Shown: one piece after another, positions 1 to 64,000 of the stretch
How the letters are laid out: each line of letters begins with the position of its first letter
How positions within the stretch are numbered: the first letter of the stretch is position 1
NCBI GenBank assembly: GCA_001916035.1
Contig: MNRQ01000020.1
Span: 69,819-133,818, forward strand
DNA length: 64,000 nucleotides
Origin: Clostridium sp. 27_14
Lineage (GTDB): Bacteria > Bacillota > Clostridia > TANB77 > CAG-508
Direction of reading: 5' to 3'
Notes under the pieces: model-generated
What the model saw: only the letters and a program-made list of their open reading frames with translations
What the model was told of the DNA's origin: nothing
The model's database searches: none
Made by a program: the position numbers and the translations under genes

Positions 1-1233
1 CATGCAACAGTACCTTTAGTACCAGCCAAATCTCCACCAGCAAAAATCTCACTATCAGATGTATGATACTGTTCATCAACTAAAATATTTCCCCACTTAT
101 TCACTGTTAAGCCCAAAGTCAACATTTCATCTGACACAATACCACCAAGTGCCATAACTACATAATCTACATCAATAATATAATTGCTACCATCTATATT
201 CACAGGCACTTCTCTTGTTTCACCCTCTTTTTTTACTAAATCAGTTCTTATCAATTCTAATCCTTCAACTCTATCATTTCCTAAAATCTTCACAATATTG
301 TTTTGGAATAAAAAATTCACTCCTTCTTTTTTTGCATCTTGTATTTCCTTTTGTTCTGCAGGCATTTGAGCCTCTGCTCTTCTATAAATAACAAATACCT
401 CTTTTGCACCTTTACTTTGAATTGTCCTAGCACAATCCATAGCAACATTTCCGCCACCTATTACTGCAACTACCTTCCCTTGATACTCTGGATGTATATT
501 CTTTTCCAATAATTCATTTCCACCATATACACCTTTTAAATTTTCTCCTTCTACTCCCATTTTAGCAGATTTATTTGCTCCTGTTGCTAAAAATATTGCA
601 TCATAATCTTTTTTAAGTTCTTCCAGCTTAAAATCTTTTCCAAGTTCTTTATTATATTTTACATCAACACCAAGATCTAATATATTTTTTATACTCTCTT
701 CAACCACTTTTGTATTTAATCTAAATTCAGGAATTCCATGTACTAAAATTCCACCCAAAGAATTATACTTTTCAAAAATTGTAACTCCGTACACCATCTT
801 TTGCCAAAAAGGCTGCAGATGTCAATCCTGCTGGTCCTCCTCCTATTATAGCTACCTTCTTATCTTTTAATATTTCTCTTTTTTCATTATCTTGTTCACA
901 ATTTTTTTCATATATCTTTTTTAAACTTAATCCCTGTTCCATTGCTTTATCAAATATATAACTTTCTATTGTTCCAATATCTACTGAATCTCCCCTTATT
1001 CCTCTTACACAACTACCTTCACATTGTTTTTTATGTGGACACACTCTTCCACATATCCCTGGTAACACACTTGTTTTTGATATTGTTGTATATGCATCTT
1101 CTATTTTTCCTTCCTTTGCAAATTTTATAAAAGTTGGTATATCATTTCCCAACGGACATCCTTTATTAGAACATGGTTTTATTTTACAATTCAAACAATA
1201 ATTGATTTTTTCCTGTATAGCATTTTCATTCAT
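1..1233 (-). pseudogene. NADPH-dependent glutamate synthase small-subunit-like FAD/NAD(P) oxidoreductase with an N-terminal Fe-S Cys cluster. The 3' end lies outside the window and the frame is broken near 788-795.
   Basis: ORF 772-1233 carries CLNCKIKPC...CPLGNDIP...CGRVCP...CEGSC and the GGGPAGL dinucleotide fold, then stops after AKDGVRSYNF. The adjacent frame continues GVTIFEKYNSLGGILVHGIPEFRLNTKVVEE ... FAGGDLAGTKGTVA to position 1. Confidence 0.7.
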
Positions 1234-1483
1234 TTTTATAAAATTCCTTTCATATTTGTAAATTCATTACTTTATTTTATATTTTTTCTTTCACATAGTC
1301 AATATTTCCGACTATTAGTTCACTTTATTTTTATATATTTTTCATACCAATATTTTAATGCTATCTATTTTAAACCATTATGAAGAGACAATTTTATGCT
1401 AATTTATCAACATCAAATTTGACATTTTCAACGTTCTTGTATATTATTTTACATATAATAAAATATTTGAAAGGATATATATC

Positions 1484-2281
1484 ATGGAAAAAAAAGAAAA
1501 CATATTAGTCTTTGATTCTGGAATAGGTGGAGTTACCGTATTAAAAGAAATTATTAAAATATTACCAAACGAAAACTACATATATTATAGTGATTCCAAA
1601 AACAACCCTTATGGAGACAAAACAAATAAAGAAATCAATGAAATCTGCAATAAAATTGTCAATAAGTTTATTAATGAATGTAAAGCAATAGTAATTGCCT
1701 GTAACACAGCAAGTGCAAAAACTGCAAAAAATCTAAGAAAAAAATATAATCAAATACCCATCATAGCAATAGAACCCGCCTACAAAATGGTTCACGATTT
1801 TGCCTATGATGAAGTAACTCTTGTAATGGCTACAAAAGGAACCATAGAAAGCTCTAAATTTCATAAATTATACAATAAATATAATAACCATAAAACATAT
1901 TTACTACCATGCCCCGGTTTAGCCAATATAATTGAAGACGATAATAAAGAAAAAATCAAACTTTATCTAAAAGACAATTTGTCTAAATATACTAGAAAAG
2001 TCCATAACGTAGTTCTAGGTTGCACTCATTATCCACTAATAACAAACGAAATTAAAGAAATACTAGGAAATGTAAATTTTTTTAATGGTGCTGCAAGTCT
2101 AGCCAAACACTTAGAAAACGTTTTAAAAGAAAAAGATTTATTAAGCTCCTCTAACCATTTAGGAAGAATCAATTTTATAGATTCTAGTAATTCAGAATAT
2201 AAAAAAGAAAGATTTTTTAAAATCTTAAATTCTGAACAACTTGATTCTTCTAATTACAAAAACTCCTACATCCTAAATTAA
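1484..2281 (+). CDS. murI: glutamate racemase
   Basis: VFDSGIGGVTVL N-terminus plus the ACNTAS and GCTHYP catalytic-Cys motifs. A TTGACA-17-TATTAT promoter lies about 60 nt upstream. Confidence 0.9.
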   Translation: MEKKENILVFDSGIGGVTVLKEIIKILPNENYIYYSDSKNNPYGDKTNKEINEICNKIVNKFINECKAIVIACNTASAKTAKNLRKKYNQIPIIAIEPAYKMVHDFAYDEVTLVMATKGTIESSKFHKLYNKYNNHKTYLLPCPGLANIIEDDNKEKIKLYLKDNLSKYTRKVHNVVLGCTHYPLITNEIKEILGNVNFFNGAASLAKHLENVLKEKDLLSSSNHLGRINFIDSSNSEYKKERFFKILNSEQLDSSNYKNSYILN

Positions 2282-2310
2282 TAAATCAGCTTTATAAAAG
2301 CTGATTTATT
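2281..2310. terminator. bidirectional hairpin terminator between the convergent murI and UDG genes
   Basis: Perfect palindrome ataaatcagctttt / aaaagctgatttat flanked by A/T runs. Confidence 0.6.
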
Positions 2311-2341
2311 AATTAAAAAAATATTATATTATAAATACACT

Positions 2342-2887
2342 TTAAATTTTCTCCATAACCAACATTAAATCTTCTATAAAATCCACCTTCTTATTCTCAT
2401 CACGAAGTAAAGCTGCTGGATGCCAAGTTGGCATATATAAAATCCCTTTTTTTTCAATCCAATTTCCTCTTGAAGCTGTAATACCATATTCTTTGCCCAA
2501 TATATTTTTTAAAGCTACACTTCCTAATAGCACTATTATTTTAGGTTTTACTAATATTACTTGATTACGCAAATAATCTAAACAAGCAGAAACCTCATCA
2601 TCTTCTGGATTTCTATTTTGAGGAGGTCTACATTTTACTATATTTGCAATATACACATCTTCTCTATTTATTCCAACCATTTTAAAAGCCATATTCATTA
2701 ACTTTCCAGCTCTTCCAACAAACGGTTCACCTAGTCTATCTTCATCTGCTCCAGGACCTTCACCAATAAACATAACAGTTGCATTTTTATTTCCAACTCC
2801 AAATACAATATTTTGTCTAGCTCTACATAACTTACATTTTTGACAGTTTTTTATTGAATCTTCTAATTCTTCCCAAGTTTGATACAT
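2342..2887 (-). CDS. uracil-DNA glycosylase, family 4
   Basis: CQKCKLC Fe-S cysteines, GEGPGADED motif A and HPAALLR motif B. Confidence 0.85.
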
Positions 2888-2899
2888 CTTATACTCCTT

Positions 2900-3760
2900 T
2901 TACTTTAAAGAAATTATTGCTGTTTCCAATCCAAAATTTTCTTTTTCTACTCTATAAGAATGTAATTTATCTGAATTACAAACAGTACAAATTTTACTAT
3001 CTACTATATTATCAGGTCTTAAACCTTCTTTTATTAGCATTATTCTATTTAACTCTATTGTATCTATATTCCATTTTTCCTCAGTACTACTATTAAATTC
3101 AGTTTTTTGTTTTTCTATTATTTTACTTAAATCTATACTTCTTTCAAATTTTTCTTCAAATAATTCCATTACATCTTCTCTTACTTCAAAATGACATTTT
3201 CTAATACTTGGACACATACAACAAATCAAATTTTCTGGTTTCACTCCTAGTTCTTTTTTCATTTTTTCTACAGTTTTTACTGCTATTTTTCTATATGTAC
3301 CTTTCCAGCCTGAATGAATATTAGCTATAGTTTTTGTTTCTGGATCAAAAAACATCATTAAAATACAATCTGCACTTGTTGTTGATAATACTATATTTTT
3401 CTTTTGTGTTATCAATCCATCTGTTTTCAAATATTTTTCCACATATATATCTGGTTCGTTTTTTAAAACTTTTCCTGTTACAATTTGAACTTTATCTAAA
3501 TGTGATTGCATTGGTTTTACTACATTACGCATTTGTAACCCTAAATTTTCACATAAATTTGTATAATCTTTCAACATTTTTTCTCGATTACATATTTCTT
3601 TTTCATCATTTTTTATAGTTCTTACACTTCTAAAATTCACATCTTTTCCTATAGAAAATGCGTGTGTAATAATATCACTATACTCTAATAATTTTCTAAA
3701 TTGTATGTACTCTACTTCATCATTTTTAGTATGTATTATATTTTCATTTGATAGTTTCAC
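2900..3760 (-). CDS. pgeF: YfiH/PgeF-type purine nucleoside phosphorylase / peptidoglycan editing factor (DUF152)
   Basis: HSGWKGT motif and C-terminal CTVC...HSYR. The GTG start lies 1 nt after the addB stop. Confidence 0.75.
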   Translation of the reverse strand: MKLSNENIIHTKNDEVEYIQFRKLLEYSDIITHAFSIGKDVNFRSVRTIKNDEKEICNREKMLKDYTNLCENLGLQMRNVVKPMQSHLDKVQIVTGKVLKNEPDIYVEKYLKTDGLITQKKNIVLSTTSADCILMMFFDPETKTIANIHSGWKGTYRKIAVKTVEKMKKELGVKPENLICCMCPSIRKCHFEVREDVMELFEEKFERSIDLSKIIEKQKTEFNSSTEEKWNIDTIELNRIMLIKEGLRPDNIVDSKICTVCNSDKLHSYRVEKENFGLETAIISLK

Positions 3761-3761
3761 T

Positions 3762-6700
3762 TTACACCTCTTTATTCATTTTTCTTATTATATCATCTTT
3801 ACTCAAATTTTCAATATAGTCATATTTATTCTTATTATTTCTTGCATCAAAACCACAAATTGCATGATATTCACAATATCTACATGGTGTTTTGCCCTTA
3901 TAATTTGTTGGACTTAATTCAATCTTCCCTTCTAATATTTCTTTCCCTATTTCCTTTATAATTTTTCCTATATATTTTTGCAAAACTTCAAATTCCTGTT
4001 CATCAACACCACTTGTGTCTCTTTTATTGATTCCTCCTTTTGCACTAATTCCTGCCGGAATCAATTTTGATGTACCCCCTTCTTTTAAATTATTATCTTG
4101 CATTTTCATTACTTCAATATCAGCTAATATCAATCCCTTCATCTTAAATTGCTTTCTAATTTCTTCCTCTATTGCCTCTTCTGTTTTTATCTTTGGATTC
4201 ACATTTTTCTCTATTAAATTAAAATACAAAATTCCAGCTGGCATCAAATCTTCCTCTTCACAAATTGCATCTAAATACGTTAATAATTGAATTGATACTC
4301 CTGCATATACTTCATTCAAATCTACATTTCTTGCAGAAGATTTATAATCTATTATTCTTAAATAATTACCATCTTCTGTTTTAGCAATATCTACTCTATC
4401 TATTTTTCCTGTTATTTCTATTCTTTTTCCATTTTCCAATGCTATTTCTATTGGTTTATACTCTTTCCCCTTTGAAAATTCCACTTCTGTCCCCTCTACA
4501 TTGAAATCACTATAAACCAAACTTTCTACAATATATTTTAATGCTTTTGTTACCATTTTTTCTAATCTTTGTATCAAAATTTTATATTTTACAGTCGCTG
4601 TAAATCTATATTTACCACAATCTAATTTTGTTTCTATTATTTGATTTACTATCTTTCTTATTTTTTCTTCTTCATCTAATAACTCTGTTAATTCTATATT
4701 TTCTTCTCTAACATAATTAAAAAATAAATCTATTACTTCATGCATAAATGACCCTGTATCAAAATTTTGAATTTTCAATTCTTCTTTTTGTTTTAAATTT
4801 AATCCATATTTTAAAAAATATGAAAAAGGACATTTCTTATATGTCTCTAATTTTGATACACTTGTTCTTAGCACATTCCCATACAATTTTTCTATTGTTG
4901 TCTTTTCTATATTTTGTGGTATATTTGTATAATTTAAGCCTTGCAAATCTTTTTCTAATTTAATCTTCCATTCTTCATTATTTCCAAAATATTTATATAT
5001 TTCTTTCCATTCTGGCTCTAATTCACTCTCTTCTATTTTTGCCAATTTTTCTATTAAAGCATCATACGTCGCCTTTTGATTTGTAATCTGATAATCTGAT
5101 ACAATTACATCACTTGTTTCTTTTAAATTTGGAAACATTTTCTTTATTTTAGTTATATAAATTGATGGTCTTAATGCTCCTCCTTCTGTATCTGCCGAAC
5201 TATATGATAAATGCAATTCTCTTTCAGCAGTTGTAAATGCCTTATATATATTAAAATTATCATCATATAAATTTTCCAAAGTTCCTTTTGCTAATTCTAT
5301 TCCTTGTTTTTTTAAATATTCTCTATCTTCATCTCCTAAAAAGCCTTCACTTTTATTTATACTTGGATATACACCATCATTTAATCCTATAATAAAAATT
5401 GTATCAACTTTATGACTCCTTGATCTGTCTACATCTCCCATTATTACCTGATCTTGTGTTCCTGGTATTTTTCCTAAACTACTAGCTTTTAAACCTTGTT
5501 TTAATATATTTGCATACTGATTTATTGTTATATTTTCATCCCTAAAAATTTTCACTATTTCATCTAATACATTTATTAGAATTTCATAGCTTTCTTTATA
5601 TTCTTGTACCAAATCTTCTCTATTTTTTTCCTTTAGTTCTTGCATTTTTAAAAATATTTTTTCTTCTATTTTCTGCTTTTCTAAAAAATCATATATTGCT
5701 ACCGTAATTCCTTTTGCTGTTTTTCCTTTTCTTATCTTTTGTTTTAAATTTTCTATAGGCTCTATTATTTTTTTTCTTAACTCATTGTAATATTCTATTT
5801 CTTGTTTATTTTTTTCCAATTCATAAACAAAATCTTTTTTAAATTTATTTTGTTTAATTCCCCATTTCGTACAATAATTTTCCAATTTAAAAATATCTGA
5901 TTGTTCAATTTCCAAAAATCCCATTTTAGCATATTGAAACACACTCTCTTTACTATAATTTTTTTGTAATATTTCAAATATTGATAACACATATTGTATT
6001 ATTATGTTCTGACTTAATTCTCTTTTTTCATCTATAAATATTGGTATATCATACTTTTCAAAAATTACTCTTGCTAAATTTGAATAACTTTGTATATTTT
6101 TTGTTATTATTGCTATATCATTATATCTTTTCTTTTTTTCCTTTACCAATTTAGTAATTTCTTTTGCTATATACTCTATTTCTGTATATTGATTTTTAGC
6201 CAAAAACATAGATAAGTTTTCCACTTTTTGTTCATATTTTGTAGATTGTGTTTTAAACAAGTTCCCTTCTATGTATTTTAATTCTGGAGTTTTAAATCTT
6301 TTTACTTCCAACATTTTTATAGGCTTTTCTAACTTTAATTCATTTTGACTTACTATGTCTTGCAATTTTTTTACTGTTATTTTATTAGCATAAAAAATAT
6401 CTGTATCTGGATTTAATGTTTGCTCCAAATTATCAACAGTTATTGTTATATTTACCTGTTTTGCATATTTTATTAACCCTTTTATAACCTGGTATTCTGA
6501 ATATGTAAAACCTGCAAATTCATCTATATATATGACACTATTTTTTAACCATTTTATATTTTCTATGTTTTCTGCAAGTATTGCCAATTCATCTGCTTCA
6601 TCTATATATGACTGCTTTATTTGCTCATCATATTGTTCATATATCACACTTATATCTTGTAATTTTGTTTTTAAGTAAATATTTTCTGTTTTATCAATTT

Positions 6701-7106
6701 GTTCCTTTAGCATTTCAACAGTTACACCATGTTTTTTTAATTCTGTAATACTTGATATTGCTAAATTAATATTTTCTTCTGATTTTGATAAATATTTTAA
6801 ATCTTTTTTTTGCATAGTCAATATATGACTAATAAGCATTGCTTTCCCACATTTTGACATTCTATCATCTTTAATTCCTATTTCTTTGATTACTCTTTTT
6901 GCTAATCTACTTAAATGTACTACTTCTGCCTGTAATACCGCTTCTGTCTTGACTGCTTCCATTAGTTTTTTTTCTGCTGTAAATGAAAATTGCTCTGGTG
7001 TTATTAAAAATATTTTTTCATTTTTTTCTATATCTTTAGCTATTTCTTTGTAACAATATTCACTTTTTCCACTACCAGCTCTTCCATATATTATTCGTAG
7101 TCCCAC
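3762..7106 (-). CDS. addB: helicase-exonuclease AddAB, subunit B
   Basis: 1114 aa with an N-terminal GRAGSGKS Walker A. The C-terminal nuclease domain has a CPFSYF...CRYCEYHAIC Fe-S cysteine staple. Confidence 0.9.
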   Translation of the reverse strand: MGLRIIYGRAGSGKSEYCYKEIAKDIEKNEKIFLITPEQFSFTAEKKLMEAVKTEAVLQAEVVHLSRLAKRVIKEIGIKDDRMSKCGKAMLISHILTMQKKDLKYLSKSEENINLAISSITELKKHGVTVEMLKEQIDKTENIYLKTKLQDISVIYEQYDEQIKQSYIDEADELAILAENIENIKWLKNSVIYIDEFAGFTYSEYQVIKGLIKYAKQVNITITVDNLEQTLNPDTDIFYANKITVKKLQDIVSQNELKLEKPIKMLEVKRFKTPELKYIEGNLFKTQSTKYEQKVENLSMFLAKNQYTEIEYIAKEITKLVKEKKKRYNDIAIITKNIQSYSNLARVIFEKYDIPIFIDEKRELSQNIIIQYVLSIFEILQKNYSKESVFQYAKMGFLEIEQSDIFKLENYCTKWGIKQNKFKKDFVYELEKNKQEIEYYNELRKKIIEPIENLKQKIRKGKTAKGITVAIYDFLEKQKIEEKIFLKMQELKEKNREDLVQEYKESYEILINVLDEIVKIFRDENITINQYANILKQGLKASSLGKIPGTQDQVIMGDVDRSRSHKVDTIFIIGLNDGVYPSINKSEGFLGDEDREYLKKQGIELAKGTLENLYDDNFNIYKAFTTAERELHLSYSSADTEGGALRPSIYITKIKKMFPNLKETSDVIVSDYQITNQKATYDALIEKLAKIEESELEPEWKEIYKYFGNNEEWKIKLEKDLQGLNYTNIPQNIEKTTIEKLYGNVLRTSVSKLETYKKCPFSYFLKYGLNLKQKEELKIQNFDTGSFMHEVIDLFFNYVREENIELTELLDEEEKIRKIVNQIIETKLDCGKYRFTATVKYKILIQRLEKMVTKALKYIVESLVYSDFNVEGTEVEFSKGKEYKPIEIALENGKRIEITGKIDRVDIAKTEDGNYLRIIDYKSSARNVDLNEVYAGVSIQLLTYLDAICEEEDLMPAGILYFNLIEKNVNPKIKTEEAIEEEIRKQFKMKGLILADIEVMKMQDNNLKEGGTSKLIPAGISAKGGINKRDTSGVDEQEFEVLQKYIGKIIKEIGKEILEGKIELSPTNYKGKTPCRYCEYHAICGFDARNNKNKYDYIENLSKDDIIRKMNKEV

Positions 7107-7132
7107 TTTCTTCTCCTTTTCATATTAACTTA

Positions 7133-7999
7133 TTATTGCAACTCTCTTCTCCAATAAAATAAATATTGCTGTGCCAACCCAGCCAAATCCCCAAATTTTT
7201 CATTAGCCACTCTTTCTATTTGTTTTTTATTAATTTTATTTTCATCACCATGTATATATAATTCATTCATTACTCTATTAACCCATACATCTATTGGAAA
7301 AGCTTCAAATCTTTTTAAAGTAGAAAATAATAAAACACAATCTGCAACCTTTGGCCCTACTCCAGACAAACTCAAAAGCTCTTCTCTCACTTCTTGTGTA
7401 TTTTTATTTTGATTCATTTTTTCCAAATCAACTTTTCCATCAAGTACTGCATGAGTTGTTTCATATAATCTAATATCTCTAAAACCTAAACCTAATTCTC
7501 TATATTTTTCTACACTCACATCTTTTAATTCTTCTGGTGTTGGAAATGTATAATACTTATTATTTTCAAACACTATCTCCTTTCCAAAATTTTCTGACAA
7601 TCTTTGAATTATCTTTTGAATTCTTGGTATATTGTTATTTGCTGATATTATAAATGATATTATTGTTTCCCATAAATCTTGATTCAAAATTCGTATTCCT
7701 TGACCATATTTTATGCTTTTTTCCATATTCTCATCTATTTTTGATAACGTATTTTGAATTTTTTTATAATCTCTTTCTAAATCAAAATAATTTATTGTTA
7801 ATTCTTTTAAATCTTCTTTACCTTTTGATTTTAAAACATAATCATTTCCATCCTTTTTTATCTTTATTACATTTTCACCCACTACACCTATATATTCATT
7901 TTCCTCATCACATTGCCATCTAAAACACTGACCGCAAGTAAATATATCTTTTAAACTAAAACATTCTGGATCCTTTAATACATATTCTTGTTCATTCAT
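7133..7999 (-). CDS. ogg: 8-oxoguanine DNA glycosylase / HhH-GPD N-glycosylase-lyase
   Basis: OGG-type N-terminus (CGQCFRW) and HhH-GPD region LSGVGPKVADCVLLF...PIDVWV. Confidence 0.75.
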   Translation of the reverse strand: MNEQEYVLKDPECFSLKDIFTCGQCFRWQCDEENEYIGVVGENVIKIKKDGNDYVLKSKGKEDLKELTINYFDLERDYKKIQNTLSKIDENMEKSIKYGQGIRILNQDLWETIISFIISANNNIPRIQKIIQRLSENFGKEIVFENNKYYTFPTPEELKDVSVEKYRELGLGFRDIRLYETTHAVLDGKVDLEKMNQNKNTQEVREELLSLSGVGPKVADCVLLFSTLKRFEAFPIDVWVNRVMNELYIHGDENKINKKQIERVANEKFGDLAGLAQQYLFYWRRELQ

Positions 8000-8096
8000 T
8001 TTTGCCTACATTCCTCTCTATTAATTATATTCTTCCTCTAAATTATACTATAGATATATCAAAACTTCAATCTATAATTTTTCAAAATCACATATC

Positions 8097-8945
8097 TCAT
8101 TTAAAACCTTTTCCCAAAACTTCTCTTGCATTTGTAATAATAATAAAACTTTTATTATCAATACTCACAGCAATATCTTTAACTTTAGCAACATCTCCTC
8201 TGGACGCTGCACATATTAAAATAAGCTTATTTTCACCAGTATACATACCTTTTCCAAAAAGTCCTGTAGTTCCTCTTTTTATCTTATTTCCAATCTCCTC
8301 TGCTATCTGTTCGTTTTTTCCAGAAACTATAATCAATAATTTCGTAAAATAAATTCCCTCAAACACTATATCTATAATTTTTCCCATCAAATATATACTT
8401 ATAGCAGAATATAATCCTATCTCAACTTCTTTAAAAAAAATAACATTTAATGCTACTATAACTGTATCAATAATAATTATTATATTACTCATTCTCAAAT
8501 TTGGTCTATAACTTCTTGCTATAAAACTTATTAAATCTGAACCTCCTGTTGAACTATTACTTTTTAGTATCACCGCTGTTCCTAAGCCTATTATTATTCC
8601 ACCATATATACAAGCTAAAAATCTATCTGTAGTTAAAGGAGTCAATTTATCAAACAAATCTATAAAAATTGAAAAACTTATTGTTCCTAATAATGATTTC
8701 ACAAAAAAACTTTTTCCAAGTCTATGTCCTGCTAATAAAAATATTGGTATATTACATGCAAATATTGTAGTTCCCATTGGTATTTTTAATAGATAATACA
8801 ATATCGTTGCTACTCCAGCAAATCCTCCTGATGACAATTGATTTGGTAATAAAAACAGAGAAGTCCCTATTGCCATTATTATTGCCCCTAATAATGTTCC
8901 AAACCCCTCTTTAATTAGTTCTTTAATTTTTTCTTCTTTTTTCAT
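8097..8945 (-). CDS. YitT family membrane protein (DUF2179 C-terminal domain)
   Basis: Multi-TM N-terminal part with a soluble C-terminal domain typical of YitT. The ATG at 8945 is preferred over the TTG at 8990. Confidence 0.7.
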   Translation of the reverse strand: MKKEEKIKELIKEGFGTLLGAIIMAIGTSLFLLPNQLSSGGFAGVATILYYLLKIPMGTTIFACNIPIFLLAGHRLGKSFFVKSLLGTISFSIFIDLFDKLTPLTTDRFLACIYGGIIIGLGTAVILKSNSSTGGSDLISFIARSYRPNLRMSNIIIIIDTVIVALNVIFFKEVEIGLYSAISIYLMGKIIDIVFEGIYFTKLLIIVSGKNEQIAEEIGNKIKRGTTGLFGKGMYTGENKLILICAASRGDVAKVKDIAVSIDNKSFIIITNAREVLGKGFK

Positions 8946-8993
8946 AAAATCACCATTTTTATTATTTCCTCTCTTGGTAAATTTATGCAAAAT

Positions 8994-9055
8994 GTTTTCA
9001 AGGGACGGGCAAAAAACACTTTTACAAAGGTATTTTTTGCCCGTCCCTTGAAAAC
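8994..9055. terminator. long hairpin terminator
   Basis: 22-nt arms gttttcaagggacgggcaaaaaa / ttttttgcccgtcccttgaaaac. Confidence 0.6.
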
Positions 9056-9056
9056 A

Positions 9057-10115
9057 TCACTGTTCTTCTAAAAAGTCTTTATATAATTTTATAATTTCAA
9101 CTTTAGATTTTCCTTGTTTTATTTTTTTATCTTGTTTAACAACTAAATCCACATCATAAGTATCTTTTAATTTTTTCACATTTTCTTTTTTATGCCCAAT
9201 TACACTATTTACATCAATTGGATTTACTGTAATTTCTACTTCCTTTACTTTTGTATTTAATTTCTTTATTTTACTAACAATTGCATCATACCACATTGCA
9301 GTTTCTACTAATTGCCTAAATGCTGGATGATACGGACCTGCTACTACTTGACTTTCTTTACTTTTTGGATCTGTTATTTCATCTGTATTTTGTAACCCTA
9401 CTCTTATAATATCAATATCTTTATCATCAAACATCCTTACTAACTCTTTAGAAATTTCCACAGCTTGTACAACTGTTAATGCCTTATACTTTTCATCTTG
9501 ATAATCTTTTTCCAGTTTTGTTCCTTTTAAAACTAATACCGGATAAATCCTTACCATTTTTGGTTTTAATTTTATCAAATCTTTTGCTGTTTTTATCTCA
9601 TCTTGTCTAGTACTTTCTGGCAATCCTATCATCATTTGATGTCCTAATACAAATCCTTTTCTTCTTATTAATTTTGATGCTTTTTTTACATCTTCAAATG
9701 TATGTCCTCTACCTGCTTTTTGTAAAATATAATTATTTGATGATTGTACACCTAACTCTATAGTTTTTACATTATATTTTTTTAATCTCTTTAAAATCTC
9801 TTTATTAATATAATCTGGTCTTGTCGAAATTCTTATACTTCCTACTTTTCCCTCTTTCACATACTCATAAGCAAGTTTTAATAATTCTTCTTGCTTACTT
9901 TCTTCTATTGCTGTAAAACTTCCTCCAAAAAATGCTATTTCTTTTTCTCCTTCTCGGTCTTTTATTTCCTCTAAAAATTCATCAATAATCTTTTTGGCAT
10001 CTTCTTTTGTTATATTCTTTTTTTGACCACTTATTGATTTCTGATTACAAAATACGCAATCATTTGGACATCCTAAATGTGGCACAAATACTGGAATAAC
10101 GTATTTCTTTTTCAT
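9057..10115 (-). CDS. radical SAM protein (ELP3/MiaB/NifB-like)
   Basis: CPNDCVFC CxxxCxxC motif near the N-terminus. A GAGGAGG RBS precedes the ATG at 10115. It lies upstream of rnc, as in many clostridia. Confidence 0.75.
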   Translation of the reverse strand: MKKKYVIPVFVPHLGCPNDCVFCNQKSISGQKKNITKEDAKKIIDEFLEEIKDREGEKEIAFFGGSFTAIEESKQEELLKLAYEYVKEGKVGSIRISTRPDYINKEILKRLKKYNVKTIELGVQSSNNYILQKAGRGHTFEDVKKASKLIRRKGFVLGHQMMIGLPESTRQDEIKTAKDLIKLKPKMVRIYPVLVLKGTKLEKDYQDEKYKALTVVQAVEISKELVRMFDDKDIDIIRVGLQNTDEITDPKSKESQVVAGPYHPAFRQLVETAMWYDAIVSKIKKLNTKVKEVEITVNPIDVNSVIGHKKENVKKLKDTYDVDLVVKQDKKIKQGKSKVEIIKLYKDFLEEQ

Positions 10116-10206
10116 AGACACCTCCTCGAATTTTTATCTAATAATTATTAATTTAACAACTCATCATTTGCTAAAAAATCTTAAACCTTTTTCTTTACCA
10201 TTTAAT

Positions 10207-10887
10207 TCACAAATTTTCTAATGCTTTTTTGGCCGCTTCCATTTCCGCTAACTTTTTACTTTTTCCTTTTCCTCTTGCAAGTTCTTCTCCGTTTAACTCT
10301 ACCTCTGCTTCAAAATTTTTATTATGATCTGGTCCAGTTTCTTTTACTATTTTATAAGTTATTTTTACTTTTCCATGTACTTGTAATTTTTCCTGTAACA
10401 TTGTCTTATAATCTTTTTCACCTACATGTTGTGTCGCTACTGCAATTTCACCTTTCAAGTTTTCTATAATAAATTTTGATACTGGCTCTAAACCTCCATC
10501 TAAGTACATTGCAGCAATCACTGCTTCCACACTATCTGCCAATATAGCCGGTTTTTGATTTCCTTTTGATTGTTGTTCTGATTTTCCTATATATAAGAAA
10601 TCACTAAAATCATGTAGTTTTGCTACTTTATATAAACTTGATTCACACACAACTGTTGCTCTGACTTTAGTCATTTCTCCTTCTTTCAACTTAGGATAAT
10701 TCTTATAAATATACTCACTTGATACAAACTCTAAAATACTATCACCTAAAAACTCTAATTTTTCATTACTTTGTATATCATGATCATACGCATAAGATGT
10801 ATGTGTTAATGCTGTTTTTAGTAATTCTATATTTTTAAATTTGTATTGTATATTTTCCTGTAAAGCATCTAATTTATTAATTTTCAA
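10207..10887 (-). CDS. rnc: ribonuclease III
   Basis: ALTHTSY and EKLEFLGDSIL signature plus a C-terminal dsRBD. Confidence 0.9.
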   Translation of the reverse strand: MKINKLDALQENIQYKFKNIELLKTALTHTSYAYDHDIQSNEKLEFLGDSILEFVSSEYIYKNYPKLKEGEMTKVRATVVCESSLYKVAKLHDFSDFLYIGKSEQQSKGNQKPAILADSVEAVIAAMYLDGGLEPVSKFIIENLKGEIAVATQHVGEKDYKTMLQEKLQVHGKVKITYKIVKETGPDHNKNFEAEVELNGEELARGKGKSKKLAEMEAAKKALENL

Positions 10888-11113
10888 TATTTCACCCTCT
10901 TTCTTATATTTTCCCTTATATTATATACTATTTTACAAAATTTGCAAGCGATTTTTTCCAAAAATATATAGACAAGTTTTTATTAATATTATATAATATG
11001 TATTGTAGAATTATGAGGATTTTTGAAAATTTTTATCATTTATTATTTTAACAATGTTTATTAATTTATCAACAAATCCTATTTAATAATAATTGAAGGG
11101 AATGAAATAAATT

Positions 11114-12511
11114 ATGCCAAACAAAAATGGTTATTTTGATACAGACAATCGACAATTAACAGATGTTTTTAGAGAATTACAACAAACACGTTTACAATAC
11201 GAAAACCAAAATGCAAAAAAAGCATCTAAAATTACATCTTCAAATAGCAGTACATATAATAAAAAAAATGTAAAAAAGGCTAGTAATTCTAATAGCCCTC
11301 ATAGCAAAACTTTAAGAATTACACTCATATTTATCCTTCTATTAATCGCTGTAGTAATGGCTTTACTAGGTTCAAACTCTATATCAGCAAAAGATCCATC
11401 AATAGAATTATACTCACCTTTATCTGAAATAGGCAAATCAAGTGTTTCAATAGAAATAAATAGACATAGACTAAATGCTCATAATATTATAATTTCAAAC
11501 GCAGCATTAGAAACAGTAAAGCAACAAGTTGTAGAAGAAAAAGACATTCCATTTGAGACATTATATACAGAAAGAAATTTACTACCAAAAGGTGAAGAAG
11601 TAGTCTTACAAACTGGAACAAATGGAAAAAAGAATGTAACTTATGTACGTTCTTATGATAATGGTGAATTAACAGAAGAAACTATTTTACAAGAAGAAAA
11701 AACTCAAGATTTTATTCCACAAATAGTTGATGTTGGAACTTCTGAATTTTTAGCAAAAATAAAAGCACACTTAAAAGATACTTTATATTTAACAAAAGAT
11801 AGTATTTTACGTGAAGAAACATCAGACACATCAAAAGAACTTGCAGAAATAAAAACATATTACGATGTAACACTTTTAGATTTGCCAAGTGAAGATTGGT
11901 GTAAAGTTTCTTATGATGGAATTGAAGGATACTTATCAACAAAAAATCTAACATCTGCAGCAGCAACACCTAGTATGCCAGAAAAAAATCGTATTACAAA
12001 AATTATTGTAAAATTAGATAAAGATATGCCTCTAAATCAATCATCTGGACTAACATTAGCAGATTATAAAAAAATATTTACAGGCCTTCCAAATGACAAA
12101 AATAAAATATTTGAAAACAACTATGAAACTTTTTATAATATAGACAAAAAATACAAGATAAATGGCATTTTCTTAGCAGCTCTAGGAATACACGAAAGTG
12201 CTTGGGGAACATCCCAAATTGCTAATGACAAAAAAAATCTATTTGGATACGGTTCTTATGATGCCACACCTTATGAATCATCTTATGAATTTACCAATTA
12301 TAAAGATGGAATCGAATTAGTTGCTAAAGTAATGGTTAAATACTACATTAATCCTGTTGGTACAAAAATTTATGACAATGAAAAAGCCTTAGCTACATAT
12401 TATAACGGTCCAACTATTGCAAATGTCAATATACGTTATGCAAGTGATGAAAATTGGCATGAAAAAGTATATAATTACATGGAAATGTTATATAAACGCT
12501 TAGAAAAATAA
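11114..12511 (+). CDS. membrane-anchored cell-wall hydrolase with G5, SH3 and N-acetylglucosaminidase domains
   Basis: TM segment, G5-like VVLQTGTNGKKNVTYVRSYDNGE, SH3-like WCKVSYDGIEGYLSTKNL, and glucosaminidase INGIFLAALGIHESAWGTS...NLFGYG. Confidence 0.7.
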   Translation: MPNKNGYFDTDNRQLTDVFRELQQTRLQYENQNAKKASKITSSNSSTYNKKNVKKASNSNSPHSKTLRITLIFILLLIAVVMALLGSNSISAKDPSIELYSPLSEIGKSSVSIEINRHRLNAHNIIISNAALETVKQQVVEEKDIPFETLYTERNLLPKGEEVVLQTGTNGKKNVTYVRSYDNGELTEETILQEEKTQDFIPQIVDVGTSEFLAKIKAHLKDTLYLTKDSILREETSDTSKELAEIKTYYDVTLLDLPSEDWCKVSYDGIEGYLSTKNLTSAAATPSMPEKNRITKIIVKLDKDMPLNQSSGLTLADYKKIFTGLPNDKNKIFENNYETFYNIDKKYKINGIFLAALGIHESAWGTSQIANDKKNLFGYGSYDATPYESSYEFTNYKDGIELVAKVMVKYYINPVGTKIYDNEKALATYYNGPTIANVNIRYASDENWHEKVYNYMEMLYKRLEK

Positions 12512-12538
12512 AAATTTAAAGCTCGGAGGAAAACACAA

Positions 12539-13378
12539 ATGAATTTTAAATTTAAAGTAAAGCATCCTAAACTTATGTTATTACTATTAATAATTATTTT
12601 ATTGCTTTGTATACTAGCATATTCTTATATATTTTATGCAAGCTATTGCAGAAACGAATTTGTAAACCAATCCTTAAAAATTTCTGAACAAAACCAACTT
12701 TCTGTATTCAAAGTAAACAAAATATTAATTTATAGTAGTGCAAATGCAATAAATAATCGTTCTGATAATTCTTTAGAAGATTTAAACATTTGTCAATATA
12801 CAGACATAGCTATTTATATTGACAATACTTCTTCTATTTCTGATTTAACAACTCAAAATACAGTCAAAGAATTATGGATAGATAACATTAAAATCACTCC
12901 TAACAGTGATTTAGGTTCACAAGTTTTAAATTACAAAAATTTAAACAATTTTGGAAAATTTGACAATATAACTTCTGCTAATAACTCTCGTATTGATTTC
13001 AATATTGTCAATACTAATGAGCAAAATGAAACATCTGACTACTCAACTCCTACTTTTTATACAGATTGCTCTAACCCTATCTCTTTAGGATATATAAATT
13101 CTGGAATTGTTAAAAATTATTCAATACATGATAATATAAATTCTGTTGTTTTAAACGGTAAACTTCTTCAACAAGCAAATGTTAATTTATCACAAATTGG
13201 ATATAACCTAACTTTCGATATTCATATTAAAAATTATGACGACGATTCATTTGTTTATCATTCTAACATAGATGTTGACTTAAATACTCAAAACAAAGAT
13301 ATCTACAATGGATATTTATACCAAACTAGAAATAATACTTCTGGTAATGAATATGTATTTTTTAAAGAACTACAATAA
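12539..13378 (+). CDS. hypothetical N-terminally anchored Asn-rich protein
   Basis: Long ORF with RBS ggagga and one N-terminal TM helix. No recognisable motif. Confidence 0.5.
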   Translation: MNFKFKVKHPKLMLLLLIIILLLCILAYSYIFYASYCRNEFVNQSLKISEQNQLSVFKVNKILIYSSANAINNRSDNSLEDLNICQYTDIAIYIDNTSSISDLTTQNTVKELWIDNIKITPNSDLGSQVLNYKNLNNFGKFDNITSANNSRIDFNIVNTNEQNETSDYSTPTFYTDCSNPISLGYINSGIVKNYSIHDNINSVVLNGKLLQQANVNLSQIGYNLTFDIHIKNYDDDSFVYHSNIDVDLNTQNKDIYNGYLYQTRNNTSGNEYVFFKELQ

Positions 13379-13392
13379 AACAACAAAGTAAA

Positions 13393-13434
13393 CTAGAAAA
13401 TGAGTCATTAAAAAATGACTCATTTTCTAGTTTT
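13393..13434. terminator. hairpin terminator shared by convergent genes
   Basis: ctagaaaatgagtcatt / aatgactcattttctag followed by tttt. Confidence 0.6.
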
Positions 13435-13443
13435 ATTCATGAA

Positions 13444-13830
13444 CTATCTTTTAAGGTATTCATGTCTAACTGCTTTCAAGAATTCCCAATGTTCTTGCAG
13501 AGCATCATTCTCAATTTTCTCACCATTTGATAATGGTACAAAAAATCTATTCTCCGCAGTAGAATTCAATTTTTGAAATTTTTCCATATCATCAGTATAC
13601 TTTACTACATCTTTTACATTAGACATGTCTGGGATAACATATACAGTATCTCCTTCTACATAAGCCAGCACCCCATTATTCACTGCATAACAGTGCTGCC
13701 ATTTTTTAAGAAATTCTTGATCTGGTGACCATCCCTGACCTTCTTCTCCCTTAATTTTAACTGGATAATTTTTTCTGAAAGCAATAGCCTCTCTTTTTAA
13801 TTCCTCAATACCTTCAAAATCAAAATTCAT
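13444..13830 (-). CDS. hypothetical protein (128 aa)
   Basis: Clean ORF, slightly GC-richer than its neighbours. No motif recognised. Confidence 0.5.
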   Translation of the reverse strand: MNFDFEGIEELKREAIAFRKNYPVKIKGEEGQGWSPDQEFLKKWQHCYAVNNGVLAYVEGDTVYVIPDMSNVKDVVKYTDDMEKFQKLNSTAENRFFVPLSNGEKIENDALQEHWEFLKAVRHEYLKR

Positions 13831-13998
13831 AAATTCCTTTCTCCTACTTTTATTGAGGTAGGACTCAAACTAAATTAGTACATTAACAGTTATCAATTAT
13901 AATTATATCATATTTACATAAATAAAGCAAACTTCTTACAAATCTAATAGTGTAAAAATTCATTGACAAATAATTTACTTAGGGTGTATAATATAGAC

Positions 13999-14097
13999 AG
14001 AAAATGAGAAAACCTAGATAATATGGTTACCACTGTATATAGTAATAACAACACATTCCCTTCGGTCAAAAAGTAGAATGTGTTGTTATTTTTATTC
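13999..14097 (+). ncRNA. candidate small RNA (putative type I antitoxin)
   Basis: TTGACA (13963-13968), 18-nt spacer, TGtATAAT (13985-13992). A 15-bp hairpin at 14044-14090 is followed by a T run. There is no RBS-preceded ORF. The 3' end overlaps the stop codon of the convergent small ORF. Confidence 0.4.
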
Positions 14098-14205
14098 CTT
14101 ATTTATAATTGAATTTACATATTGACTATGTATTGTCACTAATAAGGTTACGTTTATAGTTATTGAAACCATTAATGCTATTACTAAAAATAATAAAAAA
14201 CTCAT
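14092..14205 (-). CDS. 37-aa hydrophobic peptide MSFLLFLVIALMVSITINVTLLVTIHSQYVNSIINKE (candidate type I toxin)
   Basis: GAGGTGG RBS 5 nt upstream of the ATG. Own promoter TTGAAT-17-TATGAT at 14317-14289 on the minus strand. One TM helix plus a polar tail. Confidence 0.4.
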   Translation of the reverse strand: MSFLLFLVIALMVSITINVTLLVTIHSQYVNSIINKE

Positions 14206-14529
14206 AAACACCACCTCACTTTCTGATAGTAAAACTATCCAAATTGAAGTGGCAACACAAATCTACTATCTCATTTCCTATGTTTGATATCATATAACAT
14301 TTATTGGTAAAATTCAAGCGAACATCGTAAAATTTTACCAATAATTTTACTATATTTCTATTTTTAGGATAAAAGCATTAAAAAAACATTTATAAGTTAC
14401 CATATAAAAATATTTTTAAAGAACAAAAATTAGATAAAATTTGAACTGTTAGGAAACTCCCAACAGTTCAAATTAAGTGTAAAAAAATCGATAAGACATT
14501 AATATACCAACGTTTTATCGATTATTTAT

Positions 14530-14603
14530 TGGAGGCGACACCCGGAATCGAACCGGGGATCAGAGTTTTGCAGACTCGTGCCTTACCGCTTGGCTATATC
14601 GCC
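14530..14603 (-). tRNA. tRNA-Cys(GCA)
   Basis: Cloverleaf ggcgata...ctGCAaa...ggttcgattcc...tcgcctCCA on the minus strand. Confidence 0.9.
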
Positions 14604-14640
14604 ATAATATAATAAATTATTAAAACAGTATATATTTACA

Positions 14641-14716
14641 TGGAGCGGGAAACGGGGCTCAAACCCGCGACCTCTGCCTTGGCAAGGCAGCGCTCTATCA
14701 ACTGAGCTATTCCCGC
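14641..14716 (-). tRNA. tRNA-Gly(GCC)
   Basis: gcgggaatagctcagttgatagagc...ctgccttGCCaaggcag...gggtttgagcccc...cccgctCCA. Confidence 0.9.
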
Positions 14717-14955
14717 ATATATACCTTTTCCTAATACGAATATAATAATAACAAATTTTTCACATATTGTCAAGGTATATATAAATGTTTTTTCTTATAT
14801 TACATGTAATTAAATGCTATAAAACAAATTAATATAAATAATATTATTGTAGTGTAATAATATATTGAATTTATTTCTTTATCTATATTTAACTATATTC
14901 AAAATAAATATTTTTATGACTTCTATTTTTGTTTTTTATTATTAAAAATCTAAAA

Positions 14956-17058
14956 TTACTCAGAAGCCTTAGAATTTTTAGCTTTCTTTGTTGTTTTAGT
15001 CTTTTTAGTTGTTTTCTTAGTAGTTTTTTTTGCTTTTTTAGTTGCATTTTTTACATCTGCTGCATCTTTTGGATTCCACTTTTCACCAACCTTAGGTTTA
15101 TTCCATGAAATATAATCACATGATTTAGGATTATTTTCACATATATAATAATTTTTTCTTCTTCTTGTTTTTCTTACTTGTACTTTTGCTCCACATTTTG
15201 GACAAGGTACATCTATTGTTTCTACTATTGGTTGTATATTTCTACATTCTGGAAATCCTGGACAAGCTAAAAATTTTCCATATTTTCCATATTTATAAAC
15301 CATCATTCTTCCACATTTTTCACATTTAACATCAGATACTTCATCAACCAATTTTACATGTTCTAGCTCTTTTTCTACCTTTTCTACTTCTTCTTCAAAT
15401 GGTCCATAAAACTCTCGTATCATTTTTTTCCATTCTTCTTTTCCTTCTGCTATCTCATCAAATTCATTTTCAATTCTAGCAGTAAATTCTACATTTATAA
15501 CATCTGAAAAGTTTTCAATTAAAAGTTTATTTACTATTTTTCCCAATTCTGTTGGTTGCAATTGTTTCTGTATTTTTTCAATATATCTTCTTTCTAATAT
15601 TGTTGTAATTGTAGGAGAATATGTACTAGGTCTTCCTATTCCCTTTTCCTCTAAAACTTTAACTAAACTTGCTTCTGTATATCTTGGTGGTGGTTCTGTA
15701 AAACTTTGTTTTGGATTTATTTTTTCTAATTTTACTTTCTGTTTTTCTACTAATTCTGGTAGCATTCCTTCTTCTTGTTCCTCTTTACCATCTGTTCCTT
15801 CTACATATAATGTCATAAATCCTTTAAATCGTAAGTTTTGTCCATTTGCCTTAAAATCATATTCATTTGCCTTTATATTAACTGCCATTGTATCATAAAT
15901 AGCTGGCTTCATTTGGCTTGCCATAAAACGATTATATATTAATCTATATAATTTATATTGATCTGGTGTTAAATCTCCTTTTATACTATCAGGTTCAATA
16001 TTTATATATGTTGGTCTTATACCTTCATGAGCATCTTGAGCATCTTTTCCTGTTTTATAATAGCGATTTTCATAGTATTGTTCTCCATATCTGCCTATTA
16101 TTTGCTCTTTTGCCGCTGCTCTTGCTTCCTCTGAAATTCTTGTAGAATCAGTTCTCATATATGTTATTAAACCAATTGAACCTTTTCCAGAAATTTTTAC
16201 TCCTTCATATAATCCTTGTGCTACAGACATTGTTTTCTTTAATGTAAATCCTAATTTTCTTGAAGCTTCTTGTTGCATCGTACTTGTAGTAAATGGTGGT
16301 GCTGGTGTTCTTTTTCTTTCACCTTTTTTCACTTCTGTTACTACATATTTAGCATTTTTAACATTTTTTAATATTTCTTGTGTTTCATCATTTGAATGTA
16401 TTTCTTGCTTTTTACCATTTTTTCCGAAATATCTTGCTTGAAATATTTTATTTGTTTTTTCATCTTTTAAATCAACATATATATTCCAATACTCTTCTGG
16501 TATAAAATTCTCTATTTCTTCTTCTCTATCAACAATTAATTTTACTGCTACTGATTGCACTCTACCTGCTGAAAGTCCTCTTTTTACTTTTTTCCATAAA
16601 ACTGGACTTATTTTATATCCAACAATTCTATCTAATACTCTCCTTGCTTGTTGTGCATCAACTAAATTTATATCTATGTTTCTTGGCTCTTTAATAGCTT
16701 TCTGGACTGCAGTTTTAGTAATTTCATTAAAAGTAACTCTTGTTATATTATCTGCATCCTCATTTAATATTGTTGCTAAATGCCAAGCTATTGCTTCTCC
16801 TTCACGGTCAGGGTCAGTAGCCAAATATACTGTTTTTGCTTGTTTAGCATCTTTTCTTAAAGATTTTATTAAATCTCCCTTCCCTCTAATATTTATATAT
16901 TGTGGTTCAAAGTCATGTTCTATATCTATACCCATTTTGGATTTTGGTAAATCTCTAATATGTCCCATTGAAGCCACTACTTTAGTGCTCCCACCTAAGA
17001 ATTTTTTTATTGTATTTGCTTTTGCTGGAGATTCAACTATAATTAATTTATCTGCCAT
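14956..17058 (-). CDS. topA: DNA topoisomerase I
   Basis: Toprim start LIIVESPAKA, type IA core, C-terminal CxxC zinc ribbons and a Lys-rich tail. Confidence 0.9.
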   Translation of the reverse strand: MADKLIIVESPAKANTIKKFLGGSTKVVASMGHIRDLPKSKMGIDIEHDFEPQYINIRGKGDLIKSLRKDAKQAKTVYLATDPDREGEAIAWHLATILNEDADNITRVTFNEITKTAVQKAIKEPRNIDINLVDAQQARRVLDRIVGYKISPVLWKKVKRGLSAGRVQSVAVKLIVDREEEIENFIPEEYWNIYVDLKDEKTNKIFQARYFGKNGKKQEIHSNDETQEILKNVKNAKYVVTEVKKGERKRTPAPPFTTSTMQQEASRKLGFTLKKTMSVAQGLYEGVKISGKGSIGLITYMRTDSTRISEEARAAAKEQIIGRYGEQYYENRYYKTGKDAQDAHEGIRPTYINIEPDSIKGDLTPDQYKLYRLIYNRFMASQMKPAIYDTMAVNIKANEYDFKANGQNLRFKGFMTLYVEGTDGKEEQEEGMLPELVEKQKVKLEKINPKQSFTEPPPRYTEASLVKVLEEKGIGRPSTYSPTITTILERRYIEKIQKQLQPTELGKIVNKLLIENFSDVINVEFTARIENEFDEIAEGKEEWKKMIREFYGPFEEEVEKVEKELEHVKLVDEVSDVKCEKCGRMMVYKYGKYGKFLACPGFPECRNIQPIVETIDVPCPKCGAKVQVRKTRRRKNYYICENNPKSCDYISWNKPKVGEKWNPKDAADVKNATKKAKKTTKKTTKKTKTTKKAKNSKASE

Positions 17059-17216
17059 TTTTATTCATTCCTTCCTAGATAGCAAAATTCACTACCTAAT
17101 TTTCTCTTACAGTATTTTAGACTATATTTAGGGATTTTGCAAGTTTTTTTGATATTTAAGTTAAAATTAGTTACAGTTTTCTGTTTTTAACATTTTACTG
17201 TAACTTATTTCTTATA

Positions 17217-17540
17217 TTATCTAAGATATTCTGGTTGTAAATCTTTTATTATTTCCTCAAGTGCAATCGGAGTTACTTCCATTTCTTTAAGTATTGATAG
17301 CAAATTTTCAATTTTTCTTTCATCTGCACTTATGTCTTTTACTTCTCTTGATACAATTTTTATGTTGTCTGGTATATACTCCGTTTTTACTACACTTATA
17401 CCAAATCTTGCATAATTATCACTTGGTCTATTTTCTTTTGTCTCGATACTCTTATAGTATTCTAATTTGATTGGATAAAATATCCCTTCTTTCTCTAGTT
17501 TCGATTTAGCAATAAATTTGCCTCCATAAAATGTTTTCAT
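17217..17540 (-). CDS. hypothetical conserved small protein downstream of dinB
   Basis: 107-aa ORF with no motif I can name with certainty. Confidence 0.45.
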   Translation of the reverse strand: MKTFYGGKFIAKSKLEKEGIFYPIKLEYYKSIETKENRPSDNYARFGISVVKTEYIPDNIKIVSREVKDISADERKIENLLSILKEMEVTPIALEEIIKDLQPEYLR

Positions 17541-17760
17541 TCGAATACCCCCTCATTTCCTATAGCTTTTTATATAATCTCAATGTTTTTCTAATAATAA
17601 ACCTATTAACGAAATTTTTCAAGTGTTTTTTGGAATTTTTTTCCTTTTTTCATTGACACTTTTTATGGTAATTCGACATAATGTCTATTTTGCCTATAAA
17701 TTCATCATTCTAAGTATTACTTATACTATATACTTTATACATAGAAATAATTCATACTTT

Positions 17761-18972
17761 TTATTCTTTTCCTTTAAATTTTAAATCTTTTACATCCAAT
17801 CTTCCAGCCCTTGTAATAAAATTATATCCATATTTAATTTTTAATTCATCAACTACCTTATCTAATTTTTCTTGCTTTTCATTATCCCAAGGTTCAAATA
17901 ATGTTGTTTGTTGCATTTCATTTTCTTCTAAACCTTCTACCCTTAAACCTATAAGTCTAATAGGTGTATATGGCTTATACATACTAATTAATAAATTTTT
18001 TGCTTTTTTATAAATTTCTTTTGTGCTTGCTGTAGGATATTCTAATTTTTCTTGGTGACTTGAATCTATAAAATCTTTTGTTCTTAATTGTATATTTACA
18101 ACTTTTGCTTTCATTTTGTATTTTCTCAGTCTATATGTTACATGTTCTGATAATGATAATAATATTTCTTCCAATTTTTCTATCTCTGTAACATTTTCAG
18201 GTAATGTAATAGAATTACCTATTCCTTTTGGTTTTTCTGGTAAATACCTCACTTCACTCTCATCTATCCCATTTGCATATTCCCACATTTGCAAACCATG
18301 TTTTCCAAATTTTTTAACCATCACTTCTTTATTAGTATTTGCTAAATCTCCTATTGTTCTTATTTGCATGTTTTGTAACTTAGGTACTGTCCTTCTACCA
18401 AGCATAAATAACTCTGATACTGACAATGGCCACATTTTTTGTTTTATTTCATTTATATATAAAGTGTGTATTTTATCTGGTTTTGCAAAATCTGAAGCCA
18501 TTTTTGCAAGTAATTTGTTATTTGCCACACCTATATTTACCGTAAAACCTAATTCATTCTTTACTCTTACATGTATTTCTTGTGCTACTTCCATTAAAGA
18601 CCTTTTCATTAAATAATTTGTCATATCTAAAAAACATTCATCTATACTAAATCTTTCAATTCTATCAGTATACTCTAACAATAAATTATATAACATATTT
18701 GAATATTTTTGATATACTCTAAAATCTGATTGATATATTTTTATATTTGGACATTTCATTCTTGCCTGATAAATCGTTTCTGCTGTTTTTATTCCAAATT
18801 CTTTTGCCTTTGGGCTCTTAGCTAACACTATTCCCGAACGCTTACTTTCATCTCCTCCAATAATCGACGGTATCTCCCTTATGTCTATTGTGCTACCTTT
18901 TTTTAGCATCTCAACAGCAGTCCAACTCAAAAACGCATTATTTACATCCACATGCAAAATTTGCCTTTCCAT
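17761..18972 (-). CDS. dinB: Y-family DNA polymerase IV
   Basis: ILHVDVNNAFLS and SIDECFLD catalytic motifs. AGGTGA RBS precedes the ATG at 18972. Confidence 0.85.
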   Translation of the reverse strand: MERQILHVDVNNAFLSWTAVEMLKKGSTIDIREIPSIIGGDESKRSGIVLAKSPKAKEFGIKTAETIYQARMKCPNIKIYQSDFRVYQKYSNMLYNLLLEYTDRIERFSIDECFLDMTNYLMKRSLMEVAQEIHVRVKNELGFTVNIGVANNKLLAKMASDFAKPDKIHTLYINEIKQKMWPLSVSELFMLGRRTVPKLQNMQIRTIGDLANTNKEVMVKKFGKHGLQMWEYANGIDESEVRYLPEKPKGIGNSITLPENVTEIEKLEEILLSLSEHVTYRLRKYKMKAKVVNIQLRTKDFIDSSHQEKLEYPTASTKEIYKKAKNLLISMYKPYTPIRLIGLRVEGLEENEMQQTTLFEPWDNEKQEKLDKVVDELKIKYGYNFITRAGRLDVKDLKFKGKE

Positions 18973-19093
18973 TATTATCACCTGTTGTAATTATAGAACT
19001 TTTGTTTGTATTTGTCAATACTTTTTTTATTTTAATTAAAAAAAGTCATTATAAACAATTTGTTAAATATTTCAACTGTTTATAACAACCTTT

Positions 19094-19837
19094 TTATTGT
19101 ATTTTCCTCTTTTGAATTCTATATGTTATTTTAGATAATACATTATTAGGAGTAATTTTAGCAAAAAATCTAGCTAATTTTATATCAAATCCAGGTACAA
19201 TATAAAATTTACCATTCTCTAATTTATGTATTGCATATTCCGCTACTTTCATACTATTAGCTTCCCTTAAATGAAATTTAACATTTGCAACTTTATTAAA
19301 ATTGGTATCTACAGGACCTGGACAAAGAATTGAAATTTTCACATTTGACTTTTCTTGCTTTAGTTCTTCTCTTATACTTTCACTTAATCTTACAACATAA
19401 GATTTTGTCGCATAATATGTACTCATAAGTGGACCAGGCATAAAACCAGCAATAGAAGCAACATTCAAAATTTTTCCACGATTTTTCTTTTTAAAATCTA
19501 TCAAATACAATTTTGTCAAAATATGATAAGCAATTACATTTGTTTTTATCATTGCCAGTTCTTTTTCTAAACTAGTTTTTGTAAAATCACCACAATCACC
19601 AAAACCTGCATTATTTACTAGCAAATCTATATTAGATACTTGCTCATACAAATTCCTACAATTTTCTTCAGTTGACAAATCTATTGAAATAATTTCTGCA
19701 TTTTTTAAACTTTTAGCCACTTCTTTTAATTTTTCCTCATCTCGCGCAACTAAAACCAACTCATAACCTTTTTTATCTAAAACTTTTGCTATATCTCTTC
19801 CTATACCTGATGACGCTCCTGTTATAAGTGCTTTCAT
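19094..19837 (-). CDS. SDR family oxidoreductase
   Basis: TGASSGIG cofactor motif and YATKSYV (YxxxK). AAAGGAG RBS precedes the ATG at 19837. Confidence 0.85.
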   Translation of the reverse strand: MKALITGASSGIGRDIAKVLDKKGYELVLVARDEEKLKEVAKSLKNAEIISIDLSTEENCRNLYEQVSNIDLLVNNAGFGDCGDFTKTSLEKELAMIKTNVIAYHILTKLYLIDFKKKNRGKILNVASIAGFMPGPLMSTYYATKSYVVRLSESIREELKQEKSNVKISILCPGPVDTNFNKVANVKFHLREANSMKVAEYAIHKLENGKFYIVPGFDIKLARFFAKITPNNVLSKITYRIQKRKIQ

Positions 19838-19959
19838 AAAAACACTCCTTTCTATCACTAATACATTTCCAAATATATTCTAAAAATATAATATTTTTTT
19901 AACCTTTTAAAAATCATTCGAAAAATATAATTTTTTTTAGTCTTTTTCAAAACCATCAG

Positions 19960-20496
19960 TTACTTTGACATTATCTTTCCAACTGTATGTACTATTTGAG
20001 TCGATTTTTTATTTGCCAGATCTTTTCCTATTGCCTTTCCTCCTACTGTTAATGCTGAAACTAAAGCACTTAATAAAAATTGCAAGTTAAAATTCCATCC
20101 AAATTGATTTGTTATTTTTACGGCTATTAATGCACTTATCGCTCCACTTAAAACACCACAAATATCACCAATAACATCTGCACATATATTGGCCACTTTT
20201 GATGCATTTTTTATTAATTTTATTGAACTTTTTGATCCTTTGACTTTTTTGGTTGCTTTTGCATGAAATTCTTCTTCATTAGCCACAGTAACTGCTACAC
20301 CAATTATATCGAATAAAATACCTGTTGCTATCACTAATACTAGTATTAAACACGCTGGTATTAAACTTAGATTTGATACTCCATTTGTTGATATATAAGA
20401 AAATATGATTGACAATATAAATGTCATTGTAAAGACTTGAATAAACCATTTTAATGTTGAATTTTCCGAGTGTTCTTCTTTTTTACTTTTTTCCAT
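19960..20496 (-). CDS. small 4-TM membrane protein with a Lys-rich central loop; candidate OLE-associated protein OapA
   Basis: 178 aa with four predicted TM helices and the loop HAKATKKVKGSKSSIKLIKNASK. It is co-oriented with and immediately downstream of the structured non-coding region. Confidence 0.45.
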   Translation of the reverse strand: MEKSKKEEHSENSTLKWFIQVFTMTFILSIIFSYISTNGVSNLSLIPACLILVLVIATGILFDIIGVAVTVANEEEFHAKATKKVKGSKSSIKLIKNASKVANICADVIGDICGVLSGAISALIAVKITNQFGWNFNLQFLLSALVSALTVGGKAIGKDLANKKSTQIVHTVGKIMSK

Positions 20497-20499
20497 TAT

Positions 20500-21106
20500 T
20501 TGTTTTTCTCCTTCTGATTCTTTTTATTTATTAATATGATTTAGATGGTAAAAGTCTAAGTAAATTTTACAGTTTAGGTCTGGTTGAATTTCTCTACCTC
20601 CCGCTTGACATTACTGTCTTAGCCGTTTCCGTTTAAGGGATGCATCTATTAATTTTAATAGACACCAGATCGCCACTTAAATCTGTACCTTAATCCCTAG
20701 ACTTCCATGCTAGTGATAGCAAACATTCTAGAAGTTTTCCTTAACATACAAACTTGTTTTACTAGTCTTTTTTGCAAATATGGTTTCATAGCACCGATTA
20801 TTTATATTTGGCCAAAATACAAATATCATTATAAACGTAATCCCCACATATTCACTCGAGACAGGCTACTCTATGTATTTTGTGTCTTGGCACTCACCAT
20901 AGGTTATACTTAAATATCTATTTAAGCCTCCGCGAAAATAGGGAGTCTTATGTATGCCGTTACATAATACCCTAAATTCTTTACTCCCTATACTCACACA
21001 AAACTGGCATTTCGCGCAAATACAAGAAACTTCAACGATGTGCCCTTTAGTGGATTTTTAGCCCCACCCTCATAAAACATTGCATGACTAGAATAATGCA
21101 CCATCG
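20500..21106 (-). ncRNA. large structured non-coding RNA, candidate OLE RNA
   Basis: About 600 nt without a credible ORF and GC-richer than other spacers. Minus-strand promoter at 21113-21142. Many local helices, e.g. 21098-21106 with 21036-21043 and 20983-20989 with 20940-20946. Confidence 0.5.
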
Positions 21107-21112
21107 ATTAAT

Positions 21113-21142
21113 AGTATAACATTTTTTAAAATTTATTCCAAA
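21113..21142 (-). promoter_or_regulatory. sigma-A-type promoter for the structured RNA
   Basis: Minus strand TTGGAA, 17 nt, TGtTATACT (extended -10). Confidence 0.55.
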
Positions 21143-21193
21143 TTTTATTTTGTTTTATTTTTGACTTAAATTTTTTAGTTTTGTTATATTTTT

Positions 21194-21331
21194 CTAATTT
21201 TCTTCTTTTTCCTCGTTTTTATTAATTTTTTCTTCGTTTTTCTCATTTTTACTATTTTGTATCATTTTATTTATAGAATCTAATATATCATCTGAATTTT
21301 CATCAAAATTATCTTTTACTAAATTAAACAT
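21194..21331 (-). CDS. possible 45-aa acidic low-complexity peptide
   Basis: The ATG lies 1 nt after the stop of the upstream dTMP-kinase-like gene, with AAGAGG 9 nt upstream. Composition is low complexity, so it may not be real. Confidence 0.25.
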   Translation of the reverse strand: MFNLVKDNFDENSDDILDSINKMIQNSKNEKNEEKINKNEEKEEN

Positions 21332-21332
21332 T

Positions 21333-22025
21333 TTACATTACCTCTTTTTCATTTAAAATTTTTTCAATTTCTGCAAATATTTCTTCATGAATATCTTCAA
21401 TAGTACGAATTTCACAATTTCTTACACACTGTATTTCATACCAATTATATTTTTTTGATAACTTTATGGCCTCATTATATGCATCTCTTAAATGCTCTGT
21501 ACTTTTTTCATGAATATCCTTCTTATCTTCATGTGTAATTTTATTTTTCCTATTTTTCATTAATTTAACCGCATATTCTGTTGGCATATTCAAAAAGAAT
21601 ACTTGAGTTGGCACAGGTAAACCATACAAATTAAATTCAAAATCCCATAACCAATCCAAAAATTTTTTTCTTTCTTCTGCATCTCTTATTTTCCCAGCTT
21701 GATGTACCATATTTGAAGTAGTATATCTATCTGCCAATATAATGCCTCCATTATTATAATATTCTTGATACTCTCTTCTAAAAGTTATATATCTATCTGC
21801 TGCATAAAAAGTTGAAGCAATATATGGACTTATTTTTTTTGGATCATCTCCTAATTCACCTTTCAAATATATTTTCACAAGTTCAGAACTATTGCTTTCA
21901 TAATTTGGAAAACTAACACTTTTATATTTGATATTCTCTTTTTCAAATCTATTTTTTAATTTTTCCAATTGAGTTTGTTTTCCACTTGAATCAGTTCCCT
22001 CTATTACAAATAACTTTCCCATCAC
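21333..22025 (-). CDS. thymidylate (dTMP) kinase family protein
   Basis: P-loop FVIEGTDSSGKQTQ and DRY motif (AADRY). Confidence 0.7.
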   Translation of the reverse strand: MMGKLFVIEGTDSSGKQTQLEKLKNRFEKENIKYKSVSFPNYESNSSELVKIYLKGELGDDPKKISPYIASTFYAADRYITFRREYQEYYNNGGIILADRYTTSNMVHQAGKIRDAEERKKFLDWLWDFEFNLYGLPVPTQVFFLNMPTEYAVKLMKNRKNKITHEDKKDIHEKSTEHLRDAYNEAIKLSKKYNWYEIQCVRNCEIRTIEDIHEEIFAEIEKILNEKEVM

Positions 22026-22181
22026 ATTTTCTCCTTTCGTACATATAAATTAAAAAAATTTTATATCGTTCACTATCTTTCTAATTATAATTGTAGTATA
22101 ATTATTTCACTAAAAAAATTATACTACAAAAAAAAACAGAACACAATTATTTTACACAATTTAATTGAAAGGATTGATATT

Positions 22182-23384
22182 ATGAATTCAACAAAAAAAT
22201 TTTCCAACTATTCAGCTAATCCCAATAATCCAAATTGGGAAAATATAATCTCAAGAACTAAACCTCTATACCAAAGAGAAACTGATTTAAGAGACATTTT
22301 TGAACGTGATTATACACGTATAATCCACTCTACAGCTTATAGACGTCTAAAACATAAAACCCAAGTATTTTTTTCTCCAGACAATGACCATATTTGCACA
22401 AGAATCGAACATGTTACATTGGTTGATTCCATTAGTCATACAATCGCACAATATCTAGGTCTAAATACTAATTTAACACACGCAATTGCCGTTGCACACG
22501 ATTTAGGCCATAGTCCTTTTGGTCATGCTGGTGAAAAAATTTTATCTTCTATTTCTATGCGTGATTTGGGTATTAGTTTTTGGCATGAAAAAAATGGACT
22601 AGATTTTGTAGATTATATAGAATTATTAGAAGACTCTGAAAGTTGTAAGCAAAATCTCAATCTAACTTATGGAGTAAGAGACGGTATTATTTCACATTGT
22701 GGTGAAATTGATGAAAACTCTGTTAGACCTAGAAACGACTTTATTGATTTAAAAGATTATACAAAACCAAATCAATTCGCACCATATACATGGGAAGGCT
22801 GTGTTGTAAAAATTTCTGATAAAATTTCTTATGTTTGCCGTGACATTGAAGATAGCGTAACACTTGGAATCTTAGACAATTGTTCTAATGAATTACATAA
22901 ATTGCTTAACTTAAATAATTTTGAAAACATAAACAATACTAATGTAATAAACGAATTAGTGTACGATTTATGTACAAATTCTTCTTTTGAAAAAGGTTTA
23001 TGTTTTTCAGATAAATATCTTAACTTGTTAAACGAATTAAAAGCCTTTAATTATAAAAATATATATTTCTGTGATAGAATTCAACCTTCTATTAGATATT
23101 TTGAAGTTGTTCTAAACGAAATATATAACATACTAAAATCATATTATTCAAATGACTTACAAACAAGTTTAAACAAACTTTGCCATGTTTACCCAAAACT
23201 TGGAAATAGCTTTAAAGGATTTATAAATCTATTCTATGATTTTGGTGATAGAACTTTTTGCAAAAATACTATATTATTTTCTTCAAACAATGAAAAAGAC
23301 TTTTATCACTGCATTTTATATTACATATCCGGTATGACAGACCACTTTGCTATAGAAGCATATCAAGAAATTATAGGATTTTAA
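22182..23384 (+). CDS. dGTP triphosphohydrolase-like HD-domain protein
   Basis: RDYTRIIHSTAYRRLKHKTQVF N-terminus and the HD pair (AVAHDLGHSPFGH). Confidence 0.8.
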   Translation: MNSTKKFSNYSANPNNPNWENIISRTKPLYQRETDLRDIFERDYTRIIHSTAYRRLKHKTQVFFSPDNDHICTRIEHVTLVDSISHTIAQYLGLNTNLTHAIAVAHDLGHSPFGHAGEKILSSISMRDLGISFWHEKNGLDFVDYIELLEDSESCKQNLNLTYGVRDGIISHCGEIDENSVRPRNDFIDLKDYTKPNQFAPYTWEGCVVKISDKISYVCRDIEDSVTLGILDNCSNELHKLLNLNNFENINNTNVINELVYDLCTNSSFEKGLCFSDKYLNLLNELKAFNYKNIYFCDRIQPSIRYFEVVLNEIYNILKSYYSNDLQTSLNKLCHVYPKLGNSFKGFINLFYDFGDRTFCKNTILFSSNNEKDFYHCILYYISGMTDHFAIEAYQEIIGF

Positions 23385-23466
23385 CACCACGAACAAAAAG
23401 ATATGATTACTGCCAAAACCCAAAATTGGATATTTCAGCTATAATCATATCTTTTTTTACCCTTTT

Positions 23467-24741
23467 TTATTCTTCAACACTCTTATTCATCCAATCTTTA
23501 CCATCAACAACTCTTGCCACCATCATTGAAGAAACTGTATCTCCAACAACATTTAATGCCGTTGCCGGTGCATCAATTATTGTAGCAATCATCGTTAAAA
23601 TAGGTAAAGCTGCCACTGGATAACCCATCATTGTTATAATTAACATTTCAGAAATTGTTCCACCACCAATTGGAACAGCTGTAACCAACAAATTAGCCAA
23701 TAATGCAATACCTAAAACTCCCATTACATCCCCAGTTGTAGCTAGACTTGTTCCAAATAAACAAACTAGAAACATTATTTTAAATACTGAACCTATAATA
23801 GAACCATCTTTATGAAAGCTCGTTCCTAAAGGTATTGTTGTCTCTGCTATATCTTCTGGCACTCCCATTTTTTTACTACATTCAATATTTACTGGAATTG
23901 ATGCAGCACTAGAACATGTAGCCAATGCTGTTAATGTTGATGGCAATGCATTTTTCCAAAATGCTCTTATTCCCTTTGTTCCTCCTGCTATCCACGCATA
24001 TATTGTATACATTACAAAATAAAAAGCAATTGCAACTATTGTATATATTACAAACGTTTTTAAATATCCAACTGCAATAGAAGCTCCAAAACTTCCTACA
24101 AATGCTGCAAAATAGCATCCCAAACCTATAGGAGCATAATACATTATAATTTTTACTATATTAGCAACAACCTCATTTGCAGATTGCACAAATTCTTTTA
24201 CTTGTTTTCCCTTTTCTCCAGCCATATTTATAGCAACACCAAATAAAATTGAGAAAACTAACACTGCTATTATATTATCTTTTGAAAGCAATTTAGAAAA
24301 ATCATTTACTGTTAATAAATTAACTGTTCTTTCAGCAATTGTAGGTTCATCTTCTTTTTCTTCTCCACTTGTTTCATCATTTCCTACATCTTGTTCTAAT
24401 GCTTGTTTTATTTTTTCACCATCTTCTGGATTTACTAATTTAACAAAATATGTACTTGCAAATCCCACAAATACAGCTATTATTGATGTAACAACAAATG
24501 TTCCTATTATTGTTACCATGATTTTTCCTAGCCTTTTGGGCGTTTTCATTTTTGTTATTGATGTTGTGATTGTTAAAAAGATTAAAGGGACTATTATGAC
24601 CAGTAATAGATTTAAAAATAGGTCACCTAAGGGTTTTAAAACTGCTGCTTTTTCTTGAAATATAATTCCAATGATCGCGCCAACAATTATTGCAGCTAAA
24701 AGTATTATTGTTGACTTGTAATTTGATAAAAATTTTTTCAT
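23467..24741 (-). CDS. dicarboxylate/amino acid:cation symporter (DAACS family)
   Basis: 424 aa, multi-TM, with family-typical segments SSAASIP and TALNVVGD. Confidence 0.75.
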   Translation of the reverse strand: MKKFLSNYKSTIILLAAIIVGAIIGIIFQEKAAVLKPLGDLFLNLLLVIIVPLIFLTITTSITKMKTPKRLGKIMVTIIGTFVVTSIIAVFVGFASTYFVKLVNPEDGEKIKQALEQDVGNDETSGEEKEDEPTIAERTVNLLTVNDFSKLLSKDNIIAVLVFSILFGVAINMAGEKGKQVKEFVQSANEVVANIVKIIMYYAPIGLGCYFAAFVGSFGASIAVGYLKTFVIYTIVAIAFYFVMYTIYAWIAGGTKGIRAFWKNALPSTLTALATCSSAASIPVNIECSKKMGVPEDIAETTIPLGTSFHKDGSIIGSVFKIMFLVCLFGTSLATTGDVMGVLGIALLANLLVTAVPIGGGTISEMLIITMMGYPVAALPILTMIATIIDAPATALNVVGDTVSSMMVARVVDGKDWMNKSVEE

Positions 24742-24902
24742 AATACTACCTCTTTTCTAAATAAAGGCAACTAGAAATATAATTATATCTCTAGGATTTT
24801 CTCCATTATATATTAATTATATTTTATTTGCAAGTATTTTATGAAATTTTGACATTTTAATACTTATTTTATATAATACAAAATTGAAAGGAAAGATATA
24901 AA

Positions 24903-25838
24903 ATGAACTCTTTACAACAATCAGAAAGATATAGACATTTAAACAACTATCTAAAAAACAAATTTGGAGAAAGAACTTTAAAAATATGCATAGATGGCAA
25001 CTTTACATGTCCAAACCGTGATGGAACAAAAGGAACATCTGGATGCATTTTTTGTAGTGAACGAGGATCTGGCGAACATATTTCATGCAATCACATACCA
25101 AGCAGTACAGAATCCATAAAATCACAAGTCTTAAACTATTTTTCAAGTTACAAAGCCAATCGTGCAAATAAATTTATCGCATACTTTCAAAATTTCACAA
25201 ATACTTACGATACTATTCCTAACCTAAAAACCAAATATGATTCTGCTTTAATTGATAATAGAATTGTAGGACTTTCTATAGCCACACGTCCAGACTGCAT
25301 AAATGAAGATATTGCAAAATTAATAAGAAGTTATAGTAATAACTATTATGTATGTGTTGAACTTGGTTTACAAACTTCAAATGACGATACAGGAAAATTA
25401 ATTTGTCGTGGATATACATCTAAAGATTTTACAAATGCCGTTTCAATTTTAAATAAATATAATATAGACTGTATTACACACATTATGGTAGGATTACCTA
25501 ATGAAACTGAAAATGATATACAAAATACAGTTACATTTTTAAATAACCATAATATTCAAGGGCTAAAAATTCATTCTACATATGTTATAAAAAATACTAC
25601 TTTAGCAGATTGGTATTATTCTGGTAAATACACCCCTATCACCCTAGACTTTTATTTAAAAAATTTATCATACATTATTACCCACATTTCTCCAGAAATA
25701 ATTATTCACCGTATTTCTGGTGATGCTCCTAAAGATTTACTAATTGCTCCTGATTGGAACTTGCATAAAAAATGGATTTTAAATGGATTTGATAAATTAA
25801 TGGCAGAACAAAATCTATATCAAGGATTATATTATTAA
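24903..25838 (+). CDS. TIGR01212/YtqA-type radical SAM protein
   Basis: Cys cluster CPNRDGTKGTSGCIFC and overall YtqA-like length and order. Confidence 0.75.
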   Translation: MNSLQQSERYRHLNNYLKNKFGERTLKICIDGNFTCPNRDGTKGTSGCIFCSERGSGEHISCNHIPSSTESIKSQVLNYFSSYKANRANKFIAYFQNFTNTYDTIPNLKTKYDSALIDNRIVGLSIATRPDCINEDIAKLIRSYSNNYYVCVELGLQTSNDDTGKLICRGYTSKDFTNAVSILNKYNIDCITHIMVGLPNETENDIQNTVTFLNNHNIQGLKIHSTYVIKNTTLADWYYSGKYTPITLDFYLKNLSYIITHISPEIIIHRISGDAPKDLLIAPDWNLHKKWILNGFDKLMAEQNLYQGLYY

Positions 25839-25967
25839 TAAATATACCAAAAAAGTGCAATAATAATTGTTGACTTTTTATGTAAATATTGTTATAATAT
25901 ATTTATAGTTTTTATATAATTCCTCATACAGGGAAAAAACACACTAAAGTATTAAGGAGGAAGTAAT

Positions 25968-26336
25968 ATGGATAATATTACAGTAACAAAAAAGAATAAT
26001 AAATTCTATGTTGAATTTATTGATGGAGATGTCTACAGTTGTACTGTAAAAGAGATTAATAAATTAAAAGACATTATCCTTGAAAAAACATCTGTAGCTG
26101 TAGAAAGTAATGATTTAGTTCCGATTTTTGTCCGGATAAAAACAAAAGCTTGTATATCTGCTCAAATCAAACCCACCGTTGCAATTAAAAACGAAATCAT
26201 TTTTGTAGCTCTCCCTGAGCTGCTAGTACGGTACGACTTCGATTATGAACACATCCTCGAAATCATAGAATTACTCAACATCCAGGATCTTTTGAAAGTT
26301 TTAACTTTCGAAGATAATGTAGAAAACTTGTTATAA
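25968..26336 (+). CDS. hypothetical protein (122 aa)
   Basis: aaggagg RBS and a clean ORF followed by the hairpin at 26349-26379. Confidence 0.5.
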   Translation: MDNITVTKKNNKFYVEFIDGDVYSCTVKEINKLKDIILEKTSVAVESNDLVPIFVRIKTKACISAQIKPTVAIKNEIIFVALPELLVRYDFDYEHILEIIELLNIQDLLKVLTFEDNVENLL

Positions 26337-26386
26337 TTATTATCTATGCCAAAAAAGGAACCGATGGTTCCTTTTTTGGTTATCTA

Positions 26387-27145
26387 CTATTTCTTATCTA
26401 GCTTAAATTCATCTATTTTGTCTTTTATATCTTCTTTTTGTTCCTCTATTTGCTCTTTTATTTTCCTAGTTTTTTCTTTTATCTTAAATTTAACAGCCTG
26501 AATTTTTGGATATGCATTTATTAATCTTCTATGTAAAGCAGATTTCTTTTGTAATATCTCTCTAACCTTTTTAGTAATCTCCTCTGTATTATCCATTTTT
26601 TCACCAAGTTGTTTTGTCGTTGTCTTTATGCTATTATTAATAATTCCTGATACAATATTATCAATAACAAAAATAGATAAAACACTCCAGAATATTATAT
26701 TCAACCATAAAGATGGTAGCTTTTCTAATTGCCCAATTAAAAATGGATTAGATATATACATTATAAACATTCCTAAAATACCAAAAGCAATTAAATTACT
26801 AAGACATATCCTTCCATTAATATTAAATTTTTTGCTACTATAATCCCACCATCTAGCATGATAAATTTTTTCCATAAAATAACTTGTTAAATACTCCAAA
26901 ATTCCACACACAACAACAGCCATTACAAATAACACAACTGGATCTTGCACATATTTATTTAAGAAAAATGTTATTAAAAGAGCACCTACACCATATATTG
27001 GGCAATATGGACCTATTAAAAATCCTCTATCTACAAATTTCTTATACTGTATTAATTTACAAACAACTTCCATACACCAGCCTATTACTGCATATATTAT
27101 AAAAAGCAAAAAATATACTTTTAAATCTATTCCATATATTTGCAA
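26387..27145 (-). CDS. multi-TM membrane protein (resembles the putative ABC-transporter type IV family)
   Basis: GWCMEV...GPYCPIYG segments and a charged coiled C-terminal tail. TTG start. Confidence 0.5.
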   Translation of the reverse strand: MQIYGIDLKVYFLLFIIYAVIGWCMEVVCKLIQYKKFVDRGFLIGPYCPIYGVGALLITFFLNKYVQDPVVLFVMAVVVCGILEYLTSYFMEKIYHARWWDYSSKKFNINGRICLSNLIAFGILGMFIMYISNPFLIGQLEKLPSLWLNIIFWSVLSIFVIDNIVSGIINNSIKTTTKQLGEKMDNTEEITKKVREILQKKSALHRRLINAYPKIQAVKFKIKEKTRKIKEQIEEQKEDIKDKIDEFKLDKK

Positions 27146-27346
27146 CTTTCAATCATCCTTCCTCATCATTTTTACAGCTACATTATATTTAATTATCCTC
27201 ATCTTTGTCAAGTACATAAATTTTTATTTTTAATACTACACCTAAATTTCAAATAAAACCTATTCTTTATGCTCATTTCTAAAAATTTCTTTAAGCTCTT
27301 TATAAACACAAAAAAACTATCTACTACGATAGTTTTTTCGTTCACA

Positions 27347-27895
27347 TTATTTATTTTGATTTCTTTTTCTCTTGTAATAATACATTTCTTTGTCTGCTTC
27401 TTTTATAACTTGTTCCAAATCATGTTTTTCTTTATTTGCTAGATCATATCGTGAAATTCCATAAGAAATACTTAAGACTTCTGGTAATTCTTCTAACAAT
27501 TTCTCTATACTTTCCATAATATAATCCTGCTCGATATAATTTTTTATAATTACGTTTTCTTCGACTTTTTTAATAAATTCTTCAGTAATTTTTTTAGCAT
27601 CTTCAAGATTTTTCTCCATTATTACTGTAAATTCATCTCCACCTGTGCGGTAAACCCTACCATATTTTTGGTAATGTTCTTTCATAATCCGGGAAACATC
27701 TATCAATATTTTGTCTCCACAAACATGTCCACACAAATCGTTTATTTTTTTAAAGTCATTTATATCTTGAATTATAACTACACACTTTTCATCTTCCATA
27801 TTTAATTTATAATTTTTAAAACTTCTATGATTTAGCAAAGTAGTCAATCCATCTATACTTTGAATAAGTTCATAATAATATATATAAATAAACAT
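27347..27895 (-). CDS. GGDEF diguanylate cyclase domain (C-terminal part of a split gene)
   Basis: DGLTTLLNHRSF start of the domain and an intact GGDEF (RTGGDEFTVIM). Its frame stays open upstream to about 27994. Confidence 0.75.
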   Translation of the reverse strand: MFIYIYYYELIQSIDGLTTLLNHRSFKNYKLNMEDEKCVVIIQDINDFKKINDLCGHVCGDKILIDVSRIMKEHYQKYGRVYRTGGDEFTVIMEKNLEDAKKITEEFIKKVEENVIIKNYIEQDYIMESIEKLLEELPEVLSISYGISRYDLANKEKHDLEQVIKEADKEMYYYKRKRNQNK

Positions 27896-27927
27896 ATCAG
27901 ATAAAGCTGTTACAAGCCATATAAACT

Positions 27928-28488
27928 CTATCTCAGAATTACTATTTGTAGAAAAACAGATATTACTATAAATAACATTATACTTGCTAGTTCTATTTCA
28001 TTTTTATTTTGATAATATTTACAAAATAAGAATGCATTTATAAACATATACATAGTAACTAATATAAAGCTAATATTATAAAAAATATATATTATAGAAT
28101 AATTGTCACTTACTTGATACGTTAAAAATGCCAACCACATAATTATTTCATATATAATTAAATAATTTTTTATATGTTCATACCCTTTTCCCAATGTTCC
28201 TCTTATTTCAAAAACTGCATTCGAAATAAAAAATGGTATTAATGGTATTATGCAAAATTTAACTATTTTTGTTAAAATAACTATTGATTGTATTCTTTCG
28301 TAATTTACAAATTCTATTTGTAATATATATCCTATCCATTCTCCTACAATTCCAAATATTCCTAATAGAAAAGCAAATTTAAGACCTTTCCGTGCTTTTT
28401 TACTAAACTTTCCATTTGAGGAAACCATTATTAACAAAATTACAAAAACTGATATTGCCAAAAAATTAATCGTTGCATAATAACTCAT
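27928..28488 (-). CDS. multi-TM sensor-like domain (N-terminal part of the split GGDEF gene)
   Basis: Five to six TM helices and a GGGAGGA RBS before the ATG at 28488. It ends 32 nt before the first ATG of the GGDEF ORF. Confidence 0.6.
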   Translation of the reverse strand: MSYYATINFLAISVFVILLIMVSSNGKFSKKARKGLKFAFLLGIFGIVGEWIGYILQIEFVNYERIQSIVILTKIVKFCIIPLIPFFISNAVFEIRGTLGKGYEHIKNYLIIYEIIMWLAFLTYQVSDNYSIIYIFYNISFILVTMYMFINAFLFCKYYQNKNEIELASIMLFIVISVFLQIVILR

Positions 28489-28871
28489 ATTTTTTCCTCC
28501 CATTCCTTTTTCTCTTAATAATTCATAATCAAAATAAATTTTTAGTAAAACTTATATCTCTAAATTTTACTTTGTGATTTAACTATAAAACTTCATTTTA
28601 GTTTCCGTATATTATATCATATATCAACACAAAATTCAATATTTTACAATACTTTTCACTTATTTTGGAATTTTTTTACAATTATGTTTTGATATACTCA
28701 TAAATTTGATATGATATAGTATAAATTAATAATCCCAGAATCAACATACTTTAATTACCTTTTAACCTAAAATTTTTAATATCTTTAAAAAATAGTAATA
28801 AATTTTTGATACAAACATATAATATATTATAATTAAAAATCCACAATTTTTACTAAATTCCTTTAAAAGTA

Positions 28872-28900
28872 TTGACAAAATAACTTTTTAGACTTATAAT
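28872..28900 (+). promoter_or_regulatory. consensus promoter of tRNA-fMet
   Basis: TTGACA, 17 nt, TATAAT, located 15 nt upstream of the tRNA. Confidence 0.7.
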
Positions 28901-28914
28901 AGAAATTGTTACAT

Positions 28915-28990
28915 CGCGGGGTGGAGCAGTTGGCAGCTCGTCGGGCTCATAACCCGAAGGTCGATGGTTCGAGTCCATCCTCCGCAACCA
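28915..28990 (+). tRNA. initiator tRNA-fMet(CAT)
   Basis: CGCGGGG 5' end with a C1-A72 mismatch, three G-C pairs closing the anticodon stem (tcGGGctCATaaCCCga), and an encoded CCA. Confidence 0.9.
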
Positions 28991-29063
28991 TATATCAAAG
29001 TACTTGCTAAAAACAGCAAGTACTATTTTTTATACAAATTTCATACAAGAAAGTGAGATACAA

Positions 29064-29822
29064 ATGTTTGAAAAATACGCTGATTTAATCAAAGAAATGA
29101 ATAAATTCGAAAAAGAAAATATTTTAAACAAAAAATTCGAATTATACAATAACTCAAATATAAAAATTTTTTATGCCCCACATAATGAAATAATTAATAA
29201 AAATGCTAAAATATTTATTGTTGGAATCACTCCTGGATGGACCCAAACACGTATTGCATATCAAACTGCACATAAAGGTCTAAAAGATAATTTAAGTTAT
29301 GAACAAATTAAAAAAAATTGTAAAAAAAATTCAAGATTTGCAGGAAGTATGAGAAAAAATTTAGTACAAATGTTAGATAAATTAGAGTTAAACAATTATT
29401 TGCAACTTGAATCTTGTTCAAAACTATTTGAAGAAAACGATAACTTATTACATACTACATCTCTAATTCCTTACCCTGTATTTATAAACAACAAAAATTA
29501 TACTGGTTCTAATCCTAAAATTACAGAAAACAAAATATTATGGTCATACATCGAAAACTTCTTTTATAAAGAATATTTAGCTCTGCCAAATACATTAATT
29601 ATTCCTTTAGGAAAATCTGTAGAAGAAGTATTAAAAATATTAATAGAAAAAAATTTAATCAATAAAAAAAACTGCCTACTCGGATTTCCTCATCCATCAG
29701 GAGCAAATGGACATAGACAAAAACAATTCGAAAAAAATAAAAATTCGCTTTCAACAATACTTAAAAACTATTTTAAAAAACAAGAACAAAAGCGGACATT
29801 AATAATATTTATATTTATTTAA
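29064..29822 (+). CDS. UDG-superfamily-like protein (uncertain)
   Basis: KIFIVGITPGW and GFPHPSGANGHR resemble UDG motifs A and B. The last ~11 codons are supplied by the repeat element at 29788. Confidence 0.4.
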   Translation: MFEKYADLIKEMNKFEKENILNKKFELYNNSNIKIFYAPHNEIINKNAKIFIVGITPGWTQTRIAYQTAHKGLKDNLSYEQIKKNCKKNSRFAGSMRKNLVQMLDKLELNNYLQLESCSKLFEENDNLLHTTSLIPYPVFINNKNYTGSNPKITENKILWSYIENFFYKEYLALPNTLIIPLGKSVEEVLKILIEKNLINKKNCLLGFPHPSGANGHRQKQFEKNKNSLSTILKNYFKKQEQKRTLIIFIFI

Positions 29823-29998
29823 AATATTTTAAAGTCCGCGTCTTTGTTCGTGCGCGAAATTTGCAAAGCAAATTTCTGTGCATTTTTATTTGTTATATTG
29901 TAGAAAATTCTTCGAATTTTCTACAATATAACAAAAGCGGACATTAATAATATTTATATTTATTTAAAACATTTTAAAGTCCGCATCTTTGTTCATGC
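29788..29998 (+). repeat. composite hairpin repeat, units A-B-C-A
   Basis: A = GCGGAC-N36-GTCCGC (29788-29853, repeated at 29933-29998). B = gcgaaatttgc/gcaaatttc hairpin. C = perfect 45-nt palindrome at 29890-29934. Confidence 0.8.
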
Positions 29999-30015
29999 TC
30001 AAACTTTGTAAAACT

Positions 30016-30723
30016 TTATTTAACCACAATACTATCCTTTATTTCATTAAACTTATTATCTCCAATCCCTCTAACATTTTTAACGTCCTCAACACTTTTA
30101 AAATTACCATTTTCTTTTCTATACTGAACAATTTTATTAGCAATAGACGGACCTATACCACTTAAAGTTTCTAACTCCTCCTGTGTAGCCTTATTTATAT
30201 TAATTTTTTGCTGTTTTTTCTGTGCAGGACTACTTGAATCAGCACTTACATTAACACTTGAATTTTCAGTATCTAAACCACTTGACTGTGTCATATATAC
30301 ATTAGTACTATTTATATTACTATTTACCACCTTTTCACCTTGCAATGGTATTTTTATTTTCATACCGTCCTCTAATTTATAAGCTAAATTTATACTACTA
30401 GTATCTGCATTTGCTTTTAAACCTTCTGCCTGCTCTATAGCATCAGAAATTCTACTACCATCAGGTAATTCATATACTCCTTCTTTCTTTACTCCACCTG
30501 TTATATATATAATAATATTATCAATTTTTGCCTCATCTATTTTTTCATTTTGCACATTTTTTTCTTCTGACATATCATCATCTGTAATATTTTCATAAGG
30601 TAATATTTCATTTTTATTAATACTTGGAGTTTCTTTCCCATATACATAATATAATATTGCACCTAACAATATTATACATATTACTATTAAAATTATTTTC
30701 TGCTTTTTATTAAAATTTTTCAT
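30016..30723 (-). CDS. comEA: ComEA family DNA-binding protein
   Basis: N-terminal TM, SLBB-like middle region and a C-terminal double HhH (INKATQEELETLSGIGPSIANKIVQYR...VRGIG). Confidence 0.8.
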   Translation of the reverse strand: MKNFNKKQKIILIVICIILLGAILYYVYGKETPSINKNEILPYENITDDDMSEEKNVQNEKIDEAKIDNIIIYITGGVKKEGVYELPDGSRISDAIEQAEGLKANADTSSINLAYKLEDGMKIKIPLQGEKVVNSNINSTNVYMTQSSGLDTENSSVNVSADSSSPAQKKQQKININKATQEELETLSGIGPSIANKIVQYRKENGNFKSVEDVKNVRGIGDNKFNEIKDSIVVK

Positions 30724-30830
30724 ACACTCACATTCCTTTCATATTATAATAAATTCTATTAAAATTTCTTGAAAAAAAAGTAAAAAAATGATATATATTA
30801 TATACAAATAAAACACAAAGGAGAATTAAA

Positions 30831-32069
30831 GTGAAAAACAAAAAAATTTATACATTTTTAATGCTATTTTTACTGTTCATATTTTGTATATCCACAAAAT
30901 CCCATGCATCCAACAATGAGCCATCAATCACTTCAGGTTCTGCAATTCTATTAGAAAATTCAACTTCAAAAGTACTTTTTGAAAAAAATATAAATGAAAA
31001 ATTAGAACCTGCTAGCATTACAAAAATAATGACAGCCATTTTAGCTATAGAAAACTGTAATTTAGATGATGTAGTCACAGTACCTTATGAAGCAATTTCT
31101 AATATTCCTTCTGGATACAGTGTAGCACCACTTCAAACAGATGAACAAATTACAGTTGACCAATTACTTAGAGTTCTTATGGTACATTCTGCAAATGACG
31201 CAGCAAACGCTCTTGCTTACCATATAGATGGTTCTATACCAGCATTTGCCGAAAGAATGAATGCTAAACTTAATGCTTTAGGATTAAAAGATTCACATTT
31301 TACTAACCCAAGTGGACAACACGATACAAATCACTACTCAACAGCACATGACATAGCAATTTTATTACAATATTGCATGAAAAACACAACATTCAAAACA
31401 TATGCTAGTTTAAAATCATGTCAGCTCTCAGCAACTAACAAATCAGAGGAACGCAGTTTTCAAAACACAAACCCAATGTTACAACCAAATAGCTCATATT
31501 ATTACAAGCCACTCGTAACAACAAAAACAGGTTTTACATCACAAGCAATGTTCTGTTTAGCCTCATTTGCTAGCTACAATAATTTAGATTTAATATGTGT
31601 TATTTTACACTGTGATACATCAGATATTAGATTTAACGAAACTAAGAATTTATTTAACTATGGATTTCAAAACTTTGCATTTAAAGACATAGCATCAAAA
31701 GGAGATACAGTAACAGAAATTTCTGTTCACAATGCTACTGAAGAAACAAAATCATTAAAACTTGTATTAGCTGATAGTATAAGCACATTAATTAATACAT
31801 CAGATGATATTGAAACAATTTCTCCTCAAATAACATTAAAAGACATACCATCAGCACCAATCGCTAAAAACAAAGTTCTTGGCACAGCTACATACATAAT
31901 TAATGACAAATCTTATGTAGTTAATTTAATAGCTGCAAATGATGTACAACTATCAACATCAAAAACTTACTATTTGCAAATTATTTTACTAATAATAGTA
32001 GTTATTATTTTAATTATTCTCTTATTTTTTTGGAAAACTGATAAAAAAGATAAAAAAATTACTGAATAA
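30831..32069 (+). CDS. D-alanyl-D-alanine carboxypeptidase (PBP5/S11 family)
   Basis: Signal peptide, SITK (SxxK), HSAND (SxN) and KTGFT (KTG), plus a C-terminal TM anchor. GTG start after ggaga. Confidence 0.85.
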   Translation: MKNKKIYTFLMLFLLFIFCISTKSHASNNEPSITSGSAILLENSTSKVLFEKNINEKLEPASITKIMTAILAIENCNLDDVVTVPYEAISNIPSGYSVAPLQTDEQITVDQLLRVLMVHSANDAANALAYHIDGSIPAFAERMNAKLNALGLKDSHFTNPSGQHDTNHYSTAHDIAILLQYCMKNTTFKTYASLKSCQLSATNKSEERSFQNTNPMLQPNSSYYYKPLVTTKTGFTSQAMFCLASFASYNNLDLICVILHCDTSDIRFNETKNLFNYGFQNFAFKDIASKGDTVTEISVHNATEETKSLKLVLADSISTLINTSDDIETISPQITLKDIPSAPIAKNKVLGTATYIINDKSYVVNLIAANDVQLSTSKTYYLQIILLIIVVIILIILLFFWKTDKKDKKITE

Positions 32070-32118
32070 AATCTTTGAAAAAAGAATTTGTATGCCCTAT
32101 CCTACACTAGATAGGGCA

Positions 32119-32270
32119 TATATTTTATATTCTAGGAAAGTTCTCTGAACTTCCTAGAATATAAAATATAACAATGCACAGAAATTTGCTTTACAAATTT
32201 CGCGCACGAACAAATACGCGGACTTTAAAATGTTCTAAATAGTGCAAATGTTATAAATGTCCGCTTTTGT
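32119..32270 (-). repeat. second copy of the composite hairpin repeat (units A-B-C), inverted relative to 29788-29998
   Basis: The reverse complement of 32169-32267 matches units B and A. Unit C is replaced by a different palindrome of the same length (32119-32168). Confidence 0.8.
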
Positions 32271-32333
32271 TCTATATTAGAAAACATCAAAAAATATATA
32301 ACTACTAATATTTTTAATGTTCTTTTTACTCAT

Positions 32334-33809
32334 CTACTCTTGATTAAAATCTTTTCCTATAACTATAGTTACATGAACTTTACTACTTAAATTTTTCTTA
32401 TTAGATATACTTCCAACTCCTAATACATTTTTTATTTCTTTTACTGTATCAGAATCTAACTCCTTTTTATTTGTTATTATTGTTTTTGATATAGATGTTG
32501 TTTTTCCTGTTTTTGTAACATCATATCCACTTTCCTTTAAAAGTTCAACTGCCTTTTCCATCTTAGCAGTATCTCCACTTCCATTTAATACCTCAATTTG
32601 TATATCTGACTTTTCTAATTTTTTTATTGTTGTACTACTTGTTGCTAAAGTATTTGTTGAACTATTTGTTTTTGTAGTATTATTCACTTTTACACTATTA
32701 GTATTTGTTGAATTTTGATTTGAAGTTTTATTACCAACAACATTATTTCCATCTAAACTGTTTCCTTCTGTATTTTCTTCTGAATAAAATAATTTTTGTA
32801 TTAAGCTTTCTGTTTCATCTTCATCTGCTTCAAAAAACCACCATTGTTGTTTTGCTTTTTCTGGCAATAATTTATTAATGCCTGGTATTGTTTCTGTTTG
32901 TAAGTTTTCTGTACTAAATTCTACTGCATAAGGTATATAATCTTTTATATAAGAAAAGTCTATATTTGTTTCTAAATATTTATTTGCTATATCTAATATT
33001 TCACCTATTTTAAATATATTTCCAGGTTTTAATGTTTGTTGCATTACAGCCATCATAAATTCTCTTTGTGTTCTCATTCTTCCTGTATCATTATCCCCAT
33101 ATTCTTCTGGATATGTTGTATTATTATTGTTTTTTCTAAAACGCAATAACTGTTCTGCTTTATCACCATTAATTTTTTGTTCGCCAGCTTTTAAGTCAAT
33201 ATGTAAATTTTGTGTTGGGTCATCATATTTCATATTTATTGGAACATTGAAATCAACTTCCCCTATTGCATCTACTAATTTTATTAATGCTTCTGTTTTA
33301 ACAACTGCATAATATTGAATATCCAAGCCTGTTAATCTATTTACCGCTTCTAATGTTTTTTCTGCACCACCATAACTATATAAACTGTTTATTTTATCTG
33401 AAGGCGTTGCCTTTAACTTACTTCTTCCTACATAAGTATCTCTTGGTACTGACAATAAATTAGCTGTTTGATTTTTTGGATTATATGATACTACCATAAT
33501 TGTATCTGTTGGAGCATTATCCCCTAAGTCTGTACTTACCCCCAATAATAAAACTTTTAATTCAGGTAAATTTTTCTTTGTTTCTTCATCATGTCCAACA
33601 ACTGTTGCCAACATTCCTGATACTCCACCACCATTTTTCTTTGTCTTATATGCAAACCATCCACCTAATATAGCCAAAATAATAATTACTACTATTAGTA
33701 CTTTTAACCATATTTTACTCTTTTTCTTCTTAGATGATTTTAACTTTTCATTATTTATTTTATTATTTTTTTTCTTTTTTTCATTTTTTAGTTTATCTTT
33801 TTTTTCCAC
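32334..33809 (-). CDS. LCP (LytR-CpsA-Psr) family protein
   Basis: DTIMVVSYNP...LLSVPRDTYV core and a C-terminal LytR_C-like IEVLNGSG. The GTG at 33809 after GAGGAGG is the preferred start. Confidence 0.8.
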   Translation of the reverse strand: MEKKDKLKNEKKKKNNKINNEKLKSSKKKKSKIWLKVLIVVIIILAILGGWFAYKTKKNGGGVSGMLATVVGHDEETKKNLPELKVLLLGVSTDLGDNAPTDTIMVVSYNPKNQTANLLSVPRDTYVGRSKLKATPSDKINSLYSYGGAEKTLEAVNRLTGLDIQYYAVVKTEALIKLVDAIGEVDFNVPINMKYDDPTQNLHIDLKAGEQKINGDKAEQLLRFRKNNNNTTYPEEYGDNDTGRMRTQREFMMAVMQQTLKPGNIFKIGEILDIANKYLETNIDFSYIKDYIPYAVEFSTENLQTETIPGINKLLPEKAKQQWWFFEADEDETESLIQKLFYSEENTEGNSLDGNNVVGNKTSNQNSTNTNSVKVNNTTKTNSSTNTLATSSTTIKKLEKSDIQIEVLNGSGDTAKMEKAVELLKESGYDVTKTGKTTSISKTIITNKKELDSDTVKEIKNVLGVGSISNKKNLSSKVHVTIVIGKDFNQE

Positions 33810-34028
33810 AGTTTTGTCCTCCTCTTTTATGGTATAGTATAGCAAAATTATTTTAAAAGTGCAATATTTTTTTAATCATTTTTTTATTTGATATATATAT
33901 TAAGAAAATTGCATAATTTTCACTATAAATCAAAAAATATGCAAACATAAATTGCATACCTTCTGATTTAAAATTTATATTTATTTCATAATATTTCTTT
34001 AAGAATTGTCATTAATAAATCTTTCCAA

Positions 34029-34589
34029 TTATTTTACTAATAGCTCTACAATATTTTTACTATACATTTCTTTAGCTATAAATGATTTTTGAATCTCTGT
34101 ATGTAATTTATTTTGTGGATTTATTTGTCCTACAAAACTTACTATCAATAACACAACATAAATTACTAATATTCCCCTTATTGCACCATAAACTATTCCA
34201 CCAACTTTATTAAATTGATTCAATATTGGCAATTTTGCTATTAAATTTGCAAGAGCTGTAACAAATCTTAATGCAATTTTTGCTACTAAATATAAAACAA
34301 TCATAACTACAGCTCTTATTATATTATAAGATAATTCTTGTGCTATCTCTGGAGCTATCTGCTCTGCTATTTCATTTGACTTTGATTTTTCCAATATATG
34401 TTGTTCTATATTTTCATCTATACTTGTTGTATTTATCACTAAATTAGTTATTGGTCTATATAAAGTTAAAGCCACCACTATAGCTATAATTCCCGCACAT
34501 AGACCTATTCCTAATTCTACTAAACCTTTTTTGTATCCCAAAAATATTGATAATACCAATATTGCAATTATAATAATATCTACTACCAT
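34029..34589 (-). CDS. cvpA: CvpA family membrane protein
   Basis: 186 aa, 4 TM, typical N-terminus DIIIIAILVLSIFLGYKKGLV. Confidence 0.65.
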   Translation of the reverse strand: MVVDIIIIAILVLSIFLGYKKGLVELGIGLCAGIIAIVVALTLYRPITNLVINTTSIDENIEQHILEKSKSNEIAEQIAPEIAQELSYNIIRAVVMIVLYLVAKIALRFVTALANLIAKLPILNQFNKVGGIVYGAIRGILVIYVVLLIVSFVGQINPQNKLHTEIQKSFIAKEMYSKNIVELLVK

Positions 34590-34628
34590 TTCTTTTTTTG
34601 TATGATCTAAATCATACTCTCCCTTCTT

Positions 34629-35810
34629 TTATAAATTAATTATTTCTATCCTATCCCTATATATAATTCCAGCTATACTACTTGACAATGTAATATTTGT
34701 AATTTCCTGTGTTGCCTTATATCTTTTTACAAGCCAACCACCTGTATTTATAAACTCTATTTCTGTCCCTAAATTTAATGCTATAATATTTTCATAAGTA
34801 TAAATCTCTTTAGTAACTTCTTTTGCTGTATATGTTGAAGTAGTCTTGCTTTCTGTATTTACTATTGTTACTACTGAATCTGCCGAAAATAAATCTGCTG
34901 TTTTCTCCTCTACCTCTGCTATATTATTTGATAAATCAATAGTTTGAAATGTTGTTTTCTTATTTTCACTATTAAATAATTCTTCCTTATTTCCATCTAA
35001 TCCAAATTCAACAATTTTATCTTTTGACATACAAATCAATTTTTCTTTATCCTGATATCTAATATTTGTTACTAATTCACCATCTTTAAAATCATAAGTT
35101 GCAACTTTAGAACTTTGTGCATCTGTCCTTGCTTTTTCAACAGAAAAGACCTCTATTTGCGATTTTATATTAATACCTGAAGCATCTATTTCTGTTATTG
35201 CCAAATACTTGTTATCACTTGAAATTGCAATATCAGATACTCTCATAGTAGACAAAAATTTATTAAATAATGGTTCTCCTTTTTCATCATATACTGCAAT
35301 TACCGTTTTATAACTTGTATCTACTAAAGTCAATGCAACATAACCATTTTTACTTATATGAACTTGTGATATGTTCCCCTCTACACTTTTTTCCCATGCA
35401 ATATCTTTATCTGTTATACAATATATTTTCTTTCCCTTATTTTCTGCTATTGCCAAATATCGATTACTTGATGCAAATATTGGATTTGATATTTCTACCT
35501 GTAAACTTTTTTCTTCCTTTGCTGTACTTCCATATATCTTAAACTCATTTTTGCTTAAAACACCTATATATTGATTATATGCATACACTTGTGGATTTTC
35601 TTCTTCTTTTATACTTATTGATACTAATCTATCTTGATTTACTTCTTTTCTTAAGACTTGTGTATCAAACCACTCTCTAAAATTCTCATTTTTTATATAT
35701 ACTACACCTAATATTATTATACTTAAAATTATTACCACTATTAGAATAGCTATAGCTATTCTTTTTTTATTTATCTTTTTGGTTTCTGGTTCTTTCCAAA
35801 AATCTTTCAA
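34629..35810 (-). CDS. hypothetical membrane-anchored repeat (beta-propeller-like) protein
   Basis: One N-terminal TM helix, then repetitive beta-rich segments. Confidence 0.5.
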   Translation of the reverse strand: MKDFWKEPETKKINKKRIAIAILIVVIILSIIILGVVYIKNENFREWFDTQVLRKEVNQDRLVSISIKEEENPQVYAYNQYIGVLSKNEFKIYGSTAKEEKSLQVEISNPIFASSNRYLAIAENKGKKIYCITDKDIAWEKSVEGNISQVHISKNGYVALTLVDTSYKTVIAVYDEKGEPLFNKFLSTMRVSDIAISSDNKYLAITEIDASGINIKSQIEVFSVEKARTDAQSSKVATYDFKDGELVTNIRYQDKEKLICMSKDKIVEFGLDGNKEELFNSENKKTTFQTIDLSNNIAEVEEKTADLFSADSVVTIVNTESKTTSTYTAKEVTKEIYTYENIIALNLGTEIEFINTGGWLVKRYKATQEITNITLSSSIAGIIYRDRIEIINL

Positions 35811-35860
35811 TCCTTTTCTTCCTTCCTAATTTTTATTTTTCTTTTGATGTTTTTATTTTA

Positions 35861-36889
35861 CTATAAAATACTAAAAATAGCAATAAGTAATATTTGAATA
35901 ATTCCAATATAACCAAATATCGGATACAAAAAATTTATTAAAGCAGAAAAACCGATTTGAGAAATAAAAATAGAACTTATACATATCAAACATAACATTA
36001 TCTTCTTATTATTTTTTTCTTTAACATTTTGCATTAAACCAGCTATTAAAGAAATTGCAGTTGTCAATATTGATGTTAATATAACTATACCATATAAAAC
36101 TTTTAATTTAGGCAACTGAGTACTTATAACATAAGATATAGGCATTTCAATTCTTTTAATATTTACATCAATTTTCAACATTGAAACAAATACAGCTGTT
36201 GCCAGTAAAAATATCATAAAAGTTATAACTATTGATGTTTTTGATACTTCTCTTCTATCTATTATATTATTTACACTTATTAATACAGGAATTAAAAGTA
36301 TAGTATTATAACTTGCATATAAAACTCCACTTACCAACCAACTGCTTCCATTTATAATATTCATCTGTTCTATTTTATTTGCAACATTAGTAGAAATCAC
36401 TGTATACACTCCAATTACTACTATAAATACTATTAATATTGGTACTATTATTTCACTTACTTTTACTATTCCTTTAGTTTCTTTTGACATTATTATTACA
36501 CACATTATTGCTAATATTGAACTTCCTATTATTTGTGGAATTTTAATAGTTTCTGCCAAATATCCTCCAAAACCTGCAATCATTATATAAAAAGTTATTA
36601 AAATAAATATATTTATTATTATATTTATAATCTCAAGTACTTTTTCTTTTCTCCATTTTTTAGGCACTATGCTTAGCAAAAATTCCTTATAAGTTGTTAT
36701 TTTATTTTTTTTTATTATTATCATTGTTTTATATATTATTATTCCAAGCAATATAGCAGAAACACCAATACCTAATATCCCTCTTTTTCCATAAGAAAAA
36801 AAGAACAAGTAAATTTCCTGTCCTGATGCAAATCCAGCTCCTATTAAAGCTCCTATTATAACAAGTGCAATTTTTATACAATTTTTCAT
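35861..36889 (-). CDS. YkvI-like membrane transporter
   Basis: GAGFASGQEI near the N-terminus and about 10 TM helices. Confidence 0.6.
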   Translation of the reverse strand: MKNCIKIALVIIGALIGAGFASGQEIYLFFFSYGKRGILGIGVSAILLGIIIYKTMIIIKKNKITTYKEFLLSIVPKKWRKEKVLEIINIIINIFILITFYIMIAGFGGYLAETIKIPQIIGSSILAIMCVIIMSKETKGIVKVSEIIVPILIVFIVVIGVYTVISTNVANKIEQMNIINGSSWLVSGVLYASYNTILLIPVLISVNNIIDRREVSKTSIVITFMIFLLATAVFVSMLKIDVNIKRIEMPISYVISTQLPKLKVLYGIVILTSILTTAISLIAGLMQNVKEKNNKKIMLCLICISSIFISQIGFSALINFLYPIFGYIGIIQILLIAIFSIL

Positions 36890-36953
36890 AATCTCCCCCC
36901 TTTTACATACTAAAAGACCCCATTAAATTATATGAGGTCTTTTTTTATTTATT

Positions 36954-38654
36954 TTATTTTTTTCTTTTTCTTACTATCCATACAACTACTCCAGCTATTA
37001 TTATCACAAGTGGTACAATAAATATTATTGCTAATATTGTTCTATTTTCTGTTTCTGTTGCTTTATATGTTACTGTTCCTGTACTCTTTCTAGCTGTAAT
37101 ATCTTCTTCTCTATCTACTAAATAAGATATTGAATTTAATGCCAAATCTTTATTTTGTCTATATTGTATAACTGGTGCCTGTGAGCTTGAAGTTAAAGAC
37201 ATATCAGAGATAAAATAATTTTCTCCATATATTATTAATTTTGATGTCTTTGCTTTTTTACCATTTTCTTCATTTGCCTCTGACAATGTTTTAGTCATCA
37301 TTGCTCCTACTGTAAATGAATTTACTTCATCATCTGTTTCTGGCGAATCTTGGCTATTTGCAAAATTTGTTCTAAAATAACTTTTTGTACTTGTTGTTAA
37401 TAATTGTGTTTCTTCAACTTTCAACTCTTTCAATTTATCAGAATCCATAACATTTATCTTTGTTGCATTTACAAATATTACTCCTTCTGAATTTACTAAT
37501 TTTTTAGTTACATCTGTACTTTGAATTTCTGGCAATATTAAATCTGGTTGTTGTGATAACATTTTACTTGTATCTGCTTCTCTAATTATTCCTAAGCTAA
37601 AAGGATTTATACCATACATTCCTAATATCTTATTTATATTTGGCATTTCTATGTTTTGAGCTGTCGCTGCTTGGAACCATAAAATATTTTTTCCTGAATT
37701 TATATAATCTATTATTGCATTTGTTGCTATTTCATCAAAATCTTGTGAAGGCATTGTTACTACTAAAGTATCACAATCATCTGGTATTTTTCCTGTTGTT
37801 AAAACATCTACTGTTTCTACATCATAAATCTCATTTTCCAAATATGCATTAAAATATTGTAATCCACTATTTAATGATAATTTTGAATATCCTGACAAGA
37901 AATATACTTTTGGTATTTCATCTGTTGATACTGTTTGTATTGTTGAAGTTAGTCTTTCTTCTGCTATACTTATACTTTCATAAGTTTTTGTATCATAAGT
38001 TACTAAATCTTGTGAAGATAATATTTTGTATTTTTCACCACATTCTGCTATTATTGCTGTAGTTCCACTTTCTATTCCATATTTTTGGACTAAATCTGGT
38101 CTATCATTTGCCTTTACAGCTTCTACTTTTATATGTTCATTTACCTTACTATATTGTTTTGCTAAATCCAATGTTGAATCATCATCACTATATTCAATAA
38201 AATATAAGTTGATATCTTTTTGAATATCTTTTACTTTATCTTTGCTTGCTTGTGTTAAAGTAAATAATTTTTCCTTACTAAAATCTAAAGGTGTTATTTC
38301 TGCCTTTTGCATTCCTAAATTTATTCCAAAGAATATTGCTAATATTATTAAAACTAATATCAACGTTTTTGTTCCATTTATCAACCACTTTTTCGGTTTT
38401 TTATCTTTTTGGTCTTTCTTTTCTTTTTTTGATTTTTTATCCTTTTTATCTTTATTTTCTTTTTTGGATTTATTTTTTTCATTTTCAGCCTTTTTTTCTT
38501 TACCTAAGTTATCTTTTTTATTACCATCTTCACCTGCTTTTGCATTTTCAGCTTTTTTATTAGCATCTTCATTCATATTTACTGTATCTTTTTTATTGTT
38601 CTCTACTTCTTTCTGCTTTTTTACGTTCTCTTCTTTTTGCTCTTTATTATCCAA
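36954..38654 (-). CDS. GldG-like auxiliary component of an ABC-2 transport system
   Basis: Lys-rich N-terminus, TM, large extracytoplasmic domain and a C-terminal TM. It follows the permease and ATPase genes. Confidence 0.65.
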   Translation of the reverse strand: MDNKEQKEENVKKQKEVENNKKDTVNMNEDANKKAENAKAGEDGNKKDNLGKEKKAENEKNKSKKENKDKKDKKSKKEKKDQKDKKPKKWLINGTKTLILVLIILAIFFGINLGMQKAEITPLDFSKEKLFTLTQASKDKVKDIQKDINLYFIEYSDDDSTLDLAKQYSKVNEHIKVEAVKANDRPDLVQKYGIESGTTAIIAECGEKYKILSSQDLVTYDTKTYESISIAEERLTSTIQTVSTDEIPKVYFLSGYSKLSLNSGLQYFNAYLENEIYDVETVDVLTTGKIPDDCDTLVVTMPSQDFDEIATNAIIDYINSGKNILWFQAATAQNIEMPNINKILGMYGINPFSLGIIREADTSKMLSQQPDLILPEIQSTDVTKKLVNSEGVIFVNATKINVMDSDKLKELKVEETQLLTTSTKSYFRTNFANSQDSPETDDEVNSFTVGAMMTKTLSEANEENGKKAKTSKLIIYGENYFISDMSLTSSSQAPVIQYRQNKDLALNSISYLVDREEDITARKSTGTVTYKATETENRTILAIIFIVPLVIIIAGVVVWIVRKRKK

Positions 38655-38667
38655 AATTTCTCCCTCC

Positions 38668-39354
38668 TTATTTTACACTTTTTCTTCTTTGCATTAATGT
38701 TATTGTTAATACTATACTTGTTATTGCTGCTGTTATAAATGTTACTGTATCTGCAATATCAATTTCACCTTGTGTATATTTATACAACATATTTACAAAT
38801 GATAATCCACTTAAATTTGTATTAAAGTCTGGCAATACCCATGTAATTATAAAAAATGCTATTGATATTATTGCTGCTATTATTTGATTTTCTGTTAAAC
38901 TTGATGCAAATATTCCAAAAGCTATGTACATCATACAAAATAATAAAAATCCAAACATTGTTACTAAAGCTGTTTGCATATGTGGTGCTCCAAAATGACT
39001 TGTTATTGCAAAATACATAAAACTTATTAATTCTGTTATTACTACAACTACTGTTGCTGCTATAAATTTACCTAATACAATTTTTGTTATACTAAGTGGT
39101 GATGTTAATAGCAACTGTTCTGTTCCAGATTTTCTCTCTTCTGAAAATGATCTCATTGTTAGTAATGGTATTATAACTGCTAACACAATTATTGTTGGTA
39201 ATGAATAATATATTCGCTCTAAATTTACACTTCCTGCTCCTATAACACTAAAATAAAATGATATACTTAATGCTATTAAAAAAACTCCTATAAATATATA
39301 TCCTATTGGTGTTGTAAAATATGATTTTAACTCTTTTTTTATGACTGCCCACAT
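38668..39354 (-). CDS. ABC-2 type transporter permease
   Basis: 228 aa, 6 TM, directly downstream of the ATPase gene (3-nt spacer). Confidence 0.75.
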   Translation of the reverse strand: MWAVIKKELKSYFTTPIGYIFIGVFLIALSISFYFSVIGAGSVNLERIYYSLPTIIVLAVIIPLLTMRSFSEERKSGTEQLLLTSPLSITKIVLGKFIAATVVVVITELISFMYFAITSHFGAPHMQTALVTMFGFLLFCMMYIAFGIFASSLTENQIIAAIISIAFFIITWVLPDFNTNLSGLSFVNMLYKYTQGEIDIADTVTFITAAITSIVLTITLMQRRKSVK

Positions 39355-39357
39355 GGC

Positions 39358-40296
39358 TTAGTTACCTCCTTCTATTAGTTTCATAAATGCATCTTCTAGT
39401 GTTGTATCTGCTTTTTTCATTTCAAATATTGTTATATTTTCCTTAGCTAATTCTTTGAATAGTATTTTTCTTAAATCTACATCTTTTTCAGACTCTATTA
39501 AATATTGTTTTGTTTTATCTTTATTTTCTTTTACTAACTCTATTTTGGTTATTTCTTTTATATCTTTTGCAACTTCTTCAATTCTATTATCTAAGTCTTC
39601 AACTGTTACATATATATCATTTTTACTAGCTACTTTATTTTCCAAGTTTTCTGGCGTATCAACAGCTATTATTTTTCCTTTATTAATTATTATTACTTTT
39701 TGGCATATTTGACTAACTTCTGACAATATATGTGAGCTTAATATTACTGTATGTGTTTTTCCTAATTCTTTTATTAAATTTCTTATCTCTGTTATTTGCT
39801 TTGGATCAAGACCTACTGTTGGTTCATCTAATATTAATATTTTAGGTTCTCCAACTAACGCTCCTGCCATACTTACTCTTTGTTTATACCCTCTTGATAG
39901 ATTTCTTGTTAATTTTTTTTCTACATCTTTTAGTCCTGTTTCTTCTATAATTTTCTCTATTTTTTCTTTTCTTGTTTTTCTATCAACCTTTTTTATTTCT
40001 GCCATATATGTTACAAACTCTTTTACTGTCATATCTGTATATAAAGGCACACCTTCTGGCATATACCCTATCTCTCTTTTAGCTTTTCTAGGCTTTTTGC
40101 TTATGTCATATCCATCTATAACTATTGTTCCTTCTGTTGGTTCTATATACCCTGTTATCATATTCATAGTTGTACTTTTTCCAGCTCCATTTGGTCCTAA
40201 TAGTCCTATGATTTCTCCGTCATTTATTGTAAAGTTGATATTATCTACGGCTACAACTTTTCCGTATTTTTTTGTTACATTTTTAACCTCTATCAC
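39358..40296 (-). CDS. ABC transporter ATP-binding protein
   Basis: Walker A GPNGAGKST, signature LSRGYKQR, Walker B ILILDEP. Confidence 0.9.
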   Translation of the reverse strand: MIEVKNVTKKYGKVVAVDNINFTINDGEIIGLLGPNGAGKSTTMNMITGYIEPTEGTIVIDGYDISKKPRKAKREIGYMPEGVPLYTDMTVKEFVTYMAEIKKVDRKTRKEKIEKIIEETGLKDVEKKLTRNLSRGYKQRVSMAGALVGEPKILILDEPTVGLDPKQITEIRNLIKELGKTHTVILSSHILSEVSQICQKVIIINKGKIIAVDTPENLENKVASKNDIYVTVEDLDNRIEEVAKDIKEITKIELVKENKDKTKQYLIESEKDVDLRKILFKELAKENITIFEMKKADTTLEDAFMKLIEGGN

Positions 40297-40574
40297 GGTT
40301 CTTTCCTCCTCCTCTTGGATTTCTTGTTTTCCTTATTTCCCTAGTATAATATCATTTTATATTCACCTTGTAAAGCATTTCACAAAAAATTCACATTTAA
40401 AAACTCTTACTTATTCTTACCCATCAAAAAGGCACTGTATTTAAAATAAACTCTCCTTATTAAACATTCTTGTCTAATAATTTGAGTTCACTTCAGTAAC
40501 AATGCTCTGAAAATAGTACTAGACATAAGCTCCTTTCAATTTCTTTAAAAGGACTTAAACATGGTCTTGCACAA

Positions 40575-40710
40575 AGAGAAAAAAAGGTGCTCAAAAGCAA
40601 AATATAGAAAATGCAAAAAAATGATAAAAGAAAAAATACCATTAGAAATAATATATAAAATAACAGAAATTTCACTAGAAGATTTAAAAAAATTTCAAAA
40701 AGAAATCTAA
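40575..40710 (+). pseudogene. short remnant resembling the C-terminus of an Rpn/PD-(D/E)XK transposase-like protein
   Basis: QNIENAKK | MIKEKIPLEIIYKITEISLEDLKKFQKEI, with the two parts out of frame across an A-run. Confidence 0.3.
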
Positions 40711-40975
40711 TTTTATATTTAACTTTATAATTTGAAATAAAACCATTAAATTAATAAAAGTAAGATTTAAACATTACAAACATTTCTATACTTTTATTTT
40801 ATAATTAATATATTTTAAAGTTTTACTATTATAAATACTTTAAATTAATTAATAATAAAACTTTAAAATTTCCAATAGTTCAAACATTTTATAATATTTC
40901 AATTTTTTAGATTTTTTTACTATTTCTCTTGACAGTAGCACTTTTTTGTGATATTATAAAAATCGTTCAAGTTAT

Positions 40976-41045
40976 GGGTCAGTAGCTCAGTTGGATAGAG
41001 CACACGCCTTCTAAGCGTGGGGTCGGGGGTTCGAACCCCTCCTGG

Positions 41046-41052
<7 letters not shown>
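40976..41052 (+). tRNA. tRNA-Arg(TCT)
   Basis: gggtcagtagctcagttggatagagc, anticodon loop cTTCTAa, T-arm gggggttcgaacccct, and an encoded CCA. Confidence 0.9.
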
Positions 41053-41438
<386 letters not shown>

Positions 41439-41535
41439 TAATTTTAGAGTTTTTAAAAAAATATACTATATTGATTTATTTGTGATATTAAAAATAAGTT
41501 AATATAAATAAATTATAAAATTCTAAAAGTGTCAG

Positions 41536-43418
<1,883 letters not shown>

Positions 43419-43517
43419 ACATTTCTTAAAACAAATTAACGTGGCACGTTTTGTTTTTACAAAGTAAAAATGAAAGAGGCGATAGTTAATTTGAATAAAT
43501 TTTATTCCAGTGGAAGA

Positions 43518-43576
43518 AAATTTATTGCCTCGCAGAGTCCCCGAATTTTGACATACTTGTCAAAATCCATAGGGGG
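43518..43576 (+). promoter_or_regulatory. oriT-like module upstream of the decayed MobV gene
   Basis: aaatttattgcctcgcagagtcccc, then the palindrome attttgaca/tgtcaaaat, then ataggggg. Confidence 0.4.
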
Positions 43577-43624
43577 TTAGGATATTTGGAAAGACAAAAT
43601 CCTCTTGTCAAGGAAGTATGAAAA

Positions 43625-44959
43625 ATGAATGAGATGTTAGCCTATTCTATACATCTTGGAAACGATAAAAATAAAACTAAAAAAGCAAAAGAAATTGCAA
43701 AAAATAATCAATCAAATACAACTTCTTTTAGTAATAATTCTATTCAAAATTTGGCACAATTATCAAAAGCAAATAACCATAATTAAGAAAATACGATAAC
43801 AAAACAGAACTAATTTCCGTAATTTATGGAACAAATAATTTAGTAAATGATGTTCAAAATTTATATTTACAAGAGTTTGAAAATGCAAGAATTGAATACA
43901 ACAATAAGCAAACAAGAGAAGATAGAAAAATACAAAATTATTTAGAGCATATATCCGAAAATTCTAATAGAGATTTATGTTGTGAACTAATAATTGAACT
44001 TGGAGATATGAACTTTTGGCAAGATAAAACAAAAGAATATTGTTACAAAATGGTACAAGTTTATAAGGAACAACTACAAGACTTTGTAACAACCGTCCCA
44101 CAATTTAAAATAGCTAATGCAGTAATTCACTTTGATGAAACAAGTCCACATCTTCATATAATTGGCATTCCAATAAAAGAACGGATATAAAAATGGAATG
44201 AAAAAACAAGTAGCAAAATCACAAATATTTACAAAAGAATCTTTAACAAGAATACAAGATAAAATGAGAAATTGTTGTATAAAGTCATTTAACAAAGTAT
44301 ATGAACAAGATTATCAGCTAAAAACAAAAGAAAAAGGAAAAAATCAAGACATTCCAGTTAGTCAAATGCTGAACTATAATAAAGTAAAAAAGCAATATGA
44401 AAAGAATAAAAAGCTATTAGAACAAGCAAATAAAAAGACAGATTTAGTAAATGAAAATGGCAATAATATTAAAGAAATAGTATCTAATTTAAAGCCTAAT
44501 CTAGTAAACAAAAAGAATTATACTATTTCACAAGAACAAGTAACAACTATAAAAGATTATATTTCAGATGTAGAGGATACTACAAAATCAATGAAAAAAG
44601 TAAATGATTTAGATGTAATTATAAAGGAATACGAAAAAGATTTAAAAGAACACAATAACGAAGTTAGAGAATTAAACTCTACTATTAGACAGAAAGATGA
44701 AGAAATAAGAGATTTAACACAAAATTTAGATATAGCAAAAAATACTATTTCAAAACAACAAAAGGAAATAAATGTATTAAAGCCATTCAAATATTTATGG
44801 AATAAACTAATAAAATTTATAAAGAATAAAGTTAGATATTCTAAAAATGAAATCTATAAAAAAGTCTATGCAGAACTTAAAAGCGATAATATTTTAAGAC
44901 AAGCAGATATTGATTTTATAGATAATAAAAACACTAAAAAAAGAAACTATGAATTATAA
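43625..44959 (+). pseudogene. MobV/Pre-family relaxase with a -1 and a +1 frame break
   Basis: HxDE..PHxH motif (VIHFDETSPHLHIIGIP). One T is missing at about 43783-43785 and there is an extra C at 44182. The N-terminus is paralogous to 51473-51667. Confidence 0.8.
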
Positions 44960-45068
44960 AACGGAGGTAAAAATTTATGATATTAAAGTATAATAATGAA
45001 AAAGTAGTAAATTAGTAAAATATTTTGAAACATTAGATTTTGCAAATAAATTGAGATTAAGCATAGAT

Positions 45069-45305
45069 ATGCTTGAAAGTTATCATGTGAAAGTAAAAAA
45101 TGATAAAGTTTTAGAAATTTTAAAGAAATTATTGTGTGCAGTTGATGAACAATATAACAAAACAAAATTCTTAAATCTTCTTAACTATAAGCATTTACTT
45201 ATGACTTCGGCACAAGTAATGGAACTAACTGAAAAAGAGCAGAATACTTTTGTATTTGAAGTATTATATAATATTTACACTAGCGTGAAAGAAAGATATT
45301 TTTAA
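45069..45305 (+). CDS. hypothetical small protein
   Basis: ORF only, with an uncertain start (TTG 45051 or ATG 45069). Confidence 0.3.
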   Translation: MLESYHVKVKNDKVLEILKKLLCAVDEQYNKTKFLNLLNYKHLLMTSAQVMELTEKEQNTFVFEVLYNIYTSVKERYF

Positions 45306-45485
45306 AAAGTTGCAATTTTATGTAAAATATGGTACAATAAATATGTATAAAGTTTTTCTTTGAAATTGAGAATATTTTCTCGATTGATTTGCTACATTAT
45401 AGGTGGCAAGAAATCAAGAGTATCTCATTGAAGGGAAAAATAGTAAAACAAAAACAATAAGAACAATTTGCAGGAGGATTTTACT

Positions 45486-45896
45486 ATGAAAGCATTTAAA
45501 ACACGAAAAGCATCTGTTCAGCCGCAGTATGATTCAGCAATGAAAGACATTAGACAGGCAATGGGATGGGGATGGAAAAGTACCCATGTAGGTTATGGAA
45601 CTCTGTACCCTGAAGTTGCAGAAATGATTGCAAAGGACGGTTTTGATATCAAAATTGTCAAAAGAGCTGATGACAGTATGTCATATAATAAGGTTTCTTG
45701 GGAAAATGCAGAAGAAGGCAAGGAGGGAACTATTACTTATGTAGATGAAACTCAGCCTCAGCCTGATTTTACAGATATCTTGGTAGGTAAAAAGATGAAG
45801 CTACTGAGGCAGAAGAAGACGAACAGGCAACCAATGAAGAAAATGAAACTGATTCTGAAGCTGAAGAATAAGGCGAACACAATGCGAAACTCTTAA
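45486..45896 (+). CDS. hypothetical higher-GC cargo protein
   Basis: Strong promoter (45310-45338), aggagg RBS and a terminator hairpin after the stop. GC is clearly above the local background. Confidence 0.55.
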   Translation: MKAFKTRKASVQPQYDSAMKDIRQAMGWGWKSTHVGYGTLYPEVAEMIAKDGFDIKIVKRADDSMSYNKVSWENAEEGKEGTITYVDETQPQPDFTDILVGKKMKLLRQKKTNRQPMKKMKLILKLKNKANTMRNS

Positions 45897-46149
45897 GGAG
45901 GACTAGTATCACACTAGTTCTCTCCTTTTTATATCATTTTATTAAAAATTTTAATTTTTAGATACACTTTTTTAAAATTATATGTTAAAATGTATATACA
46001 GTCGATAATCGGAAACGTTGCAAGTGTGGGAGTATGTTTTTTCGCAAATAACCACAGCTAAGGCACCAACGACGTATCTGTTCGAACTAAAAGAACAGAT
46101 AAATACAAAAATATCATTCAGAAATGGATGGTATTTTTTTGTTTGCAAA

Positions 46150-46206
46150 AAATTTATTGCCTTGCAGAGCACCCATGTTATGATAGTATGTCATAACATA
46201 TAGGGG
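46150..46206 (+). promoter_or_regulatory. second copy of the oriT-like module
   Basis: aaatttattgccttgcagagcaccc, then the palindrome atgttatga/tcataacat, then ataggggag. Confidence 0.4.
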
Positions 46207-46265
46207 AGAACGATTTAGTTAAGTACACTAAAATCATTCTCCCCATAAAATAAGTTATTTCAATA

Positions 46266-47926
<1,661 letters not shown>

Positions 47927-48040
47927 TTATTTCTCCTTTCCTTAGACAGCTTGAAATACGATATAAAATTATAGTTTCTACATTTCAAGTAGTGTTTATA
48001 ATATACCATATCTCAAACTGGAAATTCAACACAAAAACTA

Positions 48041-48304
48041 TTACTTTTGGAAGATTTCAAAAAATCTAGTTAATATAGTGTGTTCCGAATCTTTATTAAA
48101 ATAGGTATTTACCTTATAAACAGTACCTTTAATTTCTTTTTCAAAGTTCAAATTTTGTTCTGGATAAAAATTTTTTAAATATTCTGCACGTTCTTCATCG
48201 TTCATTTTATAGAGTTTATTACAAAATTCAGTCTTTAAATTCTCTAAAAATTCGTATTCTTCATTAGTCAGTTCAATTCTATATATTTTTTCACTATCTT
48301 GCAT
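48041..48304 (-). CDS. hypothetical 87-aa protein overlapping the relaxase stop
   Basis: 11-nt overlap with the 3' end of the relaxase gene, suggesting translational coupling. Confidence 0.5.
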   Translation of the reverse strand: MQDSEKIYRIELTNEEYEFLENLKTEFCNKLYKMNDEERAEYLKNFYPEQNLNFEKEIKGTVYKVNTYFNKDSEHTILTRFFEIFQK

Positions 48305-49583
48305 TTCTGTCAGCCCTCCTTTTCTTGTATTCAGGAGAGTTTTTTAGTTTTTGCTTTTCAAGTCTTTCTTTTTCTCTAGCTTCTTCAAGAGCTTTTCTTT
48401 CAGCTTGTATTTTTTCTTGCTCAATTCTTTGTTTTTCTAACTCATCTTGTTTCTCTTTAGCAAATAGTCCTTTAAATAAGTCAAAAACTTTTTGTGGAGC
48501 AAGTTTTATAGCATGGAAGTAATCTTTCGCTTTTTCTACAATATCATCATATAGAGATTTCCACTTATCTACTGCATTTCTTAAATTATCAATTCTACTA
48601 TTAAGTTCATATATTTCTTTATCTGCAACAATTCCTTTTTTAGCATATTCAGTTAAATTCTCATAATCTTCTTGTTCTAATTCAATTTTTTTAGAAAATC
48701 TCTTTTGTTTTCCTAAATTGGAAATGTTCTCAATTTGCTTATCATATTTCATATAGGAATTATAAGCAGATTCTTTTTCTTCAACTTTATTTGTAATGTT
48801 TTCTAATCTTTCAGTATCTTTCTTAATTTTAAATTGTAAATCATCTAAATGTTCTTGATTACTACCTTTTACACCACGAATAAAGTCTTTATAACCACAA
48901 TCACTCATATATTGGAAAAATCGGTCTTGTAATAAGCTATATGATTTTATTAAAACTGCATTTCCTTTTTTATCATATACAGGTTTTCCTTGATTATCTA
49001 ATACTTGCTCTGATTTCCATTTATTACTATGACTTACTTGATTGATTACTTCTTTTGTAGTTCCAATTAGTGCTTTGTCTTTACATTTCTTTGTCCATTT
49101 TACTTCTTTTCTTACAACAGGGAGTGCTACAACATGTAAGTGATAATGATATATAGTCTTTCCATATTTTTCTGTTAAAGCAGTATTTATTTCATCTGCA
49201 TGCATAACTGCTGATATAATGTTATTAGCTCCCATTTCTTGTTCAGCGAAGTGAAAAGCTTTTTCATAAAATTCTTTTGCAAATTCATAACCACCATGTT
49301 TCTCAAAATAGTCAGAGTTAATATCAAATATAAGTTCATCAAAAAGTTTAGCATTTTCTCTTAAACCTCTTAATGATACTTGTCCTTTATCAAGCAACTC
49401 TTTTAATTTTTCATTATAGGTAGTTTCACATCTTTTGTAGTGTATATTATTTTGTGTTTGCTCTATATCAACATTCATATTAGAATATGATTTATTTTTT
49501 CTTTCGTTGTGTCTTTCAGCTTTAGTTATACTTGCTTTAGTATAAGTTTCTACTCTAGCTACTGAATAGTTTGTTTTGTTCAT
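48294..49583 (-). CDS. MobV/Pre-family relaxase (plasmid recombination enzyme), intact
   Basis: AERHNER (HxxR) and MHADE...YHYHLHVV metal-binding motif, with a coiled C-terminal half. Confidence 0.85.
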   Translation of the reverse strand: MNKTNYSVARVETYTKASITKAERHNERKNKSYSNMNVDIEQTQNNIHYKRCETTYNEKLKELLDKGQVSLRGLRENAKLFDELIFDINSDYFEKHGGYEFAKEFYEKAFHFAEQEMGANNIISAVMHADEINTALTEKYGKTIYHYHLHVVALPVVRKEVKWTKKCKDKALIGTTKEVINQVSHSNKWKSEQVLDNQGKPVYDKKGNAVLIKSYSLLQDRFFQYMSDCGYKDFIRGVKGSNQEHLDDLQFKIKKDTERLENITNKVEEKESAYNSYMKYDKQIENISNLGKQKRFSKKIELEQEDYENLTEYAKKGIVADKEIYELNSRIDNLRNAVDKWKSLYDDIVEKAKDYFHAIKLAPQKVFDLFKGLFAKEKQDELEKQRIEQEKIQAERKALEEAREKERLEKQKLKNSPEYKKRRADRNAR

Positions 49584-49800
49584 TTAAATATCCTTTCTTG
49601 CAGGTAGCAAAGAGGCGACCAAAGGGAGCTGTTACATAACTTTCTTGCGAAAGTATGTAACCCACTATGACACTTTCAAAACTTCGTTTTGCAAAGATGT
49701 CGTGGGCTCCTTGCGGAGGGCTCATAAATTATCTAATCTAGAGATAGATAATTTATGTTTGGCTTCGCCAAAGCAAAAGAATATATTTAATATCATTTAT
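49584..49800 (-). promoter_or_regulatory. probable oriT and promoter region of the intact MobV gene
   Basis: GC-richer spacer with three inverted repeats: gttacataactttc/gaaagtatgtaac, ataaattatct/agataatttat, gcaaaagaatatat/atatattcttttgc. Confidence 0.45.
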
Positions 49801-50416
49801 ATATTCTTTTGCTCATCTTAACAATTTATTTACATACCAAAAATAAATTGTTAAGCTCTTTTTGTTCTGTATAAATGGAGAGGGTAGAAATTTATATACA
49901 AAAAAAGACCATAAGCGATATACCAATACTCTATTTACCCACGGCGAATACAATATTAATAAGCTCAAACAAAATTTGAGTTTTAAATATGTACTCATTT
50001 TTTTAGTGTGTATGTAAATAGAATATTGAACTTTGCACTCATGGCTTTCTTAATTACTTATAAATACTGGACAAGTTTACTATTATTATTTTAAAATTTT
50101 CACACTTTCTAATAACCAGCTCGCAATCCCTTATGCGACTCGTTTTCGCCTGGCATCTGAGGAATTATAAAATTCCCAAGAGATTGTCAATATTCTATAT
50201 TCTTTTATTGAATACACATAATATATATCATGATTTTAGCTAAAAATCAATAAATTCTGTAAATTTTTGTAATTTTAGCTACAACTTTGCAATAATATCG
50301 AGAATTTTGTAAAACTTGACTTCTTATGGGAAACCTGCTATATTATACATAATACTTCAGTATTGTAATAAGCAACACACCAATTCAATATGTCGATTGA
50401 CAAGGAGGATTTCAAA

Positions 50417-50863
50417 ATGAAAATTAAGACAGAAAATTATGTGTGTTCCATTTGTGGAAAGCGGAATGTAAAACTTTGGCGTCCTTATATGGACACAACT
50501 CCATTAATTTGTGCAGAATGTGCAGAAAAACGGCAAACACCATATGAGTACGAGGAAACGATTTGGCAAAAAGAAGATAACGGTTGGTATACTGGGAAAT
50601 TTACTGGCAAAAAACTTCCCTTACCTAAATGGGAAGTCGATGAGAAAGGTAAAGTTCCCTCATATCAAGGACCTGGACCTGATGGCGAACCTAGATCTAT
50701 GACTGACCAACTTATTGTTGATTTGTCAGATGTTTCAACTTCATATACATCTGGAAGTACTTCTATGGTACCAGCTTGCCCTGATGAAGACGGAGAATTT
50801 TGGGGATATACTTCCGTTCCTGAAGAAAACTGCAAATGGTGGGAAGAATTGCCGACAAGATAA
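50417..50863 (+). CDS. hypothetical higher-GC zinc-ribbon protein
   Basis: CSICG...CAEC pair and an aaggagg RBS before the ATG at 50417. Confidence 0.55.
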   Translation: MKIKTENYVCSICGKRNVKLWRPYMDTTPLICAECAEKRQTPYEYEETIWQKEDNGWYTGKFTGKKLPLPKWEVDEKGKVPSYQGPGPDGEPRSMTDQLIVDLSDVSTSYTSGSTSMVPACPDEDGEFWGYTSVPEENCKWWEELPTR

Positions 50864-50934
50864 TGTTGGCAACAGTAAAAAACGAACGTCGGATCTGAAA
50901 AGATTCGGCGTTTGTTTTTCTATCATATTGATTA

Positions 50935-51297
50935 CTAGCAGTAGATTAATTCTTTAAATATGATTTCGTCAACTATATGCTTATAATTATTCATAAGACC
51001 AGTCCATTTTAAAGGGTCGGTATTTTTCAAATTTTCATCAATAGGATTTTTTTCTAGCATTTGTGCCATAAGCATTTCAAATCTTTCTTTAGCTTGTTTG
51101 TCAGTTTCTACAATATGTTTTCTTAAAGTTTTGTTCATAAACATTATTATATATTCTGCTTTCTTGTGATTCTTTAAATATTTTAATCTTAAATGCCCAT
51201 ATTTTCCAATAATATAATTTTTCTCATAATCTTCTTTCTCTAAATATAAGTCAGGAATGAAAAAATCTCCCTCTTTGTGATAAGTTATCTCTACCAT
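50935..51297 (-). CDS. tnpV: TnpV-like protein
   Basis: GKYGHLRLKYLKNHK...ERFEMLM...IIFKELIYC. It is paralogous to 60551-60946. Confidence 0.7.
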   Translation of the reverse strand: MVEITYHKEGDFFIPDLYLEKEDYEKNYIIGKYGHLRLKYLKNHKKAEYIIMFMNKTLRKHIVETDKQAKERFEMLMAQMLEKNPIDENLKNTDPLKWTGLMNNYKHIVDEIIFKELIYC

Positions 51298-51472
51298 AAC
51301 TAAAACCTCCTAAAATTTAATTTCACTACTTTTAGAACTATAATTTTATATCTGCTAAAGCTGTCTATAAATACTAATTTTTATAAAGTGTACTTAACTT
51401 AAGTCTACTGGGTTAGGACTTATGGCAAAGCCAAAGCCCTGTGCTACGAAGAAATTTCAAGGAGGTGCTTTT

Positions 51473-51830
51473 ATGGAGCAAGAATTAGCATATTCTTTTC
51501 ACTTAGGTAGCGACAAAAACAAAAGTAAATTAGCAAAGAAAGTTGCAAAGGAAAATTTACCTGGTACTACTTCTCTATCAAATAATGCAATTCAAAATGC
51601 AAAAGATTTGTCAGACGTAAATAAACACAATTTAAGAGATTATGATAATCAAAGAGAATTGATATGACAAAGATAATAACTATAAAATAGTAAGTGATGA
51701 TCTATACAAAAATGGTATATTTACTGATGATGAAAATGAAATTGCAAATAATATTGCTAGAAAAATAAAACCGAAAGAAAATATAGAACAAGCAAAAAAT
51801 AAAAAGAAAAATAATTTTGAATTAAAGTAA
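51473..51830 (+). pseudogene. MobV relaxase remnant with an internal deletion
   Basis: The N-terminal 65 aa (MEQELAYSFHLGSDKN...NLRDYDNQRELI) are joined out of frame to a short C-terminal tail. The catalytic HxDE..PHxH region is absent. Confidence 0.7.
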
Positions 51831-51844
51831 AGGAGTAAAATATT

Positions 51845-52102
51845 ATGGAAGAAAATAAAGTTGAAAATGTAATAAATATAATCAAAAATATGGATATAAA
51901 AGATAAATTAAGACTTGGAATATGTCTATCTACTAGTAGTTGGACTAATATTCTATATGATAAAACAAAAATGTATGAGAAATTTAATACTATACTAAAA
52001 GAAATTGATGAAGAATATAGAACTACTCTAATAAATTTTGCAAAGTATAAACTTGTAATGTTTACAATGTCTAAAAATTATGGAAATGGAACAAACAGAT
52101 AG
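51845..52102 (+). CDS. hypothetical 85-aa protein
   Basis: aaggag RBS and a clean ORF. Confidence 0.45.
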   Translation: MEENKVENVINIIKNMDIKDKLRLGICLSTSSWTNILYDKTKMYEKFNTILKEIDEEYRTTLINFAKYKLVMFTMSKNYGNGTNR

Positions 52103-52272
52103 AAATAAAATTGCTTTATATTTAGTAAATAATGTAAATTAGAAAAATCTGTTTTTTGACATTTTTATATAAATGTGTTATAATTATAAGTGATGTAACA
52201 TATTGTAACTCCGTTGCATCAGTAGCTATAGACAGATTTTATTAATGGTACTTACCCAAGGAGGAAAAAATT

Positions 52273-52509
52273 ATGTTGGATATCAAAACCGCAACAATCG
52301 TTCGCAAGGCAATAAATGAGCACTTTTCTTCACCCAATATGGTAAGTTTGGAAGCAGTTTGCAGAATGCAGCCTGTTGTTCAGAATACCAATGGCATTGG
52401 CTATACTATCCTTGCTCTTCAGTCTGGAGACCTTACCATTCTGGTATGGGTACAGTTCAACGAGAAGCTTGGTGTTATGGTGAAAAGTGTCAAAGCTCAG
52501 GCGTGGTAA
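52273..52509 (+). CDS. hypothetical higher-GC 78-aa protein
   Basis: TTGACA-17-TATAAT promoter starting at about 52155, aaggagg RBS and a terminator hairpin after the stop. Confidence 0.5.
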   Translation: MLDIKTATIVRKAINEHFSSPNMVSLEAVCRMQPVVQNTNGIGYTILALQSGDLTILVWVQFNEKLGVMVKSVKAQAW

Positions 52510-52695
52510 ATCAAAACAAAAAAGAAATTATTCTTTCTCTCTCAGCAATGAGGGAGTTTTTTATATATTTTTGTTAAAATAAATTTTTTCATTTGTATTG
52601 CAATTTATTAAAAATATAATATACTTTAATAAATTGATTGATATTTGTATCAATCGTTAAAGGCGTGAAAAAAGTTGTAGATATCTACGTTGTCC

Positions 52696-52790
52696 GCACC
52701 AATAACATATCGTCATACAAAACAAAAAGGATTAAATCGACTGTAAACAGTCGATTTTTTTCGTTCTTAAGCAATATAATTTTTCGAAAT
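52696..52790 (+). repeat. right (internal) copy of the att-like direct repeat
   Basis: gattaaatcgactgtaaaCAgtcgatttttttcgt (52730-52764), preceded by GCACCAA that mirrors the tRNA 3' end. Confidence 0.7.
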
Positions 52791-53179
52791 AGTAATATTG
52801 TTATATTTTATGCAATTTGCAATTTTATGTAAAATAGCGTATCATAATTATATATGCTTTATTGCACAATATTATCTTAGGAGGAATAACTAATAGAAAA
52901 AACATTACGGTTACTGCAACAAACATGTTTAAATTAGTAAGCAAATCCTTTACAAAGTGCTTTTTTAAAGAAAACAAAGATACTTCTAACTATAGCATTA
53001 TGAACAATATACTAAAAAAATACTCATAAATATAGTGCCCCAAAATTATTAGACAAAAATATTTAATAATTTGGAAACACTTCATAAATAACCTTTTAGA
53101 ATAACGTAAAACTATTACCTATTTAAGAAATACATAGCAAAATTTAAGTAAGAAGCAAACAAACACCATAAATATATAA

Positions 53180-54094
53180 TTACAATTTATCAATAAATTT
53201 CTTTTTAATTTCATAAGAAGAATGTACATAAATCCCTAAAGTCACACTAACATTAGAATGACCCAACACTTCACTTAAAGACTTTACATCCATACCAACC
53301 CTAACACATCTTGTTGCAAATGTATGTCTTAAACAATGAAACTTTTTATATTGAATATTACAATTATTCAACATTTTTTTATATGTATATCTATAACTTA
53401 ATGGTTCTATAACCTTGTCTTTTCCAGATATAACAAAATCATTTTTAGAATATTTTTTAGAAAATTCTCTCAATTTCTTATACAAAATTTTAGCCATTGG
53501 TATTTCTCTAACTGATTTCTTCGTTTTAGGAGAAGTTATTATAATCTTACTATTATTTTTACTTAAATATATTCTCTGAACAGTATGAATTACCCTTATT
53601 TTTTTTGCATCAAAATCTATATCAGCCCACCTCAATGCACAAATCTCACCTATTCTTAAACCAGAATACATACTAATCAATACCCCTATTTCTTTTAAAT
53701 CATTTGAATTCAATATATAATTTTCTATCTTCTTTCTTTCTTTTTCATTAAATATCTCAACTTCACTTCCACCAGATGTTGGTAATGATATCAAATCTAA
53801 TTTAAAATCTATATCATATTTTCTTTCACAATATTTTAAAATTGATTTTAATACTGTTATTATATCTTTTATTGTTTTATCTGACAAAGTTTCTTGTAAA
53901 TCTTCTATATATCTATTTATATCAATATTATTAAACTTTTTTAAGGTATACTCTCCAAAATCCTTTTTTAAATATTTTACAATTTTAAATTTATAATTTG
54001 AATATGTCGATTCTTTGATTCTCATTCTCTTATATGATAGCCATTCATCACATAAAACATTAAATTTTTTTTCTTTTTCATTTAAACATTTCAT
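53180..54094 (-). CDS. int: tyrosine site-specific integrase
   Basis: GLRIGE (Arg I), HCLRHTFAT (HxxR) and LGHSNVSVTLGIYVH (catalytic Tyr). Confidence 0.85.
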   Translation of the reverse strand: MKCLNEKEKKFNVLCDEWLSYKRMRIKESTYSNYKFKIVKYLKKDFGEYTLKKFNNIDINRYIEDLQETLSDKTIKDIITVLKSILKYCERKYDIDFKLDLISLPTSGGSEVEIFNEKERKKIENYILNSNDLKEIGVLISMYSGLRIGEICALRWADIDFDAKKIRVIHTVQRIYLSKNNSKIIITSPKTKKSVREIPMAKILYKKLREFSKKYSKNDFVISGKDKVIEPLSYRYTYKKMLNNCNIQYKKFHCLRHTFATRCVRVGMDVKSLSEVLGHSNVSVTLGIYVHSSYEIKKKFIDKL

Positions 54095-54494
54095 TTCTTC
54101 AACTTTCCTTTCTAAAACGCCATATATTGTGTTATAAAAATTTTAAAATTTTTTCATAATATAAAGCCAAAATATTTTAATTTTTATTATAAGAGTTCCT
54201 TTATTGATAAATATACCATATCTTTAGCAATTGGAACAAAGTTATAGTTAGTGTTTTTGCTCGTTTTATGTAAAATAAAGCTTATTTTTTCCATTTTTTT
54301 ATTACTGTGAATAACTTTTAAAATTCCTGTAATACTAATAGTACGAATTATTTTTTGAACTTTTTGTCGTTTTTTGTCGAATTTAGGTGGGTTTATTAGG
54401 ACTTTTACCATTTGGCAATTTTCATATTCCTAGTTTGTTCTATATTTACTTATAAATTGTTATACTTATTTTAGTTAATATGGAGGTGTACATT

Positions 54495-54833
54495 ATGAAA
54501 TCTAATGTAAAAAATTCAATTGATTCTGCTATCGGTAAAGTATTCAAATCCTATAGAAAAAAATATCACTTGACTCAAACTCAAGTTGCTGATAAACTTG
54601 GTATATCAGAAAAATACATTTCGAGATTAGAAAATGGAAATAGTGGAGTTAAACTTGAAACTTTAATAAATTACATGAACACTTTAGGCATAGCACCTGA
54701 TGTTTTATTTAAAGACTTAATGAGAAATAATGATGTAGTTTTCCAAGTAAACTTATCTCAAAAAATCAGTGAATTACCTAAAGAAAGACAAAGATTTATT
54801 AATAAAATCGTAGACGAATTAAAACGCCTATAA
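54495..54833 (+). CDS. XRE family HTH regulator
   Basis: LTQTQVADKLGISEKYISRLENG helix-turn-helix. GGAGGTG RBS precedes the ATG at 54495. Confidence 0.8.
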   Translation: MKSNVKNSIDSAIGKVFKSYRKKYHLTQTQVADKLGISEKYISRLENGNSGVKLETLINYMNTLGIAPDVLFKDLMRNNDVVFQVNLSQKISELPKERQRFINKIVDELKRL

Positions 54834-54905
54834 AGTCAAAAAAAGTTCCACAAATATTAGACAATTCTCTAATATTTGTAGAACTTTTTTTATATCTCAT
54901 TACAT

Positions 54906-56339
54906 TTATTCTTTCCAAAAAGCCTCATAAGTTTTATAAGCTGAATAAATATCATATTTACTAGTTACCTCATAAGGAGCATGCATTGAAAGAACTGGAA
55001 CACCACAATCAATTACATCTGTACCTTTATTAGCCAAAATATATGCAATTGTACCTCCTCCTCCAACATCAACTTTTCCTAATTCAGCAACTTGATATTT
55101 TATTTCATTTTTTTCTAGTACATTACGTACCCAAGCCACATATTCAGCATTAGCATCAGAAGCACCTGATTTTCCTCTCACACCTGTATACTTATTTAAT
55201 GTTATTCCTCTACCTAAATATCCTGCATTTGTTGTATCTGAAACATACGCATAAATTGGATCAAAACCCGCATCAACATCAGAAGATAACATTTTAGAAA
55301 AACAAAATACCTTATCTAATAAGTTAGGCTTATTTATCCCCAATTTATTTAATATTTCTGATATAAAGAAATCAAACATATGTGATTCCATACCTGTATT
55401 TCCCATACTTCCTATTTCTTCTTTATCTGACAAAATACATACTGCCGTATTTTTTACATTTTGTAAATTCATCATTGCTGCTAAAGATGTATATGCACAT
55501 ACTTTATCATCTTGACCATAACCAGCAACCATACTTTCATCAAATCCTAATGAACGTGCTTTAAAAGCTGGAACTAATTCCAATTCCGCACTTAATAAAT
55601 CTGATTCTGTAATTCCATATTTTTGATTCAACAAATTCAATATATTTAATTTAACTCTTTCACTAACTCCACATTGTTTTTTATGTTCTTCACCATCTTT
55701 ATTACAACATGTAAATGGTATACTTCCTATTAAAAGTCTTAAATCTTCTCCTTCTACACCATTTTTTAATTTTTTCTCCATTTGTTCTTGTGCTAAATGT
55801 GGCAATAAATCTGTTATTGTAAATATTGGATCTGTTTCCTTTTCACCTATCTCGATTTCTATTTTTTCCCCATTAGTTTTTACTATAACTCCATGTATAC
55901 TAAGTGGTATTGTTGTCCATTGATATTTTTTTATTCCACCATAATAATGTGTTTTAAAATAAGCCAAACCACCATCTTCACATAATGGATTTGGTTTTAA
56001 ATCTAACCTTGGTGAATCAACATGTGAACCTATGATATGCATTCCATTTTCTTCTATACCTTTTTCACCAATTATAGCCAAGTACATGCTTTTTCCTCTG
56101 TTTATAAAATACACTTTATCACCTGGCACTAAATTTTGTTTATTTATTATATCTGTAAAGCCATTTTCATCTGCTAATTTTTTAGCATTTTTTATAAACT
56201 CTCTTTCTATTTTTGACCTATTTAAAAATTCCATATAGCCATTTGAAATCTTATAAATTTCCTCTTTTTGACCTTCTTTTAAGCATTTCCATCCTTCTTC
56301 TTTTTTGTTAAAAAGTTTTTCCTTTAGTTCTTCTCCCAT
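54906..56339 (-). CDS. M18 family aminopeptidase
   Basis: IIGSHVDSPRLDLKPNP, GGIKKYQW and C-terminal metal ligands. About 477 aa. Confidence 0.8.
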   Translation of the reverse strand: MGEELKEKLFNKKEEGWKCLKEGQKEEIYKISNGYMEFLNRSKIEREFIKNAKKLADENGFTDIINKQNLVPGDKVYFINRGKSMYLAIIGEKGIEENGMHIIGSHVDSPRLDLKPNPLCEDGGLAYFKTHYYGGIKKYQWTTIPLSIHGVIVKTNGEKIEIEIGEKETDPIFTITDLLPHLAQEQMEKKLKNGVEGEDLRLLIGSIPFTCCNKDGEEHKKQCGVSERVKLNILNLLNQKYGITESDLLSAELELVPAFKARSLGFDESMVAGYGQDDKVCAYTSLAAMMNLQNVKNTAVCILSDKEEIGSMGNTGMESHMFDFFISEILNKLGINKPNLLDKVFCFSKMLSSDVDAGFDPIYAYVSDTTNAGYLGRGITLNKYTGVRGKSGASDANAEYVAWVRNVLEKNEIKYQVAELGKVDVGGGGTIAYILANKGTDVIDCGVPVLSMHAPYEVTSKYDIYSAYKTYEAFWKE

Positions 56340-56646
56340 TTTTATCACTATCCTTTCTTAATTCGTATTATGGTCACAGTATATCACTTTTTGTTTTTTT
56401 TGTCTATATCGTATATAATGCTAATATCTTATGCTCATACTATAAAAAATATGTATAATATGACAAGATCTTTTGAAAACATAATTTATACTAAAAAAAT
56501 TTTATGTAATTTTTCTTTTCAAAATAGTTACATGTATTCAGCAAACAAACAAGAATTAAAAATATAAAAGATGAAACAAATGCTATTGACTCATTAATTT
56601 TTTGTTTTTTATTGACTTGACTACATTTTTTTGCTACAATGCTAGT

Positions 56647-56730
56647 AATATTCATATATTTATATGTTTATTTTATTTATTTTTTGTTTATGAACTAGAT
56701 TTCTTCAAAAAGCAATCTAGTTCTTATTTA
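56647..56730 (+). ncRNA. candidate ~85-nt small RNA convergent with the deaminase gene
   Basis: TTGACT (56612-56617), 17 nt, TGcTACAAT (56632-56640). Hairpin gaactagatt/aatctagttc at 56692-56723 followed by a T-rich tail. No RBS-preceded ORF. Confidence 0.3.
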
Positions 56731-56796
56731 TATATCTACAAAAAAACAAATTCTATGATACTTTAATATATCCTTTTAATATAATCTTTTATTTTC

Positions 56797-59298
56797 TTAA
56801 CAAATTTCTGGATTTTCCTCAATTATTCTATCAACAACGTCATTTTCTAATGAAAATGGAACAACATAACCTTCCAAATTATTCATTTTTTCACTTAAAA
56901 CTTCATTTTTCCTATTTACATATACTTTAGATTTTCCTTTGCCATTTTTGGCCTCTTGAACCAAATTAGAAACCGGTGAATTTCCATCAAAAGCAAGCAC
57001 TATTGACTTTCTTCTTTCAAAAATTTCATAATTAAAACTTTTATAAATTCCTAATTCTTCACTTTCTGTTGATATTCTTATACCTGTTATATTATCATTT
57101 TCCAATCTACTTTTTATCTTCTCATCTATCTTTTTAGGAATAATAGCATAAATTTCAAAACTCTTTCCTTGCTCAATTTCGCTTTCTATAATTGCTTTCT
57201 CATATCCTTCCATTTTATGTCCTATAACAAAAAATACTTTTTTAGGATCTAACTTTCTTACTAAATCATCTATTATATTTTTTCCCTGTTCAGTAACAAA
57301 AGTTACTCTTCCTTTTTTATTAAAACTTCCTCCTGCAACTATAACTGGAACTTTATCTAATGGTAATTCTTTTATCTTGTATTTCAAAACTTCTTCTGAA
57401 TCTACTGTATTTGTGATTCTAAGATCACCAACTTCATCTTTTATCTTTTCTAATTCTTCATTTTCTAGTTCCAATATAGCCTGTCTTAAAGTTCTGCCAT
57501 TCAAAAATTTTTCAAATTTTCTAGACTTTTCTTCAAAAAATCTTTCATTTTGCCCAATCACTTCATCTTCAACAGTTCTCATTTGTTCAAATTCTAGATC
57601 TGTAACATCTAAAAGATTTCTTAAAGCTAGTTGCTCATCAAAAGTATCTGTACCATAAAATCCATTACCATCTGTTCCTTGTACACATTTTACTCCTTCA
57701 CTCAAAAATCTTTTTATTGGATGATTTTCTAACTTACTTAAATTATTTAATCTTATATTAGATGTCAACTGAAATTCTACTATTGTATTAGTCTTCTTCA
57801 TTTTCTCTATTAATTCTTTTCCCTCTTTTGTATTAGGATCTTTTGAATATAAACCATGACCAATTCTAATTCTAGGCATTTTTTGTCCATCTCTTAATGA
57901 TTCCTCTACACATTTTATTGATTTCTCGACATTGTCTTTTAAGCTATCATTTTCACCTGCGTGTATTCTAACTGTAAAGCCTTCATCATAATATGCAATA
58001 TCTTGTACTATTTGCATTATTGCAGGTTTTAAATCTTCTATATCATTTATTTCTTCTCCTATAAAGTCACTTCCAACGACATAAGGATCTTTAGCTATTG
58101 CTTTTAAAACACATACATTTTCTCTTAAATATTTATCACTTGTAAATTGATCTTTTATTATTGTTAATACTACTCTTCTTATACCTGCTAAAAATCTAAT
58201 TTTTACACCCGTTTCTTTTTCCATTTCAGGAAAAATTTGATGTACTTCTTCCAGCAATTTTATTGCCGGTTCACCTATTTTTACCAAATCTGTATCAGCA
58301 ATTTCTACATATTCTATTCTTTGCCTTTGATATTCTCTAGCTATCCATAATAATTTATCCTGTCTTAATACATTATTTCTATAAGGACTTTCTGGCTTGT
58401 TATCTTGTAACATCTTAATTAGCATTTTTCTTATATCTTTTTCTGGTATTCTTTTTACTATTTCTTCATTTAATTCTATCTTATTTTCTGATGATATACC
58501 TTTTGCAAATACATATCTATATATGTAGCATTTCTCCAAGTTTGTAAATACTGCTTGCCCATCTTTTAATATAGATAAACTTACTCTTATTTTTTCTATA
58601 TTTCTTTTTGCATTTTCTAGATTATTTAATATAAAATCTGCAAAATTTATAAAAGTATTATCATCTATTCTCCTTATTAAATATTTTCCTGTTAAATGTG
58701 AATTTGCAAATTCTTTCTCTACTTCTCTTCTTTGCTCCATTATTTTTTCTTCTTGTTCTTTTGACATTACTAAATTCAACTTTTTTATATAATATAAAGG
58801 GTATCTTATTTGATGCTTTATTCCTAATGCTATTAAACAATCTGGTGTTAGTATTGCATTCATGTGTGTATGTAAATCTGTTCTAAATTTACTTTTCTTT
58901 AATATATATGTTTTTACAAAAGTTTTTTCTATTGGTAATTTGTATTTTTTTGTTTGTGACATTAATGTTTTACTAATGGCTGGTATTTGAGCTTTTATTT
59001 CTATTCTATCGTTATATATATTAGCAACTTTTATTCCTCCAAGTCTAAAAGTATAAACTTCTTCATTTTCGCCATTTATCATAGCTTGCATTCTACCTTT
59101 TATTATTTTCATGTCATTATCATTTTTTTCTGTTTCTAAATGACATATTTGTGCTAAATTTGTTATAAGTGTTCCTTTTTTATGATTTGGAGTTTCTAGT
59201 ATATACTCAATTTCGTCTTTTGATATTCTATATAATTTTACTATTACATCTTTTTCTTTGTCTAAATAAAATTCATCAAATACTTTTAATTTTTCCAT
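56797..59298 (-). CDS. 833-aa three-part protein: unknown N-terminal domain, adenosine/AMP-deaminase-fold metallohydrolase, and a LOG/SLOG-like Rossmann domain
   Basis: DLHTHMNA (HxH), RIHAGE, IGHG and GTDGNG in ADA order. The C-terminus has VIVAGGS, VIGHKMEGYEKAI, YAIIPKK and LAFDGNSPVSNLVQEA in LOG-like order. Confidence 0.6.
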   Translation of the reverse strand: MEKLKVFDEFYLDKEKDVIVKLYRISKDEIEYILETPNHKKGTLITNLAQICHLETEKNDNDMKIIKGRMQAMINGENEEVYTFRLGGIKVANIYNDRIEIKAQIPAISKTLMSQTKKYKLPIEKTFVKTYILKKSKFRTDLHTHMNAILTPDCLIALGIKHQIRYPLYYIKKLNLVMSKEQEEKIMEQRREVEKEFANSHLTGKYLIRRIDDNTFINFADFILNNLENAKRNIEKIRVSLSILKDGQAVFTNLEKCYIYRYVFAKGISSENKIELNEEIVKRIPEKDIRKMLIKMLQDNKPESPYRNNVLRQDKLLWIAREYQRQRIEYVEIADTDLVKIGEPAIKLLEEVHQIFPEMEKETGVKIRFLAGIRRVVLTIIKDQFTSDKYLRENVCVLKAIAKDPYVVGSDFIGEEINDIEDLKPAIMQIVQDIAYYDEGFTVRIHAGENDSLKDNVEKSIKCVEESLRDGQKMPRIRIGHGLYSKDPNTKEGKELIEKMKKTNTIVEFQLTSNIRLNNLSKLENHPIKRFLSEGVKCVQGTDGNGFYGTDTFDEQLALRNLLDVTDLEFEQMRTVEDEVIGQNERFFEEKSRKFEKFLNGRTLRQAILELENEELEKIKDEVGDLRITNTVDSEEVLKYKIKELPLDKVPVIVAGGSFNKKGRVTFVTEQGKNIIDDLVRKLDPKKVFFVIGHKMEGYEKAIIESEIEQGKSFEIYAIIPKKIDEKIKSRLENDNITGIRISTESEELGIYKSFNYEIFERRKSIVLAFDGNSPVSNLVQEAKNGKGKSKVYVNRKNEVLSEKMNNLEGYVVPFSLENDVVDRIIEENPEIC

Positions 59299-59357
59299 TT
59301 TTTATCACTTTTCCCTTCATTACCTTCGAAAAAAGCACAGCTTTTGCTGTGTTTTTT

Positions 59358-59434
59358 TGGTGCGCCTGGAGGGATTCGAACCCCCGATCTTCAAGTTCGT
59401 AGCCTGATATTCTATCCAACTAAACTACAGGCGC
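59358..59434 (-). tRNA. tRNA-Arg(ACG)
   Basis: gcgcctgtagtttagttggatagaat, anticodon loop ctACGaa, T-arm gggggttcgaatccctc, encoded CCA, and a terminator hairpin at 59331-59357. Confidence 0.85.
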
Positions 59435-59644
59435 ATATTTGTTTTCTATTTATTAAAAATTAAACCTCACATTTCTTTGTTTATTTTTTCCTTAATACTT
59501 GTACATTTTATATTATACTTTGATTTTTCTTTTTATTCAAGTCTTTTTTTAATTTTTTTTATTTTTTTTTCAAAATCTATTGTCAAATTGTTTTTTTTAT
59601 GGTATATTATATAAGCATTAAGGTTATTTTAATTCGAGGTGTAG

Positions 59645-59720
59645 CGCAGTTGGTAGCGCGCGTGGTTTGGGACCATGAGGTCGCAGGTTCGATCCCTGTC
59701 ACCTCGACCATATTAGACCG
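59645..59720 (+). tRNA. tRNA-Pro(TGG)
   Basis: cgaggtgtagcgcagttggtagcgc, anticodon loop ttTGGga, T-arm gcaggttcgatccctgt, encoded CCA. Confidence 0.9.
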
Positions 59721-59859
59721 TTTTTCAAGAAAATTCAATAGAATTTGAAAACAGTCAAAAATATTTAAAAGTGCTATTTTCTAAGAATTTTAGAGAATAG
59801 CACAATTTTTTTACATTCTAAAAAATTCTCAAAAATTCCAATATTTTGTATAGAAAAAT

Positions 59860-59910
59860 GTTCCGCAATTTTTAAAATCTTTAAAAAAATTGTTCCGCAA
59901 ATTTCCGCAA
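59860..59910 (+). repeat. three TTCCGCAA direct repeats (iteron or operator-like) upstream of repA
   Basis: Copies at 59861-59868, 59893-59900 and 59903-59910. Confidence 0.6.
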
Positions 59911-59977
59911 AGCAAAATTCATTGATATTTAGGCACTTTCAGTGTTGTTCAAAAAAACTGAAAGGAGAACTATTGCT

Positions 59978-60532
59978 ATGGATTTTATACCTTATAAAGT
60001 GAATGAATGTCTTGAAAATACTTTTTATCAAGTTCCAAAAGAACTATTTATAAATCCATATTATGAGAAACTAAATTCAGATAGTAAATTATTATATGCA
60101 CTTTTACTAGATAGACTATCAGTTTCAATGAAAAATGAATGGATTGATGAAGATGGAAATATATTTTTAATATTTTCAAGAAAAGAGGCTGGGGAGAAAC
60201 TAAATTTATCAGACAAAACAGTCACAAAAGCATTTAGAGAGCTAAACAATGTAAAATTGATGTATGAAAAGAGGTTAGGTTTTAGAAAAAAGAATATTAT
60301 CTATGTTGGAAAAATAAATCATATATCAACTGAAAAAATTATGAGCCGTAAAAATTACGATTCAAGAAACGGAAAATTTACGAATCAAGAGTCGGAGATT
60401 TTACGATGTAGTAATAATAAATATAATAAAACTAATTATAGCAATACGCCCCAGAGAAAAAATTCATATTCAAATTATGAACAAAGAGTTTATGAGCCAG
60501 AACAATTAGATAAATTATATTGTAATGTATAA
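59978..60532 (+). CDS. repA: replication initiator protein A (RepA_N family)
   Basis: FYQVPKELFINPYY...SKLLYALLLDR...IFLIFSRKEAGEKLNLSDKTVTKAFRELN. aaaggag RBS precedes the ATG at 59978. Confidence 0.8.
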   Translation: MDFIPYKVNECLENTFYQVPKELFINPYYEKLNSDSKLLYALLLDRLSVSMKNEWIDEDGNIFLIFSRKEAGEKLNLSDKTVTKAFRELNNVKLMYEKRLGFRKKNIIYVGKINHISTEKIMSRKNYDSRNGKFTNQESEILRCSNNKYNKTNYSNTPQRKNSYSNYEQRVYEPEQLDKLYCNV

Positions 60533-60550
60533 AAAAGGAGATTTAAAGAT

Positions 60551-60946
60551 ATGGAAAATATAAAATTAAAAGATAAATTTATTGATGAAAAAACAGGAAT
60601 TGAATATATAAGAAAAGGTGATTTCTACTTTCCAAATTTAGTCGATTCGGCTAGTGTAAATAAAAGTGAACTTGGTAAATATGGAAAATTAAGATTGAAA
60701 TATTTATTAGAGCATAATAAAGTAGAATATACAATTTTATGGCTTGATAATAAATTAAGAAGTCATTTATTAGAAATAGATAAAACAGCCAATGAAAGAT
60801 TTCATTTGTTAATGAAACAATTTGCAGAGCAAGAAAATATAACTAAAGAATTAAAAACAACTAATCAGATGGAATGGGTTAGATGCATGAATAATATTAA
60901 AAATCGTGTTGAAGAAATTATATTTAAAGAATTAATATATGTATAG
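60551..60946 (+). CDS. tnpV: TnpV-like protein
   Basis: GKYGKLRLKYLLEHNK...ERFHLLM...IIFKELIYV. Confidence 0.7.
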   Translation: MENIKLKDKFIDEKTGIEYIRKGDFYFPNLVDSASVNKSELGKYGKLRLKYLLEHNKVEYTILWLDNKLRSHLLEIDKTANERFHLLMKQFAEQENITKELKTTNQMEWVRCMNNIKNRVEEIIFKELIYV

Positions 60947-60963
60947 GGAAAGAGGTAAAAGTT

Positions 60964-61287
60964 ATGGAAGAAATTAGATTATATGATATGGATTCAATTG
61001 AATTTAGAGAGTTAATAGATGCTGCAAGAGTTGAACTAAAAAATAATAATTCCGAATATAAAGAATTAAAAAATAAAGTTAGTGAAATTATGGAGATATA
61101 TCCAAATTTGCAATTGCTTTTTGAAGATGATAAAGTTATGAATTTAAACGAAGAAGAATGCAAAATGTTGCAAAAGTTAGTATCTCTTTATTTACAGATG
61201 AGTGATTATGAAGATAGAAAAATTTTCTTTTTAGGAGCAAGAGAAAACTACTTTTATTTTAAAAATTTAGGAATTATTAAAGATTAA
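60964..61287 (+). CDS. hypothetical protein (107 aa)
   Basis: ORF with gaggtaaaag RBS. Confidence 0.45.
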   Translation: MEEIRLYDMDSIEFRELIDAARVELKNNNSEYKELKNKVSEIMEIYPNLQLLFEDDKVMNLNEEECKMLQKLVSLYLQMSDYEDRKIFFLGARENYFYFKNLGIIKD

Positions 61288-61365
61288 AATAACGTTTATA
61301 AGAGAAGAAATCTAAAACTTTCTTCTATTTTTTGACGTAAAAAATTCTGAAAGGAGCAAACAAAA

Positions 61366-61857
61366 ATGAGAAATAAAGAATTAAAAGTAACACAAGAGTT
61401 TACAAATTTATTTAATGATGAATTAGTAATTTATAAAAATATATTAATAAAAGGAAGAAGTAAAATCACATTTTATAATTATATTATAGTAACAAGAAAA
61501 GGTATTTTTGCAATTACGACTAAAACAATTTTAGGTCGAATGGTAACAGATAAATATAAAGTAAAATGGAAATCTTATATAGGATTTATTCCATTTATTT
61601 TTACAAATCCACCACTAGATGTGAGTTATAAAAGTTGTGATTTAGATTTTGTTTCAGATTGTGAAATGGATAAAATTATTCCAATTTCAATAATAAAAAA
61701 TAAAGGAAAAAATCATTTTTATATTGATATGGATTACACACAAAAAGAAAAATTTTATTATGAATTATCTCATCAACAAGATGTATTTTCTGATAAAGAA
61801 GTCTCGCAAACTTGTGAACTAATAGAGAAAAAAGCACTTGTTTTTAGTAGAGGGTAG
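61366..61857 (+). CDS. hypothetical protein, weakly NERD-like
   Basis: YIIVTRKGIFAITTKT...KWKSY...FTNPP resembles the NERD core, but the acidic residue is not evident. Confidence 0.35.
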   Translation: MRNKELKVTQEFTNLFNDELVIYKNILIKGRSKITFYNYIIVTRKGIFAITTKTILGRMVTDKYKVKWKSYIGFIPFIFTNPPLDVSYKSCDLDFVSDCEMDKIIPISIIKNKGKNHFYIDMDYTQKEKFYYELSHQQDVFSDKEVSQTCELIEKKALVFSRG

Positions 61858-62051
61858 CTACTTGAAAACTTTATGCTATTTTGAAAGCAAGCATCGCATT
61901 TATACTCCCGTATAAATACAGTTTGTCAGTTTTGCATCAAAACTGAACTATGGGGAATTTCTTCCCCAATCCCCTTAAAAATATAAGCAATTTTCTGGCA
62001 GTCTTTAAAAAAATAGACTGTCAATTTTTTTGAAAAAGGAGAATGAAAATT

Positions 62052-62375
62052 ATGAGAAAAAGAAATATAAAAAAACAAATATGGTTAGATACAAAAGAAG
62101 ATGAATTATTAAAAAGAAAATCAAAAGAAGCAGGTTTAAGTGAAGCTGAATTTATTAGAAGTTTAATTAAAGGTTATAGAATAAAAGCACAACCAACTGA
62201 AAAAATAAAATCTTTTCAAAGAGATTTGTATGGCATAGCCAATAATATAAATCAAATTGCTAAAGTTGCAAATTCTAGATACAGTGTTTCGCACGATGAT
62301 TACAAATATATTTCAGATACTTTAGCTAATTTTATTTTAAGGTTTGAAAGGAAGATTTGTTCTAGACAAAAATAA
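62052..62375 (+). CDS. mobC: MobC relaxosome accessory protein
   Basis: SEAEFIRSLIKGY...LYGIANNINQIAKVAN. Confidence 0.8.
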   Translation: MRKRNIKKQIWLDTKEDELLKRKSKEAGLSEAEFIRSLIKGYRIKAQPTEKIKSFQRDLYGIANNINQIAKVANSRYSVSHDDYKYISDTLANFILRFERKICSRQK

Positions 62376-62387
62376 GGGAGGATTTAA

Positions 62388-63713
62388 GTGGCTATTACAA
62401 AATATAAAGTTATTAAGAAAAATTTAGATGCAGTAATAAATTATGCAATGAATGGAGAAAAAACTGAAAATGGTATTTTAGTATCTGGTATAAATTGTTT
62501 ACCACAAACAGCCTATTCTCAAATGATGCTAACTAAAAAAGCATTTCATAAAGAAGATGGCAGATTAGGTTATCATATAATACAATCTTTTAATGGTAAT
62601 GAAATTTCCCCAGAAAAATGTAACAAAATCGGAATAGAACTTGCTGAAGAACTATGGGGCGATAAATATCAAGTTATAGTTTGCACACATACTAATAAGC
62701 AAAATATTCACAATCACATAGTTCTAAACTCTGTTTCATTTATTGATGGAAGTAAATATCATAATTCAAATGTTGAAATTGCTTTACTTCGAGAAACAAA
62801 TGATGATATTTGTAGAAAATATGGACTATCTATAATTAAAAGCACAAAAGCTACTACAGTAAGTGATATATCAAAGAGTAGAATTGCAAATTATAACCGT
62901 AATTCTGGAAAAATGGAACTTATAAAAGCTGATATTGATGAAACAATTAAAGATGCTCAAAAATATGAAGAGTTTGTAGATATATTAGCCTTTAAAGGTT
63001 ATTATATTAAAAAGTCTAGTAATGTTATATCTGTTGCTACTCCGTACTATAATAGAAATATAAGACTTGCAAAAGCATTTGGAGAAGATTATACTTTTGA
63101 AAATATTAAAACTATAATATATCAAGATGCTTTATATGATAGGTATTTAAAAAGAACTAACAATGAAAAAGTATATAAAATAAGAATTTATGATGGTATT
63201 AAAATTGACCAAGAAAAATTAAAAACTTCATCTTTTTATAGATTATATGTTCATTATTTATATTTGCTTGGAAAATTGCCACCTAAAATTCATTATGAAG
63301 AAAAAACAAAAGAATATTATCAAGAAATAGATAAATTTAATAAATTAGCTGATGAAATGAATTTAATATGCACTTATAATCTAAACTCAAACGAAGATGT
63401 TCAAAATTTAAGAATGCAATATATTGAAGAAATTACACCTTTAAAGTCAGAACGAGAAAAAATAAGGCAATTATATAGGAAAACTACCAATGAAACTGAT
63501 AGATCTTTTCTTGAATATAAATTAAATAATCTTACTAAAGATATAGATAAAATAAATTCAAAAATACAAATTTGCAAACGAATTATTACTAAAGCTGAAA
63601 AAGGCGAAAAAGAAGCTATTTTAATTAAAAATAGAGTAGCAGAAAATCAACAAAATAATGAGTTGGAAAACTCAAAAAGTAAAGATAGAAGAATAGATAG
63701 AGCTACTTTTTAG
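62388..63713 (+). CDS. MobA/VirD2-family relaxase
   Basis: GYHIIQSF and HTNKQNIHNHIVLNSV histidine triad. GTG start after gggagga. Confidence 0.85.
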   Translation: MAITKYKVIKKNLDAVINYAMNGEKTENGILVSGINCLPQTAYSQMMLTKKAFHKEDGRLGYHIIQSFNGNEISPEKCNKIGIELAEELWGDKYQVIVCTHTNKQNIHNHIVLNSVSFIDGSKYHNSNVEIALLRETNDDICRKYGLSIIKSTKATTVSDISKSRIANYNRNSGKMELIKADIDETIKDAQKYEEFVDILAFKGYYIKKSSNVISVATPYYNRNIRLAKAFGEDYTFENIKTIIYQDALYDRYLKRTNNEKVYKIRIYDGIKIDQEKLKTSSFYRLYVHYLYLLGKLPPKIHYEEKTKEYYQEIDKFNKLADEMNLICTYNLNSNEDVQNLRMQYIEEITPLKSEREKIRQLYRKTTNETDRSFLEYKLNNLTKDIDKINSKIQICKRIITKAEKGEKEAILIKNRVAENQQNNELENSKSKDRRIDRATF

Positions 63714-63741
63714 TAGTTCTATCTAATTATAAAAATTAATC

Positions 63742-64000
63742 TTAAAATCTTTGTGCCTTATACCATTTAGAAAATTCTCTCATTGCATCTACAGATTCAT
63801 ATTTTATTCTATTTGACCTTTCTTCATCTGTCATTTGAGCTAATGTTTTATCATATCCATAAGGCTTAAATATATACCATAAATCAGACCATTTTTTATC
63901 TGTATCATTACCTAATATTTCTTTAGATAATGTTCCTTCATGTTTTCCCATAAATTGATGTAATTCGTTTCCATCATAATAAGATAAGCATTCTGTAAAT
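63742..64000 (-). CDS. hypothetical protein, 5' end outside the window
   Basis: The frame stays open upstream of the listed ATG (FTECLSYYDGNELHQF-MGKHEG...) to the window edge. Confidence 0.45.
   Translation of the reverse strand, partial: FTECLSYYDGNELHQFMGKHEGTLSKEILGNDTDKKWSDLWYIFKPYGYDKTLAQMTDEERSNRIKYESVDAMREFSKWYKAQRF

Follow-up and report, generated by a model that had tools for sequence, protein, structure and literature searches.

A gut Clostridia gene family joining an intact adenosine-deaminase barrel to a TRPM-like SLOG domain

A three-domain, probable deaminase family in gut Clostridia

A gene on the minus strand of the analysed window (the whole stretch of 64,000 nucleotides from Clostridium sp. 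27_14) encodes a protein of three domains in which an intact adenosine-deaminase (ADA) barrel is joined to a TRPM-like SLOG domain. With moderate confidence, the protein is best read as a chromosomal, vertically inherited purine-nucleotide deaminase that is regulated by its SLOG domain and serves purine interconversion or salvage. No description of the combination of this N-terminal domain, an ADA barrel and an LSDAT-like SLOG domain was found in the literature searched, and the public names of the protein are limited to “hypothetical protein” and “adenosine deaminase”. The whole-protein AF2 model (pLDDT 84, pTM 0.83) and the sequence matches define the following features:

56797–59298, minus strand: target coding sequence including the stop codon at 56797–56799 (ATG to stop, 833 codons; ORF list and translation)
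58894–59298, minus strand: N-terminal beta-rich domain, residues 1–135, family-specific (AF2)
57601–58893, minus strand: adenosine-deaminase-fold (beta/alpha)8 barrel, residues 136–566 (Pfam PF00962, PDB sequence matches, Foldseek)
58339–58797, minus strand: helical insertion of about 150 residues (168–320) after barrel strand 1 (AF2, start of the Pfam match)
57409–57600, minus strand: long helical linker between barrel and SLOG domain, residues 567–630 (AF2 helices 567–599 and 604–618, pLDDT about 90)
56800–57408, minus strand: SLOG-superfamily Rossmannoid domain, residues 631–833 (AF2 domain model pLDDT 84.4, Foldseek)

The 833-aa ORF lies where the preliminary description had placed it, and all of the motifs quoted there were found in the translation: the four deaminase motifs listed in the next section and, towards the C-terminus, VIVAGGS (residues 652–658), VIGHKMEGYEKAI (691–703), YAIIPKK (717–723) and LAFDGNSPVSNLVQEA (768–783).

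More than 5600 homologues were identified, the best 120 of which are all about 830–845 aa long. Orthologues of the target were found in 21 GTDB species genomes and at 80 metagenome loci, forming 45 clusters at 90% identity, and the family is present in at least 45 related lineages of gut Clostridia. Comparisons with six orthologues gave dN/dS values of 0.10–0.16, indicating that the target is under purifying selection. In bacteria as a whole the family is rare and patchily distributed, with 797 clusters (50% identity) in a set of 1.8 billion representatives; such a spread would also suit accessory or conflict functions. Conservation was judged in family alignments (A1 and A2), with counts given for 42 sequences.

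The N-terminal 135 residues, which the preliminary description could not place, matched nothing in Pfam or among PDB sequences, whether searched singly or as a 14-sequence profile, and gave no CARF match. AF2 predicts six strands (residues 6–11, 19–26, 29–35, 64–74, 80–86, and 89–94; pLDDT about 70–89), and the only conserved positions are N47, Q115, and P122. The domain would be a beta-rich module peculiar to the family, with a possible part in assembly.

The deaminase barrel and its predicted active site

The target is a member of the adenosine/AMP deaminase superfamily; the profile score, the barrel fold, and the metal and catalytic residues all fit. The Pfam A_deaminase family (PF00962) covers residues 320–573 (E = 2.4e-17, 63.5 bits against a gathering cut-off of 27 bits), and Plasmodium and bacterial ADAs are the PDB sequence matches of the barrel. 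Its best Foldseek matches are ADAL1 (8qch), ADA (3iar, 1add, and 6n9m), AMP deaminase (9nte), and Cad1 (8z3k and 9c6f), with TM(target) values of 0.55–0.76 and E values of 3e-10 to 1e-7 against ADA, ADAL, and AMPD. Pfam, PDB sequence matches, AF2, and Foldseek thus bear out the earlier proposal that the barrel has the ADA fold and the canonical catalytic motifs, and the suggested combination of structure prediction and Foldseek recovered both the ADA TIM barrel and a Rossmannoid SLOG C-terminus. Classification as a canonical adenosine deaminase (Add) was rejected: TIGR01430 scored 49.4 bits against a cut-off of 216.55, and every PRK09358 model stayed far under its cut-off.

The helical insertion after barrel strand 1 (AF2 helices 180–196, 204–213, 227–240, 251–265, 287–298, and 311–325) is not present in canonical ADA, and the Pfam match does not start until residue 320, at profile position 78. 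Within the insertion, Q248, F251, E255, and R261 are invariant in the 42 sequences. The catalytic motifs were located by alignment:

58855–58878, minus strand: DLHTHMNA, residues 141–148, HxH metal ligands H143 and H145
57952–57969, minus strand: RIHAGE, residues 444–449, metal ligand H446 and catalytic E449
57853–57864, minus strand: IGHG, residues 479–482, catalytic His equivalent to ADA H238
57661–57678, minus strand: GTDGNG, residues 541–546, metal ligand D543

The metal and catalytic set (H143, H145, H446, E449, H481, and D543) is invariant in the 42 sequences and down to about 25% identity. T140 and D141 (alignments A1 and A2), R444, A447, and G448, R478, G480, and G482, and G544, G546, and Y548 are invariant too. 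RIHAGE lines up with HAGE of Plasmodium ADA and IGHG with RIGHG of ADA. Two positions depart from canonical ADA (mouse numbering). In place of the second Asp in the “DD” pair (Asp296; canonical ADA reads SDDP there) stands the invariant G544, and the position of Asp19 is N147 in the target and Ala in distant relatives. Because of these replacements, substrate recognition is predicted to be unlike that of every characterised ADA.

AMPD is a large enzyme that is allosterically regulated by nucleotides. Eukaryotic AMP deaminase and ADAL/MAPDA (N6-methyl-AMP deaminase) belong to the same superfamily as the target and act on 5'-phosphorylated substrates; ADAL1 is the top Foldseek match of the target, the matched AMP deaminase 9nte is from Helix, and ADAL lacks ADA Asp19 as the target does. 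Unlike these enzymes, the target has an invariant “DG” for “DD”, a SLOG regulatory domain, and no sequence kinship with them beyond the barrel. Its substrate would likewise be 5'-phosphorylated (AMP, ADP, ATP, or ADP-ribose) and not free adenosine, and the barrel, predicted to be catalytically competent, would remove the 6-amino group hydrolytically, turning an adenine compound into its inosine form and ammonia.

The C-terminal SLOG domain

The C-terminal domain is a member of the SLOG superfamily, within which it appears nearest to the LSDAT/TRPM clade. On their own, the C-terminal 200 residues matched no Pfam family. The best 45 Foldseek matches in the PDB are LOG (5its, 5zbl), the Moco carrier protein (2iz5, 2iz7), the N-terminus of TRPM2 (6pkx), TRPM4 (9b8w, TMq 0.63), and TRPM8, and DprA (5mll), with E values of 5e-5 to 3e-3 and TMq values of 0.5–0.64. 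Among 20 family C-domains, Pfam LSDAT_euk was matched by 13 and LSDAT_prok by 12 (PF18171 / PF18139), under the gathering score (best E 7e-6 and 5e-5). The target's own C-domain sequence had no LSDAT Pfam match, and a profile search of PDB sequences gave marginal matches to TRPM2, TRPM7, and TRPM8 (E 0.07–2). Foldseek and the LSDAT profiles in relatives substantiate the LOG/SLOG-like C-terminus proposed earlier as a SLOG-superfamily domain. Three motifs were assigned by alignment:

57325–57354, minus strand: SLOG motif 1, KVPVIVAGGS, residues 649–658, first strand and Gly/Ser loop
57196–57222, minus strand: SLOG motif 2, GHKMEGYEK, residues 693–701
56944–56994, minus strand: SLOG motif 3, AFDGNSPVSNLVQEAKN, residues 769–785, equivalent to AIGGGsvVsDmIQrAhN

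Invariant residues are K649, P651, G656, and S658 (42 sequences) in motif 1, G693, G698, and E700 in motif 2, and G772 and N785 in motif 3, where A769, V776, and Q781 are nearly so; the Gly-rich loops after strands 1, 2, and 4 are thereby fixed as GxS (656–658), Gx4GxE (693–700), and G772. Motif 2 is the counterpart of TGGTNxGVEK in distant relatives and TRPM and lines up with TGGTNTGVMK of a TRPM2-like channel; in the target it has diverged to IGHKMEGYEK, without the TGGTN signature. The target has the Rossmannoid SLOG fold in common with the LSDAT clade (TRPM MHR1/2 and prokaryotic LSDAT), to which the TGGTNxGVxK signature of distant family members and the Pfam LSDAT and TRPM structural matches also point. 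The family's LSDAT Pfam scores lie under the gathering cut-off, and the target domain also differs from LSDAT proteins in its partner, which is an enzyme and not a channel or two-TM effector.

Structures of LOG (cytokinin riboside 5'-monophosphate phosphoribohydrolase), AMP-bound forms (5zbl, 5zbk) among them, match the C-domain best, and the order of the Gly-rich motifs is alike. The protein might accordingly be a bifunctional salvage enzyme in which the barrel converts AMP to IMP and the SLOG domain, as a LOG-type phosphoribohydrolase, releases hypoxanthine and ribose 5-phosphate. The invariant Gly-rich loops with E700 at the nucleotide-binding edge are consistent with this, as is the N-glycosidase-type Nuc_deoxyri_tr2 domain added in distant relatives (fused in P0158, an adjacent gene in L028), which makes base release a theme around the family. 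We nevertheless consider a bifunctional enzyme unlikely, since the Glu of the LOG motif PGGxGTxxE corresponds to N778 in the target and alternates between D and N in the family (motif register by eye), no LOG Pfam match was found, and the sequence affinity is to LSDAT/TRPM domains, which bind ligands and are non-catalytic (PMC13143021). Moreover, if the SLOG domain were a glycosidase, relatives would have no need of a separate DrHyd-type domain. The TRPM/LSDAT-type SLOG domain is most likely a non-catalytic nucleotide-binding module.

Genomic setting and mobile DNA

The target lies among tRNA genes (identified with ARAGORN and Rfam) and mobile DNA:

40976–41052: tRNA-Arg(tct)
59351–59336, minus strand: terminator-like hairpin and T-run between tRNA-Arg(acg) and the target
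59358–59434, minus strand: tRNA-Arg(acg), immediately upstream of the target on the same strand
59635–59710: tRNA-Pro(tgg)

No promoter-like site was found between the hairpin and the start codon of the target; the nearest one upstream on the minus strand is at 59540–59512. Mobile-element genes (integrase, Mob_Pre, RepA_N, TnpV, NikA/MobC, and relaxase) occur on both sides of the target, and a single M18 aminopeptidase gene separates it from the left island. The preliminary description had recognised these two mobile-DNA regions with one gene between them correctly, but its reading of the position as defence-island-like is not supported, because the flanking elements vary and the target is fixed. 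Four long contigs of the same species (L117–L120, standing for more than 20 similar places) carry the identical 833-aa gene and keep the target, M18 peptidase, HTH, and integrase genes; three different elements are found at their tRNA-Arg/tRNA-Pro site, with the target, the M18 peptidase gene, and the tRNAs constant. At a further locus (L001) the 12-kb left-hand insert is absent and the target is retained. Mobile-element cargo or a defence-island gene was ruled against, since the target stays constant while the flanking element changes between strains. Across lineages, the identities of the target and the M18 peptidase to the same orthologues fall in parallel (82/91, 83/90, 76/84, and 66/78%), the tRNA-Arg(acg)/tRNA-Pro pair adjoins the target in many of them, and the neighbours of orthologues include the spoIIIA operon and the genes for RNase Y, rpe, pgi, pheT, ffh, EF-Tu, ribosomal proteins, and tRNA synthetases. 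The target behaves as a stable, vertically inherited chromosomal gene and not as a mobile anti-phage gene.

These observations bear on the idea, raised with the original description, of a single-gene anti-phage effector whose SLOG domain would sense a phage-induced or signalling nucleotide and whose deaminase would convert ATP or dATP to ITP or dITP and arrest the infected cell, as in Cad1 and RdrB. RdrB of RADAR acts on ATP and dATP and is, like the target, a large (about 800–900 aa) ADA-superfamily protein. The target has other extra domains and no RdrA ATPase neighbour; membership of RADAR was rejected, with no RdrB match at E ≤ 0.01 (PADLOC, target and 42 family members) and an RdrA AAA+ ATPase adjoining in none of 111 loci.

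The closer parallel is Cad1/CAAD (CARF-fused ADA, type III CRISPR), which also combines an ADA barrel with a Rossmannoid nucleotide sensor and converts ATP to ITP once the sensor binds cA4 or cA6 (PMC11645235). Cad1 structures are among the Foldseek matches (8z3k, 9c6f, 9c77), and PADLOC CARF_ADA covers the target barrel, matching the ADA part in 32 of the 42 family members (best E 3.5e-18). The target differs from Cad1 in that its sensor is a C-terminal SLOG and not an N-terminal CARF domain, in sequence its barrel matches Cad1 (E = 0.13) less well than ordinary ADA (E = 4e-14), and the gene keeps a stable chromosomal place among housekeeping neighbours, outside any CRISPR context. Cad1 membership was rejected, as the CARF_ADA match spans only profile positions 338–559 (the ADA part) and includes no CARF.

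In Thoeris ThsA (SIR2-SLOG), an enzymatic effector likewise senses its ligand through a SLOG domain (PMC11204291, PMC11645235); the SLOG clade of the target is a different one and its effector is an ADA barrel instead of SIR2. An anti-phage role would also suit the place of the target between two MGE integration sites, the rarity and patchiness of the family, and the genes found beside certain distant relatives (TPR-S/guanylate-cyclase protein, N6/N4 DNA methyltransferase).

Weighed against this are the constancy of the target while flanking elements change, the dN/dS values with constant length, and the ancestral tRNA synteny and housekeeping neighbours in at least 45 lineages; the proposed co-localisation test of homologues returned these contexts and not defence genes. 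No TIR, cyclase, CRISPR, or RdrA partner was found in the window or in 111 close loci, where cas genes and TIR-type partners were judged from the neighbour families that recur up to four genes away; these families included no cas genes and, as in the window, no ThsB/TIR partner. As originally noted, no RdrA-like ATPase adjoins the target, whose neighbours are tRNA-Arg and the M18 aminopeptidase gene, nor does any other PADLOC defence protein, and PADLOC found no defence match among ten neighbouring window proteins apart from generic HTH matches. No relatives were found in IMG/VR viral contigs or BFVD viral structure models. The anti-phage reading is thus not supported, and we regard it as improbable.

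Recurrent neighbours and distant relatives

The commonest recurrent neighbour is a guanine deaminase of 153–171 aa (best PDB match Bacillus subtilis guanine deaminase 1wkq, E = 4e-40). It lies directly upstream on the same strand at 23 of 111 loci (10 of 40 dereplicated lineages) and within four genes of the target in 12 of the 40 lineages. The target's own genome segment contains no guanine deaminase, the linkage being found in only a quarter of lineages, and no purine riboswitch or other Rfam element was found near the target in the window or at nine related loci. Given this neighbour, the purine-salvage alternative that the preliminary description had kept in reserve fits better than defence; its LOG-type nucleosidase step is doubtful in view of N778 (by-eye alignment).

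Distant relatives with the same architecture (25–35% identity) are fused to or adjoin NUDIX or nucleoside-deoxyribosyltransferase-like domains. Two of them (P0237 and P0269) retain the SLOG domain and carry a fused C-terminal NUDIX domain; the PDB matches of the latter include the uncharacterised 3i9x (best), 1q33 (the ADP-ribose pyrophosphatase NUDT9 of humans, E = 6e-4), and 3gz5/3gz8, structures of the ADP-ribose (ADPR)-binding NrtR. At another locus (L114) a Nudt16-like NUDIX gene lies directly downstream; PMC11645235 cites NUDT16 as an IDP/dIDP-clearing enzyme (its reference 33). One distant ADA-SLOG-NUDIX relative is followed by a gene for a TPR-S/guanylate-cyclase-domain (nucleotide-cyclase) protein, and another distant relative is preceded by an N6/N4 DNA methyltransferase gene.

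The NUDIX associations raise the possibility that ADPR or NAD-derived nucleotides are processed, with the SLOG domain binding ADPR, the barrel deaminating its adenine or a related compound, and NUDIX partners splitting the product. The LSDAT-type SLOG signature agrees with this, MHR1/2 of TRPM2 binds ADPR (PMC13143021), some relatives show a TRPM2-like pairing of SLOG with NUDT9-like NUDIX, and the non-canonical G544 suggests an unusual substrate. Such processing is very doubtful all the same, as the NUDIX matches are weak, the other NUDIX neighbour points to IDP/ITP rather than ADPR, the NUDIX domain and the TGGTN signature are both missing from the target protein, and a NAD-metabolism gene was linked in none of the 111 close loci.

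Proposed function

The reading of the protein as a SLOG-regulated deaminase of purine interconversion or salvage builds on the domain folds, on catalytic residues that are all intact, on conservation of the ligand loops, on purifying selection and a stable place in the chromosome, and on the links to guanine deaminase and NUDIX domains; which substrate and ligand the protein uses, and which way regulation runs, we infer. The SLOG domain would tune the deaminase via the long helical linker, comparable with CARF in Cad1 or the ATP/GTP sites in eukaryotic AMP deaminase. In AT-rich gut Clostridia, adenine nucleotides would enter purine interconversion or salvage through its IMP, hypoxanthine, and xanthine branch. 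Counted against it are G544 with N147/Ala, the missing guanine deaminase and riboswitch, the rare and patchy family, and the relatives beside a TPR-S/cyclase protein or DNA methyltransferase.

A broader proposal, which is tentative and unlikely, is that the family is a new class of ligand-gated purine-nucleotide deaminases. The LSDAT-type SLOG domain would act as a sensor for ADP-ribose or another, related adenine nucleotide and would govern the ADA barrel, with its pocket altered by the invariant Asp-to-Gly change; the role would differ by lineage, being either nucleotide homeostasis or immunity. If this is true, the LSDAT SLOG domain would correspond in prokaryotes to the MHR1/2 ligand site of TRPM channels, and the ADA-SLOG forms with NUDT9-like NUDIX would be a bacterial precedent for the LSDAT and NUDT9H pairing of TRPM2.

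Implications

The position of the target serves as a caution that adjoining tRNA-targeting mobile elements do not equal membership of a defence island. If the SLOG domain gates the deaminase, the family would be a second, CRISPR-independent case of sensor-controlled adenine-nucleotide deamination. It would also give Cad1 and RADAR a housekeeping counterpart and so shed light on the origin of those immune effectors. The SLOG-NUDIX variants would offer a tractable bacterial model for nucleotide reading by LSDAT domains, with a bearing on TRPM2/TRPM4 ligand sensing. The host belongs to a very abundant human-gut Clostridia lineage, as judged from the adjoining M18 peptidase gene, which occurs in 322 indexed blocks of the public assembly collection, and the enzyme may let such AT-rich Clostridia, with genomes that are perhaps reduced, turn adenine into guanine nucleotides or harvest purine nitrogen.

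Location and Expression Context of the Deaminase Gene

With 26.8% G+C, the window is very rich in A and T. It contains six tRNA genes, three of which are listed below together with the deaminase gene, which was located from the ORF list and its translation.

Deaminase gene and associated features
56797..59298, minus strand: deaminase gene, 833 codons
59351-59336: terminator-like hairpin with a T-run, 3' of tRNA-Arg(acg), ending 37 nt before the deaminase start codon
59358-59434, same strand as the deaminase gene: tRNA-Arg(acg), 60 nt upstream of the deaminase start codon
59635-59710: tRNA-Pro, bounding one mobile-gene-rich stretch
40976-41052: tRNA-Arg(tct), bounding the other mobile-gene-rich stretch

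No promoter-like site was found between tRNA-Arg(acg) and the start codon (59299-59357), and the nearest one on the deaminase strand lies upstream of the tRNA-Arg(acg) gene (59540-59512). Judged from the sequence, the gene may be transcribed by read-through from the tRNA promoter. A screening with Rfam for regulatory RNAs near the gene returned tRNAs alone, both in window positions 54000-60500 (E ≤ 1) and in nine related loci (gathering threshold).

Domain Architecture

The preliminary description presented the protein as an ADA-fold deaminase fused to a LOG/SLOG-like C-terminal domain. All motifs that it quoted are found in the ORF in the order in which it listed them, and its structural interpretation is borne out by the domain analysis. 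The Pfam A_deaminase family covers residues 320-573 (E = 2.4e-17), whereas matches to the NCBIfam adenosine deaminase equivalogs fall far short of their cut-offs. The barrel itself starts at residue 136, and the Pfam match begins late because a helical insertion of approximately 150 residues (168-320) follows the first barrel strand. Sequence searches of the PDB returned Plasmodium and bacterial ADA. A full-length AlphaFold2 model based on an alignment of 42 sequences (23-83% identity) reached a mean pLDDT of 84.2 and a pTM of 0.83; its Foldseek matches in the PDB include human ADAL1, human, mouse and bacterial ADA, the Arabidopsis N6-mAMP deaminase, the Helix AMP deaminase and the CRISPR deaminase Cad1.

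The residues that bind the metal or act in catalysis (H143, H145, H446, E449, H481, and D543) are invariant in relatives down to approximately 25% identity, and the protein should therefore be an active enzyme. Two residues that contact adenosine in classical ADA are replaced: Asp19 corresponds to N147 (Ala in distant relatives) and Asp296 to an invariant glycine (G544). These replacements suggest that the substrate is something other than plain adenosine. The ADA-type ribose contact is also missing from ADAL, AMPD, Cad1, and RdrB, all of which act on phosphorylated substrates.

The isolated C-terminal segment of the window protein matches no Pfam or NCBIfam family. Among 20 C-terminal domains scanned across the family, 13 match Pfam LSDAT_euk (best E = 7e-6) and 12 match LSDAT_prok, "SLOG in TRPM" (best E = 5e-5), with all of these matches belonging to a distant subfamily. 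A profile of the domain identified the N-termini of TRPM2, TRPM7, and TRPM8 in the PDB at marginal E-values, with a TGGTNxGVxK signature in common. A separate AlphaFold2 model of residues 631-833 (pLDDT 84.4) has PDB matches that are almost exclusively SLOG proteins: LOG (5its; 5zbl with AMP), the Moco carrier protein, TRPM4, TRPM8, TRPM2, and DprA. In addition, three loop motifs show no variation: K649-x-P-x4-G656-x-S658, G693-x4-G698-x-E700, and G772 with N785. The family matches, the structural matches and the invariant loops together support the LOG/SLOG-like assignment. LSDAT appears to be the closest SLOG clade, membership of which is assigned tentatively. SLOG and LSDAT were reportedly defined by Burroughs et al. 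in 2015, and background on both is given after two citing papers (PMC13143021, PMC9503650).

The structural similarity to LOG raises the alternative of a bifunctional enzyme that combines the deaminase with a LOG-type nucleosidase. With the motifs aligned by eye, the register of the LOG catalytic glutamate (PGGxGTxxE) is occupied by Asn778 in the window protein and alternates between Asp and Asn in relatives, and the domain is akin to the TRPM SLOG domains, which are non-catalytic (PMC13143021). A bifunctional enzyme is considered improbable, and on these sequence features the C-terminal domain is more likely to be a sensor or regulatory domain than a nucleosidase.

Residues 1-135, which the preliminary description could not place, remain unplaced after Pfam and PDB profile searches. 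AlphaFold2 predicts a beta-rich module that is poorly conserved, with N47, Q115, and P122 alone standing out. In isolation it matches no Pfam or NCBIfam family, and its profile returned chance-level matches in the PDB.

Distribution and Conservation of the Family

A HMMER search of 1.84 billion representatives identified 797 clusters at E ≤ 1e-3. Many members are full-length (750-1000 aa, 27-37% identity) and retain the whole N-domain/ADA/SLOG architecture; the source records call them "hypothetical protein" or "adenosine deaminase". Orthologues are present in 21 GTDB species genomes, all of them uncultured gut Clostridia (one named Candidatus Merdicola), and in 80 metagenome loci, together forming 45 clusters at 90% identity. 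The identity of the orthologues falls in parallel with that of the adjoining M18 aminopeptidase, and the dN/dS of the gene is 0.10-0.16. In one MAG the orthologue (L019, 5496-7993) is broken by a frameshift into ORFs of 180 and 692 aa, so that this copy is either a pseudogene or wrongly assembled. A viral origin or phage-borne copy was rejected: a scan of IMG/VR contigs returned no relative, and a Foldseek search of BFVD gave no match at E ≤ 1e-3.

The Gene is a Fixed Neighbor of Mobile DNA

Identical copies of the M18 aminopeptidase protein occur in 322 blocks of the assembly collection, which indicates an abundant host species. In four long contigs of the same species (L117-L120) the order of deaminase, M18 peptidase, HTH gene, and integrase is constant, and the element beyond tRNA-Arg/tRNA-Pro varies. 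In the window this element (59711-64000) encodes RepA_N (184-196 aa), TnpV, DUF6664, a NERD-like protein, NikA/MobC, and a relaxase, and its combination of RepA_N, TnpV, and NikA recurs among the four contigs; the other elements found there in the species carry either Mob_Pre with a 306-309-aa RepA_N, or HTH_36 with unknown genes. The small NERD-domain (nuclease-related) protein of this mobilizable element (61366-61857) has no PADLOC match. The tRNA-Arg(tct) gene adjoins a composite island (41053-54833).

Genes of the composite island
41669-42127 and 42186-43418: serine recombinase, split in two ORFs
46748-47926: second serine recombinase
48294-49583: Mob_Pre
50935-51297: TnpV
53180-54094: tyrosine integrase
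54480-54833: HTH gene

In a related species (L001) the cargo of approximately 12 kb seen in the window is missing, with the integrase and HTH gene adjoining tRNA-Arg(tct) directly, and the deaminase gene is present. Variable flanking elements around a constant gene show that the hot spots are real but are aimed at the tRNA genes, and that the deaminase gene is their fixed neighbor on the chromosome and does not belong to the mobile DNA. The tRNA-Arg(acg)/tRNA-Pro pair adjoins the gene in many lineages, though in opposite relative orientation, which points to an old synteny.

A dispersed repeat of approximately 145 nt, which looks like a small MITE/REP-like element, was found in the window (29785-30012 and 32136-32284) and in L033 (5357-5506). 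A DD-carboxypeptidase gene (30831-32069) lies between two tandem copies and one inverted copy, and in one strain contig a further copy is inserted beside the HTH gene at the equivalent of window position ~54830.

Gene Neighborhoods of Close Relatives

The most common neighbor among 111 loci is a CDA-fold protein of 153-171 aa, whose best PDB match is the Bacillus subtilis guanine deaminase (1wkq, E = 4e-40, full length). It was not taken as TadA because its score lies under the TadA equivalog cut-off, and guanine deaminase is preferred. The gene is located immediately upstream on the same strand in 23 out of 111 loci and in 10 out of 40 dereplicated lineages with upstream sequence, and within four genes of the deaminase in 12 of the 40; no guanine deaminase gene was found in the window. 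The other recurrent neighbors have housekeeping functions, namely M23 peptidase, HtrA-like protease, the spoIIIA operon with RNase Y, exonuclease III and, identified by eye from the sequence, rpe, pgi, pheT, ffh/ylxM, and S16.

A Cad1-like defence effector encoded by a single gene would accord with the similarity to Cad1 and with the PADLOC CARF_ADA model, which 32 out of 42 family members match in its ADA half. RdrB membership was rejected (0/42 match the PADLOC RdrB model). No recurrent defence partner was identified in the 111 loci, and PADLOC found generic HTH matches and a coiled-coil match to JetC as the only hits among the window neighbors. With housekeeping neighbors and a fixed gene beside strain-variable elements, the defence-island interpretation of the preliminary description was not upheld, and a defence effector is considered unlikely.

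Domains and Neighbors of Distant Relatives

Distant relatives are surrounded by genes for tRNA synthetases, EF-Tu/EF-G, ribosomal proteins, TsaD, and RelA/SpoT. Two of them (P0237 and P0269) keep the SLOG domain (hhalign probability 98-99%) and carry a C-terminal NUDIX domain, which in P0269 matches uncharacterized MutT/nudix proteins, 3gz5/3gz8, and the human ADP-ribose pyrophosphatase NUDT9. A third, P0158, ends in a Nuc_deoxyri_tr2 domain, and its locus (L114, 6082-10737) contains a divergent PGDYG-domain gene upstream and, downstream on the same strand, a Nudt16-like NUDIX gene followed by a RyR-domain gene. A Nuc_deoxyri_tr2 gene is adjacent to P0283, and P0288 has a weak PGDYG match at its C-terminus. 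NUDT16 clears IDP/dIDP, as cited in PMC11645235 (its reference 33). All of these associations suggest that adenine or inosine nucleotides are processed in successive steps. The NUDT9 match would also suit an enzyme that processes ADP-ribose or an NAD-derived nucleotide, which is regarded as quite improbable.

Two neighborhoods tend in the opposite direction. Directly downstream of P0237, on the same strand (L115, 5771-7816), lies the gene of a 681-aa protein that combines TPR-S and guanylate-cyclase (class III nucleotide cyclase) domains, and the two may form a signal generator and effector pair in this distant branch; a DNA methyltransferase gene precedes P0296.

A recurring unannotated gene set flanks distant relatives in four loci (L022, 10532-12367 and 5512-5958; L025, 5242-7091 and 10501-10959; L004; L020). 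It comprises paralogous proteins of ~150 aa (two per locus), a ~165-aa protein starting MxGYxxHxAIG and a 293-404-aa protein, none of which matches a Pfam or NCBIfam family.

Proposed Function

Both folds of the protein are already known, as is a sensor-gated ADA enzyme, Cad1. The searchable literature on ADA with SLOG, or LSDAT with deaminase, yielded at most reviews that name each of the two on its own. A conserved chromosomal gene of abundant gut bacteria that joins an ADA barrel to an LSDAT-like SLOG domain and a new N-terminal domain was not found there. The function proposed, held with moderate confidence as a whole, is based on the intact ADA-type active site, the predicted SLOG pocket of conserved nucleotide-binding type that two long helices join to the barrel, the stable and selected chromosomal gene, the guanine deaminase linkage and, in relatives, the linkage to NUDIX and DrHyd-type domains. 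The barrel would act on a phosphorylated adenine compound and deaminate it to the inosine form, and binding of a nucleotide effector to the SLOG domain would tune this activity. The enzyme would serve in purine interconversion or salvage, carrying adenine nucleotides into IMP, hypoxanthine, and xanthine and further to GMP, and in ammonia release.
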